The position numbers were made by a program, and so were the translations under genes. A stretch of 50,110 nucleotides of DNA from a bacterium. Its GTDB lineage: Bacteria > Verrucomicrobiota > Kiritimatiellia > CAIVKH01. The stretch lies in assembly GCA_030432155.1 (NCBI GenBank), contig JAUIHQ010000003.1, positions 1 to 50,110 on the forward strand, read 5' to 3'. Positions 1-50,110 of this stretch are shown here, in pieces. Within the stretch, counting starts at the first letter, position 1, and every line of letters begins with the position of its first letter. The notes under the pieces were generated by a model. It was not told where the DNA came from. It worked only from the letters and a program-made list of their open reading frames with translations, and made no database searches.

Positions 1-1
1 T

Positions 2-1981
2 CTCCCGCCCAACCCTCACCCCGCGATCAACGGACCTGCGACCAACTACCTGGTGCCGACCGACAACCCCTACATCGGCATCACCAACTTCTACGGCCAG
101 CCGGTCGATCCGGCCGAGGTTCGCACCGAGTTTTACGCCACCGGACTTCGCAATCCCTACCGCTTCACCTTCGACCCGGTCAACGGGGAGCTGCTTTGCG
201 CCGATGTCGGCCAGGGTTCCTGGGAAGAGGTGAACCTTATCACCAATGGGGGGAATTACGGCTGGGCGCAGCGGGAAGGGTTTGTCGCCTACAGCGGCGG
301 TACCCAGCCCGCATCCCTTTACACATCCCCCCTCCTCGCCTACCCGCACACCTGGAACACCAGTGTCCCGGCGTCGTTTCGCGGCAATTCCATCACCGGA
401 GGACGGGTCTACTACGGCACCAATATGCCCGCGCTGAACGGCCACTACATCTTTGCCGATTATGTATCCGGCAACATCTGGTCGATGACCCATGACGGGG
501 TTACCAACACGCTGTTCCAGCATTTGTTCAATGAGGGCGGTCCCATCACGTTCGGAGCGGATCCGCGAAACGGAGATATTCTCTTCGGCCGCATCAGCTC
601 CCTGACCGTCCGCCGTATCATCCAGTCGACGGAACCGACCAACGCCCTGCCGCCCACCCTCGCCGACACCGGGGTCTTCCAGGACCTGGAAACCCTCGAA
701 CCGTCGCGCGGGGTCGTCCCTTATGACCTGAACCTCCCCTTCTGGTCGGACAACGCGATCAAATCCCGCTGGTTCAACGCGCCCGGCACCAATCTTCTCA
801 TCACCTTCTCGCCCGATGCGCCCTGGGTCTTCCCCACCGGCATGATCTGGGTGAAGCACTTCGAGCTGGAACTGACCAACGGCGATCCCGCCTCGGCCCG
901 GCGCCTCGAAACCCGATTGCTGGTGAAAAACGGAACCACACCCGGCGGATATGGGGTGACCTACCGCTGGACCGATCCCCCGACCAACGCCGTACTCGTA
1001 CCCGAGGACGGCATGAACGAGGAAATCCTCATCGATGAAAGCGGCATCATCCGCACCCAGGTCTGGCGGTATCCGTCCCGCGGCGAATGCCTGGTCTGCC
1101 ATCAGACCGGCGCCGGATTCGGTCTCGGGTTTAACACGCCCCAGCTCAACCGCCCCTATCCGCACGCCGGCCTGACCACGAACCAGCTCACCGCCCTCGC
1201 CGATGCGGGCTATCTCGACACCCCGGTGGGCGACCCCTCCGCGCTTCGGCGTCTCGCACATGCCACCAACAGCGCCTACAGCCTCGAATATCGTGTCCGC
1301 TCATACCTGCAGGCCAACTGCGCACAATGCCACCGCCCCGGCGGATCCGGCATCGGCGCCATGGATGCCCGGATCTATCCTTCACTGCCCGAGGCCGGCC
1401 TGATCGATGCCGCGGTGAATGACGACTTCGGGAATCCGGCCTACCGGATCATCGTCCGTGGAGCTCCGACCAATTCCATGCTGCTTCACCGGATCAGCTT
1501 CCGCGGACCGGGCCAAATGCCGCCGCTGGCCAGCAACCTGATCGACACCCAGAATGTCGCGCTGGTCACGGCATGGATTCAATCCATTGCCGGCGACCTC
1601 ACGTTTGAAGAGTGGCAGGTGCTTCATTTCGGCAGCAGCGGCCATCCCGATGCGGCGGCCCATGCCGATCCCGATGAAGACGGCAATGACAATTCCACCG
1701 AATACCTGACCGGCACCCAGCCTACCAACAGCATGGACCGGTGGACCTTCGGTATCGGAACCGGGGCCGAGCCTCCGGCCGTCCGGTTTGAGCGAACCGC
1801 GAATACCGGGTTCGAAGTGGAGACGACGGAATCGCTGACCGATCCGCAGTGGCAGCGGGTGGATGATCCGGCCAACGCACCGATATTCAGCGCATCCGAC
1901 GAGATGGTCACCCTTCCGGTCACCGCGGGAACCAACAACGTAGAAGCCGGCCACTACCGGGCCCGGATCTACGACCCCTGA
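2..1981 (+). CDS. PQQ-dependent sugar dehydrogenase (GSDH beta-propeller) fused to a diheme cytochrome c domain and a C-terminal secreted-protein domain; 5'-truncated by window edge
   Basis: Frame is open from position 2. GSDH motifs GLRNPYRFTFD, DVGQGSWEEVN, GGNYGW, SITGG, YIFADY; two heme motifs CLVCH and CAQCH; QMPP; Ca-binding-like DPDEDGNDNSTEYLTGTQP; ends HYRARIYDP. Confidence 0.8.
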   Translation, partial: LPPNPHPAINGPATNYLVPTDNPYIGITNFYGQPVDPAEVRTEFYATGLRNPYRFTFDPVNGELLCADVGQGSWEEVNLITNGGNYGWAQREGFVAYSGGTQPASLYTSPLLAYPHTWNTSVPASFRGNSITGGRVYYGTNMPALNGHYIFADYVSGNIWSMTHDGVTNTLFQHLFNEGGPITFGADPRNGDILFGRISSLTVRRIIQSTEPTNALPPTLADTGVFQDLETLEPSRGVVPYDLNLPFWSDNAIKSRWFNAPGTNLLITFSPDAPWVFPTGMIWVKHFELELTNGDPASARRLETRLLVKNGTTPGGYGVTYRWTDPPTNAVLVPEDGMNEEILIDESGIIRTQVWRYPSRGECLVCHQTGAGFGLGFNTPQLNRPYPHAGLTTNQLTALADAGYLDTPVGDPSALRRLAHATNSAYSLEYRVRSYLQANCAQCHRPGGSGIGAMDARIYPSLPEAGLIDAAVNDDFGNPAYRIIVRGAPTNSMLLHRISFRGPGQMPPLASNLIDTQNVALVTAWIQSIAGDLTFEEWQVLHFGSSGHPDAAAHADPDEDGNDNSTEYLTGTQPTNSMDRWTFGIGTGAEPPAVRFERTANTGFEVETTESLTDPQWQRVDDPANAPIFSASDEMVTLPVTAGTNNVEAGHYRARIYDP

Positions 1982-1985
1982 CGGA

Positions 1986-3212
1986 TCATCCGGCGGAGAG
2001 GATCAGCGGGGGAACCAGCCAACCGCCGGCCAGCCACGCCAGCGCCAGGATGGCGGCCACAAAAAGGAAGCCGACGCCGCTTTCGTCACCATGATCATGG
2101 TGGTGATGCATTTCGTTTCCGCCAAGCCGCGTCCAGAGCAAGAAGCCGGCGGTCACGATCAGAAACAAGGCATTCAACACGAGCGTGAGATCCAGGGCGA
2201 AAAATGTGCGTTCCGTCATGCTGCGAACATGATCCGTATCCGGCAGAAGACCGGCGGCGGCAAATCCGTAATGCATCGCCACCGCGGTCACGACCAGGGA
2301 AACCAGCATCACGGCGAGGATGTAGAGAGCCATTTTCCAGCCGTAGTACGAGGCATGAATTCTCAGCACCGGAAACACCACGAGATCGCTGAAGATGAAG
2401 GCCATCACCCCGGCAAAGCTGACCCCGTTGCCGAACAGCACCGCAGCCAGCGGAATGTTGCCCATGGAACCGATAAACGTGAAGAACGCTGCTACCGGTC
2501 CAACGACGGCCTGAACCACGACATGCCAGAAGGAAAGCGGACCCTCTCCCGAACCGACAAACAGGGCCCTGAAAAACGAGGGGGGAATAAACGTTGCAAT
2601 GATCCCGGCCACCGTAAACCCGACGGTCACGTCCTTCCAGACCATGCCCCATTCCATCCCATAGGTTCGGGCCACCCGCAGCCACCCCGTCCGGCTTCGG
2701 ATCAACGTCCGCCAATCCGGCTCGTCATCATCCCCGTGACCATGCTCCTTTCGACGTGCATGCTCCCTTGCCTTCCTGATCAGGCCTTCCGGCTTTCGAA
2801 GGCGGACGAGGAGCCACATGCAAAGAATGAGGAGCAAGCCCCCCGCATATTCCCCGACGACGAACTGCCAGGAAAGGAAGACCGCGATGACGATACCGAG
2901 CTCAACCACGAGATTGGTTGACGCGAGGAGAAAAGCCAGGGAGGGAATCAGGCCGGCCCCCTTGGTGAACAGCGACCGGGTGGTGGACAGGGCGGCAAAC
3001 GAACAGGAGCTCGAAAGAAATCCGAAAAAGGCAGCCAGCCCCACACTGCCCGCACCCGCCCGGCCCATTGCCTTTTTCATTCGAGAACGGGTCACAAACA
3101 CCTGAATCATGCTGCTGATCAGATATCCGAGGGCAAACGCCCAGAAGGCGGTCCAGAAAAGTCCCACGGATGTTGCCGCAGAAGACTGCCAGCGCTCGAG
3201 GAAGCCATCCAT
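1986..3212 (-). CDS. ArsP_1/DUF318-family permease (putative metal/metalloid transporter)
   Basis: Multiple TM helices, SSSCSFAA and FIGSMGNIP motifs, His-rich loops (EHGHGDDD, HHHHDHGD). Start reassigned to MDGFLERW (ATG 3212); the longer ORF extension is not protein-like. Confidence 0.75.
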   Translation of the reverse strand: MDGFLERWQSSAATSVGLFWTAFWAFALGYLISSMIQVFVTRSRMKKAMGRAGAGSVGLAAFFGFLSSSCSFAALSTTRSLFTKGAGLIPSLAFLLASTNLVVELGIVIAVFLSWQFVVGEYAGGLLLILCMWLLVRLRKPEGLIRKAREHARRKEHGHGDDDEPDWRTLIRSRTGWLRVARTYGMEWGMVWKDVTVGFTVAGIIATFIPPSFFRALFVGSGEGPLSFWHVVVQAVVGPVAAFFTFIGSMGNIPLAAVLFGNGVSFAGVMAFIFSDLVVFPVLRIHASYYGWKMALYILAVMLVSLVVTAVAMHYGFAAAGLLPDTDHVRSMTERTFFALDLTLVLNALFLIVTAGFLLWTRLGGNEMHHHHDHGDESGVGFLFVAAILALAWLAGGWLVPPLILSAG

Positions 3213-3356
3213 CACACAGGCAAGACTACCAAAAGACGGCAAGCAATCAACCGGCGATCCAACCGGGCTCAATTGGATTGTCACTCCGGCCGGAATGATG
3301 AATAGTCCATATCCATACACCGGCAGACGCCGCATACAGACACAAGCAACAAGTGA

Positions 3357-3806
3357 ATGAGGAACGCACGTATGGCATCGAAGCAACACCGTTGGACCGT
3401 TATTCTTTTCCTGATCATCTCGTCATCATCGGCGTGGGCGACTGATTTCTTTGCCGGCATGCGGGTGTCTTCGCCCCTGGTCCTGAGCGGATCCGTGGGG
3501 ATCCGGGGCGGCTCGTACGGGGACGGGCTTTACCAGCCATCGGTGGAACTGGAGGCGGGCATCGGCGGCGGCCGGATCCTGGCCGGGCTCGACAATCTGG
3601 GCGACGGTTTCGGCGCGGGCGTCAAGGCGGTCTACATGCGCACATGGGGGGAGCCCATCGACGTCGATGAAGACCAGCAATATATCGGGGCGCTTCTGCT
3701 GCTGGGCTACGACCGCTTCACCGCGGAGCTGGGGGGATACCGGCTGGTGGAGGGCGATGAAGACGACGAATGGCTGAGCACCTTCGGCATCGGGTTCCGG
3801 CTGTAA
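3357..3806 (+). CDS. Secreted hypothetical protein, possible small outer-membrane beta-barrel
   Basis: Signal peptide ending SSAWA, Gly-rich amphipathic strands, C-terminal FGIGFRL. Start may be 3372. Confidence 0.55.
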   Translation: MRNARMASKQHRWTVILFLIISSSSAWATDFFAGMRVSSPLVLSGSVGIRGGSYGDGLYQPSVELEAGIGGGRILAGLDNLGDGFGAGVKAVYMRTWGEPIDVDEDQQYIGALLLLGYDRFTAELGGYRLVEGDEDDEWLSTFGIGFRL

Positions 3807-3808
3807 CC

Positions 3809-4234
3809 TTACTTCTTGGATTTCCCGGCGCTCTTGCCCGCGGCTTTTTTCGCGGGCAGCTTGCCGGAGGGTTTGGCCGGCGCTTTTTTCGCCGCTGATT
3901 TCTTGCGGGGTTTGGGGGCCGGCTCCGGTTCCTCTCCCTCCTCATCAGGGGCACGATACTCTTCCTCGCGCTCTTCAGGGGGAAGGTCGTCGGGATTTTC
4001 GGGGTCGTATTCTCCGAGCTCTTCTTCCTCGGGTTCTTCGTCGTCGTCAACCAGGTCCTCGGGGGGAATTTCCCCGTCTTCCTCGATCAATCGTTCGACT
4101 TCCTCGTCGTCCTCAAGAAGCTCGTCGAGATTCTCCACATCCTCAAAGTCGGGACAGACTTCGCACTCTTCGTATTCTTCGTCCCCGTAATAGCCGGTAT
4201 CTTCATCCGGGTCGTAACTTGGATTCCGCACCAT
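3809..4234 (-). CDS. Hypothetical bipolar protein: very acidic N-terminus, Lys/Ala-rich histone-H1-like C-terminal tail
   Basis: GGAGG RBS upstream of the ATG; roughly half of the first ~105 aa are D/E, with a CEVC motif; tail KPRKKSAAKKAPAKPSGKLPAKKAAGKSAGKSKK. Confidence 0.7.
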   Translation of the reverse strand: MVRNPSYDPDEDTGYYGDEEYEECEVCPDFEDVENLDELLEDDEEVERLIEEDGEIPPEDLVDDDEEPEEEELGEYDPENPDDLPPEEREEEYRAPDEEGEEPEPAPKPRKKSAAKKAPAKPSGKLPAKKAAGKSAGKSKK

Positions 4235-4473
4235 CTCGATGCCTCCGTCTCCGTTGCGGGTTGCACTCCAGCCCGTTCATCGGCGCTTCCCATCCGCACC
4301 AGCAGGCTGTTGTCATGTTCTAGTGAAGCTGTTGCTCACCGCAATAAAAAATCACACCGTGCAGACGTTTTTTTCAAGGCCTTTCTCCGGGGCCTCGACC
4401 CGGAGATATCGCGGGGAGCTTGACCGGAAAAGGGGCGGGCTCGGAAAGGCACGTCTTCCGAGTATGTCCCGTC

Positions 4474-5085
4474 CTACGTATCCTCGCCCAGCTCGACGTT
4501 CCAGTATGCGAAGTCGAGGAAGTGGCTCCAGGTGTGATGGGGCTTCTTGGTGAACTGAATCTCCATGAACGGGCGCCATCGCGGCTTCTTGGGCTTCCGC
4601 ACAAGATGCATGTTCGCCTCTTCGGGCGTGCGGTTGGCTTTCCGGGCATTGCAGGGGATGCAGGAGCAGACCACATTCGTCCACGTGGTCAGGCCCCCGC
4701 GCTGGCGGGGGACGACGTGATCGATGTTGAGGTCGCTGCGGTCGAATTTGCGGTTGCAGTACTGGCAGGTGTTCTTGTCGCGTGCGAACACGTTCTGCCG
4801 GGTGAACTTCACATCCTTGTTCGGCATCCGGTCGAAGAACATCAACAGGATGATACGGGGAACCCGGATCCGGATGGAAACGGTATGGACAACATCCTCC
4901 GGATCGATCCGGTCCTGGGGCACGTCGCACCACTCGGCGAAGGAATAGGTATTGAACCCGGTATCCTCGTGACACACGACCTGGGCATGCCCGGTATAGA
5001 GAAGGGCAAAGGCCCGGTCGACCGTGCAGACGTTCACCGCCTGCCAGAGCCGGTTCAGCACAAGAACATGTTGGTCCAGCGACAT
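4474..5085 (-). CDS. HNH endonuclease (McrA-like)
   Basis: VLVLN N-terminus, RDKNTCQYC, IDHVVPRQRGG, WTNVVCSCIPCNARK. Confidence 0.9.
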   Translation of the reverse strand: MSLDQHVLVLNRLWQAVNVCTVDRAFALLYTGHAQVVCHEDTGFNTYSFAEWCDVPQDRIDPEDVVHTVSIRIRVPRIILLMFFDRMPNKDVKFTRQNVFARDKNTCQYCNRKFDRSDLNIDHVVPRQRGGLTTWTNVVCSCIPCNARKANRTPEEANMHLVRKPKKPRWRPFMEIQFTKKPHHTWSHFLDFAYWNVELGEDT

Positions 5086-5217
5086 TGCAGTCTCTCCCCG
5101 CCGCCCGCTCCGCCGGACAGCGGCATCGTCAAAAGGTATCGGAAGCTATCCGATCCGTGAATACGTTGTCAACGTTGTGCGCGTTTGGTTTATGTAAGAT
5201 GACCGCGATCCGGCCGC

Positions 5218-5246
5218 GTGACATTCTGTCCCACATCGGGTACAGT
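5218..5246 (+). promoter_or_regulatory. Putative sigma70 promoter for the two-component operon
   Basis: GTGACA (5218-5223), 17 bp spacer, TACAGT (5241-5246), 8 nt before ATG 5255. Confidence 0.4.
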
Positions 5247-5254
5247 GGAGCGAG

Positions 5255-6451
5255 ATGAAGTCCGCCTTTCTGGAAAAACTGATCGAACGCCTGGACAAGC
5301 TCGATGCCGGCAGCCTGCAGTCTCACTTCCTTCATCTCGCAGCGGAGAAGGGGCTGCTGGAGACGATCTTTCATGCCATCCAGGAGGGCATCATCGTCCT
5401 CGATGAGCACGGCCGCATTTCCTTCGCCAACCGCGCGGCGGAGAAGCTTCTCGGGTTCGAGGCGGAGAAGGTCGAAGGCCAGTCGATCAGCCGGTACCTG
5501 CGGGAGGTGGACTGGGACCTGATCATGGACCTCGACGAGGGCGAGTGGTCACGGCTGGTCAGCCGTGAAATCGAAATCACCTACCCGATCCACCGGTACC
5601 TTGATTTTTACATCGTGCCGATCGCCCCGGAAACAGAAGCGGAAAGGGGGGCGGTGGTGATCCTTCGCGATGTGACCCGTGAACGGCTGAACGAAAGCCG
5701 CACCATCGAATCGGAACGGCTCAACGCCATCACCCTGCTGGCCGCCGGGGTCGCGCACGAGATCGGGAATCCCCTCAACTCCCTGACCATTCATCTTCAG
5801 CTTCTCGAACGCGAAATCCGCGATCCGTCGCCGGACCCGGAGGAGTCGCTGTCCGAGCTGCTCGGCGTGGCCCAGCGGGAGGTGGAGCGGCTCGACCGGA
5901 TCATCACCCAGTTTCTCAAGGCGCTCCGCCCCACCCAGCCCGGCTTCGAAAAGGCCGCCGTTCCGGAGATTGTCGAGGACACCCTCCAGTTTCTCCGTCA
6001 CGAGCTCGAAGACCGGGATATTATCGTCGAGACCGATGTGGAAGACGACCTGCCCCTCGCGCTGGTGGATCGGAACCAGATCAAGCAGGCCTGTTTCAAC
6101 ATCATTCGCAACGCGATGCAGGTCATGACCCACGGCGGGCTGCTGAAGATCATGATCGGACGAAACGACCGGTTTGTCTTCCTTTCGTTCAAGGACTCCG
6201 GACCCGGCATCCCGCCCGACGACCTCGGAAGTATTTTCGAACCGTACTACACGACCAAGTCCGAGGGCTCGGGACTGGGGCTGATGATTGTCCAACGGAT
6301 CATCCGCGATCACGGCGGCGAAATCGAAGTGCATAGCGAGCCGGGCCACGGCACGACCTTCACGCTCTTCCTGCCGAGGGATCAGCGTCGCATCCGCATG
6401 CTCGCCGAAGGCGGCGGCGGTTCCGTCGCGAACGGAAAGGCGGAAGCATGA
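5255..6451 (+). CDS. Soluble PAS-domain sensor histidine kinase (AtoS/NtrB-like)
   Basis: PAS region; H-box AHEIGNPL; N-box NIIRNA; DSGPGI; GSGLGL; no TM segment. Confidence 0.92.
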   Translation: MKSAFLEKLIERLDKLDAGSLQSHFLHLAAEKGLLETIFHAIQEGIIVLDEHGRISFANRAAEKLLGFEAEKVEGQSISRYLREVDWDLIMDLDEGEWSRLVSREIEITYPIHRYLDFYIVPIAPETEAERGAVVILRDVTRERLNESRTIESERLNAITLLAAGVAHEIGNPLNSLTIHLQLLEREIRDPSPDPEESLSELLGVAQREVERLDRIITQFLKALRPTQPGFEKAAVPEIVEDTLQFLRHELEDRDIIVETDVEDDLPLALVDRNQIKQACFNIIRNAMQVMTHGGLLKIMIGRNDRFVFLSFKDSGPGIPPDDLGSIFEPYYTTKSEGSGLGLMIVQRIIRDHGGEIEVHSEPGHGTTFTLFLPRDQRRIRMLAEGGGGSVANGKAEA

Positions 6452-7851
6452 AACACAAGCCCCGCATCCTGATTGTCGACGACGAAAAAAATGCGCGGGA
6501 GGGACTCGCCCGGGCGCTCAAGCGCCACTACGACGTGTCCCTCGCCGACAGCGGCAAAGCGGCGCTGGACCTGCTGGCCGAGTCGCCATTCGACCTCATG
6601 CTCAGCGATGTACGGATGCCCGGCATCGACGGCCTGACCCTTCTGCAGCGGGTTTTGGCCATTCCCCGGCACCCGGTCTGCATCATGCTCACCGCCTACG
6701 GGTCCATCGAGATGGCGGTCGAGGCGATGAAACGCGGGGCGTACGATTTCCTGACCAAGCCGATCAACCTGGACCGCCTGGACATCCTCGTCAAGCGGGC
6801 CCTCGAATCACGCACCATGGAGCAGGAAAATCGGCGCCTGCACGAGCAACTCGACGCCCGGTACGGCCTTGAGAATATCATCGGCCAGTCGGCGGGCATG
6901 CAGGAGGTGTTCGACACCATCCGCCAGGTCGCGGATTCGCGGGCCACCGTCCTCGTGCAGGGCGAAAGCGGAACCGGCAAGGAGCTGGTGGCGCACGCCA
7001 TTCACCGCCTCAGCTCCCGCTCGCGCGGTCCGTTCATCCCCGTCCACTGCGCAGCCCTCACCTCGACCCTCCTTGAAAGTGAACTGTTCGGCCATGAGCG
7101 GGGGGCGTTCACCGGGGCCTCGGAACAGCGGCAGGGCCGGTTCGAGCTGGCCGACGGGGGTACCTTGTTCCTCGATGAAATCGGAGAAATCGACGCCAAC
7201 ACCCAGGTCAAGATTCTGCGGGTGCTGGAAGAACGCCGCTTCGAGCGGGTCGGCGGCCGGGCCACCATCGATGTCGATACCCGGCTGATCGCGGCGACCA
7301 ACCGCGACCTCCGGGCCATGGTGGACGAGGGCGAATTCCGGGAAGACCTGTTCTACCGGTTGTATGTGGTGGTCATCACCATCCCGCCGCTGCGGGACCG
7401 GCGGGAGGATATCCCCCTGCTGGCCCATCACTTCATCCGTCAGTATGCCGAGGACAACCGGCGCGAAATCGAGGACATCACCCCCGACGCGATGGCCGCA
7501 CTGACCGAATACGACTGGCCCGGGAACGTCCGGGAACTGCGAAACGCCATGGAGCGCATGGTGGTGCTGGCCCGAGGCGGCAAACTGACCCTTCGCGATA
7601 TCCCGCCGGACATCCGGGGCGAGTCCGGCCGGCGCCCGACCGGCCATGGACAAGAGGACATTTCCAAGGCACACTCCATGGAGGACGCCGAACGCAGCAT
7701 GATCATCCGCGCCCTTCGGGAGAACAACAACAACCGGACCAAGGCGGCGAAACAGCTCGGCATCAGTCGCCGGACCCTGCACCGGAAACTGAACGAATAC
7801 GGCTTGCGGGCGGACGAACAGACAGGAAACGGCAACGAGAGGAGAACCTAA
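6448..7851 (+). CDS. Sigma54-dependent response regulator (AtoC/NtrC family)
   Basis: Receiver domain (VDDE, DVRMP), Walker A GESGTGKE, GAFTGA loop, WPGNVREL, Fis-type HTH; ATGA overlap with the kinase. Confidence 0.95.
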   Translation: MKHKPRILIVDDEKNAREGLARALKRHYDVSLADSGKAALDLLAESPFDLMLSDVRMPGIDGLTLLQRVLAIPRHPVCIMLTAYGSIEMAVEAMKRGAYDFLTKPINLDRLDILVKRALESRTMEQENRRLHEQLDARYGLENIIGQSAGMQEVFDTIRQVADSRATVLVQGESGTGKELVAHAIHRLSSRSRGPFIPVHCAALTSTLLESELFGHERGAFTGASEQRQGRFELADGGTLFLDEIGEIDANTQVKILRVLEERRFERVGGRATIDVDTRLIAATNRDLRAMVDEGEFREDLFYRLYVVVITIPPLRDRREDIPLLAHHFIRQYAEDNRREIEDITPDAMAALTEYDWPGNVRELRNAMERMVVLARGGKLTLRDIPPDIRGESGRRPTGHGQEDISKAHSMEDAERSMIIRALRENNNNRTKAAKQLGISRRTLHRKLNEYGLRADEQTGNGNERRT

Positions 7852-7853
7852 TC

Positions 7854-9575
7854 ATGCAACCACGCTCCATCGAATCGCGTATTCAGGATCTCGTCTACAA
7901 CGTCGATGTCGGCATCGGTCTCAAGCTGACCAAGGCGGGGATGTTCCTCCTGTTCATCTTTTTCATCATGACGATTTATACCGCCACCCAGTTCTTCGGC
8001 CTGAGGGACGCGGAGGCCATGGACTATGCGCAACTGGGCCGCAACATTGCCCAGACCGGCTCGTTCGAGACCAAGGTCATCCGTCCCGCAGCCATCTGGT
8101 TCCTCAGCGAAAAGCGCGGTGAAGAAGCCGTCAACCTGCTTCAGCACCCCGACCTCTTTCACCCGCCCCTGTATCCGCTGCTCCTTGCCGGGGGGTTCAA
8201 GGTTTTCGGATCGTCGTTTCCATCCGATGAAATCTTCAAGGCCATCCCTCCGGAGCAGTGGGTCATCACCCCGCTGAATCATACCTGTACGCTGGTCACC
8301 GCGTTTCTTCTGTTCCTGGCCGCCCGGCGTTTCTTTGATCCGCGAATCGCCATTTTCGCGGTGTCGGTGTTTGCGCTGAGCGACATCGTCTGGAACACCA
8401 GCATTTCCGGACTCAACCTGTCGCTGCTGATGATGCTGGCCACGTTCGCGTTCTATTTTCTCCTGTCCGCCCATGAACGGCTGCAGGAAGACATGCCGCT
8501 CAAGACATGGCTGATCCCGGTGGCCCTGTCCGGCCTGTTTTGCGGACTGGCCGTCCTTACCCGTTACGCCGGCGTCGTGGTGTTCCTGGCCGGGCTCATC
8601 TATCTTCTGAGCGCTGTCCGCACCCGGCCCGCGCTGGCCGCCGGGGTGTTCGGGGGTGTGTTTCTTCTCGTCATCAGTCCATGGCTGGTGAGGAACATGA
8701 TTGTCGCCGGCAATCCCTTTGCCATGGCGCTGTATGCCGCGTTCAATCCCGCCTCATCCGACATGCCATTTGCCTACGAGCAGATGTTGCATCCGGACGC
8801 AATCACCTCCCCGATGCGGGATCTCCAGATCAAGTTTCTCGTGAACCTGAAGTCGATTTTCGAACAGGACCTGTTCCTGGCGGGCGGCGGGCTGTTGACG
8901 TCCCTGTTTCTCGTGACCTATTTCTTCTCCTTTGTGCGCGACCATATCCGCCAGTTCCGGTGGGCGCTGCTGGCGGGGATCGGCGCACTGGTACTGCTCG
9001 CATCGGCATTCGGGGCCACCACGTCCCGGGCCCTGATGATCTTCATGCCCTTTATCATCCTCTACGGCCTGACGTTTTATTTCATCCTGCTCGACCGGTT
9101 GCAGATCACGATCCCCCTGGTGCGGGCCGGTATTCACGCCGCGGTGATCGCGGCCTGCGCCCTTCCGCTGGTTATGACCATCCTTCCCCCCCGGGCCGCC
9201 CTGCCCTATCCGCCGTACAACCCGGCGATGATTTCCCATGTGACGAGGATGCTGGAGCAGGACGAATTGATCTGTTCGGATATTCCGTGGGCCACGGCCT
9301 GGTATGGCGATCAACCCTCGCTGCTGTTGCCGAACCAGATCGACGACTTTTATTCCATCAACGATTTGAGGAAACGGATCAGCGGCCTGTATTTCACGAC
9401 CGTGACCCGGGATCTGCCGTTTGTGCGGTCGTTGATGACAGGCCCCTACAGCTCGTGGTACCCGATCTTCCGGGAACGGATCCCCGCGGATTTTCCGCTG
9501 AAGGAAGCGTTCTTCCTCCATCAGAAGGATCAGTTGTTCCTTACGGACCGTCCGAGATGGCTGGAGCAGCGTTGA
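7854..9575 (+). CDS. GT-C fold membrane glycosyltransferase (ArnT/PMT_2, GT39/GT83-like)
   Basis: DAEAMDYAQLGRN, HPPLYPLLLA, GLAVLTRY, SPWLVRN..GNP; many TM helices; starts 2 bp after the regulator. Confidence 0.75.
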   Translation: MQPRSIESRIQDLVYNVDVGIGLKLTKAGMFLLFIFFIMTIYTATQFFGLRDAEAMDYAQLGRNIAQTGSFETKVIRPAAIWFLSEKRGEEAVNLLQHPDLFHPPLYPLLLAGGFKVFGSSFPSDEIFKAIPPEQWVITPLNHTCTLVTAFLLFLAARRFFDPRIAIFAVSVFALSDIVWNTSISGLNLSLLMMLATFAFYFLLSAHERLQEDMPLKTWLIPVALSGLFCGLAVLTRYAGVVVFLAGLIYLLSAVRTRPALAAGVFGGVFLLVISPWLVRNMIVAGNPFAMALYAAFNPASSDMPFAYEQMLHPDAITSPMRDLQIKFLVNLKSIFEQDLFLAGGGLLTSLFLVTYFFSFVRDHIRQFRWALLAGIGALVLLASAFGATTSRALMIFMPFIILYGLTFYFILLDRLQITIPLVRAGIHAAVIAACALPLVMTILPPRAALPYPPYNPAMISHVTRMLEQDELICSDIPWATAWYGDQPSLLLPNQIDDFYSINDLRKRISGLYFTTVTRDLPFVRSLMTGPYSSWYPIFRERIPADFPLKEAFFLHQKDQLFLTDRPRWLEQR

Positions 9576-11400
9576 TCGGCCTCGGCTTCTGCATCTTCTT
9601 CTGACGCTCCAGCTCGCGGATACGGGCGTCGGATGTTTCGAGACGGTCGCGAAATGCCTGCAGTTCATCATGCAGCATGTTGACCTGGGCGTCGCGGTTT
9701 TCGACTTTGCGGTAGGCCGCCAGCAATTCCTGCTCGCGAGCCTCAAGCTCTTTCTCCATGTCTTTCTGGACCTGGAGAAGGCGGTTCAGCTCGTCATTCA
9801 ACTCCGATTCGCGGCCGGTGCCCTCTTCCAGGCCCGCCACCGTTTCGGACAGGGCGTCGGCATGGCGCTTCCAGTACGCAGCATTCTCCTGAGCCTTGGC
9901 CAGCTCGACTTTCATTTCCGCGGTGCGGGCTTCCAGTCCGCGCTTTGCCTCTTTCAAATCCGAGGCGAGTTTACGGTTATCCAGCTCCGCCTGCTCAAAC
10001 CTGGCCCGCCACGACGCAACCGCCTTGTCGTCGGTTTGCGCGGATTCCACCGCCTTCGACAGTTCCTTCTCCATGGCATCGATCTCTCCGGAAAGCTCGC
10101 TGACCCGGCCGACCGCATCGTCCAGCAATCCGGCCTGGGCCACGACCTCGTCCTGCAACTGTTCGAGGGCGCCGGTCAGTTGCGCCTTTTCTTCCGTCAG
10201 GGTTTCAATGTCCGCCTTGAGCCGTTTCTCCATGGCGAGGAAATCCTCGATGGTCGCCTCCCGTTCCGCGAGGCCGGCCTTGAGTTCATCCATCTCCTCG
10301 TTCAGGGCGGCGAGGCGCGCCTGTTCGGCAGCCGCCGCCGCGGTCTGCTCGGCAGCGCGGGCGGTCGCCTGTTCGGCGAGTGTCACTGCGGCATCCATTT
10401 CCTTTTTCTGTTCCTCCACCACCGTCTGCAGCGAGGTCAGGGAGCGGGACAGGGAAGCATTGTTGCGCCTCAACTCTTCGAGGTCGCCTTTCATTCGAGC
10501 CTCGGTCTGTCGATAGGTCTCGATGGTGCTGTCCCGTTCCGCGAGAGCGGCGCGGGCCTCGGCGAGTTCTTTTTTGACTGCGGCGAATTCCTCCGGGTCG
10601 GCGGTTTCGGTCTCCGCGATAAAGGTCTCCAGCGACTCAATCTCCAGATCAAGCATCCGGTTGCGTTCCGCCAGCTCCACCCGGTTGGAGGCAACCTCGG
10701 ATAGTTCGGTCCGGGCTTCCTCAAGGCGCATCATGGCGTTGGCCAGCGCGTTGGTCACCGCCTGTAGCTCCTGCTCCAGCTCCCGGCCGCGGGTCCGGGC
10801 ATCTTCGATTTCAGAGGTCATCTCCACCGCTTCCGCGGCGGTTACCTCGCGCACGCGATTGATTTCCTGCTGGAGGCGGGCCACCACGCCGGTCAGCGCC
10901 TGAAAGGGTTCGAGCTCCTCCACCTTCGCCTGAAGCCGGTCCCGTTCGGTCGCAAGCGCGGCAAGGCCGGCCTCGTATCCGTACCGGACGTCGGGGGCGC
11001 GGGCCGGCGCGGCCTCCGCGGTTTCCGGCGGCACAACATCATCCGCCGGAGCCTCGGTCACCGGTTCCGATTCCTCCGGCTCCGATTCGGGCGACGGTTC
11101 GGCTGTCTGCACGGTTCCGCCCAGAGATTCGATCTGGTTGATGCAGTAGGAAATCCGGTACTCTACAATTTCGGGATTCCAGGCGGGATACCGGCGGGCT
11201 ACCTCGCGATACAGGTCAAGCGCCTCCTGGAACAGGGTGACCGCTTCGCCTCCCCGTCCGGCCCGGGCCGCCTGCTCCGCCTTGACCACCGCGACGTAGG
11301 CGTCCACCTGCTCCGAAGGTGTCTGGGCCGCGGCGGGCAGCAGCGTAAACAGTCCGACGGCGGCAACCGCAATCGAATATCGCAGGAAGCAGCGGATCAT
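9541..11400 (-). CDS. Secreted long coiled-coil protein with an N-terminal TPR-like helix pair
   Basis: Signal peptide (PAAAQ), YPAWNPEIVEYRI motif, then ~450 aa of heptad-rich E/L/A sequence; coupled to the upstream gene by ATGA overlap. Confidence 0.7.
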   Translation of the reverse strand: MIRCFLRYSIAVAAVGLFTLLPAAAQTPSEQVDAYVAVVKAEQAARAGRGGEAVTLFQEALDLYREVARRYPAWNPEIVEYRISYCINQIESLGGTVQTAEPSPESEPEESEPVTEAPADDVVPPETAEAAPARAPDVRYGYEAGLAALATERDRLQAKVEELEPFQALTGVVARLQQEINRVREVTAAEAVEMTSEIEDARTRGRELEQELQAVTNALANAMMRLEEARTELSEVASNRVELAERNRMLDLEIESLETFIAETETADPEEFAAVKKELAEARAALAERDSTIETYRQTEARMKGDLEELRRNNASLSRSLTSLQTVVEEQKKEMDAAVTLAEQATARAAEQTAAAAAEQARLAALNEEMDELKAGLAEREATIEDFLAMEKRLKADIETLTEEKAQLTGALEQLQDEVVAQAGLLDDAVGRVSELSGEIDAMEKELSKAVESAQTDDKAVASWRARFEQAELDNRKLASDLKEAKRGLEARTAEMKVELAKAQENAAYWKRHADALSETVAGLEEGTGRESELNDELNRLLQVQKDMEKELEAREQELLAAYRKVENRDAQVNMLHDELQAFRDRLETSDARIRELERQKKMQKPRPINAAPAISDGP

Positions 11401-12419
11401 GGCGCGTTCAGGACCGCTTCGAGTTCCGAATCCGCTTCACTGCCGAGGCGCAATGCCTTCTGATACACCTCGCGGGCCCGGTCCAGATCCGGGGATTTGG
11501 CCCCGGCCAGCACGACGGCAAGATTGTAGTGATAATCGGGGGCGTTGGGACTCAACTCCACCGCCTTTTCAAGTTCACGGATGGCCGAACGCTCCTTGCC
11601 CCGGTCATGCAACACAATGCCATAATAGTTGTGGTACTGGGCGTTGCCGGGATCCCCCTTCACCGCGCGGGAAAGGGACCGTTCAGCATCGCGCAGGTTG
11701 CCGTCATTCCACTCCAGCAATCCGTGCAGGGCCAGTCCCTGGGGAATACTGTCGTCTTCTTCCAGGGCCGCTTCCACCAGGGCTCGGGCGGGCCCGAATT
11801 CTCCCTTGGCGAACAGGCAGGCGGCGATGCCGAGGCGCGCGGAGAGGAGGCCCGGCGCGAGGTTCGCCGCGGTCCGGAACGCTTTTTCCGCCCCGCCGGT
11901 ATCCCCGGCCGCCAGCAGGCGGTTGCCGGTAGCGACGAGGCTGATGGCCTGGCTGCTGGTTTCCTCATTGCCTCCGGCGGGTTTTTTGGCCGGGCGAGCC
12001 TGCTCGGTCTCGGTGGCGGCGGGCGCGGCGCCGGCGAGAGCGTAAATCGAAGCGGTGATGCCGGCGGCTTCCTCATCCAGACGGTCGATATCCTTCTGAA
12101 TCTTTTCTTTCTCCTGGATGATGTCGTCGGAGGCGTACTTGATATCCCGGATGCGGGTACCCGCGTCATACAATTCGCGACGCAGGTCGGTGAGTTTGTC
12201 CTCCATCTCCCGGATTTGATCCTGCAGCTTCTCCCGGCCTTTTCCGAGCCGCTCCAAATCCTTCTCCAACCGGTCGATTTCCTTGCGCCCCACGGCATCC
12301 TGGGACGCGGGCATTGTCACGATGTCCTCGCCGTTCGGGGCGGTGGAGGCACATCCGGTGATGCCCAGTATAAAGATAAGGGACAGCATCAGGCTGATCA
12401 GGTGTCGTATCATCGTCAT
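11397..12419 (-). CDS. Tetratricopeptide-repeat lipoprotein with coiled coil
   Basis: RBS AAAGGGAG before MTMIRHLISL; lipobox ITGC; coiled coil; C-terminal TPRs (YHNYYGIVL, YHYNLAVVL). Start reassigned from 12809. Confidence 0.75.
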   Translation of the reverse strand: MTMIRHLISLMLSLIFILGITGCASTAPNGEDIVTMPASQDAVGRKEIDRLEKDLERLGKGREKLQDQIREMEDKLTDLRRELYDAGTRIRDIKYASDDIIQEKEKIQKDIDRLDEEAAGITASIYALAGAAPAATETEQARPAKKPAGGNEETSSQAISLVATGNRLLAAGDTGGAEKAFRTAANLAPGLLSARLGIAACLFAKGEFGPARALVEAALEEDDSIPQGLALHGLLEWNDGNLRDAERSLSRAVKGDPGNAQYHNYYGIVLHDRGKERSAIRELEKAVELSPNAPDYHYNLAVVLAGAKSPDLDRAREVYQKALRLGSEADSELEAVLNAP

Positions 12420-12551
12420 TCTCCCTTTCAGGACTGCCGCGGGACGTGTTTGCCCCTGCACGCAATCGCATCCGGTATAGCGGGAGAACCGGGGGATTGC
12501 AAGCGTACGGGGACTTGCCAAAGCGGCCCAAGGCTGTAGGTTGCGGCATAG

Positions 12552-13919
12552 ATGAACCTGCTTCACGACCCGATACCCGTCCTGACCCGCCGCATTGCGG
12601 TACCGGCGAGCATCGGCTTTCTGTTCAACACCCTGTTCAATGTTGTCGATACCTGGTACGCGGGCAAGGTCTCGACCGACGCCCTCGCCGCACTGGGCCT
12701 TTCGTTTCCCGCGTTCTTCCTCGTGATCGCGGTCAGCACCGGCCTGTCCACCGGCGTGTCGGCCCTGATGGCGAACGCGCATGGCGAGGGGCGGGCGGGC
12801 CAGGCTCACCGGTACGGAGCTCAGGCCATTGCGTTCGGCGTCTTCACGTCGTGGGTGATCGGGGCCGTCGGCATCTTCGGGTCCCGCCCGTTCTTTGCGT
12901 GGATGGGGGCGGAAGGCGCGCCGCTGGAACTGGCGACGGTCTACATGCAGATCATCTTCGCCGGCTCAATCTTCTTCATTCTGAATCATGTGCTGAATGC
13001 TTCGCTGCTGGCGATGGGCGACACCACCACCTACCGGAATGTGCTGATCCTTGGCGTGCTGCTGAATCTCGTATTCGATCCCTGGTTCATCTTCGGCGGC
13101 TACGGGCTGCCCGCGATGGGATTCGCCGGCATCGGCTACTCAACCGTCCTGATCCAGGCGGTCAGCCTGTTGTATATGATCCACAAGGTCCGGGCCGGGG
13201 GGAGCATGCGGGGCGCCAAACCCGCGGACTTCCGTCCCGCGTGGCGGGATCTCGTGGATATCCAGCGGCAGAGCCTCCCTGCCACCGCAAACATGCTGAC
13301 CGTCGGGATCGGCATTCTCGTCCTCACCTATTTCGTGAACCGGTTCGGCCCGAAAGCGGTGGCGGCCTACGGCATCGCCACCCGCATCGAGCAGATCATC
13401 CTCCTCCCCGGGATCGGCCTCAATTTTTCCGTCCTGACCCTGGTCGGACAGAACAACGGCGCCCGGAAATACCGGCGGGTCCGGGAAGCGGTGTGGACCG
13501 CGTTGAAGGACGGGGCCTGGCTGATGACCGCGGGGGCGATTCTGATCCTGCTCTTCGCCCGGCAGGCCATGGGCTGGTTCACCAACGACCCCGACGTCAT
13601 CCGCATCGGCGCCGAGTACCTGCGGATCGCCGCGTTCGTACTCTATGCATACATCCTGCTCTTCGTTCTCACCTCGGCGCTCCAGGGGTTGAAGCGCCCG
13701 ATGTATGCCATCTGGATGGGACTCTACCGGCAACTGCTTGCCCCGGTGCTGCTGATCCTGCTGTTCGAGCATTACACCTCGCTCGGGTTGTACGGCATCT
13801 GGTGGACGGTGCTCATCACCACCTGGTCGGCCGGCCTGTTCACGGTATGGTATGTTCGCCGCCGTCTTCCCTCGGATGAAACTTTCTCCGCCGATTCGTT
13901 TGCAAATCATGCCCGTTGA
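12552..13919 (+). CDS. MATE family efflux transporter
   Basis: ~12 TM; VVDTWYAG, LAMGDT, FDPWFIFG, VGQNNGA motifs. Confidence 0.92.
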   Translation: MNLLHDPIPVLTRRIAVPASIGFLFNTLFNVVDTWYAGKVSTDALAALGLSFPAFFLVIAVSTGLSTGVSALMANAHGEGRAGQAHRYGAQAIAFGVFTSWVIGAVGIFGSRPFFAWMGAEGAPLELATVYMQIIFAGSIFFILNHVLNASLLAMGDTTTYRNVLILGVLLNLVFDPWFIFGGYGLPAMGFAGIGYSTVLIQAVSLLYMIHKVRAGGSMRGAKPADFRPAWRDLVDIQRQSLPATANMLTVGIGILVLTYFVNRFGPKAVAAYGIATRIEQIILLPGIGLNFSVLTLVGQNNGARKYRRVREAVWTALKDGAWLMTAGAILILLFARQAMGWFTNDPDVIRIGAEYLRIAAFVLYAYILLFVLTSALQGLKRPMYAIWMGLYRQLLAPVLLILLFEHYTSLGLYGIWWTVLITTWSAGLFTVWYVRRRLPSDETFSADSFANHAR

Positions 13920-13939
13920 TTTAGATTCGAAAAAACAAG

Positions 13940-15118
13940 GTGACCAACATGATAGATAAATCTTTCCCCCCATTCAGCCTCTCCCGACTCCTCAGCACCG
14001 TATTCTCGCCGGTGAAGGGCGAAACCATCGGCGTCATGATCGACCTGCCGGAACCGGAGAAGGCGGAACACCTCCGCTTCCTCGCCAATCCTGCCTTCAC
14101 GATTCAGAAGATCGCCCATGATGTCTTCTGGGAAGGCCTGAAAGACGGGGTCGCTGAAGAGCTCGGGCTCAAGCTCGGGGGTTTTTATGCCTACCGGATC
14201 ACCGGCGGCAGCAATCTCGACCTGCCGGACGAGGCGTGGACACCGAATGACGGAAAGGTATCGCTGGAAAAGGACGTGTACCCCAACCACGACATTCTTC
14301 TCTGCATTTCCACGTATTCGGCGACCGCACCCCTGACCGCTCACGCCAAAAAGATCGGCTTCCGCGGGGCCACGCTGCACGGCGTGAACAACATCATTCT
14401 CAACTCGGGACTGGCGGTGAATTACAACGAGGTCAGCATCGAGGCGGAAAAGCTGCGCGGGGCCCTGACCGGGGCGGATGCGTTCGAGATCGATTTCGAA
14501 TGCCTCGGCAAAACCTACACCCTCCGGCTGGAATGCGGCCGGCAGGAGGCACAGAAGAGTCACGGCCTGTGCCCGCCGGGCAAGCCCGACATCGCCAACC
14601 TGCCCGCCGGCGAAGTGTACTTTGTCCCGACCTCGGCATCCGGCTTATTCCCGATGCACTATGAAGAGGATCGCGATACCGTCGGACTGCAGCATGTCGA
14701 GGACGGATACGTGGTGAAGGCGGAACTGCTGAAGGGCAACCAGGAGCTCATCAACCGCCACAACGAAAAACTCAAGAACGACAAACCCACCGGCATCATC
14801 GGCGAGCTCGGATTCGGCACCCAGGAACTACCGGTATCCGGCCACGATATTCAGGATGAGAAAATCCGCGGGACGGTTCATGTCGCCACCGGGCGATCCG
14901 ACCACCTCGGGGGGCATGTGGATTCATCGAGCTTCAAGGACAAGTCTCACGCCACCCATGACGACATCCTGTTCGCCCCCTTCAAGACCCCGGAGGTCCA
15001 CGTGCCCCAGGTCCGGATGTACAAGGATGGCGAGGTGATACCGGTGCACGAAAACTTCGCCATCACCGACTACCTGAAAAAAGCCCTCGCCGGCGCCTCA
15101 CCGGTCACCGCGTCCTGA
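13940..15118 (+). CDS. M29-like (thermophilic metalloprotease / aminopeptidase T-related) protein
   Basis: NLPAGEVY, IGELGFG, QDEKIRGTVHVATGRSDHLGG and HDDI metal-ligand motifs. Start may be ATG 13949. Confidence 0.7.
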   Translation: MTNMIDKSFPPFSLSRLLSTVFSPVKGETIGVMIDLPEPEKAEHLRFLANPAFTIQKIAHDVFWEGLKDGVAEELGLKLGGFYAYRITGGSNLDLPDEAWTPNDGKVSLEKDVYPNHDILLCISTYSATAPLTAHAKKIGFRGATLHGVNNIILNSGLAVNYNEVSIEAEKLRGALTGADAFEIDFECLGKTYTLRLECGRQEAQKSHGLCPPGKPDIANLPAGEVYFVPTSASGLFPMHYEEDRDTVGLQHVEDGYVVKAELLKGNQELINRHNEKLKNDKPTGIIGELGFGTQELPVSGHDIQDEKIRGTVHVATGRSDHLGGHVDSSSFKDKSHATHDDILFAPFKTPEVHVPQVRMYKDGEVIPVHENFAITDYLKKALAGASPVTAS

Positions 15119-15126
15119 TCGGGCGG

Positions 15127-15885
15127 ATGATGAGCGAGGCGTTCTACGAAACCGGAGAGGCCGTCGGACAGTACCTGTTTTTCCACTACGGAAAAATCAC
15201 GGACTATATGCCCTACCCCCAGGGTCCGGTCGAAGCCTTCGGGTTTCCGGTCCGTGTCGTCACCGGGATGGTGGATTCATCCACCCTCCCCCCATCTCCC
15301 CGCGCACTCGATCTCGGCTGCGCGGTCGGCCGCACCAGTTTCGAGCTGGCGAGGTTCTGCGGGGAGGTTGTCGGCATCGATGCCTCGGCCCGCTTCATCG
15401 AAGCTGCACAGGCCATGCAACGCGAGGGGCGGCTGGAGCATGATGTCCTGATCGAAGGAGCCCGGCGGATGCAGGTGACCGCGGAAGCGCCGGTCGATGT
15501 CGACCGGACCCGGGTCGATTTCCGGGTCGGCGACGCCCAGGCCCTACCCGACGATCTCGGCGCCTTCGATCTTGTGGTTGCAGCCAACCTGATCGACCGC
15601 CTCCCCGACCCCGCAGCCTGCCTCGCCCGCATGGAGAGCCTGGTGAAACCCGGCGGGCGGCTGGTCATCACCTCGCCATACACCTGGCTGATCGACTACA
15701 CGCCGAAACAGAACTGGCTGTATTCACCGGACGGCGACACCCCCACCCGCGACATCATCGCCCGGGCACTCGGTCCGGCATTCACGCTCGAACATCACAC
15801 CGACCTCCCCTTCCTCATCCGCGAACATGCCCGCAAGTATCAATGGAGTGTGGCCGAAGGTACGAGATGGATGCGGGGAGTATAG
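15127..15885 (+). CDS. SAM-dependent methyltransferase resembling the OvoA C-terminal domain (putative 4-mercaptohistidine N1-methyltransferase), stand-alone
   Basis: QYLFFHYG, ALDLGCAVGRTSFELAR, NLIDRL, SPYTWL and PFLIREHARKYQ match the OvoA C-terminal signature as I recall it. Confidence 0.8.
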   Translation: MMSEAFYETGEAVGQYLFFHYGKITDYMPYPQGPVEAFGFPVRVVTGMVDSSTLPPSPRALDLGCAVGRTSFELARFCGEVVGIDASARFIEAAQAMQREGRLEHDVLIEGARRMQVTAEAPVDVDRTRVDFRVGDAQALPDDLGAFDLVVAANLIDRLPDPAACLARMESLVKPGGRLVITSPYTWLIDYTPKQNWLYSPDGDTPTRDIIARALGPAFTLEHHTDLPFLIREHARKYQWSVAEGTRWMRGV

Positions 15886-15976
15886 ATGGCGGGACATCTT
15901 GAATCATGAGGTGGCGATAAAGGTGCGTCACCCCCATTGGCGAAGCTCGGTAATCGCCTGGAATTCCTGCGGATTG

Positions 15977-16217
15977 GTGTGATTCGCGGGCCTTTTCCTT
16001 CCTTCCACAAGGGCAACCGGGAGGTTGCCCCTCCGGGAAAATCCCTCCCTCGGATGGGGGGCGTTCGGTCCATACAACGGGCACCTTACCCGACGAGGCG
16101 CGAAGCGCACCGGCCTTTCATCCTTCATACTTCATACTTCCGCTTTCGCGAAGATCCGTGTGATTCGTGGGCCTTTTCCTTCCTTCCACGAGGGCAAGCG
16201 GGAGCTTGCCCCTCCGG
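15977..16217. repeat. Two ~60 bp direct repeats (15977-16036, 16158-16217), each ending in a REP-like hairpin, with a heptamer run between them
   Basis: GTGTGATTCGYGGGCCTTTTCCTTCCTTCCACRAGGGCAASCGGGAGSTTGCCCCTCCGG occurs twice, 181 bp apart; TTCATCC-TTCATAC-TTCATAC-TTC lies between the copies. Confidence 0.85.
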
Positions 16218-16233
16218 TGGTGAGGAGACGTCA

Positions 16234-17655
16234 TTACCATTGGTCCGGGTCGCCGAATCCCTCTTCAATGGGAAGAACCGGCTCGCCGTTCATGTTCCAC
16301 ATCACGACGTTGAACTGGTCCTCGAGAAACAGGGGCTTCACCGCTTCCCCGGCGATCTGGTTCAGATACTCCTTCATGGATGCAACTTTTTCAGGATGAG
16401 CATCGGCGAGGTTCGTTTCTTCCGATGGATCCGCGGATAGATCATACAACTGTACGGATGCCGGCAGAAGCACCTGCCAGATCAGCTTCCAATCCCCCTG
16501 CCGCAACGCGGCGCGGAACGGCTCGATGTTGTACAGGATCTCGTTGCGGGGCGACGGCTCGCCCGCGGCGATGGTATCCCAGACATTGAGCCCGTCGAGG
16601 GGTTTGCACTTGTCGGTCGAGGCTCCGGCGAGGGCGGCGAGCGTCGGATAAAAATCGACCACATGCAGCAGACCGTCCACTTCCTGCGCCTCGATGCGTC
16701 CCGGCCAGTTGGCGAACGCGCAGACCCTGGTTCCGCCCTCGTGAAGCGACGCCTTGCCGTCGCGATACGGACCGTTGTCACAGGGGATCGTTACCTTCGA
16801 CATGTCGGCCATGACGCCGGCAAACATGGGGTTCTTCGTTCCGCCATTGTCGCTATGGAACAGAATCAGCGTGTTCTCGCGCATCCCCTTCTTCTCGAGG
16901 GCGGCCACGATCCGACCCACCTGGTCGTCGAGGCAGCTCACCATACCTGCATAGATCCGCCGGGTCGGATCGGCTATGTCGGGGAAGCGGTCAATATACT
17001 CCTGCGGCGCCTGGTACGGTGTGTGGGGCGCGTTAAAGGCAAGATAGAGATAAAGAGGTGTCGCGGGATCATGATTCTCAATCAACCGGACGGCATCGTC
17101 GCCGAACAGCTCGGTCGTGTAGCCTTCCTCTTCGAGCGGTTCATTGTTGCGGTACCAGTCGAGAACGCCGTGTTCCATGTGGGTAAAGTAATCGAGCTCC
17201 CCGATCATCGCCCCGTACTGGTAATCAAACCCGCGCTGGCGGGGCCAGTACTTGCGGTCCGCATGGCCGAGATGCCACTTGCCGATGATTGCGGTCTTGT
17301 ACCCGGCCTCGCCGAGGCACTGGGGCATCAGCCATTCCTCGGTATCCAGTCCGTACGATGAAACCGAGGGGATCACCGCGGTCTGCAGGCCGTACCGGAA
17401 GGGATAGCGCCCGGTCATCAGCGCCGCCCGGGTCGGGGTGCACATCGGCTGAACATAGAACTGTGTCAGCTTCGCCCCCTCCGCGGCCAGCCGGTCCAGG
17501 TTCGGCGTCTTGAAGTCGGTACAGCCGTTGAAACCGACATCCTTCCACCCAAGATCGTCGGCGACGATGTGGATGATATGCGGTTTCTCCCCGGCATGGA
17601 CGAGGGGGCCGACCAGCGAAACAGCGACAAGAACCAACCAACGAATGCTTCTCAT
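16234..17655 (-). CDS. Arylsulfatase (formylglycine-dependent S1 family)
   Basis: Signal peptide; ADDLG, CTPTRAALMTGR, GKWHLG, FNAPH and SDNGG motifs. Start placed at MRSIRW (17655). Confidence 0.93.
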   Translation of the reverse strand: MRSIRWLVLVAVSLVGPLVHAGEKPHIIHIVADDLGWKDVGFNGCTDFKTPNLDRLAAEGAKLTQFYVQPMCTPTRAALMTGRYPFRYGLQTAVIPSVSSYGLDTEEWLMPQCLGEAGYKTAIIGKWHLGHADRKYWPRQRGFDYQYGAMIGELDYFTHMEHGVLDWYRNNEPLEEEGYTTELFGDDAVRLIENHDPATPLYLYLAFNAPHTPYQAPQEYIDRFPDIADPTRRIYAGMVSCLDDQVGRIVAALEKKGMRENTLILFHSDNGGTKNPMFAGVMADMSKVTIPCDNGPYRDGKASLHEGGTRVCAFANWPGRIEAQEVDGLLHVVDFYPTLAALAGASTDKCKPLDGLNVWDTIAAGEPSPRNEILYNIEPFRAALRQGDWKLIWQVLLPASVQLYDLSADPSEETNLADAHPEKVASMKEYLNQIAGEAVKPLFLEDQFNVVMWNMNGEPVLPIEEGFGDPDQW

Positions 17656-17759
17656 ACCCAAACCACCTTTCGAATCAACGGCCATCTGTATAACGGGAAC
17701 AAGGCGAAGAACATATGTGGCATTTCGGCAAAGTTCAAGCTGATCGGAATACGGGCGGG

Positions 17760-17795
17760 TTGCCCTTAATCAGCTTTTCGTGTATGGTTTCATGC
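17760..17795 (+). promoter_or_regulatory. Putative leaderless sigma70 promoter/operator of vapBC-1
   Basis: TTGCCC (17760-65), 17 bp, TATGGT (17783-88), 7 nt, ATG; imperfect inverted repeat TGTATG..CATGCA overlapping the -10. Confidence 0.5.
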
Positions 17796-18056
17796 ATGGC
17801 AACAAAAACCATATCGCTTGAACTCGATGCCTATGAGTTGTTGAAATCGGCCAAGCGGCCCGGGGAGTCCTTCTCCCAGGTCGTCCGTCGGGCCTCATTC
17901 GGCCCATCGGATGCCTCCGGCAAATCCATTCTCGAGGTTCTCCGCGAGCGCCGACCTTCCTATGGCGACACCAGCGCTGTGGCCTATCACGAGAAGCATC
18001 CGGAGAGGGACCGTCCCGCCAGCCCATCAGCCTGGGGAGAGCACCCGTCACCTTGA
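17796..18056 (+). CDS. vapB: VapB-family antitoxin
   Basis: [32 protein letters not shown] is a typical VAPB_antitox N-terminus; overlaps the toxin start. Confidence 0.85.
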
Positions 18057-18451
18057 AGTTGCTGGATACATCTTTCCTGATCGACCTGCACCGGGAGTGG
18101 GCCAAAACCGGGATGGGTCCGGCCATGAGGTTTCTCCATTCGAACGATACCGAGCAGATGGGCGTGTCGACCATTAGCCGATTGGAATTTCTGGAAGGCT
18201 TCACCCGGACCGGAGAAGGCGAACTCTTCCTCGCCCCCTTCATCTCGCTGGATGTCACCCATCAAACGGCACGAATCGGAAGCCGAATTCGCCAAGGTCT
18301 GCGGAAGGACGGTATGATGATCGGAGACTTCGACATCCTGATCGCCGCAACCGCGCTGGAGCACGGCATTGTATTGGTCACAGGCGATACCGGCCATTAC
18401 CATCGGATCCGGGATCTGGAACTGGAAGCGTACCGGGAACTCGAAGCCTGA
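18053..18451 (+). CDS. vapC: VapC PIN-domain ribonuclease toxin
   Basis: [31 protein letters not shown]; TTG start overlapping the vapB stop. Confidence 0.9.
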
Positions 18452-18458
18452 CGCTCTC

Positions 18459-18606
18459 ATACCAATTACAAATACGCATCGGTATACATGCGCCAGACGC
18501 TTGGTTTCAGGTTTCAGTGTTCAGGTGTCAGGAGGGCCTGAAACCTGACACCCGAAACCTATTGAGGAAGACCGAAACAATACCGATACGTTCTTCCGAC
18601 TGGTAT
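18459..18606. repeat. ~148 bp fold-back element: imperfect 27 bp terminal inverted repeats enclosing inverted heptamer arrays
   Basis: ATACCAATTACAAATACGCATCGGTAT (18459-85) vs reverse complement of 18580-18606, 20/27 identical; inner GGTTTCA-type x4 facing CCTGAAA-type x3. Confidence 0.7.
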
Positions 18607-18632
18607 CCGTATCGAGCAGGGATGGCCGTGTA

Positions 18633-19793
18633 TTACCGGAAGCGTGAAAACAGGCGATCCCGCAGGCGACGTGGTACTGGTGTAGAAGGCGGCGGGACGG
18701 GAATCCGGGCCAGGGCTTCGGGGTTGACCTTTCGGGCGAGGTCGCAAAGCTCCTCGGTGTAGCTTCGTTCCGGTGCATACCGCTTGAGGTTGAGCCCGCC
18801 AAAACAGGATGGCGGCATGGCGGCGAGGTCAAAGCCGGGCGGGAACGTCGCAAAGGCATCCAGCTTGCCCGTCAGCCACAGCGGCGCCATGACCTTCTGG
18901 CATTTGCGGCACACCCCGCAGTTGAGGTAGGCGCCCGGTTGCTGGAAACACACGCGCAGATGCTGCTGAACCACCGGCCAGTCGGCCACGGCCAGGATTT
19001 TTTCGATCCGCGAGGCTTCGCACCCATGGTGAAGAAACGTCAGGTTCTCGGTGGAGGCCAGGGCATCGGTATACGGATTCGAGCCGATGGGGGGATTCAG
19101 AAGGGAGTACCGATTGGTCGAAGGAATGATCAGGCGGCGCAAACCATGTTGCAGGAACAGGCCGACCGCCTGAATCGCGGCGCCGTGAAAGGTGATCCAG
19201 GATACATGGGGTTCGACCAGCGCCCGGACATTGGTGCGGCACCGCAGGAGCTTGACCGATTGCGTGGCCAGCGCCGCTTCATTGCCGGCGGCGGCTTCCT
19301 CGTAAAACCGGGGATCCTCCAGCGGGATATCGAACCCGTGAACAAACAATCCGTACCCGATGCGGTGATTGGCCACCGGTTCGGTTTCCGGCCGGTGATG
19401 CCACAGGGTGTGGAACGAATCCACCCCTCCGGTGAAACAAGCCGCGACCGCTTCCGCCGGGGTGACGGCTTCTTCGTAGCCGGCAGCATGCAGGGCGACC
19501 ATGCTCAGTTTATCAGGGAACCAAAGATGGAAATACTTTTGGATCTGGCGCGCGCCGTAATGAAATGCCGGCGAAAGCGGGGCATCCACCGTGACCGACT
19601 CCCCCAGGGCCATGGCGAGAAAGAGAGCCGCCATCACCGGGGCTTCCATACGGTCGGAGATCCACCCGGCATAGGCATCGGGCACGGAGAAACTCAGGTC
19701 CTCCGGAGCAAGACCCGCGGTCTCGAATTCAATCCGATATCGGCATTCCGTCCATGCGTGCGACGTGCAACATTCTCCAGGATAAATTCGCAT
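18633..19793 (-). CDS. Hypothetical protein with PP-loop-like (TGGVDS) and Cys-cluster motifs (QueC-like adenine-nucleotide alpha-hydrolase fold)
   Basis: CFTGGVDSF, HGFDI, RIEKI, LRVCF..NCGVCRKC. Confidence 0.65.
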   Translation of the reverse strand: MRIYPGECCTSHAWTECRYRIEFETAGLAPEDLSFSVPDAYAGWISDRMEAPVMAALFLAMALGESVTVDAPLSPAFHYGARQIQKYFHLWFPDKLSMVALHAAGYEEAVTPAEAVAACFTGGVDSFHTLWHHRPETEPVANHRIGYGLFVHGFDIPLEDPRFYEEAAAGNEAALATQSVKLLRCRTNVRALVEPHVSWITFHGAAIQAVGLFLQHGLRRLIIPSTNRYSLLNPPIGSNPYTDALASTENLTFLHHGCEASRIEKILAVADWPVVQQHLRVCFQQPGAYLNCGVCRKCQKVMAPLWLTGKLDAFATFPPGFDLAAMPPSCFGGLNLKRYAPERSYTEELCDLARKVNPEALARIPVPPPSTPVPRRLRDRLFSRFR

Positions 19794-19820
19794 GACAAGA
19801 AATGATCCGAAGGAGTTCCC

Positions 19821-19971
19821 GTCATGACCCGAATGCCACTAGCTTAAGCTGATTTCCCATCGTAATCGTAATCATGCTCCATCATCCTAATCCCTCAACG
19901 TTGGAGGATTAAGATCAAGATTACGATGGGGACTGCTGTGCTCCCTTAAGCTAGTACCATTCCGTCATGAC
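19821..19971. repeat. ~150 bp nested fold-back element (MITE/REP-like)
   Basis: Perfect inverted repeats ACTAGCTTAAG (19838-48)/CTTAAGCTAGT (19945-55) and CCCATCGTAATC (19856-67)/GATTACGATGGG (19919-30); outer GTCATGAC..GAATG arms; apex TAATCC..CAACGTTG..GGATTA. Confidence 0.75.
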
Positions 19972-20171
19972 CCCTTCGGGGAGACATGAGCAACCGCCCA
20001 CCGAAACCCCGCCGAGAGCCTCCTTTTCACGGCCCAGAACGTGGCATAACGATGGCACGGGATCAAGTACGACGGCTCCCGCCATCAGATAAGGGACAGG
20101 CATAGGTGGCAAGTGGTGGTTGATGTCAGGGTACATCCCGAATCAGGTCGAAGGTGAACGCATCTGTGCGG

Positions 20172-20220
20172 TTTTCCAATCATTGGAAAATGCCCGGGGC
20201 GATGTTTCCAATGATTGGAA
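20172..20220. promoter_or_regulatory. Tandem palindromes TTCCAAT-N-ATTGGAA upstream of the mbh operon
   Basis: TTTTCCAAT-C-ATTGGAAAA (20172-90) and TTCCAAT-G-ATTGGAA (20206-20), centres 32 bp apart. Could be operators or a dispersed repeat. Confidence 0.5.
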
Positions 20221-20398
20221 TCGCGGAGATCTGGCGGGCGAACACACAGAACGGCCATCAGGGTTTCCCCTACCTAAAGTATCGTACCTGCCTGACCCCG
20301 CTCACCCCTTGTCGGTCTGAGCTCAATTCTGTCATCGTCGGGGGCATGGAAACCCAAATGGTATCTGTGTTCGGGCTCCGTACCGGGGAGGCCGGGTC

Positions 20399-20926
20399 AT
20401 GAAGCGGTTTGTTTCAACCCTGGTTCCGGTCATGGCGCTCTACATGTGGCTGACCGCCGGCTCCGGCGATGTATTCGGCTTGTGGGCAGCATCGGAGCTG
20501 GTGCTCGGGGCGGTCCTGAGCGTGATCACGGCCTGGCTGACCGCCCTTCACGTCGGTTCCGCCGGCGTCACCCTGCCGGTGAACCCGCTGCGCTGGATCC
20601 TTTTCGCCCTCTACCTGATCGGACCGTTTCTGTTGGAAATGGCCAAGGCCAACCTCGATGTGGCCTACCGGGTCATCACCGGCCGGATCAACCCCGGCAT
20701 CGTCCGGGTAAACTCGGGCATGAAGACGGCGGGATCGACCACCGCCCTCGCCAACTCGATCACCCTGACCCCCGGCACCCTGACCGTGGGGGTTGATGAG
20801 GAAACCAACGACCTTTTCATCCACAAGATCAACCTCACCGAGGAGGAAGCAGCCCGGTCGGCATGGGACAGCAGAGACCTGTTCGGCTTCAACCTCCCCG
20901 CCATGATCCGGAGGTTCTCGGAATGA
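20399..20926 (+). CDS. mbhA: Membrane-bound hydrogenase subunit A (MnhE/MrpE-like)
   Basis: ANLDVAYRVI, LANSITLTPGTLTV; GGGGAGG RBS; first of 14 coupled genes. Confidence 0.85.
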   Translation: MKRFVSTLVPVMALYMWLTAGSGDVFGLWAASELVLGAVLSVITAWLTALHVGSAGVTLPVNPLRWILFALYLIGPFLLEMAKANLDVAYRVITGRINPGIVRVNSGMKTAGSTTALANSITLTPGTLTVGVDEETNDLFIHKINLTEEEAARSAWDSRDLFGFNLPAMIRRFSE

Positions 20927-21180
20927 CCGGCGCCTGGACCATCGCCCTTGTCGTGCTCGCTGTTCTGATCCTGCTGGCACTTGTCCGATTGCTCCGCGGA
21001 CCATCGGTCCCGGACCGGGTGGTCGCCCTCGACGCGGTCAACACCCTCGTTGTGGCATCCATGATCATCCTCGCGGTCGTCAAGAAACAGGTCATCTTCG
21101 TCGATGTCGCCATCGTCTATGCCCTGCTATCGTTCGTGGGCCTCCTGTTCATCGCCAAGTACCTCGGGAGGGAGATGTAA
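20923..21180 (+). CDS. mbhB: Mbh subunit B (MnhF/MrpF-like)
   Basis: RGPSVPDRVVALD, DVAIVYALLSF; ATGA overlap, start MTGAW. Confidence 0.87.
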   Translation: MTGAWTIALVVLAVLILLALVRLLRGPSVPDRVVALDAVNTLVVASMIILAVVKKQVIFVDVAIVYALLSFVGLLFIAKYLGREM

Positions 21181-21533
21181 TGGAAGCAGTCGTCCTCATC
21201 TGCCTCGTGATCGGGCTCTTGTTTAACTCGTTGGGCATCATCGGGATCCTTCGGTTCCCCGACGTCTATACCCGCCTTCACGCCAGCACCAAGGCCACGA
21301 CCTTCGGATCGATCTTTGTCTCGCTGTCGGTCATTGTCTACGCCGCCGCCCGGTTCGCCGGCGATGGCGACCGTCCGATGCTCTCCTTGGCCCTCCACGT
21401 GCTGGTGGCGATGTTCGTGCTCGCGTTCACCAATGCCGCCGGCGCCCACGCCATCGCCCGGGCCGCCCACCGGAGCGGCACCCTGCCTTCCCCATCCGTA
21501 CGGGACGACCTCAACGAGGAGGCGGGCTCATGA
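21180..21533 (+). CDS. mbhC: Mbh subunit C (MnhG/MrpG-like)
   Basis: GILRFPDVYTRLHASTKATTFG, AHAIARAAH. Confidence 0.88.
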   Translation: MEAVVLICLVIGLLFNSLGIIGILRFPDVYTRLHASTKATTFGSIFVSLSVIVYAAARFAGDGDRPMLSLALHVLVAMFVLAFTNAAGAHAIARAAHRSGTLPSPSVRDDLNEEAGS

Positions 21534-21784
21534 TGCTGGTGTTGTTCCACCTTTTGATTCTCGCCGGGCTGATCATTACCGCGGCTTCGGTTGTCTATTT
21601 CCGCGACCTTCTGGCCGCCGCCATCTCGCTGGCTGCATTCAGCCTGTTGCTCGCGCTTGAATTCTACCTGCTCCAGGCGCCCGACGTCGCCATTGCCGAA
21701 GCGGGTATCGGCGCGGGGCTGACCACCGCCATCTACATCATCGCCATCCGCGGCACGAAGCGGAAGGAGGATCCGGACGAATGA
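21530..21784 (+). CDS. mbhD: Mbh subunit D (DUF4040)
   Basis: LQAPDVAIAEAGIGAG. Confidence 0.85.
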   Translation: MMLVLFHLLILAGLIITAASVVYFRDLLAAAISLAAFSLLLALEFYLLQAPDVAIAEAGIGAGLTTAIYIIAIRGTKRKEDPDE

Positions 21785-22065
21785 GAATCATCCTCGGCCT
21801 CACCATTCTTCTGGTCCTCGGGGCGGCGTTCGTTCACATCGCTAGCGATGTGCCGTTCGGCAAACCCGCGGTCACGGACATGGACGACTATTTCATCGCC
21901 AACGGACAGGAGCAGACCGGCGCGAACAACATCGTCACCGGCGTCCTGTTCGATTATCGCGGCCTCGACACCCTGATCGAGGCCACGGTTCTGTTCACCG
22001 CGGTCCTCGGGGTCAGCGTCATGTTCCGCAAGCTCAAGGAGGGCGAACAGTATGAGAATGACTAA
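21781..22065 (+). CDS. mbhE: Mbh subunit E
   Basis: TGANNIVTGVLFDYRGLDTLIEATVLF. Confidence 0.87.
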   Translation: MRIILGLTILLVLGAAFVHIASDVPFGKPAVTDMDDYFIANGQEQTGANNIVTGVLFDYRGLDTLIEATVLFTAVLGVSVMFRKLKEGEQYEND

Positions 22066-22519
22066 GGTCGTTCGCACCGTTGCCGATCTCCTGTACCCGT
22101 TCTGCATGATCTTCGGGCTGTACGTGGTGGCCCACGGGCACCTGACCCCCGGCGGCGGTTTCCAGGGCGGCGCGGTCATCGCCACCGCCACCGCATTGTT
22201 GATTGCGGCCCATCGTTATGACGACGTCTCGGCCCGGGTCAAATCCGCACGGATGAAGGTGTTTGAATCGGTCGGCCTGCTCGGCTTTCTGATCCTCGGC
22301 TTCTCCGCGATCATCCTCGGCCAGCCCGCGTTCCGGAACTGGATGCTCAGCCGCGGCTCGCTCTTCAACGATTCCGTCGCCTTCGGGGTCAACCCCGGCG
22401 CCCTGACCACCGGCGGCCTGATGCCGCTGATGAATCTTGCCGTGGGCCTGGAAGTGCTGGGCGCCCTGACCATTATTACATTGTATATGCTCTCGGGCAC
22501 GAAGGAGGATCCTTCATGA
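22052..22519 (+). CDS. mbhF: Mbh subunit F (MnhB/MrpB-like)
   Basis: HGHLTPGGGFQGG, NLAVGLEV. Confidence 0.88.
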   Translation: MRMTKVVRTVADLLYPFCMIFGLYVVAHGHLTPGGGFQGGAVIATATALLIAAHRYDDVSARVKSARMKVFESVGLLGFLILGFSAIILGQPAFRNWMLSRGSLFNDSVAFGVNPGALTTGGLMPLMNLAVGLEVLGALTIITLYMLSGTKEDPS

Positions 22520-22881
22520 ACGGCGGTTCCGTCATCATCGCCCACGCCCCGCTGTTCGCGGTGGCGGTGATCTTCCTGCTCGGGCTCTCCATCCTTTTCT
22601 TCAAGCGGAACCTGATCAAGATCCTGATGGGCATCACGCTCATCGAGGCCGCGATCAACCTGTTTCTCGTCTCCACCGGCTACCGCATGGATGCGATCGC
22701 CCCGATCTTCACCAACGCCCCGGAAGGCGCGGTCATGGCCCTGCCCACCGTGCAGGCGCTGACCCTCACCTCCATCGTCATCGGCGTGGCCTCCAGCGCG
22801 ATGATGCTGTCGTTCGTGATGCTGATCTACCGTCACTACAAGACGACCAACGTGAACCGGATCCGGGGGATGAAAGGCTGA
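22516..22881 (+). CDS. mbhG: Mbh subunit G (MnhC/MrpC-like)
   Basis: NLIKILMG, PTVQALTLTSIVIG. Confidence 0.88.
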   Translation: MNGGSVIIAHAPLFAVAVIFLLGLSILFFKRNLIKILMGITLIEAAINLFLVSTGYRMDAIAPIFTNAPEGAVMALPTVQALTLTSIVIGVASSAMMLSFVMLIYRHYKTTNVNRIRGMKG

Positions 22882-24452
22882 TGATGTCGACTCTCCAGCA
22901 ACACGCACCGGCCCTGCTGATCGCGATCCCGCTGTTCGCGGCGTTCTCCATGCCCCTCGTCGGGAAGAACCCCGGGTTCCGCAAGATGTGGACGATCGTG
23001 CTGATGACCCTGACCTCGCTGACCGGTCTCATGCTCGCCTGTTCGGTGTTCCGGGACGGCTCCATCGTGTATGTGTTCGGCGCGGCCGACGCCTCGCAGG
23101 CCCTGGCCGAAGGGTCCGGGTTCCCGATCCGCATCATGTTCACGATCGACGCGATGAGCGCGCTGATGACGATCATCATCGCCATCCTCGCCTTTGCGGT
23201 CACCCTCTACTCCCTCGCCGCCGACGGCGGGCACTCGGGCCTCGAGGGTTTTTATTCCCTGCTTTTCCTGATGGTGGCGGGCGCGCTGGGCATGGTGAAC
23301 ACCGGCGACCTGTTCAACTTCTTTGTCTTCCTCGAGGTTGCCTCCCTGTCCGGGGCCGCGCTCGCCGCGTTCCGTATCGACAAGGGGGTGGCGGTCGAGG
23401 CGGGCTTGAAATACGCGCTGATCAGCGGCCTCGGCGGCCTGAGCGTCCTCGTCGCCATCGGCCTCCTCTACAGCCAGTACAATGCCCTCAACATCGCCGA
23501 GCTGGCCGCGCGCATTCAGTTCACCCGGCTCGATATGATCGCCTTCGTGCTGCTGGCGGTTCCCCTCGCGATGAAATGCGGCGCGGTGCCGATGCACTTC
23601 TGGACGCCGGACACCTACGCCGCCGCACCCTCATCGGTCACTGCGTTCCTCGTGGTCACCAGCCAGGCCAGCCTGTATGCCCTGTTCCGGATCTGCTTCA
23701 CCCTGTTCGGCGATCCGGCCGCGATCAACATCGCCGTCTTCGGATGGTTCATCGTCGCACTCGGTGTCCTGTCGATGTTCGTGGGCGTGACCATGGCCAT
23801 TCCCCAGAAGGACGTGAAGCGGCTGATGGCCTACCACGCGATTTCCCAGACCGGCTACATGCTCCTCGGCGTGGGGGTGGGACTGGCGGTGCTCGGGAAT
23901 GCCAAGGCGCTCGGCGACTACGGCATGACCTCGATGAGCGGCGGTCTGTTCCACATCATCAACCATGCGATTTACAAGGGCCTGCTGTTCCTGACCGCGG
24001 GCGCGGTGTTTTACCGCATCGGCACCCGCAACCTCAACCGGATGGGCGGACTCGGGCATACCATGCCGGTCACCATGATCTGCTTCATCGCCGGCGCCCT
24101 CGCCATCGCCGGCATCCCGCCGTTCAACGGATTCGCCTCGAAGCTCCTGATCTACGAATCGGTCTTTGCCTTCAATCCCTTTATCGCGATCGTGGCCATG
24201 CTGGTGAGCATCCTTACCCTCGCCTCGTTCGTGAAGGTGTTCCACTCGATGTTCATGGGCCCCCGACAGCCGGATCACGGCGAGGTCAGGGAGGCCCCGC
24301 GTCCGATGGTCATCGGCATGGCCCTGCTCGCGGTGCTGGTCATTCTGTTCGGCCTGATTCCGACCGCGGTGGTCGAGAGCATCATACGGCCCGCCGCCGA
24401 AGCCCTGCTCGACCGGGCCGGCTACATTGCAACCGTGCTGGGAGGACCCTGA
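22881..24452 (+). CDS. mbhH: Mbh subunit H, proton-translocating antiporter-like subunit (MnhD/NuoM-like)
   Basis: GDLFNFFVFLEV, KCGAVPMHFWTPD, KRLMAYH, NHAIYKGLLFL, GIPPFNGFASK. Confidence 0.9.
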   Translation: MMSTLQQHAPALLIAIPLFAAFSMPLVGKNPGFRKMWTIVLMTLTSLTGLMLACSVFRDGSIVYVFGAADASQALAEGSGFPIRIMFTIDAMSALMTIIIAILAFAVTLYSLAADGGHSGLEGFYSLLFLMVAGALGMVNTGDLFNFFVFLEVASLSGAALAAFRIDKGVAVEAGLKYALISGLGGLSVLVAIGLLYSQYNALNIAELAARIQFTRLDMIAFVLLAVPLAMKCGAVPMHFWTPDTYAAAPSSVTAFLVVTSQASLYALFRICFTLFGDPAAINIAVFGWFIVALGVLSMFVGVTMAIPQKDVKRLMAYHAISQTGYMLLGVGVGLAVLGNAKALGDYGMTSMSGGLFHIINHAIYKGLLFLTAGAVFYRIGTRNLNRMGGLGHTMPVTMICFIAGALAIAGIPPFNGFASKLLIYESVFAFNPFIAIVAMLVSILTLASFVKVFHSMFMGPRQPDHGEVREAPRPMVIGMALLAVLVILFGLIPTAVVESIIRPAAEALLDRAGYIATVLGGP

Positions 24453-24453
24453 G

Positions 24454-24795
24454 ATGGATGTCACGACCACCCTGGAAACCGGATACGGCGCCTGGAGCCC
24501 GCTGGTGTGGCTGGCCGCGTTCGCGGTCACGATGGTCATCGCCCTGCTCATCCGGTCCACCGGCGAATCCCGTTACAAGAAGGATTCCAACCAGACCAAG
24601 CCCTTCATTTCCGGTAACGAAGCCCCCCAGGATGCATACCATATCCGGGCCGGCAACCTGTACTGGGGCTATCTCGAAGCATTGAAGGGTTACTACCAAA
24701 AGCTGGTTCCCCTTCACACCGGGATCATGACGGACTATGTTCTATGGATGTTCGGGGTGGTCGCGATCATGCTTCTGATAGGACTTTCGATATGA
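24454..24795 (+). CDS. mbhI: Mbh subunit I
   Basis: QTKPFISGN, HTGIMTDYVLW; lies between the antiporter and small subunits; GGAGG RBS before ATG 24454. Confidence 0.75.
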   Translation: MDVTTTLETGYGAWSPLVWLAAFAVTMVIALLIRSTGESRYKKDSNQTKPFISGNEAPQDAYHIRAGNLYWGYLEALKGYYQKLVPLHTGIMTDYVLWMFGVVAIMLLIGLSI

Positions 24796-25223
24796 AGTAT
24801 CCCAACTCCTTCCGCAAATCGCTGTGGACGTTCCTGTTTAACGCGGGCTCGTGCAACGGCTGTGAAATCGAGATGGTGGCCCTGCTGACCCCGCGCTACG
24901 ACGTGGAACGGTTCGGGATCAAGCTGGTGGGTTCCCCCCGCCATGCCGACCTGCTCCTCATCACCGGCCCGGTCACCCGCAAGATCGCCCCCCGCCTGCG
25001 CATGGTCTATGAACAAATGCCCGACCCCAAGGTGGTCATCAACGTCGGCGTGTGCGGTGTCTCCGGCGGCGCCTTTTACGAGTCGTACAGCCTGATCGGG
25101 CCGGTCGATGACATCATTCCCGTCGATGTCTACGTTCCGGGCTGCCCGCCCCGGCCGGAGGCGATCATTCACGCCGCGGTGAAGGCGCTGGAAAAACTGG
25201 AACGGGCCGAGGTGGCATCATGA
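24792..25223 (+). CDS. mbhJ: Mbh hydrogenase small subunit (NuoB-like)
   Basis: GSCNGCEIE, SPRHAD, GVCGVSGG, PVDVYVPGCPPRP. Confidence 0.9.
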   Translation: MKYPNSFRKSLWTFLFNAGSCNGCEIEMVALLTPRYDVERFGIKLVGSPRHADLLLITGPVTRKIAPRLRMVYEQMPDPKVVINVGVCGVSGGAFYESYSLIGPVDDIIPVDVYVPGCPPRPEAIIHAAVKALEKLERAEVAS

Positions 25224-25912
25224 CGACGGCAATCCTGAATTCGGAGGAAATCCTCGCCCACATTGTGAAGGTCGCGGGCGAGGAATCGATGGTCGATACC
25301 CGGGTCGCGGCCTGGCCCGAGGGCACCAAGGGCGTGATGAGCCACTCGGTGTGGATCCGGATCAAGCGAGAACGGTTCAAAGTTGCCGTGCGCTCCCTGT
25401 TCGACCTCGACTACCCCCACATGGCGGTGATCTCCGGGGCGGACCTCGGCGACGACATTGAACTCCTCTACCACTTCTACCTGTTCTACGGCCACCGGCA
25501 CAAGGAAGTGCTGGTCACCATCGCGGTATCCGTGCCCAAGACCGACCCCACAATTCCGACCATCTCCGACCTGATCCCCGGCGCCCTGATCAGCGAGCGC
25601 GAGAAGCAGGAAATGCTCGGGGTGGTCGTCACCGACATCCCCGACAGCCGCCGGATCTTCCTGCCCGAGGACTTCCCCGAGGGGGTGTATCCCTGGCGGA
25701 AGGATGAAACCGGCATTCCCGAGGACATGATCAAGCAGCTCTGGAAAGTCGGACGGCCCCAGGAGCTGCTGGAGGATCCTCCGCCTCCGAAGAAAGCGCC
25801 CGCGCCGAAGCCGGAGGAGACGCCGGCCGGGGATGCGAACGCACCCGCTCCCGAAGCGGCGAAAGAAGACCCACCGGCGGACAAGCCGGCTCAAGGAGGA
25901 GAGGGCTCATGA
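25220..25912 (+). CDS. mbhK: Mbh subunit K (NuoC-like) with a Pro/Ala/Glu-rich tail
   Basis: LYHF, IPGALISEREKQEMLG, FLPEDFPEGVYPWRKD. Confidence 0.85.
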   Translation: MTTAILNSEEILAHIVKVAGEESMVDTRVAAWPEGTKGVMSHSVWIRIKRERFKVAVRSLFDLDYPHMAVISGADLGDDIELLYHFYLFYGHRHKEVLVTIAVSVPKTDPTIPTISDLIPGALISEREKQEMLGVVVTDIPDSRRIFLPEDFPEGVYPWRKDETGIPEDMIKQLWKVGRPQELLEDPPPPKKAPAPKPEETPAGDANAPAPEAAKEDPPADKPAQGGEGS

Positions 25913-27159
25913 TTGCTTCCACCGGAAAAGACAGTGCGATCACCTCGGCCTACATGGCCCAGATCGGTCCGAGCCATCCCGCGCTCAAGGAACCGGTCAT
26001 GTTCACGTTCGAGCTGGACGGCGAACGCGTGGTCTCCGCGGATTTCGCCCCCGGCATGGCCCACCGCGGCGTGGAATGGGCCGGCACCCGGCGCAACGCC
26101 ATCCAGACCCTGTATCTCGCCGAACGAATCTGCGGCATCTGCGGCATCACCCACTCGGTATCCTATGCCCGGGCGATCGAGCAGATCGCCGGCATCGAGG
26201 TTCCGGCCCGGGCCCACTACATCCGGAGCATCGTCGGTGAGCTGGAACGCATCCACTCCCACCTGCTGTGGGCCGGCGTGGCCGCCCATGAGCTGGGGTT
26301 CGACTCCCTGTTCTTCCTGACCTGGAAGGTCCGGGAACGGGTCATGGATGTGCTGGAGTATTTGTGCGGCAACCGGGTCCACTACGGCATTATGCAGATC
26401 GGCGGGGCCAACCGGGATATCACGCCCGACCAGTACCCCACCGTGCTCGAAGCCCTCGATTACTTCGAACAGCATTTCGGCCAGCTTGCCAAACTGTTCC
26501 TCGAGGATGACAGCATCCGTATCCGCTGCCGGGACTGCGGCGTCCTGACCAAACAGGAAGCGCTGGAGCTGTGCGCGGTCGGACCGACCGCCCGGGCCTC
26601 CGGCGTAGCCAAGGATGTCCGCCAGGACCATCCCTATGCCGCCTACGCCGACGTCGAGGTCAAGGCCATCACCCCCGACCAGTTCACCGGCGAGGTGCAT
26701 GGCGACGTGTTCGACCGGATCATCGTCCGGCTCTACGAGGTCAAGCAGTCGATCGACCTGACCCGCATCTTTATCGAGAACATGCCCCCGGCCGGACCGA
26801 TCCTTGCCGAAGAGAAAATGCCCAAGCTGCTGGCCCTGATCCGCAAGGCCGAAGGCGAAGCCATCGGACGCCACGAGGCGCCGCGGGGCGAAGTGCTCCA
26901 TTACCTCAAGCTGAACAAGAACGTCCAACCCGAGGTATGGAAAGTGCGCGCGCCATCCTACAACAACTACATGCCGTGGATTCCGATGTTGGAAGGCGAA
27001 CAGATCGCGGACATTCCGATCATCGTCGCCTCCATCGATCCCTGCATCTCCTGCTGCGACCGCGTGGCCTTCGTGCGCGGGGACCGGAAGGACATAGTCA
27101 CCAAGGAAGATCTCCACCGGATGTCGGTGGCGAAACAGAGGAAGATTCAACATGGGTAA
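25909..27159 (+). CDS. mbhL: Group 4 [NiFe]-hydrogenase large (catalytic) subunit
   Basis: GPSHPALKEP; L1 ERICGICGITH; ELERIHSH; EAPRGE; L2 DPCISCCDR followed by a ~31 aa extension consistent with proteolytic maturation. Confidence 0.93.
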   Translation: MIASTGKDSAITSAYMAQIGPSHPALKEPVMFTFELDGERVVSADFAPGMAHRGVEWAGTRRNAIQTLYLAERICGICGITHSVSYARAIEQIAGIEVPARAHYIRSIVGELERIHSHLLWAGVAAHELGFDSLFFLTWKVRERVMDVLEYLCGNRVHYGIMQIGGANRDITPDQYPTVLEALDYFEQHFGQLAKLFLEDDSIRIRCRDCGVLTKQEALELCAVGPTARASGVAKDVRQDHPYAAYADVEVKAITPDQFTGEVHGDVFDRIIVRLYEVKQSIDLTRIFIENMPPAGPILAEEKMPKLLALIRKAEGEAIGRHEAPRGEVLHYLKLNKNVQPEVWKVRAPSYNNYMPWIPMLEGEQIADIPIIVASIDPCISCCDRVAFVRGDRKDIVTKEDLHRMSVAKQRKIQHG

Positions 27160-28144
27160 TGTCCTCCTGATCCTGTTCGGCACGCTGGCGGTGGCCGCGT
27201 TCGGCATCATCACCGGCCTGGTGTTTCTCGGCGTGGACCGTATTCTCGTCGCCCGGATGCAGGCCCGGATCGGCCCCCCGTGGCAACAGCCGTTTTTCGA
27301 CTTCTTCAAGCTGATGTCGAAGGAAAACGTGATACCCCGCAACAGCATCCCGTGGCTGTTCAATCTCGCTCCCCTGCTCGCGCTGGCATCATCGATCGTC
27401 CTCCTCCTCTATCTGCCGATCGGCAGTTTCCCCGCCCTGCTCGCGGCCCACGGCGACCTGATCCTGATCGTGTACCTGTTGATCGTCCCTGCGCTGGCCA
27501 TGGTGGTGGGCGGCTTCGCCTCCAGTTCTCCCTACGCGACCATCGGGGCCCAGCGCGAAATGGTGACGATGATTTCCTACGAGCTTCCGTTGGCCACCAT
27601 CGCGGTGGCGTATGCGTGGAAACTCGGCCAGGCCGGGGTGGCCCATCCCTTCGCCCTCTCCTCGATCACCGCGAATCCCATATGGGGTCTCGTGGGGCCG
27701 GTCGGCCTCGCCGGCGCAGTCCTTCTACTGCTGGTGCTGATCGTGGTCACGCCGGGCGAACTCTCCCGGATTCCCTTCGACACCCCGGAAGCGGAAACCG
27801 AGCTGGCGGGCGGCTTGCTGGTGGAATATTCCGGCCGCAACTTCGCCCTGTTCTACCTCGCCCTCGGGGTGAAATCGATCGTGATGGCGGCCCTGGTCGT
27901 GGCCCTGTTCTTCCCGTGGAACGTGTCCGACTTCATCGCCTTGCCGACGGTGGCGGCCCGTATCGCCGACCTCGCGTTCTGGCTGTTGAAGATTGAAGTC
28001 GTGATCTTCTTCGCGGCCTCGCTGATCCGGATCTCGCTGGCCCGTTTGCGGATCAATCACGTGGTATCGCTGTACTGGAAATATCTCGGGGCCGTGGGCT
28101 TTCTCGCTCTCGCCCTGCTGATGATCGACGGGATGATTGCCTGA
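27152..28144 (+). CDS. mbhM: Mbh subunit M (NuoH-like membrane anchor)
   Basis: ARMQARIGPP, QPFFDFFKLMSKE, PFDTPEAETELAGGLLVEYSG. Confidence 0.9.
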   Translation: MGNVLLILFGTLAVAAFGIITGLVFLGVDRILVARMQARIGPPWQQPFFDFFKLMSKENVIPRNSIPWLFNLAPLLALASSIVLLLYLPIGSFPALLAAHGDLILIVYLLIVPALAMVVGGFASSSPYATIGAQREMVTMISYELPLATIAVAYAWKLGQAGVAHPFALSSITANPIWGLVGPVGLAGAVLLLLVLIVVTPGELSRIPFDTPEAETELAGGLLVEYSGRNFALFYLALGVKSIVMAALVVALFFPWNVSDFIALPTVAARIADLAFWLLKIEVVIFFAASLIRISLARLRINHVVSLYWKYLGAVGFLALALLMIDGMIA

Positions 28145-28159
28145 AAGGCGGATGATACG

Positions 28160-28561
28160 ATGAAATTGCCGATGATTCCCGAGCTGCTGAAACAGCTCAA
28201 GAAAAAGCCGGTCACCAATGCGTTCCCGGCGAAGCATCTGCCGAAATCCCTGGTCGAGTATCTTGAGGATGTCGAAGCCGGCCGGGCCCAGATCAACGCC
28301 CCGGTTCCCATCCCCCCGAACTTCAAGGGCAAGCTGAAATACACCCGCGCCACCTGCACCGGTTGCGGCATCTGCGTACGGTTCTGTCCCGCCCATGCGC
28401 TGGAGATGATCCGGAGCGAACGCAAGATCCGGGTCATGATCGGCCAGTGCATCGGCTGCGAACTCTGCACCACCACCTGCCCCGAGGGATCGCTTTCCAA
28501 AAGCGATGAATTCCTCTGCGCTGACACCGACCGTTATTCCTGCGACTGGGTGCTGAAGTAA
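28160..28561 (+). CDS. mbhN: Mbh subunit N, 2x[4Fe-4S] ferredoxin-like (NuoI-like)
   Basis: CTGCGICVRFCP and CIGCELCTTTCP. Confidence 0.9.
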   Translation: MKLPMIPELLKQLKKKPVTNAFPAKHLPKSLVEYLEDVEAGRAQINAPVPIPPNFKGKLKYTRATCTGCGICVRFCPAHALEMIRSERKIRVMIGQCIGCELCTTTCPEGSLSKSDEFLCADTDRYSCDWVLK

Positions 28562-28580
28562 ATCCCCCGGCAACAGTCTA

Positions 28581-28607
28581 AGGGCAGGCAGGAGCCTGCC
28601 CCTCCGG
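28581..28607. repeat. Third copy of the REP-like hairpin, between convergent genes (may also terminate transcription)
   Basis: AGGGCAGGC-AGGA-GCCTGCCCCTCCGG, same architecture as the copies at 16010 and 16191. Confidence 0.75.
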
Positions 28608-28620
28608 GATGCCCGAGGAA

Positions 28621-29400
28621 TCAGACGGTGAACTTATACTCGCCGATCAGGCGACGCTCGGTCTCGCCTTCGATTTTTGCCACGACCTCGATGTAGGGCT
28701 TGATCGTGGAGTTGTCGATTTTGTCGCGGAGCAGCTCGTCGATCTGAAAGACCCCGGCGGAGTTGACCATCCGGATCTCCAGCTTCACCGGGCGGGTTTC
28801 TCCCTTGTCCAGTTTGAGACTGTCGATGGCCCGGGCGGATACCGAATGGATATTCACCTGGCCTGATTCGAACGGAATGCGGGAACGGCCCTCGGACATG
28901 TCGGTGGCGTCGGCCACCTTCAGGCACCCGGATTCGATGGTCAGGCACCGCTCATCGGCATCGTGGGCGACGATGGCGTGAAGCACCTCGGCCACCATGA
29001 TCGTCAACTGCGGTTCTTCGTAGATCGGGGCGAGTAGCTGGCGCGCCTTGTGGTAACCGATCCACAGGCTGTACCGCTCATGCTGGTCGCGATGGACGCT
29101 GATGCCGACATCATGCAGACAGGCCGCAGTCACCACCACCACCTCGGCGTCGTCGTTGGTCATCTGATAATTCGCCACCACACTCGGCTCGACCCCGCCG
29201 GCGATCAGCAGGCGCAGGATCTTGAGGGCCGCGTTGGCCACGATGCGGATATGGATTTCGCCGTGGTCGCTGATGCCGCAGCGGTCCACCGCATTCATGT
29301 TGGCGCACTTCCAGAGCTGGCGAAGTTCGACATCCTGCTCCACCTGCTCCATCAGGCGGCGCAGCTTCTCGTTTTCCTTGACGGGTATGGTAAAGGTCAT
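28621..29400 (-). CDS. HD-superfamily metal-dependent phosphohydrolase
   Basis: DHGEIH, ACLHDVGISVHR, HAIVAH, KVADATDM. Start reassigned to MTFTIPV (29400). Confidence 0.85.
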   Translation of the reverse strand: MTFTIPVKENEKLRRLMEQVEQDVELRQLWKCANMNAVDRCGISDHGEIHIRIVANAALKILRLLIAGGVEPSVVANYQMTNDDAEVVVVTAACLHDVGISVHRDQHERYSLWIGYHKARQLLAPIYEEPQLTIMVAEVLHAIVAHDADERCLTIESGCLKVADATDMSEGRSRIPFESGQVNIHSVSARAIDSLKLDKGETRPVKLEIRMVNSAGVFQIDELLRDKIDNSTIKPYIEVVAKIEGETERRLIGEYKFTV

Positions 29401-29517
29401 GGGCGTATGGTGGCGGGAAGAACCAGGGATGACAATGCCAAACAACAGGGTATGATCGGGACGGCCGGAACATCATTTGCAATTCAAAAACCGCCTGATT
29501 AGACTCTCATAATCGAC

Positions 29518-29709
29518 ATGGAAGATACCGGAACATTTCTGTGCCCGTATTGCGGGCAGCGCAACGACGTGGCGATCGACCCCGGCGGCGGCGCCGACCA
29601 GCGGTGGGTTACCGACTGCGAAGTCTGCTGCCGGCCGATCGTGGTTCGGGTTCATATGGAAGAGAATGAGAGCACGCTGATGGCGGAACGCGAGGCGGAT
29701 GCGGAATGA
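29518..29709 (+). CDS. CPXCG-motif small cysteine-rich (zinc-ribbon) protein
   Basis: CPYCG ... DCEVCCRP. Confidence 0.85.
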   Translation: MEDTGTFLCPYCGQRNDVAIDPGGGADQRWVTDCEVCCRPIVVRVHMEENESTLMAEREADAE

Positions 29710-30605
29710 TCCGGCGTTCCGGCCACGAAACCCGGGGCGGAACCGCCACCCTATGGCTGACCGCCCTGTTTGCCTTCGCCTGCCTGGCCGCGGCGGTTCT
29801 CGCCGAACGATCACACACGGTCAAAACCGGAGACACCCTTGATGAAATCAGCCGTGAATATGATGTCACGATCAAGGACATCGTGGAGGCCAACAGCCTC
29901 ACCAATCCCGACCGGCTGAAAGTCGGACAAACCCTGGTTATCCCCGACGGCCCCAATACACCGGCGGAATATGTCGTGCAGAACGGCGATACCCTTGGGG
30001 AAATCGCCCAGGCTCACGGGTCATCGATCGCCGCGATCTCGGTCATGAACAACATCACCGATCCCAACGATCTTTCCGTGGGCCAGACCCTCCTGATTCC
30101 GAAGAGCAACGACAGCCGGCACTACCCCCTCGACCCGAACCTGAAGGCCGAACTCGATCGCCTGAACGTCCGCAGCGGATGGCGATATATCGTGATCCAT
30201 CACAGTGCAGTCGACCAGGGTACGGTGGCCGGCATGGACCGGTATCACCGCCAGACCCGCCGCATGAAGAACGGCCTCGCATACCATTTCGTCATCGGCA
30301 ACGGCCGGGGTATACCCGACGGCAAGATCGAGGTCGGCAACCGTTGGAAGGGGCAGCTCGCGGGAGGCCACCTGGCCAGCGAATCACTGAACCAAATCAG
30401 CATCGGCATCTGCCTTGTCGGCAATTTCGACAAAACATCTCCCTCCCAGGCCCAGATGCGCAGCCTGTATGCACTTGTGCAATACCTCAACCGGCGCTGC
30501 AACCTCGCCGGGGTCAATGTGAAAACCCACCGGGAAATCAACACCCGCCCCACCCGCTGCCCCGGGAAAAACTTCCCCGTTTCCTCCCTCCGACAGAATA
30601 TCTGA
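29706..30605 (+). CDS. LysM-domain N-acetylmuramoyl-L-alanine amidase (Amidase_2)
   Basis: Signal peptide; two LysM repeats (HTVKTGDTL, YVVQNGDTL); IVIHHSA, YHFVIGNG, IGICLVGNF, HRE..T.CPG. Confidence 0.9.
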   Translation: MIRRSGHETRGGTATLWLTALFAFACLAAAVLAERSHTVKTGDTLDEISREYDVTIKDIVEANSLTNPDRLKVGQTLVIPDGPNTPAEYVVQNGDTLGEIAQAHGSSIAAISVMNNITDPNDLSVGQTLLIPKSNDSRHYPLDPNLKAELDRLNVRSGWRYIVIHHSAVDQGTVAGMDRYHRQTRRMKNGLAYHFVIGNGRGIPDGKIEVGNRWKGQLAGGHLASESLNQISIGICLVGNFDKTSPSQAQMRSLYALVQYLNRRCNLAGVNVKTHREINTRPTRCPGKNFPVSSLRQNI

Positions 30606-30696
30606 CCCGGGCGCCGGCTCGCTCTCATCAAGGTGTAAGGAACGGGTCGCGGATCTTGGCCTCCCGTCCCGGTGTGGTGATGTCCCCTTGCCCCGA

Positions 30697-30732
30697 TTGA
30701 CACAAATTTAATGTAGGTGTATTTTATACATC
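30697..30732 (+). promoter_or_regulatory. Putative leaderless sigma70 promoter/operator of vapBC-2
   Basis: Perfect TTGACA (30697-702), 17 bp, TATTTT (30720-25), 7 nt, ATG; palindrome TGTAT-TTT-ATACA over the -10. Confidence 0.6.
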
Positions 30733-31026
30733 ATGAAAAGGACGCAAATCCAACTCCCGGACAGCCTGCACCGGGAAGCGACCCGGGTTGCCGAGGACAA
30801 GGAGATCTCCCTGGCCGAACTGGTCCGACGAGGACTGGAATACATGATCGCGGTATCACCTGCGGGTGACCGGGAAGGGGCGGTGTGGCGGATGCCCGAG
30901 CCGGTGGACCTGGGTTCAACCGATCCGTTTGCAGCGGAGAGCTGGCGCAGCGACCTTCACATGACCGACAAGCTCGCAGCCGAGGAACGCGAGGACTACG
31001 ATACAAAGGATCATGACCGGCCATGA
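30733..31026 (+). CDS. vapB: Ribbon-helix-helix antitoxin
   Basis: MKRTQIQLPD...ISLAELVRRGLE; ATGA overlap with the PIN toxin. Confidence 0.8.
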   Translation: MKRTQIQLPDSLHREATRVAEDKEISLAELVRRGLEYMIAVSPAGDREGAVWRMPEPVDLGSTDPFAAESWRSDLHMTDKLAAEEREDYDTKDHDRP

Positions 31027-31460
31027 TCTCCTGCGATACGAACATCCTGTTTCCGGCTCTTGACCGGTCATCGGCTCGACACAAGGCAGCCCGGACATTT
31101 CTCGAAACCTATACGACCCGTGAGGATTTCTGCGTGGCCGAACAGGTTCTGATGGAACTGTACGTTCTTCTTCGCAATCCCACCGTCTGCCGCAACCCCA
31201 TGACGGCCGGCAAAGCTGCTGCGGTTATAAAAACATTTCGGTCGAATCCTCACTGGCGTATCGTGGATGTGGTGCAGGACCCGGGAATCATGGAGTGGGT
31301 GTGGAACATGGCTGCAAACAACGACCTCGCCTATCGCCGGCTTTTCGATCTGCGGCTCGCGGCAACCCTCCTTCATCACGGTGTGACGTCCTTTGCAACC
31401 TGCAATGAAAAAGACTTTCAGGATCTGGGCTTCACCACCGTCTGGAACCCATTCGATTGA
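31023..31460 (+). CDS. vapC: VapC PIN-domain toxin
   Basis: SCDTNIL, QVLMEL, FDLRLAATL, ATCNEKDF. Confidence 0.88.
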   Translation: MISCDTNILFPALDRSSARHKAARTFLETYTTREDFCVAEQVLMELYVLLRNPTVCRNPMTAGKAAAVIKTFRSNPHWRIVDVVQDPGIMEWVWNMAANNDLAYRRLFDLRLAATLLHHGVTSFATCNEKDFQDLGFTTVWNPFD

Positions 31461-31683
31461 TGCCCCGGCGAATGCACCGCCTCCCGGTACGTCAACGCCA
31501 ACCCTGAACGCAACCCGGCCTGCTTCGTTGAAAACGCCCGGATATGGGCATATATGCAGGTCGATACGCATCGTTCCAAGCAACCACCGATCTCAGGCCG
31601 ACATAGGGGATTCCCCTCTTAATTTTCTTTAAGGATACCCACGACGGGTCATCGGGTAGGGTATCCGCAAACGAGATGTCCGC

Positions 31684-34500
31684 ATGACAAACCAACCGCT
31701 GATCCGGCCTCTGTACCGGTGCCTGCTTGCCGCCGCCATCCATGCCGGCGGGTCGGCCTTCCCGCTCCACGCCCAATCCAACTGGACGGTGATCGGCTGG
31801 AACAACCTTGGCATGCACTGCATGGACAGTGATTACTCGGTCTTCTCGATTCTCCCTCCGTACAATACATTCCATGCTCAGGTCATCGATGCCTCCGGCG
31901 ACCTGGTCACCGATCCCGGCGCGGCAGGGATCGGCGTCGGGTACCATGCGGTCGCCGACCTTAACGGCTCCCTGAACCGCACCTCCCGCGACAAAAGCAA
32001 TTTCTGGCAGTACGACCAGGCCCTGTTCGGCATCGATCTGCCGGAGAATACCGGCCTGCCGGTACCCGGCCCGGAGATGTTCCACATGCCCGGCACAAAC
32101 AACGAACCGCAGGGGATGCGGTTTGAAACCGGCCTGAACTGGTTCGCCGCGCACGGGGTTCCCATTGCGCCCTATGATGATAACGACAAGCCTAACCAAT
32201 ACCCGATGATGCGCCTGACGGTCACCAACAATGCGGGCCATGTGCTGGCCATGACGGATATTGTGCTGCCGGTTTCCGACGAGATGGACTGCAAGCTCTG
32301 CCATGCCTCCGGATCCGGTCCGGATGCCGAACCGACCGCAGGCTGGGTATGGGACAGCGATCCCGGGCGGGATTACCGGCTGAACATTCTGCGCATGCAT
32401 GACGAGCTGCAACTCGGTTCCTCGACCTATAGCAATGCCCTCGCCGCCCACGGGTTCCATCCCGGCGGGTTGCTTCCCACGGTAACCGAAAACGAGCGAC
32501 CGATTCTGTGCGCATCCTGTCACCTCTCGGAAGCCCTGCCGGGAAGCGGTATTGAAGGCATCCCGCCCCTGACCGAAGCCATGCACAGCCGCCATGCGGT
32601 TGTCATCGACCCGCGCAACAACATGGCGCTGGATGCGGACGCCAACCGCCAGGCCTGCTATACCTGCCATCCCGGCTCGGAAACCCGTTGCCTGCGCGGT
32701 GCCATGGGCCGGGCCGTGGCATCGGACGGGTCCATGCTGATGCAATGCCAGAGCTGCCACGGCGGGATGGCCGAGGTTGGCAGTCCCACCCGCACCGGAT
32801 GGCTCGATGAGCCGAACTGCCAGGCCTGCCATGTGGGGAGCGCAACCAACTCTTTCGGGCTCATCCGGTTTGTCGACGCTTTCACCAACGGCAGCCTGCG
32901 TGTGCCCCATGAGGACATGTTCGCCACGAATCCCGACACCCCGGCCCCCGGCCATTCATTGTACCGGTACTCCGCCGGTCATGGCGGGCTCCAATGCTCG
33001 GCCTGTCACGGCTCGACTCACGCCATTTATCCGACGGCTCTTCCGAATGACAATGTGTCCATGGCTCAGATCCAGGGCCATGCCGGAACCCTCAACGAGT
33101 GCACATCCTGCCATGCATCGATGCCGAATACCCGCAACGGAGGACCTCATGGCATGCATACCATCGGGCAGGCATGGATCAATGATCACAACGATGCCGC
33201 TCAGCAGCTCGGTGCCAATTCCTGCCGGACCTGTCACGGGCAGAATGGTGAGGGGTCGGTTCTATCGCTGGCCTTTTCGGCAAAATCCCTTACATCGGAA
33301 AAAGGCAATGTGACGTATTTCAAGGGGCAGAAGGTAACCTGCTGGGGCTGTCATAATGGTATGTTTGAGAGTGATCCAACCAGCAAAGGCGTTCCGACGG
33401 TTTCCGACGTACATGCGGTGACAACGTCCGGCATCCCGGTGGCCATCACCCTGAATGGATCCAATCTCCGCATCATCGATCAACCCCGCCGGGGACAGGT
33501 CGCCCTCGCGGGCGGCATTGCAACCTACTATCCGGATTCCGCCTTTGCCGGCGAGGACCGCTTCACATTCGCCGCCAACAACGGCTTCAACGATTCCAAT
33601 CTCGGTACGACAACCATCCGGGTTGAGCCGCATCCCGACGGGCTCGCACCGCCCGAACCCGCCGCCATCTTCGCCTTCGGGACCGCAACGAATGATGACC
33701 TGGCCTTTGTCTCCCGCCTTGGCGGCGCCTACCGCCTGGAAGCGGCGACCAGTCTGACCCAGCAGGCGTGGACCGAGGTGGTCTCCCCGGTCTGGGGCCG
33801 TACCGACGTCACCCGTGTACCCAACCAGGCCGTGTTTACCTACATGCAGATGTTCCGGGTGGTCAGCATCGATGCGCCCGCGGCCCCGACCCCTTCGACG
33901 GACCGGGCAGCGGACCCTGCATACGACGCGGGATGGCTGGACGCATCCAATGGCGGCGTCGGGTTCAGCAACTGGGTCCTCAACGTCACCGGCGGTTCCG
34001 GCGGACATTTCATCGCCGACACCAACGCTCCCGATCTCAATGCAGGCGTCCGGAGCTGGGGACTGTGGGCAAACAGCGGAAGTTTGGCCGAGGCCATTCG
34101 GTCGTTTGCGACACCCTTGAACGATGGGGATGCGGTAATCCTTCACGTCGAGAACAACTATGTCGATACCGGGAACCGGGTGGGGATCGACTTTCTGAAC
34201 GCCTCGGGCATTCCGCTGGTTCGGTGGCAATTCACCGGAGGTGATGACGTGTACCAGGTGGAGGATTTTGCCGGATTGCGCGACACCTTCATCCCCTGGT
34301 CCAACCTCGGCTGGGACGTATCCCTTCGCATCACCGGCGACAGCGACTATCTTCTCAGTTGCGGCGACCATCACATACCGGGCATTCTCGTCAGCCATGC
34401 CGACCGCCGGGTCGCCGCCATCCGGCTGTGGAACGACAACGCCGGCTCCGGATCCGATCACGACCTGTATATCAGCGACCTGATGGTCCAGACGCCGTAA
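31684..34500 (+). CDS. Secreted nine-heme cytochrome c with C-terminal Ig/cadherin-like and beta-rich domains
   Basis: Signal peptide; WNNLGMHC N-terminal domain; CxxCH x9 (CKLCH, CASCH, CYTCH, CQSCH, CQACH, CSACH, CTSCH, CRTCH, CWGCH); Big_9-like YYPDSAFAGEDRFTF. Confidence 0.85.
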   Translation: MTNQPLIRPLYRCLLAAAIHAGGSAFPLHAQSNWTVIGWNNLGMHCMDSDYSVFSILPPYNTFHAQVIDASGDLVTDPGAAGIGVGYHAVADLNGSLNRTSRDKSNFWQYDQALFGIDLPENTGLPVPGPEMFHMPGTNNEPQGMRFETGLNWFAAHGVPIAPYDDNDKPNQYPMMRLTVTNNAGHVLAMTDIVLPVSDEMDCKLCHASGSGPDAEPTAGWVWDSDPGRDYRLNILRMHDELQLGSSTYSNALAAHGFHPGGLLPTVTENERPILCASCHLSEALPGSGIEGIPPLTEAMHSRHAVVIDPRNNMALDADANRQACYTCHPGSETRCLRGAMGRAVASDGSMLMQCQSCHGGMAEVGSPTRTGWLDEPNCQACHVGSATNSFGLIRFVDAFTNGSLRVPHEDMFATNPDTPAPGHSLYRYSAGHGGLQCSACHGSTHAIYPTALPNDNVSMAQIQGHAGTLNECTSCHASMPNTRNGGPHGMHTIGQAWINDHNDAAQQLGANSCRTCHGQNGEGSVLSLAFSAKSLTSEKGNVTYFKGQKVTCWGCHNGMFESDPTSKGVPTVSDVHAVTTSGIPVAITLNGSNLRIIDQPRRGQVALAGGIATYYPDSAFAGEDRFTFAANNGFNDSNLGTTTIRVEPHPDGLAPPEPAAIFAFGTATNDDLAFVSRLGGAYRLEAATSLTQQAWTEVVSPVWGRTDVTRVPNQAVFTYMQMFRVVSIDAPAAPTPSTDRAADPAYDAGWLDASNGGVGFSNWVLNVTGGSGGHFIADTNAPDLNAGVRSWGLWANSGSLAEAIRSFATPLNDGDAVILHVENNYVDTGNRVGIDFLNASGIPLVRWQFTGGDDVYQVEDFAGLRDTFIPWSNLGWDVSLRITGDSDYLLSCGDHHIPGILVSHADRRVAAIRLWNDNAGSGSDHDLYISDLMVQTP

Positions 34501-34778
34501 TCGAATTCGGCCGCCTCCGGGAACCCTTCGTCCTCACACCCGGCATCCATCACATCCCCGCCCCGCGGACAGCACGCCGGGCAGGGCAACGTCCCGGCCG
34601 GTACAATGATTTAATATTGAGCAAAGATTCACTGCGGCAGGTCGAAGGCAGGCAGGGCGGAAACCCGGGAGCAGGGCCCTTTCGGCCTGTCCACGCGGCG
34701 CTTGACGCACAGACTCGGAAAACCCTAGGGTGGACGCCTTTACTGTGGTGGCGGACAGTCACGCCGGAGAACAGCTTT

Positions 34779-37700
34779 ATGGACAAGCAACAGACCTCGG
34801 AATCCCATCGCGAAGACTCACCGGCCGCAGACGCCGGATTCTTCGACCGGCAGGACGGCCCGTTCTTCCGTACCGTGGATTGGTTGACCTTCTGGGTCGG
34901 CTTCATTGTCTCCTTCGGGGTCTATTTCCACACCCTCGCCCCCACCGTCACCCTCGAAGATTCGGGCGAGCTTGCGGTGGCGTCCGACTACCTCGGCGTC
35001 CCCCACCCCCCCGGTTATCCGATCTGGACCTTGATCACCTGGTTCTTTCAGTGGATCTTCCACTGGGTCAAATACTTCGGGACACCGGACGAGAACATCG
35101 TCATCGTGCTCAAATCGCTGAAAGCCGTCTTTACCGGCTCCCCTGAGGGCCATCCCAATCCCGCGTGGTCGGTGGGCCTGATGTCCGCCTTCTTCGGCGC
35201 CCTGTCCTGCGGCATCCTCTCCATCCTCATCAGCCGGTCCGGCGCCGACATCATCAGCAGCTACAAGACGGCGATGGACAAGATCGGGCTCAAGCTCGAG
35301 AACGTTCTCTGCTTTGCCGCCGGCGTCACCGGCGGGCTTCTGTTCGCCTTCAGCCCGGTCCTGTGGTCCCAGTCCACGATCGTGGAGGTATACAGCCTCA
35401 ACGCATTCTTCATGGCCCTGACCGTACTTCTCCTCTACCGATGGATGTGCCGGCCCAAGGAAGACAACATTCTGTACGCCGCGGCGTTTATCTTCGGTCT
35501 CGGGTTAACCAACCACCAGACCCTGGTCTTCATCGGACCGGCGATCCTTGTCGCCATGTGGTTCCGTGACCGGGCTCTGCTCCGCGACTGCCTGGCCGGC
35601 CTGTTCTGGCTGATTTCGATCTACATGTTCTACAAGGCCATCCAGATGGGGTCGCCCCAGGGAGCGGAGGCCATTCACAAGAAGCAGGCGATGTTCACCT
35701 TCGGCATCATATTCCTACTCCTTCCCGGCGGACTGTTCTTCATCGAGCGGGCGCTGTTCACCGAATGGAAACGTTTCCTGATCACCGCCGGCCTCGCGAT
35801 TCTCGGCATCTCATTTTACGCCTACCTGCCGGTCGCCTCGGAACAGAACCCGCCGATGAACTGGGGATATCCCCGGACCACCGAGGGCTTCTGGCATGCC
35901 ATCAGCCGCGGGCAGTATGAAAAAATCGACCCTATCAAGAACTTCAACGAGGTCATCCAGAGCCCGCAGAAGTACTTCACCCTCGTCAACAAGATCATCT
36001 TCAACGCCAAGGACTCGACCTCGGTCGTCGCGCAGTTCCAGTGGTATCTCAGCTTCCTCGTGCTGATCCCCGTCCTCTTCTTTGGAAAGATCAGCCGACA
36101 ATCGCGACACTGGCTCATCGTCAGCCTGATCATGTTTTTCTTCCTGACGTTCTTCTTTATTATCTTTCAATATCCCGAGCCGGATGTGCAGACCCTGTTC
36201 ATCGGCCGCGTGCAATACATCCAGGCCCACGCCATCTTCGCCATATGGATCAGCTACGGCCTGATTTTCGGCCTGAGCTGGCTGGAGTCGCGCGGCACCG
36301 GGAACCGGATGTTCACTTATGGCGCCGCCCTCGCGATCCTGCTCCTTCCCCTGATCCCGATTGCCCGCAACGCCTATGATGACAAGTTCATCCGCGATGT
36401 CGGCGGCTGCGAACAGAACGGCCATGACTTCGGCTGGCAGTTCGGGCACTGGCAGCTTCAGGGCGCGGAAGCAATCACCAACGAGATCTCGGAAGATGAG
36501 CGGGCTTCCTACCCCACCCCGGGGTATCCGCCGGTCATGGAAACCAACGCCATCTTCTTCGGCGGCACCGACCCCGGCCGGTTTGTGCCAACCTATATGA
36601 TTTATTCCGCCGACGTGCGTTCCGACGTATACCTGATCACCCAGAATGCGCTGGCCGACAACACCTACATGAATGTCATGCGCGATCTGTACGGTGATAC
36701 GATCTGGATTCCGTCCCAGCAGGACAGCAACATCGCCTTTCAGCAATACGTGTCCGACGTGCAGGCCGGCCGCATCCCCGCCGGGGCCGCGGTCAGCATC
36801 GAAGGCGGCCGGGTCAGCGTCCAGGGTGTCCAGGGCGTGATGACCATCAACGGCATTCTCGCGAAAATGATCTTCGACGCCAACAAGCACAAACATGCGT
36901 TTTACGTCGAAGAGAGTTACGTCATCCCGTGGATGTATCCCTACCTTGAACCCCACGGCCTGATCATGAAGATCAATCGCGAACCGCTGGACCAGTTGTC
37001 GCCCGAGGTGGTCGAGAACGACCGCAAGTTCTGGGACTGGTACAAGAACCGGCTGACATCAAATCCGAAATTCCATCGCGATGTCGTCGCCCGCAAAACG
37101 TTTTCCAAGCTCCGCAGCGCCATCGCCGGACTCTATGCTTCACGCCGCATGTATCCGGAAAGCGAATACGCATTCCGGCAGGCGATCAGCCTGTATCCCC
37201 TGAGCCCCGAGGCCAACTTCCGCCTCGCGGATATCTTCATGCAGCAGTTCCGGTTCAGCGATGCCCGGCAACTCATCGAGGACTTCCTGCTCGAAGACCC
37301 CGACAACTCCAAGGTCGCTTCGTTCCTCGAGCAGATCCGGGCCATGGAGCAGGCCGACAACCGGCGGCGCGAGCTGGAGGCCCAGCTCCAGAGCGGAGCC
37401 GACATCAATGTCGCGCTCGAGCTGGCGACCATCTACCGGCAGATGAACCTGAATCAGTTGTTCGAGAATCTGACCCAGCGAATTCTCGCCCAAGGCAACA
37501 TGCCGCCGGCGGTGATCCTGCAGATCGCCCAGATGTACGGTGAAGCCAACCGCATCGACCTCTACATCAACACCCTCAAGCTGTATGTGGAAAAGGAACC
37601 GGCCAACCCGCGGGTCTGGCTCGACCTGTCCGCCGCCCAGGCCGCCCGCAACCAGACCAACGAAGCCATCGCCGCCCTTCGCCGGGCCGTCGAACTCGGC

Positions 37701-37838
37701 GGGGAAGCCGTTCGCGATCTCGCCCGCAAGGACGAGCGGTTCAACAACCTCCGCAATCTTCCCGCGTTCAAGGCGCTTGTCCCGCAGATTCAGCAACCGG
37801 GCAACCTGCCGATCAATCTGCCGGGACTCAGCCTGTAA
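34779..37838 (+). CDS. DUF2723 (TMEM260-like) GT-C membrane protein with C-terminal TPRs
   Basis: TLAPTVTLEDSGEL, GVPHPPGYP, EVYSLN, NPPMNWG; TPR-like C-terminus. Start reassigned to MDKQQ (GGAG RBS). Confidence 0.82.
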   Translation: MDKQQTSESHREDSPAADAGFFDRQDGPFFRTVDWLTFWVGFIVSFGVYFHTLAPTVTLEDSGELAVASDYLGVPHPPGYPIWTLITWFFQWIFHWVKYFGTPDENIVIVLKSLKAVFTGSPEGHPNPAWSVGLMSAFFGALSCGILSILISRSGADIISSYKTAMDKIGLKLENVLCFAAGVTGGLLFAFSPVLWSQSTIVEVYSLNAFFMALTVLLLYRWMCRPKEDNILYAAAFIFGLGLTNHQTLVFIGPAILVAMWFRDRALLRDCLAGLFWLISIYMFYKAIQMGSPQGAEAIHKKQAMFTFGIIFLLLPGGLFFIERALFTEWKRFLITAGLAILGISFYAYLPVASEQNPPMNWGYPRTTEGFWHAISRGQYEKIDPIKNFNEVIQSPQKYFTLVNKIIFNAKDSTSVVAQFQWYLSFLVLIPVLFFGKISRQSRHWLIVSLIMFFFLTFFFIIFQYPEPDVQTLFIGRVQYIQAHAIFAIWISYGLIFGLSWLESRGTGNRMFTYGAALAILLLPLIPIARNAYDDKFIRDVGGCEQNGHDFGWQFGHWQLQGAEAITNEISEDERASYPTPGYPPVMETNAIFFGGTDPGRFVPTYMIYSADVRSDVYLITQNALADNTYMNVMRDLYGDTIWIPSQQDSNIAFQQYVSDVQAGRIPAGAAVSIEGGRVSVQGVQGVMTINGILAKMIFDANKHKHAFYVEESYVIPWMYPYLEPHGLIMKINREPLDQLSPEVVENDRKFWDWYKNRLTSNPKFHRDVVARKTFSKLRSAIAGLYASRRMYPESEYAFRQAISLYPLSPEANFRLADIFMQQFRFSDARQLIEDFLLEDPDNSKVASFLEQIRAMEQADNRRRELEAQLQSGADINVALELATIYRQMNLNQLFENLTQRILAQGNMPPAVILQIAQMYGEANRIDLYINTLKLYVEKEPANPRVWLDLSAAQAARNQTNEAIAALRRAVELGGEAVRDLARKDERFNNLRNLPAFKALVPQIQQPGNLPINLPGLSL

Positions 37839-37840
37839 AG

Positions 37841-38851
37841 ATGAAGATCCGGCACGGCATGCGAGCAGCGGTACTTCTCGGCCTGGTCTTCGCCGGGACC
37901 GTTCACGCCCAGGATCTGACCGAGCTTCCGCTCGACGGATACGCCGCAAAGGTGAATGACGAAGTGATCACCATCGGCGATGTCGCTGCCATCACGCGCG
38001 CCGCCGATGAGCGCCTCCGCATCCTGTACGCAGGCGAGGAATTGACCCGGCAACGGGCGGCCATGTTTCGCAGCGGCCTCCGGCAGCTCATCGAGAACAA
38101 GCTGATTGCCGCCGAGTTCGACACCCTCGAGGGACAGATCCCCGACCGCATCGTCGATGACCGGATTGACCAGATCATCAAGGAACGCTTCAACAACGAT
38201 CGAGCCGCCTTCCTCGAAGCTCTCGCTACGGAGCAGCGGACGTACCAGGAGTGGAAGGATGAAGTGCGGGAACACATGATTGTCGGCCTGATGCGCCGCC
38301 AGGAAGTCATCGACAAGGTGGCGATTTCGCCCGGACAGGTACGGAGAATCTACGAAGAGGAACAAAGTCGTTACAACGTGAAGCCGCAAATCCGTCTTCG
38401 CATGATTTTCCTGCGCCACGGGGAGGATGAGGAAGAGGATAACCGCAAGCGCGAGGAATTGGTCATCGCCCGCGGCCGCCTGGTCACCGAAGATGCAATC
38501 TTCGCCGATGTCGCACGGGAATTGTCCGAAGACACGCTCGCTGAGAACGGCGGGGACTGGGGCTGGATCGAACCGACCATGCTTCGAAATGAACTCCAGG
38601 CCGTGGCCGCGGAACTGAAGGAAGGCGAGATCAGCGAGATCATCGACACCGAGGACGGTTACTACCTGATGATGATCGACGAACGGAAGGATGCCGGCCG
38701 CAAATCATTCGACACCGTTCGCGAGGAAATTGAAGAAGAACTTACCGAAAAAGAGACGGAACGGCTGTACAAGGACTGGATCGACCGACTCCGCCGCAAG
38801 TTCTACATCAAACTCTACGAAGGAATTCCCGACCCCTTTACCGAACCATGA
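37841..38851 (+). CDS. surA: SurA-like periplasmic chaperone / parvulin PPIase
   Basis: AAKVNDEVIT, FADVARELSED..GGDWGW; precedes pdxA-rsmA. Confidence 0.8.
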   Translation: MKIRHGMRAAVLLGLVFAGTVHAQDLTELPLDGYAAKVNDEVITIGDVAAITRAADERLRILYAGEELTRQRAAMFRSGLRQLIENKLIAAEFDTLEGQIPDRIVDDRIDQIIKERFNNDRAAFLEALATEQRTYQEWKDEVREHMIVGLMRRQEVIDKVAISPGQVRRIYEEEQSRYNVKPQIRLRMIFLRHGEDEEEDNRKREELVIARGRLVTEDAIFADVARELSEDTLAENGGDWGWIEPTMLRNELQAVAAELKEGEISEIIDTEDGYYLMMIDERKDAGRKSFDTVREEIEEELTEKETERLYKDWIDRLRRKFYIKLYEGIPDPFTEP

Positions 38852-39852
38852 AGCACCCGCTTCGCATCGGCATCACCGCAGGCGATATCAACGGCATCGG
38901 ACCGGAGGTAACGCTCAAGGCCCTGCACCGGGCACGATGGCCGGCGAATGTCCGCTTCGTCATTCTCGGCCACGGCCAGCAGCTTGCGGAGCAAGCCCAC
39001 CGTCTCGGCCATCGAGCGCCGCCGGAATGCCCTCTGGACCGCCCATCCGCACGCTGGCCCAAGGTAAGCTGGTGGGACCCCTGCCCGGTCACCGACCTGG
39101 TGTGGCAACCCGGCTCGGTCAGCCCCAAGGCGGCGGAAGCGGCGGCCGGATGGATCACCGAAGGCGCGAAGGCCTGCATGCGAGGCGACCTCGACGGCAT
39201 GGTGACGGCGCCGATCTGCAAGGAAGGATTCAGCAAAGCCGGGGTGCAATTTCCCGGTCACACCGAGATGCTGGCCCACATCACCCGCACGAAAAGGTAC
39301 GCGATGATGCTGTTCGGCGCCGGGTTGCGCGTGGTGATCGTGACCCGCCATGATCCCATCGCCGAGGTTCCCCGCCTCCTGACCCGCAAACTCATTCGTG
39401 ATCATATCCGCCTCACCGCCGAAGCCCTCCCCTGGCTGGGTGCGGCCCAGGCCCGGATCGCGGTCTGCGGCCTCAATCCCCATGCCGGGGAAAGCGGCAC
39501 CATCGGCCGGGAGGAGATCGACATCATCCGGCCGGCGGTCCGCAGCGTCCAGGACCAGGGGTTCGATATCGACGGCCCCCTTCCCGCCGATACGGTTTTT
39601 CATCAGGCCGTGCACGGAACCTACGATGCCGTGGTCGCGATGTACCATGACCAGGGCCTTGCTCCGCTCAAGCTCCTCGCCTTCGACCGGGGGGTCAACA
39701 TCACCCTCGGCCTGCCGATTGTCCGCACCAGCCCCGATCACGGCACGGCATTCAACATTGCCGGCAAGGGCGTAGCCGATCATCGCAGCATGCGGGAAGC
39801 GATCCGTACCGCCGTTCTGGCCGCGGGACGGCCCAACCCCTGGAAAACGTAA
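38848..39852 (+). CDS. pdxA: 4-hydroxythreonine-4-phosphate dehydrogenase
   Basis: GDINGIGPE, PGHTE, GLNPHAGE, MYHDQG, RTSPDHGTAF. Confidence 0.93.
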   Translation: MKHPLRIGITAGDINGIGPEVTLKALHRARWPANVRFVILGHGQQLAEQAHRLGHRAPPECPLDRPSARWPKVSWWDPCPVTDLVWQPGSVSPKAAEAAAGWITEGAKACMRGDLDGMVTAPICKEGFSKAGVQFPGHTEMLAHITRTKRYAMMLFGAGLRVVIVTRHDPIAEVPRLLTRKLIRDHIRLTAEALPWLGAAQARIAVCGLNPHAGESGTIGREEIDIIRPAVRSVQDQGFDIDGPLPADTVFHQAVHGTYDAVVAMYHDQGLAPLKLLAFDRGVNITLGLPIVRTSPDHGTAFNIAGKGVADHRSMREAIRTAVLAAGRPNPWKT

Positions 39853-40718
39853 TGCCCGGCGACCTGACGCATCCCTCCCGGGTGCGGGAGATTCTGTCCC
39901 GTTGGGGCCTGCAACCCAACCGGACCCTCGGCCAGAACTTTCTTATCGATACCAACATTCGGGACATCATCATCGATGCCGCCGGTATTCGCGAAGAGGA
40001 TTGCGTGCTGGAAATCGGGCCGGGGCTCGGTGCACTGACCGAAGCGATGATCGGCCTGTGCCGGCAGGTCGTCGCGGTTGAGAAAGATCACGGCCTGTAC
40101 CGCCATCTCACCGAGATCTTCTCCGGCAGCCTCAACCTGAATCTTATCGAGGGCGACGCTCTCGGCCTGGGCATCGATACCCTGCTCCGGGATCATGACA
40201 TCTCCGTCCTTGTCTCCAATCTCCCCTATTCGGTCGGGAGCCGCATCCTCGTGGATGCCGCACTGAGCCCCCGCCGTCCCCGGTCCATCACGGTCACCGT
40301 CCAGCGGGAAGTGGCCGACCGGATGGCCGCACCCTGCGGGAGCGCCGACTACGGCATCCTCGGAATCTTCCTCCAGCTCGACTACGAGGTACACGTGCGC
40401 AAGCACATCAGCCGGACCTGCTTTTTCCCTCCCCCCGCCGTCCGGTCGTCCGTCGTCACCCTGACCCGGCGGACGGAACGGCTCCACCCTCTGCATGATG
40501 AGCACCTGTTCCGGAACCTGGTGCGATTTGCCTTCGAGCACCGGCGCAAACAGCTCATCGCGATTCTCAAGCGATGGCCGGCGGCAAGCTCAACCCCCGA
40601 GGCCATCCCCGCCATGCTTCCATCCGCGGGACTGGCACCCGACATCCGGCCCGAACGGGTATCCGTCACCGAATGGATCCGGCTGGCCAATGCCGCCGCT
40701 GAGGCCCGGGACCGGTAG
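39852..40718 (+). CDS. rsmA: 16S rRNA m6,2A1518/1519 dimethyltransferase
   Basis: LGQNFL, EIGPGLG, SNLPY, QREVA, FFPPP.V.S. Confidence 0.95.
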   Translation: MPGDLTHPSRVREILSRWGLQPNRTLGQNFLIDTNIRDIIIDAAGIREEDCVLEIGPGLGALTEAMIGLCRQVVAVEKDHGLYRHLTEIFSGSLNLNLIEGDALGLGIDTLLRDHDISVLVSNLPYSVGSRILVDAALSPRRPRSITVTVQREVADRMAAPCGSADYGILGIFLQLDYEVHVRKHISRTCFFPPPAVRSSVVTLTRRTERLHPLHDEHLFRNLVRFAFEHRRKQLIAILKRWPAASSTPEAIPAMLPSAGLAPDIRPERVSVTEWIRLANAAAEARDR

Positions 40719-40747
40719 CCGGTCTCGTTACCATACCCACATATAGT

Positions 40748-40782
40748 TTTACATAAACCAGTCTTGGGTTTATGATCCCGCC
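40748..40782 (+). promoter_or_regulatory. Putative leaderless sigma70 promoter
   Basis: TTTACA (40748-53), 17 bp, TATGAT (40771-76), 6 nt, ATG 40783; no SD sequence. Confidence 0.6.
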
Positions 40783-43700
40783 ATGAACCACCGGATTCTG
40801 GCGCCGCTATTCGTTGTTTTCGCGATGACGGGATGGGTTCCGCCCGTTTCAGGACGGGAAATCCTGATGGTAACCGCGGCGCCGGAAACGGCATCAACAT
40901 CCCTCCTTGTCCGTATCGAGGGAACCGTTACCGACAATGAGCCGTTCGCATTGTACCGGCGGCCGGAAGGCACCATCGCCACCAACGTCACCACCGGGGG
41001 CGATGCGGGCTGGATGCTCATTGCAACCAACCTTGTACCTTCCGGAACCGCCGCCGTTCATCATGACACGAATATTATTCAAGGCGTGCTCTATGAATAC
41101 CGGGCGGAAAAGCCGGCCGTTCTTTCGAGCGAAGGTTTCGGGGTCGGCGGCCTCTCCCTCCCCGCTCCGACGTCACGCGGCGGCATGCTGCTGGTTGTGG
41201 AAGAAGGACTGACGAACGCCCTCCGGCATGAGTTGAATCAATTGGTGTCCGATCTTGTCGGTGACGGCTGGATGGTGGATGTCGCGGCAGTACCCCGGCA
41301 CAACGAAACGCCGGCCGATGCAGCCGAACGGCGCGCTCTTCTCAACAGTGTTCGCAACGCGATTTCCAATGCCTACACCGCGTCAGGCGGCAGCCTTCGT
41401 TCCGTATACCTGATCGGCAGGGTTCCCGTTCCCTACAGCCTCGCCGTCCAGGAGCCGGCGTACGCAGCCAGCCTTCCTCCCTGGCCGCCGGACGGACATC
41501 AGGAACACGCGGGCTGCTGGCCGGCCGACCAGTATTACGCGGACCTGTTCCAGGACTTTACCAATCTGAATTACCAATGGACGGACTCGACAAGAGCCTG
41601 GACCAACCAGGGAATTCCGCGGTGTTCGACGGTTCCCGGCGATGGCAAATTCGACAACTATCGGGCGGCTACCCGGCTGGACCTGCAACTCGGTCGCGTC
41701 GACTTTTCGAACCTTCCCGGATCACCGCTGCCCGAAACCGAGCGGGTGCGGCAGTACCTGGACAAGGTTCACCGCTACCGGATGGGCCAGATACCCATGA
41801 CGCGCAGCGCCGCGGTCAGTTCGCCCTATGCCTCGGTCCGCCTGACCTTCCCCTCCTGGTTTGGAACGAATGCCTATACCCTTTCCACGAACCTGCTGGA
41901 TGACATCACCGGGACCAACGGGCTCTACGGAGTGTTCGCCAACGGCGCCGGAAGTTTCACGTCCGTCGGCACGCACTACACCAGTTGGGACCTGATGAAC
42001 AGTCGGCCCAGGATATTCCTGCACATGGCGCACGGGAGCTACTTCGGTGACTGGGACTCGGAAAACAACCTGCTTCGGGCGGCCCTCGCCGGACCGGAAG
42101 GCGCCCTGGTTTCGCTCGACGCGATGGACTTCTCATATGCCAGCCCTTCCAATCCGCATTACCATGTCGCCCCGGACTGGTCGCTCTGCCACATGGCGCT
42201 TGGCGAAACGGTGGGCTACGGCGTTCGACACTCACTGAACCGGACGTTTCAGGCAACGTGGATCTATACGGCTCGCCCCAGTGCGCACTTTGCTCTCCTC
42301 GGGGATCCCTCCCTCCGCCTGTTTCCGGTTCAGCCGGTTCCGTCCTGCCGAACACGGATCAACGGAAACGATGTCATCCTGACGTGGGAACCATCACCCG
42401 ACCCGCAGGTAACCGGCTACCATATCTACGCATCCACCAACGGCCTGCAGGGATCTTATACCAAGCTCCATTCCGGCCGGATCACGACAACCTCCCTGAC
42501 CCATGCCGGGGCGATGCCCGCGACCGTCCACTACCAGGTACGGGCGGTGCGGGATGAACAAACCGGCGCCGGCACGTACGAGAATACCGCGTTGGCAGCC
42601 TTTGCCATCGAGTCCGACAGTGAACGCCCCTACATATCGATCCTTCCCGTGCAACTTCTCGCCGCCGAGGACGGCAGCGAAACCGGATGTGTCGTCATCA
42701 CCAGATCCGGCAATGCGTCGGCCGGATTGACCGTTTATCTGACCGTGAGCGGATCCGCGGATGCGTCGGATTACACCGCCGGCACGACCGATTCCATCCT
42801 GATTCCGCCGGGAACGAATGCAGCGACTCTATCCGTCACCGGCCAGGCCGATGATGTACTGGAAGGTACGGAAACTCTTACATTCGAACTCGCACCGGAT
42901 CCTGCGTATCAAGCAGGCATTTCCACACGTCAAACCATCTACATCGCTGATCATGACACCATGCCGACCGCTCCCGGCGGCATGTCCGCGGTCGAGATCA
43001 ACACCAACGCCGTCCTGACCTGGCAGGACCTGGCGACAAATGAAACACGATACGTTATTGAGCGCCGGCTGCAGACCGGGGGAACGGAGACTGTGCTGGA
43101 CAATGAAAACGCCGACCTGGTGACCGCTTTCGCGCAATCCGGCACATGGGAGGACCTCGGCTTCGAGAACGCATATGACGGAACCTGCCTGGGTATCAAG
43201 AAAGTCGATGGAGACTCTCATGTCGACTATGCCGTCGGCCGGGCCGTCACCGGCCTCCAGGACCTGGCATGGTGGCACCCCTCGGGCAGCGTTGATGGAA
43301 TTCTGACCGATTCGCAACACCTTTACATCCACCATGCGGGCGGAAGCAATGACGTCGTCATCAACATGCAGGTGAACGGCGCATCCTGGAAACCGCTCGG
43401 GCGCTATGATCTGAACACGGGCAGTTTTGTCCGGGTAGAGGGCGTCACGACATCATACCGGTGGACCATTGCCGATGCCTTGCGGATCGAACGGCCGTTT
43501 CTTCCCATCGCCGAGATACCGCCGGACACAACCAACTGGACCGACACATCCGTTCTGCCCGGCTACTCGTATCAGTACCGTGTGCGGGCCGGGTTGGCCA
43601 ACACGTCATCCCTACCGTCCGAAGCCGTCACGGTTGTCATCACCGGCGGAGGTACCAATGCGGTTCCGGTTGCCGACGCCGGAACCGTTGCCTCCGTCAC

Positions 43701-44862
43701 CGCGGACCGCCCGCTGGAGCTGAACGGAAACGCGCAGGATCCGGATGACAGTCCATTACCCCTGTCGACGACCTGGTTCTTGGTCTCGGGGCCCGGGAGC
43801 ATGACGTTCGACAACCCGGCAGCCCTGAACACCATTGCCATGGTTTCCACCAACGGGACCTATGTGATCGGCCTCTCGGCGAGCGACGGCATCAGCTCAG
43901 TCACCGATACGGTATCGGTCCTGATCCTGCCTGCCCCGATTCCCGGCCGGGGGGCATCCAACGGCACACCCTTCGAGGTGGATGCCTTCACCATCGGGCT
44001 CTGGCATCTTGACGGCTCGACAGAAGATTCCACCACCAACGGACTCGATCTATTCCTGGTGAACGGAGCAACACTTTCAAGTGGCGGGCAGGCTACGGCG
44101 TGGATGGCGGCTCCCGCCGGCGCCGCGCTCAGGGTCGATAACTTTCCCCAGGCCGTCACGGGCTCTGTTCCCGATGTGCTCACATTCGGCTCCGGCCCCG
44201 GAAGGGCGTTGAGCCTTGAGGCATGGATGTATGTGGAGGCCTGGGGATCGAACAGCGTCTCATTCACCATGTTCGGTATGGAGCAGAATTGGGATACCCA
44301 CATCAACCTTGAACAGGGCTCGTGGAGCCGTCCGGAAGGATGGATTTCGGGAAACCGGGATGTTGCCCTGGCCGATGAGGAAATCGTGGGATCGTACTGG
44401 TCGACCAACACCTGGCATCATTTCATGTTCACGTTTGACGGCACCAATACATTCACCGCCAGTCTCGACGGCGTTCGCATCGGTACATCACTGGTCAGCG
44501 AACCGAACTGGGGTCGGGGCAATCATCTCAGCCTCCAGTTCGGCAACCTTGTCGGATACATCGACGAAATCCGGCTCAGCAGCACGGTTCGTGTCTTTGA
44601 GCTGCCGGCATCCGAGACTCTTCCCGTGGATCCGCCGGTCTTTGACGGCAATACATCCGGTCTCAGCGGCGGCATGATCCGATTGGGCGCAATCACAGCG
44701 ACAGGAATCCTCTATGCGGTCGACAACCGGACAAATTTGCTGAATGGAGAGTGGACGGAAGTCACCAACGGTATCACCGGCAACGGTGCGCCCCTGGAGA
44801 TCGACATTCTTCCCGTCATGAATCAAGGCATGTATCGCATGCGGGTATGGCCGGAGCCCTGA
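40783..44862 (+). CDS. Large secreted modular protein: gingipain/C25-like domain, FN3, Calx-beta, PKD-like and LamG-like domains, C-terminal YR domain
   Basis: Signal peptide; VYLIGRVP, DQYYADL, LGRVDF, LLGDPSLRL; FN3 (LTWQD..NET.YVIER, YQYRVRA); Calx-beta (DDVLEGTETLTF); PVADAG; LWHLDG...GYIDEIRLS. Confidence 0.7.
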   Translation: MNHRILAPLFVVFAMTGWVPPVSGREILMVTAAPETASTSLLVRIEGTVTDNEPFALYRRPEGTIATNVTTGGDAGWMLIATNLVPSGTAAVHHDTNIIQGVLYEYRAEKPAVLSSEGFGVGGLSLPAPTSRGGMLLVVEEGLTNALRHELNQLVSDLVGDGWMVDVAAVPRHNETPADAAERRALLNSVRNAISNAYTASGGSLRSVYLIGRVPVPYSLAVQEPAYAASLPPWPPDGHQEHAGCWPADQYYADLFQDFTNLNYQWTDSTRAWTNQGIPRCSTVPGDGKFDNYRAATRLDLQLGRVDFSNLPGSPLPETERVRQYLDKVHRYRMGQIPMTRSAAVSSPYASVRLTFPSWFGTNAYTLSTNLLDDITGTNGLYGVFANGAGSFTSVGTHYTSWDLMNSRPRIFLHMAHGSYFGDWDSENNLLRAALAGPEGALVSLDAMDFSYASPSNPHYHVAPDWSLCHMALGETVGYGVRHSLNRTFQATWIYTARPSAHFALLGDPSLRLFPVQPVPSCRTRINGNDVILTWEPSPDPQVTGYHIYASTNGLQGSYTKLHSGRITTTSLTHAGAMPATVHYQVRAVRDEQTGAGTYENTALAAFAIESDSERPYISILPVQLLAAEDGSETGCVVITRSGNASAGLTVYLTVSGSADASDYTAGTTDSILIPPGTNAATLSVTGQADDVLEGTETLTFELAPDPAYQAGISTRQTIYIADHDTMPTAPGGMSAVEINTNAVLTWQDLATNETRYVIERRLQTGGTETVLDNENADLVTAFAQSGTWEDLGFENAYDGTCLGIKKVDGDSHVDYAVGRAVTGLQDLAWWHPSGSVDGILTDSQHLYIHHAGGSNDVVINMQVNGASWKPLGRYDLNTGSFVRVEGVTTSYRWTIADALRIERPFLPIAEIPPDTTNWTDTSVLPGYSYQYRVRAGLANTSSLPSEAVTVVITGGGTNAVPVADAGTVASVTADRPLELNGNAQDPDDSPLPLSTTWFLVSGPGSMTFDNPAALNTIAMVSTNGTYVIGLSASDGISSVTDTVSVLILPAPIPGRGASNGTPFEVDAFTIGLWHLDGSTEDSTTNGLDLFLVNGATLSSGGQATAWMAAPAGAALRVDNFPQAVTGSVPDVLTFGSGPGRALSLEAWMYVEAWGSNSVSFTMFGMEQNWDTHINLEQGSWSRPEGWISGNRDVALADEEIVGSYWSTNTWHHFMFTFDGTNTFTASLDGVRIGTSLVSEPNWGRGNHLSLQFGNLVGYIDEIRLSSTVRVFELPASETLPVDPPVFDGNTSGLSGGMIRLGAITATGILYAVDNRTNLLNGEWTEVTNGITGNGAPLEIDILPVMNQGMYRMRVWPEP

Positions 44863-45030
44863 ATCGCCCACGCCTACCTTAACGAATCTTCATACACAGT
44901 AACCTGCTGACCTCGAAACAGTTGCGACAACCACCCGCAACGTGGAGGCATCAACCCTTTCCCGGCCAGATATCTAAGCCTATGTTCCTCAGCAAACCAG
45001 GCCCCTCGCTCAATCATACCGCCGATTCTC

Positions 45031-46806
45031 ATGAACCAATCGATTCGATACCTATTGCTTTTCCTCTTCCCGACCCTTGTCGTTCGACCCGCATTAGCGG
45101 CCGTCCCGTCGGAATATGAACTGACCGATATCACCGGATGGTCGGAGGCTCAACTGGCCACCCTCCCGTATTTCAAAAAGTTTGTGCCGGTGGATCCGGT
45201 CGGCGCCGGGACCGACTTTATCCCCGCCGCCCACAACGGGCAGGGCTTGACCGGAGGCAACCGGACATCCGGCACCACCTGGGTCCAGGGATCGGGCGCC
45301 TATGTGGCCGACGGAACACAATCGAATGTCTCGGCATGGCTGCGGTCGGGCTACTGGTTTTCCTATTCCTGGTCCTACACCTATTTTGACGGGACGGATT
45401 ATCACTTTCAGAATGGCTTCGTCACCCACAGCCCCTTCAAGGATCTCAATACGCTGGGCGATATGGTCGGCTACGCGACCGTGCCCGGTTCCGGCAGTTC
45501 TTCCGCCGGATACGCGGATCACGCGTGGATTCTTGATCCGGAAACCGGAGAGAAGACGGACATCACACCGGACGCAACACGTGCGGTTCCGAACGGCATC
45601 AATGACCATGGCGATATCACCGGCTACTGGTCGAACTCCAACGGATATCATGCCTTCCGCCGCACTGCCGATGGTGTCTTCACGGATTTCACGGTGACCA
45701 ACGGCGTCGTCACCCCCGGCGTCATCAACAATCACGGACATATCGCGGGCATGGTTACCATCTACTCCACCCCGCGACTCTACTATCCGTTCTTCAGCGA
45801 GGCCGGAACCGAAATGACCGCCCTCCCCCTGCCGTCCCAGGGATCGCCGGATACGGCATCCATTGCCGACATCAACTTTCACGACATCCTCGTCGGTGAG
45901 GCCTACCGGTCCGATTCCGCACCCCGGGTCACCAGCGCGGCCCGATGGGTGCGGGTTGACGGCTCCTGGCAGGCGGAGGACCTCAACGAGCTGCTTGCCG
46001 ACAACCTCGACTTCATCCTTGACCGGTGTATTGCGATCAATGACGCCGGATACATACTGGCGACCGGCCATCTCGACGGAGGGCCTGACAATACCTATAA
46101 CACCCATCGCCTTCTGCTGACGCCGGATGTACTCGCCAAGCCTGCAGTCACCACGCTGGCCGCCGTCGATACGACATCCACCTCGGCCGTGCTCCGGGCC
46201 GTCATCAATGCCGCCGGTCTTCCTGCGGGCTGGCACTTCGAGTATGGAACCTCCACCCTCTTTACCGCCGCATCCTCGACGACCGCGGCCACCGGTACAT
46301 GCCCGGTGGTGGCCGGTGTCACCCTGACCGGCTTGACACCGGATACCACCTACCATCTCCGTGCGGTGGCAACGAACAGCGAAGGGACGGTCATGGGCTC
46401 GAACCTTTCGTTCCGAACATCGTGGAACTGGCCCGCATGGGCGGCGGCACACCCCGGAATCTCGGCTCCCGACGATGACATGAACACCAACGGCGCTCCT
46501 GACCTTCTCGATTACGCCACCGGCAATACCCCGCACCCCGTGATGACCATCGTGAGCAACCGCATGACCTATACATTTTTCCAGGCCATCAACGCCGATG
46601 GTGTGCAGCTCGCAGTAGATATCAGCCCGGACATGGTTACATGGTACGAAAGGGCCGCCTTTTCTTCAGGTTCCTCATCCGTCACCCAGACCAACGGCAT
46701 CGAGGTTGTCACCGCGGATCCTTCCGGAAACCAACGGATGATCACCGTGTCCGGCGGATTTACCAACGGTTGTACCCACTACCGGCTGCGCACCATGCTG
46801 AAATAA
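45031..46806 (+). CDS. Secreted protein with HAF-like repeats (probable beta-propeller), FN3 domain and C-terminal YR domain
   Basis: Signal peptide; repeated (G/D)IN.HG.I.G units; LTPDTTYHLRAVATN; ends HYRLRTMLK. Confidence 0.65.
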   Translation: MNQSIRYLLLFLFPTLVVRPALAAVPSEYELTDITGWSEAQLATLPYFKKFVPVDPVGAGTDFIPAAHNGQGLTGGNRTSGTTWVQGSGAYVADGTQSNVSAWLRSGYWFSYSWSYTYFDGTDYHFQNGFVTHSPFKDLNTLGDMVGYATVPGSGSSSAGYADHAWILDPETGEKTDITPDATRAVPNGINDHGDITGYWSNSNGYHAFRRTADGVFTDFTVTNGVVTPGVINNHGHIAGMVTIYSTPRLYYPFFSEAGTEMTALPLPSQGSPDTASIADINFHDILVGEAYRSDSAPRVTSAARWVRVDGSWQAEDLNELLADNLDFILDRCIAINDAGYILATGHLDGGPDNTYNTHRLLLTPDVLAKPAVTTLAAVDTTSTSAVLRAVINAAGLPAGWHFEYGTSTLFTAASSTTAATGTCPVVAGVTLTGLTPDTTYHLRAVATNSEGTVMGSNLSFRTSWNWPAWAAAHPGISAPDDDMNTNGAPDLLDYATGNTPHPVMTIVSNRMTYTFFQAINADGVQLAVDISPDMVTWYERAAFSSGSSSVTQTNGIEVVTADPSGNQRMITVSGGFTNGCTHYRLRTMLK

Positions 46807-46983
46807 AGGCCTGGGTCTTTCAGGCTTCCAACACGCATTGCTTTTCCCCGGCATTCATCTATCCTTGCTGCGGATCGGGTTGCGGCCGGAAGGTTGAAGC
46901 GAGGAGCATAGACGTATCCAAACATGGGATCCCGCCCGGTCCGGACGATGAATCGAAACGTGACCGCATGGGAGACATGTTGA

Positions 46984-48285
46984 ATGGATCATTTACTACT
47001 GGCCCGCAGCCAGATGGCCTTTGCCCTCGGGTTCCACATCATCTTCGCGTCGATCTCGATGGTGATGCCGTTCCTGATGTTTCTTGCCTACCGCGCCTAC
47101 CTGAAAACCCGCGATGATGCGGACCTGCGCCTGACCCGGGCCTGGATGAAAGGCAGCGCGATCCTGTTCGCAACCGGTGCGGTCAGCGGTACGGCCCTGA
47201 GCTTTCAGCTCGGCCTGCTGTGGCCGACCTTCATGGAGCATGCAGGCCCGATCTTCGGCATGCCGTTCTCGCTGGAAGGCGCGGCGTTTTTTCTCGAAGC
47301 CATCTTTCTCGGCCTCTTCCTGTATGGGTGGGGCCGCATTCCCGAGAAGCTTCACCTGTTTTTCGCCCTGATGGTCGGCGTGTGCGGCCTTGCCTCCGGC
47401 ATCCTCGTGATCGCGGCCAACGGCTGGATGAATGCCCCGGCCGGCTTCGACTGGGTGAACGGCCGCGCGGAAAACATCGATCCGTGGGCGGCGATGTTCA
47501 ACCGGGCCTGGCCGCTCCAGGCCCTTCACATGCTGATCGCGGCCTTCCAGGCGACCAGCATCGCCGCCATCGGACTGCATGCCGTCGGCCTGATGCTGAA
47601 ACCCGGCGCGGTATTTCACCGACGGGCCACGCAGTTCCTTGTCCCGTGCTTTGTCATCAGCTCGCTCGTCCAACCGCTGGTCGGCGACCTCAGCGCCAAA
47701 TCAGTCGCAGAACGGCAACCGGAAAAGCTGGCGGCCATGGAGGCCCACTTTCACACCGAATCACGCGCCCCCCTCCTGATCGGCGGGTGGCCGGACGAGG
47801 AAACCGAGACCGTTTCGTGGGGAATCAGGATTCCCGGCGGATTGAGCTTTCTCGCATTCGGCGATGTATCTGCCGAGGTCAAGGGCCTCGATGCGTTCCC
47901 CGAAGACGAACGCCCGCCGGTCGCCATCACCCACCTCGGCTTCCAGGTCATGGTCGGATTGGGCATGCTGATGGTGGTCATCGCCCTCGTATACCTGTAT
48001 GCCGGATGGAAGAAGATCGATCTGTTTCGCAGGCGATGGTGGCTCAAGCTCATGGTCGCCATGATACCCGCAGGATTCATTGCCCTGGAAGCGGGGTGGA
48101 TTGTCACCGAGGTGGGACGGCAGCCATGGATCATCTACCGGGTCATGAAAACCGCGGATTCGGTGACCCCGGTGACCGGTCTCGAATGGAGCTTCCTGAT
48201 CATCGTGATCCTGTATCTGACCCTGGGTGCGATATCGCTGTTTCTGCTCTGGCGGATGATGAAGCTCGAAACGGAGAGGGCCTGA
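46984..48285 (+). CDS. cydA: Cytochrome bd ubiquinol oxidase subunit I (short Q-loop)
   Basis: GFHIIF, GAVSG, FFLEAIF, QPEKLAAME, GWIVTEVGRQPW. Confidence 0.95.
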   Translation: MDHLLLARSQMAFALGFHIIFASISMVMPFLMFLAYRAYLKTRDDADLRLTRAWMKGSAILFATGAVSGTALSFQLGLLWPTFMEHAGPIFGMPFSLEGAAFFLEAIFLGLFLYGWGRIPEKLHLFFALMVGVCGLASGILVIAANGWMNAPAGFDWVNGRAENIDPWAAMFNRAWPLQALHMLIAAFQATSIAAIGLHAVGLMLKPGAVFHRRATQFLVPCFVISSLVQPLVGDLSAKSVAERQPEKLAAMEAHFHTESRAPLLIGGWPDEETETVSWGIRIPGGLSFLAFGDVSAEVKGLDAFPEDERPPVAITHLGFQVMVGLGMLMVVIALVYLYAGWKKIDLFRRRWWLKLMVAMIPAGFIALEAGWIVTEVGRQPWIIYRVMKTADSVTPVTGLEWSFLIIVILYLTLGAISLFLLWRMMKLETERA

Positions 48286-48286
48286 C

Positions 48287-49297
48287 ATGGAGATCACCTT
48301 TGCATTCCTGATCGTGGCCCTCGCCGCCTATGTCCTCTTTGGCGGGGCGGATTTCGGCGGGGGACTGCTCGAGGCGTCCCTTCACCGTCACCCGAAGCTT
48401 CAGCACCGGCTTCAAGCCACCATGGGGCCGGTCTGGGAGGCCAACCATGTGTGGCTGATCGCGGTGATCGTGATCCTGTTTGTGGGATTTCCCGTGGTCT
48501 ATGCCCGGTTGCTGACCGCGCTGTTTGTCCCTGTCAGCATCGCCCTTGCCGGCATCATCCTGCGGGGGTCCTTCTTTACCTTCCGCAAGTACGACCCGGA
48601 ACCGGAGAACCGCTCCGCGCTTTACAGCGTGTTGTTTAGAGCCAGTTCCGCCCTTTCCCCGGCCATGTTCGGCTTCGCCGCCGCCGCCATCCTCCAGCCG
48701 TTCCCGGTTGCAACCGGTGATTCTCCCCTCACCTTTTCCGAACTCTATATTCAGCCGTGGCTGACCTGGATGGGCCTGTTCTGCGCGATCTTTGTGAATG
48801 CGCTCTTCGCATACCTCGCCGCGGTCTTTTTCTATGGCGAAGTCAGCCCCGCGGAAGACCGAGCCGTGATTCGGACCCGGATCATCCTGTTTTTCGCCGC
48901 GACCTTCTTTTCCGGCGGCGCGGTGCTGGCATGGGGCATGACTCACGAGCTTGTGAATCTGTCCCGCGCCTTCACCCCGCTTCACCTGCTCATCCATGCC
49001 GCGGCATTTGCCGGCATCATCTGGATGATCGTTGCGATCCGGCGGAACCGCACCTGGCAGATGCGGTTGGCCGCCGGGGTTCAAACCCTGGCCATTCTCG
49101 GCAACTGGCACCATATCCGATATCCGGTGATGCTGGCCTTCGACGACGGCACAATCCTCACGGTCCGGAACAGCGCGGCGCCGGCGGTCACCATCTTCTG
49201 GCTGAACATCGGTCTCGTTGTGGTCCTCGCCCTCGTCCTCCCCCTGCTGGTCTACCTGTACCGGGTATTTCAGGATGCCCCGGATACACAGGCCTGA
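48287..49297 (+). CDS. cydB: Cytochrome bd ubiquinol oxidase subunit II
   Basis: GGADFGGG, GPVWEANHVWLI, LRGSFFTFR. Confidence 0.93.
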   Translation: MEITFAFLIVALAAYVLFGGADFGGGLLEASLHRHPKLQHRLQATMGPVWEANHVWLIAVIVILFVGFPVVYARLLTALFVPVSIALAGIILRGSFFTFRKYDPEPENRSALYSVLFRASSALSPAMFGFAAAAILQPFPVATGDSPLTFSELYIQPWLTWMGLFCAIFVNALFAYLAAVFFYGEVSPAEDRAVIRTRIILFFAATFFSGGAVLAWGMTHELVNLSRAFTPLHLLIHAAAFAGIIWMIVAIRRNRTWQMRLAAGVQTLAILGNWHHIRYPVMLAFDDGTILTVRNSAAPAVTIFWLNIGLVVVLALVLPLLVYLYRVFQDAPDTQA

Positions 49298-49307
49298 TAC
49301 GGTCGTC

Positions 49308-49342
49308 TTGCATATATTGCCCGCCCTTCGTACGCTTCAACA
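49308..49342 (+). promoter_or_regulatory. Putative leaderless sigma70 promoter
   Basis: TTGCAT (49308-13), 17 bp, TACGCT (49331-36), 6 nt, ATG 49343. Confidence 0.5.
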
Positions 49343-50110
49343 ATGACCACCCTTGATGTACGGCAGTCTCTTTCAGCGCTCTTCTTCTGTTGTGCTGTTG
49401 CCGGTTGCGGGCCCTCCCGGCCCGCCCCTCATGTCGAGCCGGTCATCGATGAGACCCTTGCCGCGGCTTCCGTGATCCCCCCGGCATCAGCCCGGGCCTG
49501 TGCGGAATGTCACGAAAGGGAATACCGGGAATGGCTGGCGTCCCAGCATGCTCACGCCAATCGCCTGGTTTCGGATGACGAGGATGCCGGGGCGTTCACC
49601 CCCGACCGCACCGTGGAGGAAGGTTCGTTCACCACCACGATGTCACACCCCGCATCCGGCGTCTTTCGCTTCATCGCCGCATTTAGCAACCAAACCCCGT
49701 CGGTTCACGATGCCGAGGCGGTCATCGGCATCACCCCGCTCCGGCAGTACCTTGTTCCCTTCCCCGGTGGAAGACTCCAGACCGTCGATGTTTCCTACGA
49801 TCCGCGAAGCAACGACTGGTTCAACGCCCAGGGCAGCGAAAATCGGCAGCCCCATGAATGGGGGTTCTGGAAAAACCGGAGCATGACCTGGAACGTCCAA
49901 TGTGCGTTCTGCCACATGACCGGATTCGAAAAGAACTACGACATCGACACCGATGCCTATGCGTCAACCTGGAAGGCCATGGGCATTTCCTGCGCCCAGT
50001 GCCACGGTGACATGACCGCCCACATGGAGAACCCCGGTGCGCCGGTGGACGCCTCGGTGACGGCATCGTCCGACATGATCATGGATAACTGCGCTTCCTG
50101 CCATGCCCGG
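49343..50110 (+). CDS. Multiheme c-type cytochrome lipoprotein (c554-like), 3'-truncated by window edge
   Basis: Hand translation from ATG 49343 is open to the end: lipobox VAGC, then CAECH, PLRQYL..FPGGRLQ, WNVQCAFCH, ISCAQCHG and NCASCH. Absent from the ORF track because it has no stop in the window. Confidence 0.85.
   Translation, partial: MTTLDVRQSLSALFFCCAVAGCGPSRPAPHVEPVIDETLAAASVIPPASARACAECHEREYREWLASQHAHANRLVSDDEDAGAFTPDRTVEEGSFTTTMSHPASGVFRFIAAFSNQTPSVHDAEAVIGITPLRQYLVPFPGGRLQTVDVSYDPRSNDWFNAQGSENRQPHEWGFWKNRSMTWNVQCAFCHMTGFEKNYDIDTDAYASTWKAMGISCAQCHGDMTAHMENPGAPVDASVTASSDMIMDNCASCHAR

Follow-up and report, generated by a model that had tools for sequence, protein, structure and literature searches.

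By its sequence, the 50,110-nucleotide stretch of Kiritimatiellia DNA analysed here (the window) contains the full gene set, mbhABCDEFGHIJKLMN, of an energy-converting [NiFe] hydrogenase of the Mrp-Mbh type. The best overall explanation, to which we assign a probability of about 0.7, is a complete hydrogenase of this type that would work by a mechanism like that of Pyrococcus furiosus and would be of old archaeal origin.

Gene organization and cofactor ligands

The operon consists of 14 co-directional ORFs on the + strand, in the order mbhA-N and spanning positions 20399-28561 of the window (Table 1). The coordinates and gene list given in an earlier note on this DNA proved correct. Profile searches matched 13 of the 14 products to their expected Pfam families, and the fourteenth was identified by the NCBIfam model NF053600 'MbhI'. 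The starts of mbhB, mbhI and mbhJ were re-placed at ATG codons behind GGAGG-like sequences and are the probable ones: the mbhB ORF opens at 20863, the chosen start being preceded by GGAGG and overlapping the mbhA stop, and the mbhI ORF begins with TTG at 24427. Given these starts, neighbouring genes overlap by 1-14 nt at 11 of the 13 junctions and are separated by 1 nt and 15 nt at the other two.

Table 1. Genes of the mbh operon and the upstream palindrome pair (window coordinates)
Feature	Position	Strand	Supporting match or remark
Palindrome TTCCAATNATTGGAA, two copies 32 bp apart	20174..20220	.	~180 nt upstream of mbhA
mbhA, MrpE-like, 175 aa	20399..20926	+	PF01899 MNHE, E 9.9e-31; best PDB 6cfw_A, 105.7 bits
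mbhB, MrpF-like, 85 aa	20923..21180	+	PF04066 MrpF_PhaF, E 1.3e-17; NF009242, 105.2 bits (cut-off 89); probable start
mbhC, MrpG-like, 117 aa	21180..21533	+	PF03334 PhaG_MnhG, E 1.1e-23; NF009312, 159.7 bits (cut-off 122)
mbhD, 84 aa	21530..21784	+	PF13244 MbhD, E 5.1e-19
mbhE, 94 aa	21781..22065	+	PF20501 MbhE, E 3.8e-10
mbhF, MrpB-like, 155 aa	22052..22519	+	PF04039 MnhB, E 4.7e-28; NF006248, 168.2 bits (cut-off 92)
mbhG, MrpC/NuoK-like, 121 aa	22516..22881	+	PF00420 Oxidored_q2, E 4.2e-22
mbhH, MrpD/NuoL-like antiporter subunit, 523 aa	22881..24452	+	PF00361 Proton_antipo_M, E 2.9e-53; NF006240, 708.4 bits (cut-off 662)
mbhI, 113 aa	24454..24795	+	NF053600, 125.9 bits (cut-off 95); sole PDB match 6cfw_I; probable start
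mbhJ, small subunit, 143 aa	24792..25223	+	PF01058 Oxidored_q6, E 5.9e-33; ORF opens 24744, probable start 24792
mbhK, NuoC-like, 230 aa	25220..25912	+	PF00329 Complex1_30kDa, E 1.3e-23
mbhL, [NiFe] large subunit, 416 aa	25909..27159	+	PF00346 Complex1_49kDa and PF00374 NiFeSe_Hases; best PDB 6cfw_L, 376 bits
mbhM, NuoH-like, 330 aa	27152..28144	+	PF00146 NADHdh, E 6.4e-67; best PDB 6cfw_M, 204 bits
mbhN, 2x[4Fe-4S], 133 aa	28160..28561	+	Fer4 families; NF006221, 130.3 bits (cut-off 124)

All four Ni cysteines previously claimed for the large subunit are present in MbhL, C75 and C78 in the N-terminal motif RICGICGITHS and C379 and C382 in the C-terminal motif DPCISCCDR, which is followed by a 31-residue tail; the four are invariant in a 14-sequence alignment. 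MbhJ carries a CxxC...C...C pattern whose four cysteines would bind the proximal [4Fe-4S] cluster, and MbhN carries two CxxCxxCxxxCP motifs. Judged from these cysteine patterns and Pfam, the ligands of the Fe-S relay are complete, with one [4Fe-4S] cluster in MbhJ and two in MbhN. The tail of MbhK, from about residue 184, is of low complexity and rich in Pro, Ala, Lys and Glu, in which it differs from P. furiosus MBH.

The upstream palindrome TTCCAATNATTGGAA has two matches in the window vs 0.01 expected. Thirty matches with at most one mismatch were found in the genome, at least 8 of them as in-phase pairs, directly upstream of housekeeping genes, and the pair is a candidate host-type promoter or operator element.

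Comparison with known group 4 systems

Among solved structures, the same-letter chain of P. furiosus MBH (PDB 6CFW) was the best match for all five subunits tested (A, H, I, L and M). MbhL scored 376 bits against 6CFW, 238 against HycE and 157 against MBS (6u8y_L), and MbhH scored 358.5 bits against 6cfw_H and 182 against MBS; the scores to set against those of 6CFW are 99 bits for MbhM and 66 for MbhA. By these scores MBH is the nearest relative of the five subunits, ahead of MBS, FHL, Mrp antiporters and complex I, and the Mbh-specific small membrane subunits MbhD, MbhE and MbhI are all present. The identity with P. furiosus Mbh proposed in the earlier note is thus borne out by gene order, by protein families and by the wide margins of 6CFW over other solved structures. 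The window operon has all 14 subunits and their order in common with P. furiosus MBH, with the Ni-Fe and Fe-S ligands intact, although P. furiosus is a hyperthermophilic archaeon and the host is presumably a mesophilic bacterium. Low-identity relatives in the Thermococci-class sample (MbhL only 47-52% identical to that of the window) form two separate basal clades, of which the one at 47-48% is probably the P. furiosus type.

Other modular hydrogenase-related complexes were considered and rejected. The MBS/Mbx sulfane-sulfur reductase (6U8Y) has an architecture homologous to that of the window operon, both containing an Mrp module. Mbx is not known to have the Ni-Fe cysteines, all four of which are present here, and this together with the lower score of 6u8y_L rules it out. 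FHL, Mfh, Mch and Coo are ruled out by the lower score of HycE and by the lack of an adjacent formate or CO dehydrogenase, neither enzyme being represented by a Pfam family in a selection of 36 ORFs from along the 50-kb window. Ech (group 4e), which has six subunits without an Mrp module, is ruled out by the eight extra genes, encoding the Mrp-like MbhA-G and MbhI. Within the class, the window MbhL shares only 42-49% identity with other group 4 large subunits.

Mrp-linked Mbh of other bacterial phyla is already in print: PMC8542988 assigns the bacterial Mrp-linked 'Mbh' of Cloacimonadota and Omnitrophota to HydDB group 4g. The chemistry proposed for these fermentative bacteria is the same, with H2 formed from ferredoxin while an Mrp module builds up a Na+ gradient. 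The subgroup names 4d, 4e and 4g follow published usage, and for the window enzyme 4d, named in the earlier note, is a putative subgroup.

Archaeal affinity and distribution in Kiritimatiellia

A maximum-likelihood tree of MbhL (58 rows x 405 columns) was rooted with an outgroup; the root depends on two long outgroup branches, and long branches were flagged as meeting at the base. In this tree, 17 class-mates and one 'Proteobacteria' MAG form a clade (support 99/97) that is sister to 20 core Methanomicrobiales (94/82); addition of one further Methanomicrobiales row to this pair gives a support of 100/99. The outer branches are, in order, Atribacterota, a Thermoplasmata-type clade and the two low-identity clades from the Thermococci-class sample. 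Placement of all bacterial MbhL rows in one clade is rejected by an AU test (p 9.6e-5). In a FastTree of MbhH, the window belongs to a bacterial clade of 16 rows (98) that lies next to 37 archaeal rows. MbhL and MbhH both place the window in a bacterial clade among or beside archaeal sequences.

The resemblance to Methanomicrobiales, named in the earlier note for MbhK and MbhL, is reflected in MbhL both by identity (57-64%; 59-67% for MbhH) and by the sister position. The A-N order and spacing are identical in full-length loci of Verrucomicrobiota/Kiritimatiellae and Methanomicrobiales, and for two Methanomicrobiales, M. labreanum and M. hungatei, PMC2686161 reports an mbh operon resembling that of P. 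furiosus. Since the MbhL and MbhH clades are nested among or beside archaea, an old transfer of the whole operon from archaea to bacteria is supported by these sequences. The donor would have been a relative of stem Methanomicrobiales and the recipient an ancestor within Kiritimatiellia, after which the operon would have reached, or survived only in, the window's lineage within its order. The opposite direction, with the complex invented in bacteria and handed on to Methanomicrobiales and other archaea, seems improbable: the join of Kiritimatiellia with core Methanomicrobiales has a support of only 94/82 and the next branch out, Atribacterota, is bacterial, but when rooted with the outgroup the tree has the Thermoplasmata-type clade, the two Thermococci-class-sample clades and one Methanomicrobiales row outside the Kiritimatiellia clade, the fewest changes on the MbhL tree are two gains in bacteria, and every one of the 9 carriers in the phylum sample of 400 comes from the window's class.

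Within the class, the Mbh operon was found in 34 of 400 other sampled genomes, 30 of them in one family. These genomes share the clade, so the inter-domain transfer was not the window organism's own event. The alternative named in the earlier note, that MbhL might fall in a clade already described and vertically inherited in this phylum, is half borne out: MbhL lies in a clade common to class-mates. Archaeal-type Mbh is not private to the window genome; class-mates in other orders share the old import. The operons of these other Kiritimatiellia MAGs (L007-L022 and others; unpublished) share the clade and gene set with the window, and their MbhL is 60-72% identical; a partial copy in genome G022 reaches 81%. 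Such Kiritimatiellia proteins are annotated by JGI as 'membrane-bound hydrogenase subunit alpha'. The class also includes genomes whose MbhL is identical to Kiritimatiellae bacterium loci, and the probable Kiritimatiellota/Verrucomicrobiota host is upheld by the placement of the window genome in the same genome-taxonomy class as Kiritimatiellae MAGs.

The window genome is the sole Mbh carrier among 21 genomes of its order, the operon being absent from all 20 others (9 genera; 14 of the 20 at least 90% complete). This absence, the position of the nearest carrier in another order, and the different genes that family relatives hold between the methyltransferase and HD-domain genes count against an operon present in the common ancestor of the order, lost in nine other sampled genera and not moved laterally within the class. 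We regard such an ancestry as rather doubtful, although the window and G022 form a deep, separate branch of the class clade (100/99), the host-type palindrome pair lies upstream, and the DNA of the two operons is only 72% identical, which excludes a recent transfer. The operon GC (0.626, compared with 0.609 in the remainder of the window and 0.600 genome-wide) is also near the host's and would suit it; this host-like composition had been noted earlier as a sign of an old transfer, with which the class-wide bacterial clade nested among archaea also agrees.

The source genome is a MAG of 466 contigs, 86% complete, and among the public contigs listed no single one covers the operon and both flanks, as might be expected had assembly or binning joined an archaeal or otherwise foreign fragment to a Kiritimatiellia contig. 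Such an artefact is nevertheless highly improbable: each subunit has its closest relatives among class-mates and not among archaea, GC is uniform along the window, and the flanking genes have family-level relatives, namely the downstream HD-domain gene (64-73% identity, in 18 of 20 family genomes), a histidine kinase and sigma-54 regulator (69-71%) and a LysM amidase (50-54%). Summed contig depth is ~2-8, mostly 4-6, across operon and flanks (runs X1 and X2). In the same runs, one bin of 31-fold depth was seen at a hairpin near 18.5 kb. Among the listed runs that contain this DNA, none was of RNA.

Predicted function and metabolic partners

The most likely function of the complex, as judged from the predicted gene content, is the evolution of H2 at the expense of reduced ferredoxin, with coupled export of ions. 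In a mechanism modelled on what is established for P. furiosus MBH, electrons would enter the Fe-S clusters of MbhN and MbhJ from reduced ferredoxin, of which pyruvate:ferredoxin oxidoreductase (PFOR) is one possible source; the electrons would reach the Ni-Fe site in MbhL, where protons would be reduced to H2, and the energy released would drive ion movement via MbhM, MbhH and the Mrp-like MbhA-G module. The resulting Na+/H+ gradient could then be used by an ATPase.

The genome encodes a partial PFOR at a contig end (504 bits, model positions 818-1165), Na+-NQR, sulfatases, cytochrome bd and multihaem cytochromes. No [FeFe] hydrogenase was found by a PF02906 search of the 86% complete genome, and no Rnf by a PF03116 search, because the only PF03116 match is the NqrB inside nqrABCD; given this completeness, both may be merely unassembled. 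Mbh is therefore the only ferredoxin-linked membrane complex found. The c subunit of the F-type ATPase does not have the Q...ES signature, which we take to be Na+-binding, and the V-type ATPase K subunit has SQ...ET, which is presumably Na+-like.

The complex might instead run mainly in reverse, taking up H2 while an ion gradient drives ferredoxin reduction. This role has been proposed for the energy-converting hydrogenases of Methanomicrobiales, the hydrogenotrophic methanogens that form the sister clade in the MbhL tree, and an excerpt of PMC10451490 describes their membrane hydrogenases as turning chemiosmotic energy into reduced ferredoxin; the P. furiosus-like operons of PMC2686161 also belong to this order. 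Na+-NQR, cytochrome bd and the multihaem cytochromes could build the gradient independently. Methanomicrobiales belong to another domain of life, and the role proposed for the enzyme in methanogens is ferredoxin reduction or heterodisulfide-linked chemistry rather than the release of H2 in fermentation. However, a sulfatase-bearing host with PFOR, in which neither [FeFe] hydrogenase nor Rnf was found, fits a need for disposal of reduced ferredoxin. The characterized homologue, P. furiosus MBH, evolves H2, and uptake as the main direction is therefore judged unlikely.

A broader reading combining H2 evolution with the history above is more tentative, and we hold it somewhat less probable than not: a single ancient transfer of the 14 genes from a stem-Methanomicrobiales-like archaeon to Kiritimatiellia, then between orders, with acquisition of a host-type regulatory element, and with Mbh as the only membrane outlet for reduced ferredoxin. 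If so, Mbh would supply a Na+ economy in which Na+-NQR and the V-type ATPase also take part.

For maturation of the enzyme, HypB, HypD, HypE and HypF are found elsewhere in the genome, as are three HycI-family proteases, one of them an orphan on contig C74. HycI cuts off the C-terminal tail of E. coli HycE. MbhL would be made with a homologous tail, which a HycI-type protease probably removes after Arg385.

Gene content and enzyme identity

An ORF scan gave, for positions 20399 to 28561 of the window, 14 successive ORFs on the + strand, 13 of which have a Pfam match to the families expected of MbhA-H and MbhJ-N. In gene order these are MNHE, MrpF_PhaF, PhaG_MnhG, MbhD, MbhE, MnhB, Oxidored_q2 and Proton_antipo_M, and, for MbhJ-N, Oxidored_q6, Complex1_30kDa, Complex1_49kDa with NiFeSe_Hases, NADHdh and the 4Fe-4S dicluster families. 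The ninth ORF is without a Pfam match and was recognised by the NCBIfam model NF053600 ‘MbhI’ (125.9 bits, cut-off 95). Curated enzyme-family models were also passed by MbhH (708 against a cut-off of 662), MbhF (168 against 92), MbhC (160 against 122) and MbhB (105 against 89). MbhL (P0001, 416 aa) carries RICGICGITHS near its N-terminus and DPCISCCDR near its C-terminus, and therefore all four Ni-Fe cysteines; four cysteines in MbhJ correspond to a proximal cluster, and the CxxCxxCxxxCP motif occurs twice in MbhN. The 14-gene operon described in the earlier note, with its order and coordinates, was thus borne out in every detail, and its reading as a complete archaeal-type Mrp-Mbh hydrogenase proved correct.

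The longest-ORF starts of mbhB, mbhI and mbhJ are probably too early; for each, an ATG (see the table) that abuts the preceding stop has a GGAGG-like sequence on its 5' side. With the inferred starts, 11 of the 13 gene junctions are overlaps of 1-14 nt, and at the remaining two the genes are separated by 1 and 15 nt. The C-terminal part of MbhK (residues ~184-230) is a low-complexity tail rich in Pro, Ala, Lys and Glu, and the closest relative of MbhK, from G022 (the nearest Mbh carrier), can be aligned with it only through residue 183.

Five subunits (L, H, M, I and A) were searched against all solved structures, and the best match of each was the same-letter chain of 6CFW, the P. furiosus MBH. 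MbhL scored 376 bits with 6CFW, compared to 238 for the next match, HycE (the E. coli FHL large subunit), and 157 for MBS, the sulfane-sulfur reductase. The corresponding best and next-best scores were 358 and 182 bits for H, 204 and 99 for M, and 106 and 66 for A, while the 6CFW chain was the only match for I. MbhL extends 31 residues beyond DPCISCCDR; this tail can be aligned to the C-terminal peptide of HycE, and in the deposited structure 6CFW the L chain stops at the same DR, so the tail is taken to be the usual maturation peptide. As judged from sequence, the enzyme is of the Mbh type.

Three other identities were considered and ruled out: Mbx/MBS by the MbhL scores and the intact Ni-Fe cysteines, an FHL-type enzyme by the HycE score and the lack of a formate dehydrogenase among the ORFs covered by Pfam, and Ech by the further Mrp-like genes and MbhI beside the hydrogenase module. 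Neither formate dehydrogenase nor CO dehydrogenase was found by Pfam among 36 ORFs picked across the 50-kb window.

Phylogeny and distribution

The best protein-collection matches of MbhL are metagenome proteins at 87%, 85% and 79% identity, followed by proteins named Kiritimatiellae, Verrucomicrobia, Lentisphaerae or Opitutae (63-69%) and then by Methanomicrobiales (up to 63%). A scan of species-representative genomes returned at least 556 relatives among at least 599 pattern matches, and the best 80 of these relatives were retained for comparison. By title, these 80 comprise 21 from Verrucomicrobiota, Kiritimatiellae, Lentisphaerae or Opitutia, 2 from Atribacterota, 1 ‘Proteobacteria’, 1 ‘uncultured bacterium’ and 55 archaea, mostly Methanomicrobiales. 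The full-length loci, bacterial and archaeal, have all 14 genes in one common order and spacing. Every window subunit is slightly nearer to bacterial than to archaeal copies, with identities of, for example, 53-70% versus 59-67% for H and 60-82% versus 55-68% for D. In a sample of the Thermococci class, 37 of 61 genomes have an MbhL match, in tiers of 58-61%, 49-52% and 46-48%, with further matches at 41-47%. Many of these genomes have two MbhL paralogues ~8.3 kb apart (loci L120-L130), which suggests putative tandem Mbh-type operons.

For a maximum-likelihood tree of MbhL (58 rows, 405 columns, LG+C20+F+G4 PMSF), Thermococci-class sequences were added, and the outgroup consisted of two further large subunits of group 4 from the window's class, with 45% identity in tblastn. 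Seventeen class-mates and the ‘Proteobacteria’ MAG form a clade (99/97) that is sister to 20 Methanomicrobiales (themselves 100/100), the join having a support of 94/82; one further Methanomicrobiales row falls outside both sister clades (100/99). Moving outward, these are followed by Atribacterota, a Thermoplasmata-type clade and, at the base, two Thermococci-class clades. An arrangement with all bacterial rows as one clade, a group chosen after inspection of the tree, was rejected by the AU test (p 9.6e-5). In a FastTree of MbhH (56 rows), the window belongs to a bacterial clade of 16 rows (98), next to 37 archaeal rows; this agrees with the MbhL tree, so that the antiporter and hydrogenase modules have a common history. 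With the root on long outgroup branches, which the tree software flagged, the most parsimonious reading of the two trees would involve archaea-to-bacteria transfer on two separate occasions, once at the base of the Kiritimatiellia clade.

An inter-domain origin of the 14-gene complex appears well supported. The suggestion of an old transfer from archaea in the earlier note holds, with the window inside the class clade beside archaeal rows and its GC near that of the host, and the resemblance to Methanomicrobiales noted there is reflected in the sister clade of the MbhL tree.

Among 400 other sampled genomes of the class, 60 have an MbhL match at E 1e-90 or better, and 34 of these have the Mbh type of the window (at least 60% identity). 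Thirty of the carriers belong to one family (f29, 36 genomes sampled), two to f48, one to f57 and one to f3; the other 26 matching genomes have only 42-49% matches, corresponding to other group 4 enzymes. In a sample of 400 genomes of the phylum, all nine other carriers are class-mates. The window's order consists of one family with 21 genomes in 10 genera, and the operon was found in none of the other 20 genomes, 14 of which are at least 90% complete. In G022, which belongs to f3 in another order, a collinear A-L stretch is ended by the contig end; its identity to the window is 72% at the DNA level and 81% for the partial MbhL, with unrelated upstream flanks. The window and G022 together make up one of the three lineages at the base of the class clade, among which the MbhL tree gives no firm branching order.

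The mbh copy in the window genome is old, and two accounts of its presence in this one member of the order were weighed. The operon could be ancestral to the order, in which case its absence from the other 20 genomes would require nine losses; alternatively, it entered the window's genus laterally. Lateral entry is favoured, with a probability of roughly two in three, and the ancestral account is the less probable. PdxA identities (57-62% between family members, 53% with G022, 51-55% with f29) are saturated and thus useless for dating the relation between the window's genome and G022.

Two departures from the common architecture were observed within the class clade. An 8.2-Mb MAG titled ‘Proteobacteria’ (L013), whose MbhL is 64% identical and lies inside the Kiritimatiellia clade, carries only MbhJ-N. 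A long-branched sub-clade of mostly rumen-titled Kiritimatiellae (L034, L039, L070 and L084, with L110, L112, L114 and L115) retains MbhL and MbhM, with MbhN in one of four genomes (L034/L110) and MbhA-K undetectable within up to 10 kb upstream; in two of its genomes the open frame at MbhL spans 583 aa. As far as the extracted loci indicate, the arrangement appears to be derived.

Ferredoxin, ion coupling and previous reports

Maturation genes are found elsewhere in the genome: HypD and HypE next to a group-3b-like [NiFe] hydrogenase that has a HycI protease of its own (C94, L149), HypB and HypF next to a Hox-like [NiFe] hydrogenase linked to NuoE/F/G (C311, L152), and an orphan HycI-family protease (C74, L150). 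A third small-plus-large subunit pair is also accompanied by a protease (C106, L151), and a PFOR fragment lies at a contig end. Neither an [FeFe] hydrogenase domain nor Rnf was found in the 86%-complete genome, where the sole RnfD/NqrB-family gene is nqrB inside nqrABCD (C13, L157), and the genome has no NuoD-like paralogue of MbhL. To judge from this assembly, no membrane complex other than Mbh was found that would be able to re-oxidise ferredoxin, which fits the H2-evolving, ion-exporting direction of the P. furiosus enzyme. The predicted Na+-NQR and cytochrome bd suggest that the organism combines respiration with fermentation. Of the two ATPase rotor subunits in the genome, V-type K carries SQ...QGK...ET, which we take to be the Na+-binding type, and F-type c carries K...EG, presumably the H+-binding type; V-type K gave no usable match to a Na+-binding solved ring.

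In the portions of the sources available to us, P. furiosus-like mbh operons were reported in two Methanomicrobiales in 2009 (PMC2686161), an Mrp-linked ‘Mbh’ (HydDB 4g) in Cloacimonadota and Omnitrophota MAGs (PMC8542988), and an Mrp-Mbh-like supercomplex in Atribacteria (bioRxiv 10.1101/536078). For Kiritimatiellaeota bins the available portion contains only a generic group 4/4e mention (bioRxiv 10.1101/2020.04.01.018762), and a group 4c hydrogenase is mentioned, in what was available, for another PVC lineage. No description of the window's Mbh clade was found in the full-text literature on Mbh or group 4 hydrogenase with Kiritimatiell*, Verrucomicrobi* or Atribacter*, and supplementary tables of MAG surveys may list it; such proteins already bear the JGI label ‘membrane-bound hydrogenase subunit alpha’. 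The operon is a further member of a bacterial clade already in public data, and the enzyme type is well understood. The gain is incremental, since enzymes of this type, their chemistry and their occurrence in bacteria were known before.

What stands out, beside the inter-domain origin, is that a bacterial class of polysaccharide degraders has preserved an entire archaeal-type Mrp-Mbh complex. The complex is a candidate route by which some Kiritimatiellia could obtain extra energy while H2 goes to partners such as methanogens. As the window's genome alone in its order carries the operon, and the usual [FeFe] hydrogenase/Rnf pair of ferredoxin outlets is apparently absent, it offers a clean case for asking whether Mbh alone can balance bacterial ferredoxin.

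Genomic setting and upstream region

The window is the whole of contig C335 in a 3.89-Mb genome of 466 contigs. Immediately after mbhN comes an HD-domain gene that 18 of 20 family genomes share (64-73% identity), counterparts of the window's genes for a histidine kinase, a sigma-54 regulator, a LysM amidase and a methyltransferase occur close by in family members, and the GC content is 0.626 for the operon, 0.609 for the remaining window and 0.600 for the genome. By these three measures, the contig is host-like. Among the public contigs listed as matching the window, none exceeds 1.7 kb and none links the operon to a flank; the two sequencing runs concerned (X1 and X2) appear to be a single data set, and no RNA run was listed as containing this DNA. 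Comparison of 17-20 kb around the conserved HD-domain gene showed varying neighbours (an RNase T, TPR, kinase and FabA/FabB set in one genome, a class II ribonucleotide reductase in another), and no clean insertion site could be demonstrated in the 10 family genomes compared.

Two copies of a 15-bp palindrome, TTCCAATNATTGGAA, lie 32 bp apart ~180 nt upstream of mbhA. Genome-wide there are 30 matches at up to one mismatch, including at least 8 in-phase pairs with unrelated spacers and flanks (contigs C33, C60, C109, C218, C290, C369, C411, C419, C426 and others). Directly downstream of such pairs are diverse housekeeping genes, among them those for PGI, DHDPS, a DAHP-synthase-family protein, rnpA, isocitrate/isopropylmalate dehydrogenase and OsmC. 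The motif is also present in two rumen Kiritimatiellae loci and in none of the other 156 loci, all archaeal ones included. The pair looks like a candidate Kiritimatiellia promoter element or global-regulator operator and, since it looks host-type, the operon appears to be integrated into host control. In a promoter/terminator scan, the number of sites was not above that in shuffled sequences, and the window has no tRNA or Rfam family.

Coordinates of the operon and other features (window positions unless a contig or locus is named)
Feature	Position	Remarks
VapBC-like pair, first	17715-18451	small ORF then PIN-domain gene; antitoxin-family match for small ORF
REP-like hairpin	18503-18558	GGTTTCAGG...CCTGAAACC; between PIN gene and 386-aa gene
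Long imperfect palindrome	19840-19957	~115 nt; in 600-nt gap between divergent 386-aa gene and mbhA
15-bp palindrome pair	20174-20220	
mbhA-N	20399-28561	+ strand
mbhB, probable start	20923	ATG
mbhI, probable start	24454	ATG
mbhJ, probable start	24792	ATG
MbhK low-complexity tail	25769-25909	
VapBC-like pair, second	30733-31460	small ORF then PIN-domain gene; no antitoxin-family match for small ORF
Multihaem cytochrome	31684-34500	938 aa; MtrC/c7-like domains
Cytochrome bd oxidase subunits I and II	46984-49297	
c554/c7-like cytochrome	49343-50110	
V-type ATPase K	C83:3442-3912	own genome
F-type ATPase c	C286:4896-5276	own genome
15-bp motif, rumen locus	L070 8708-8783	
15-bp motif, rumen locus	L084 6403-6479	
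Paired MbhL paralogues, example	G416 C110, 472071 and 480398	Thermococci class

The two VapBC-like pairs stand ~2 kb either side of the operon region. At the REP-like hairpin the summed contig depth in runs X1 and X2 is ~31, compared to ~5 nearby, so the element must be present in several copies in that community or genome.
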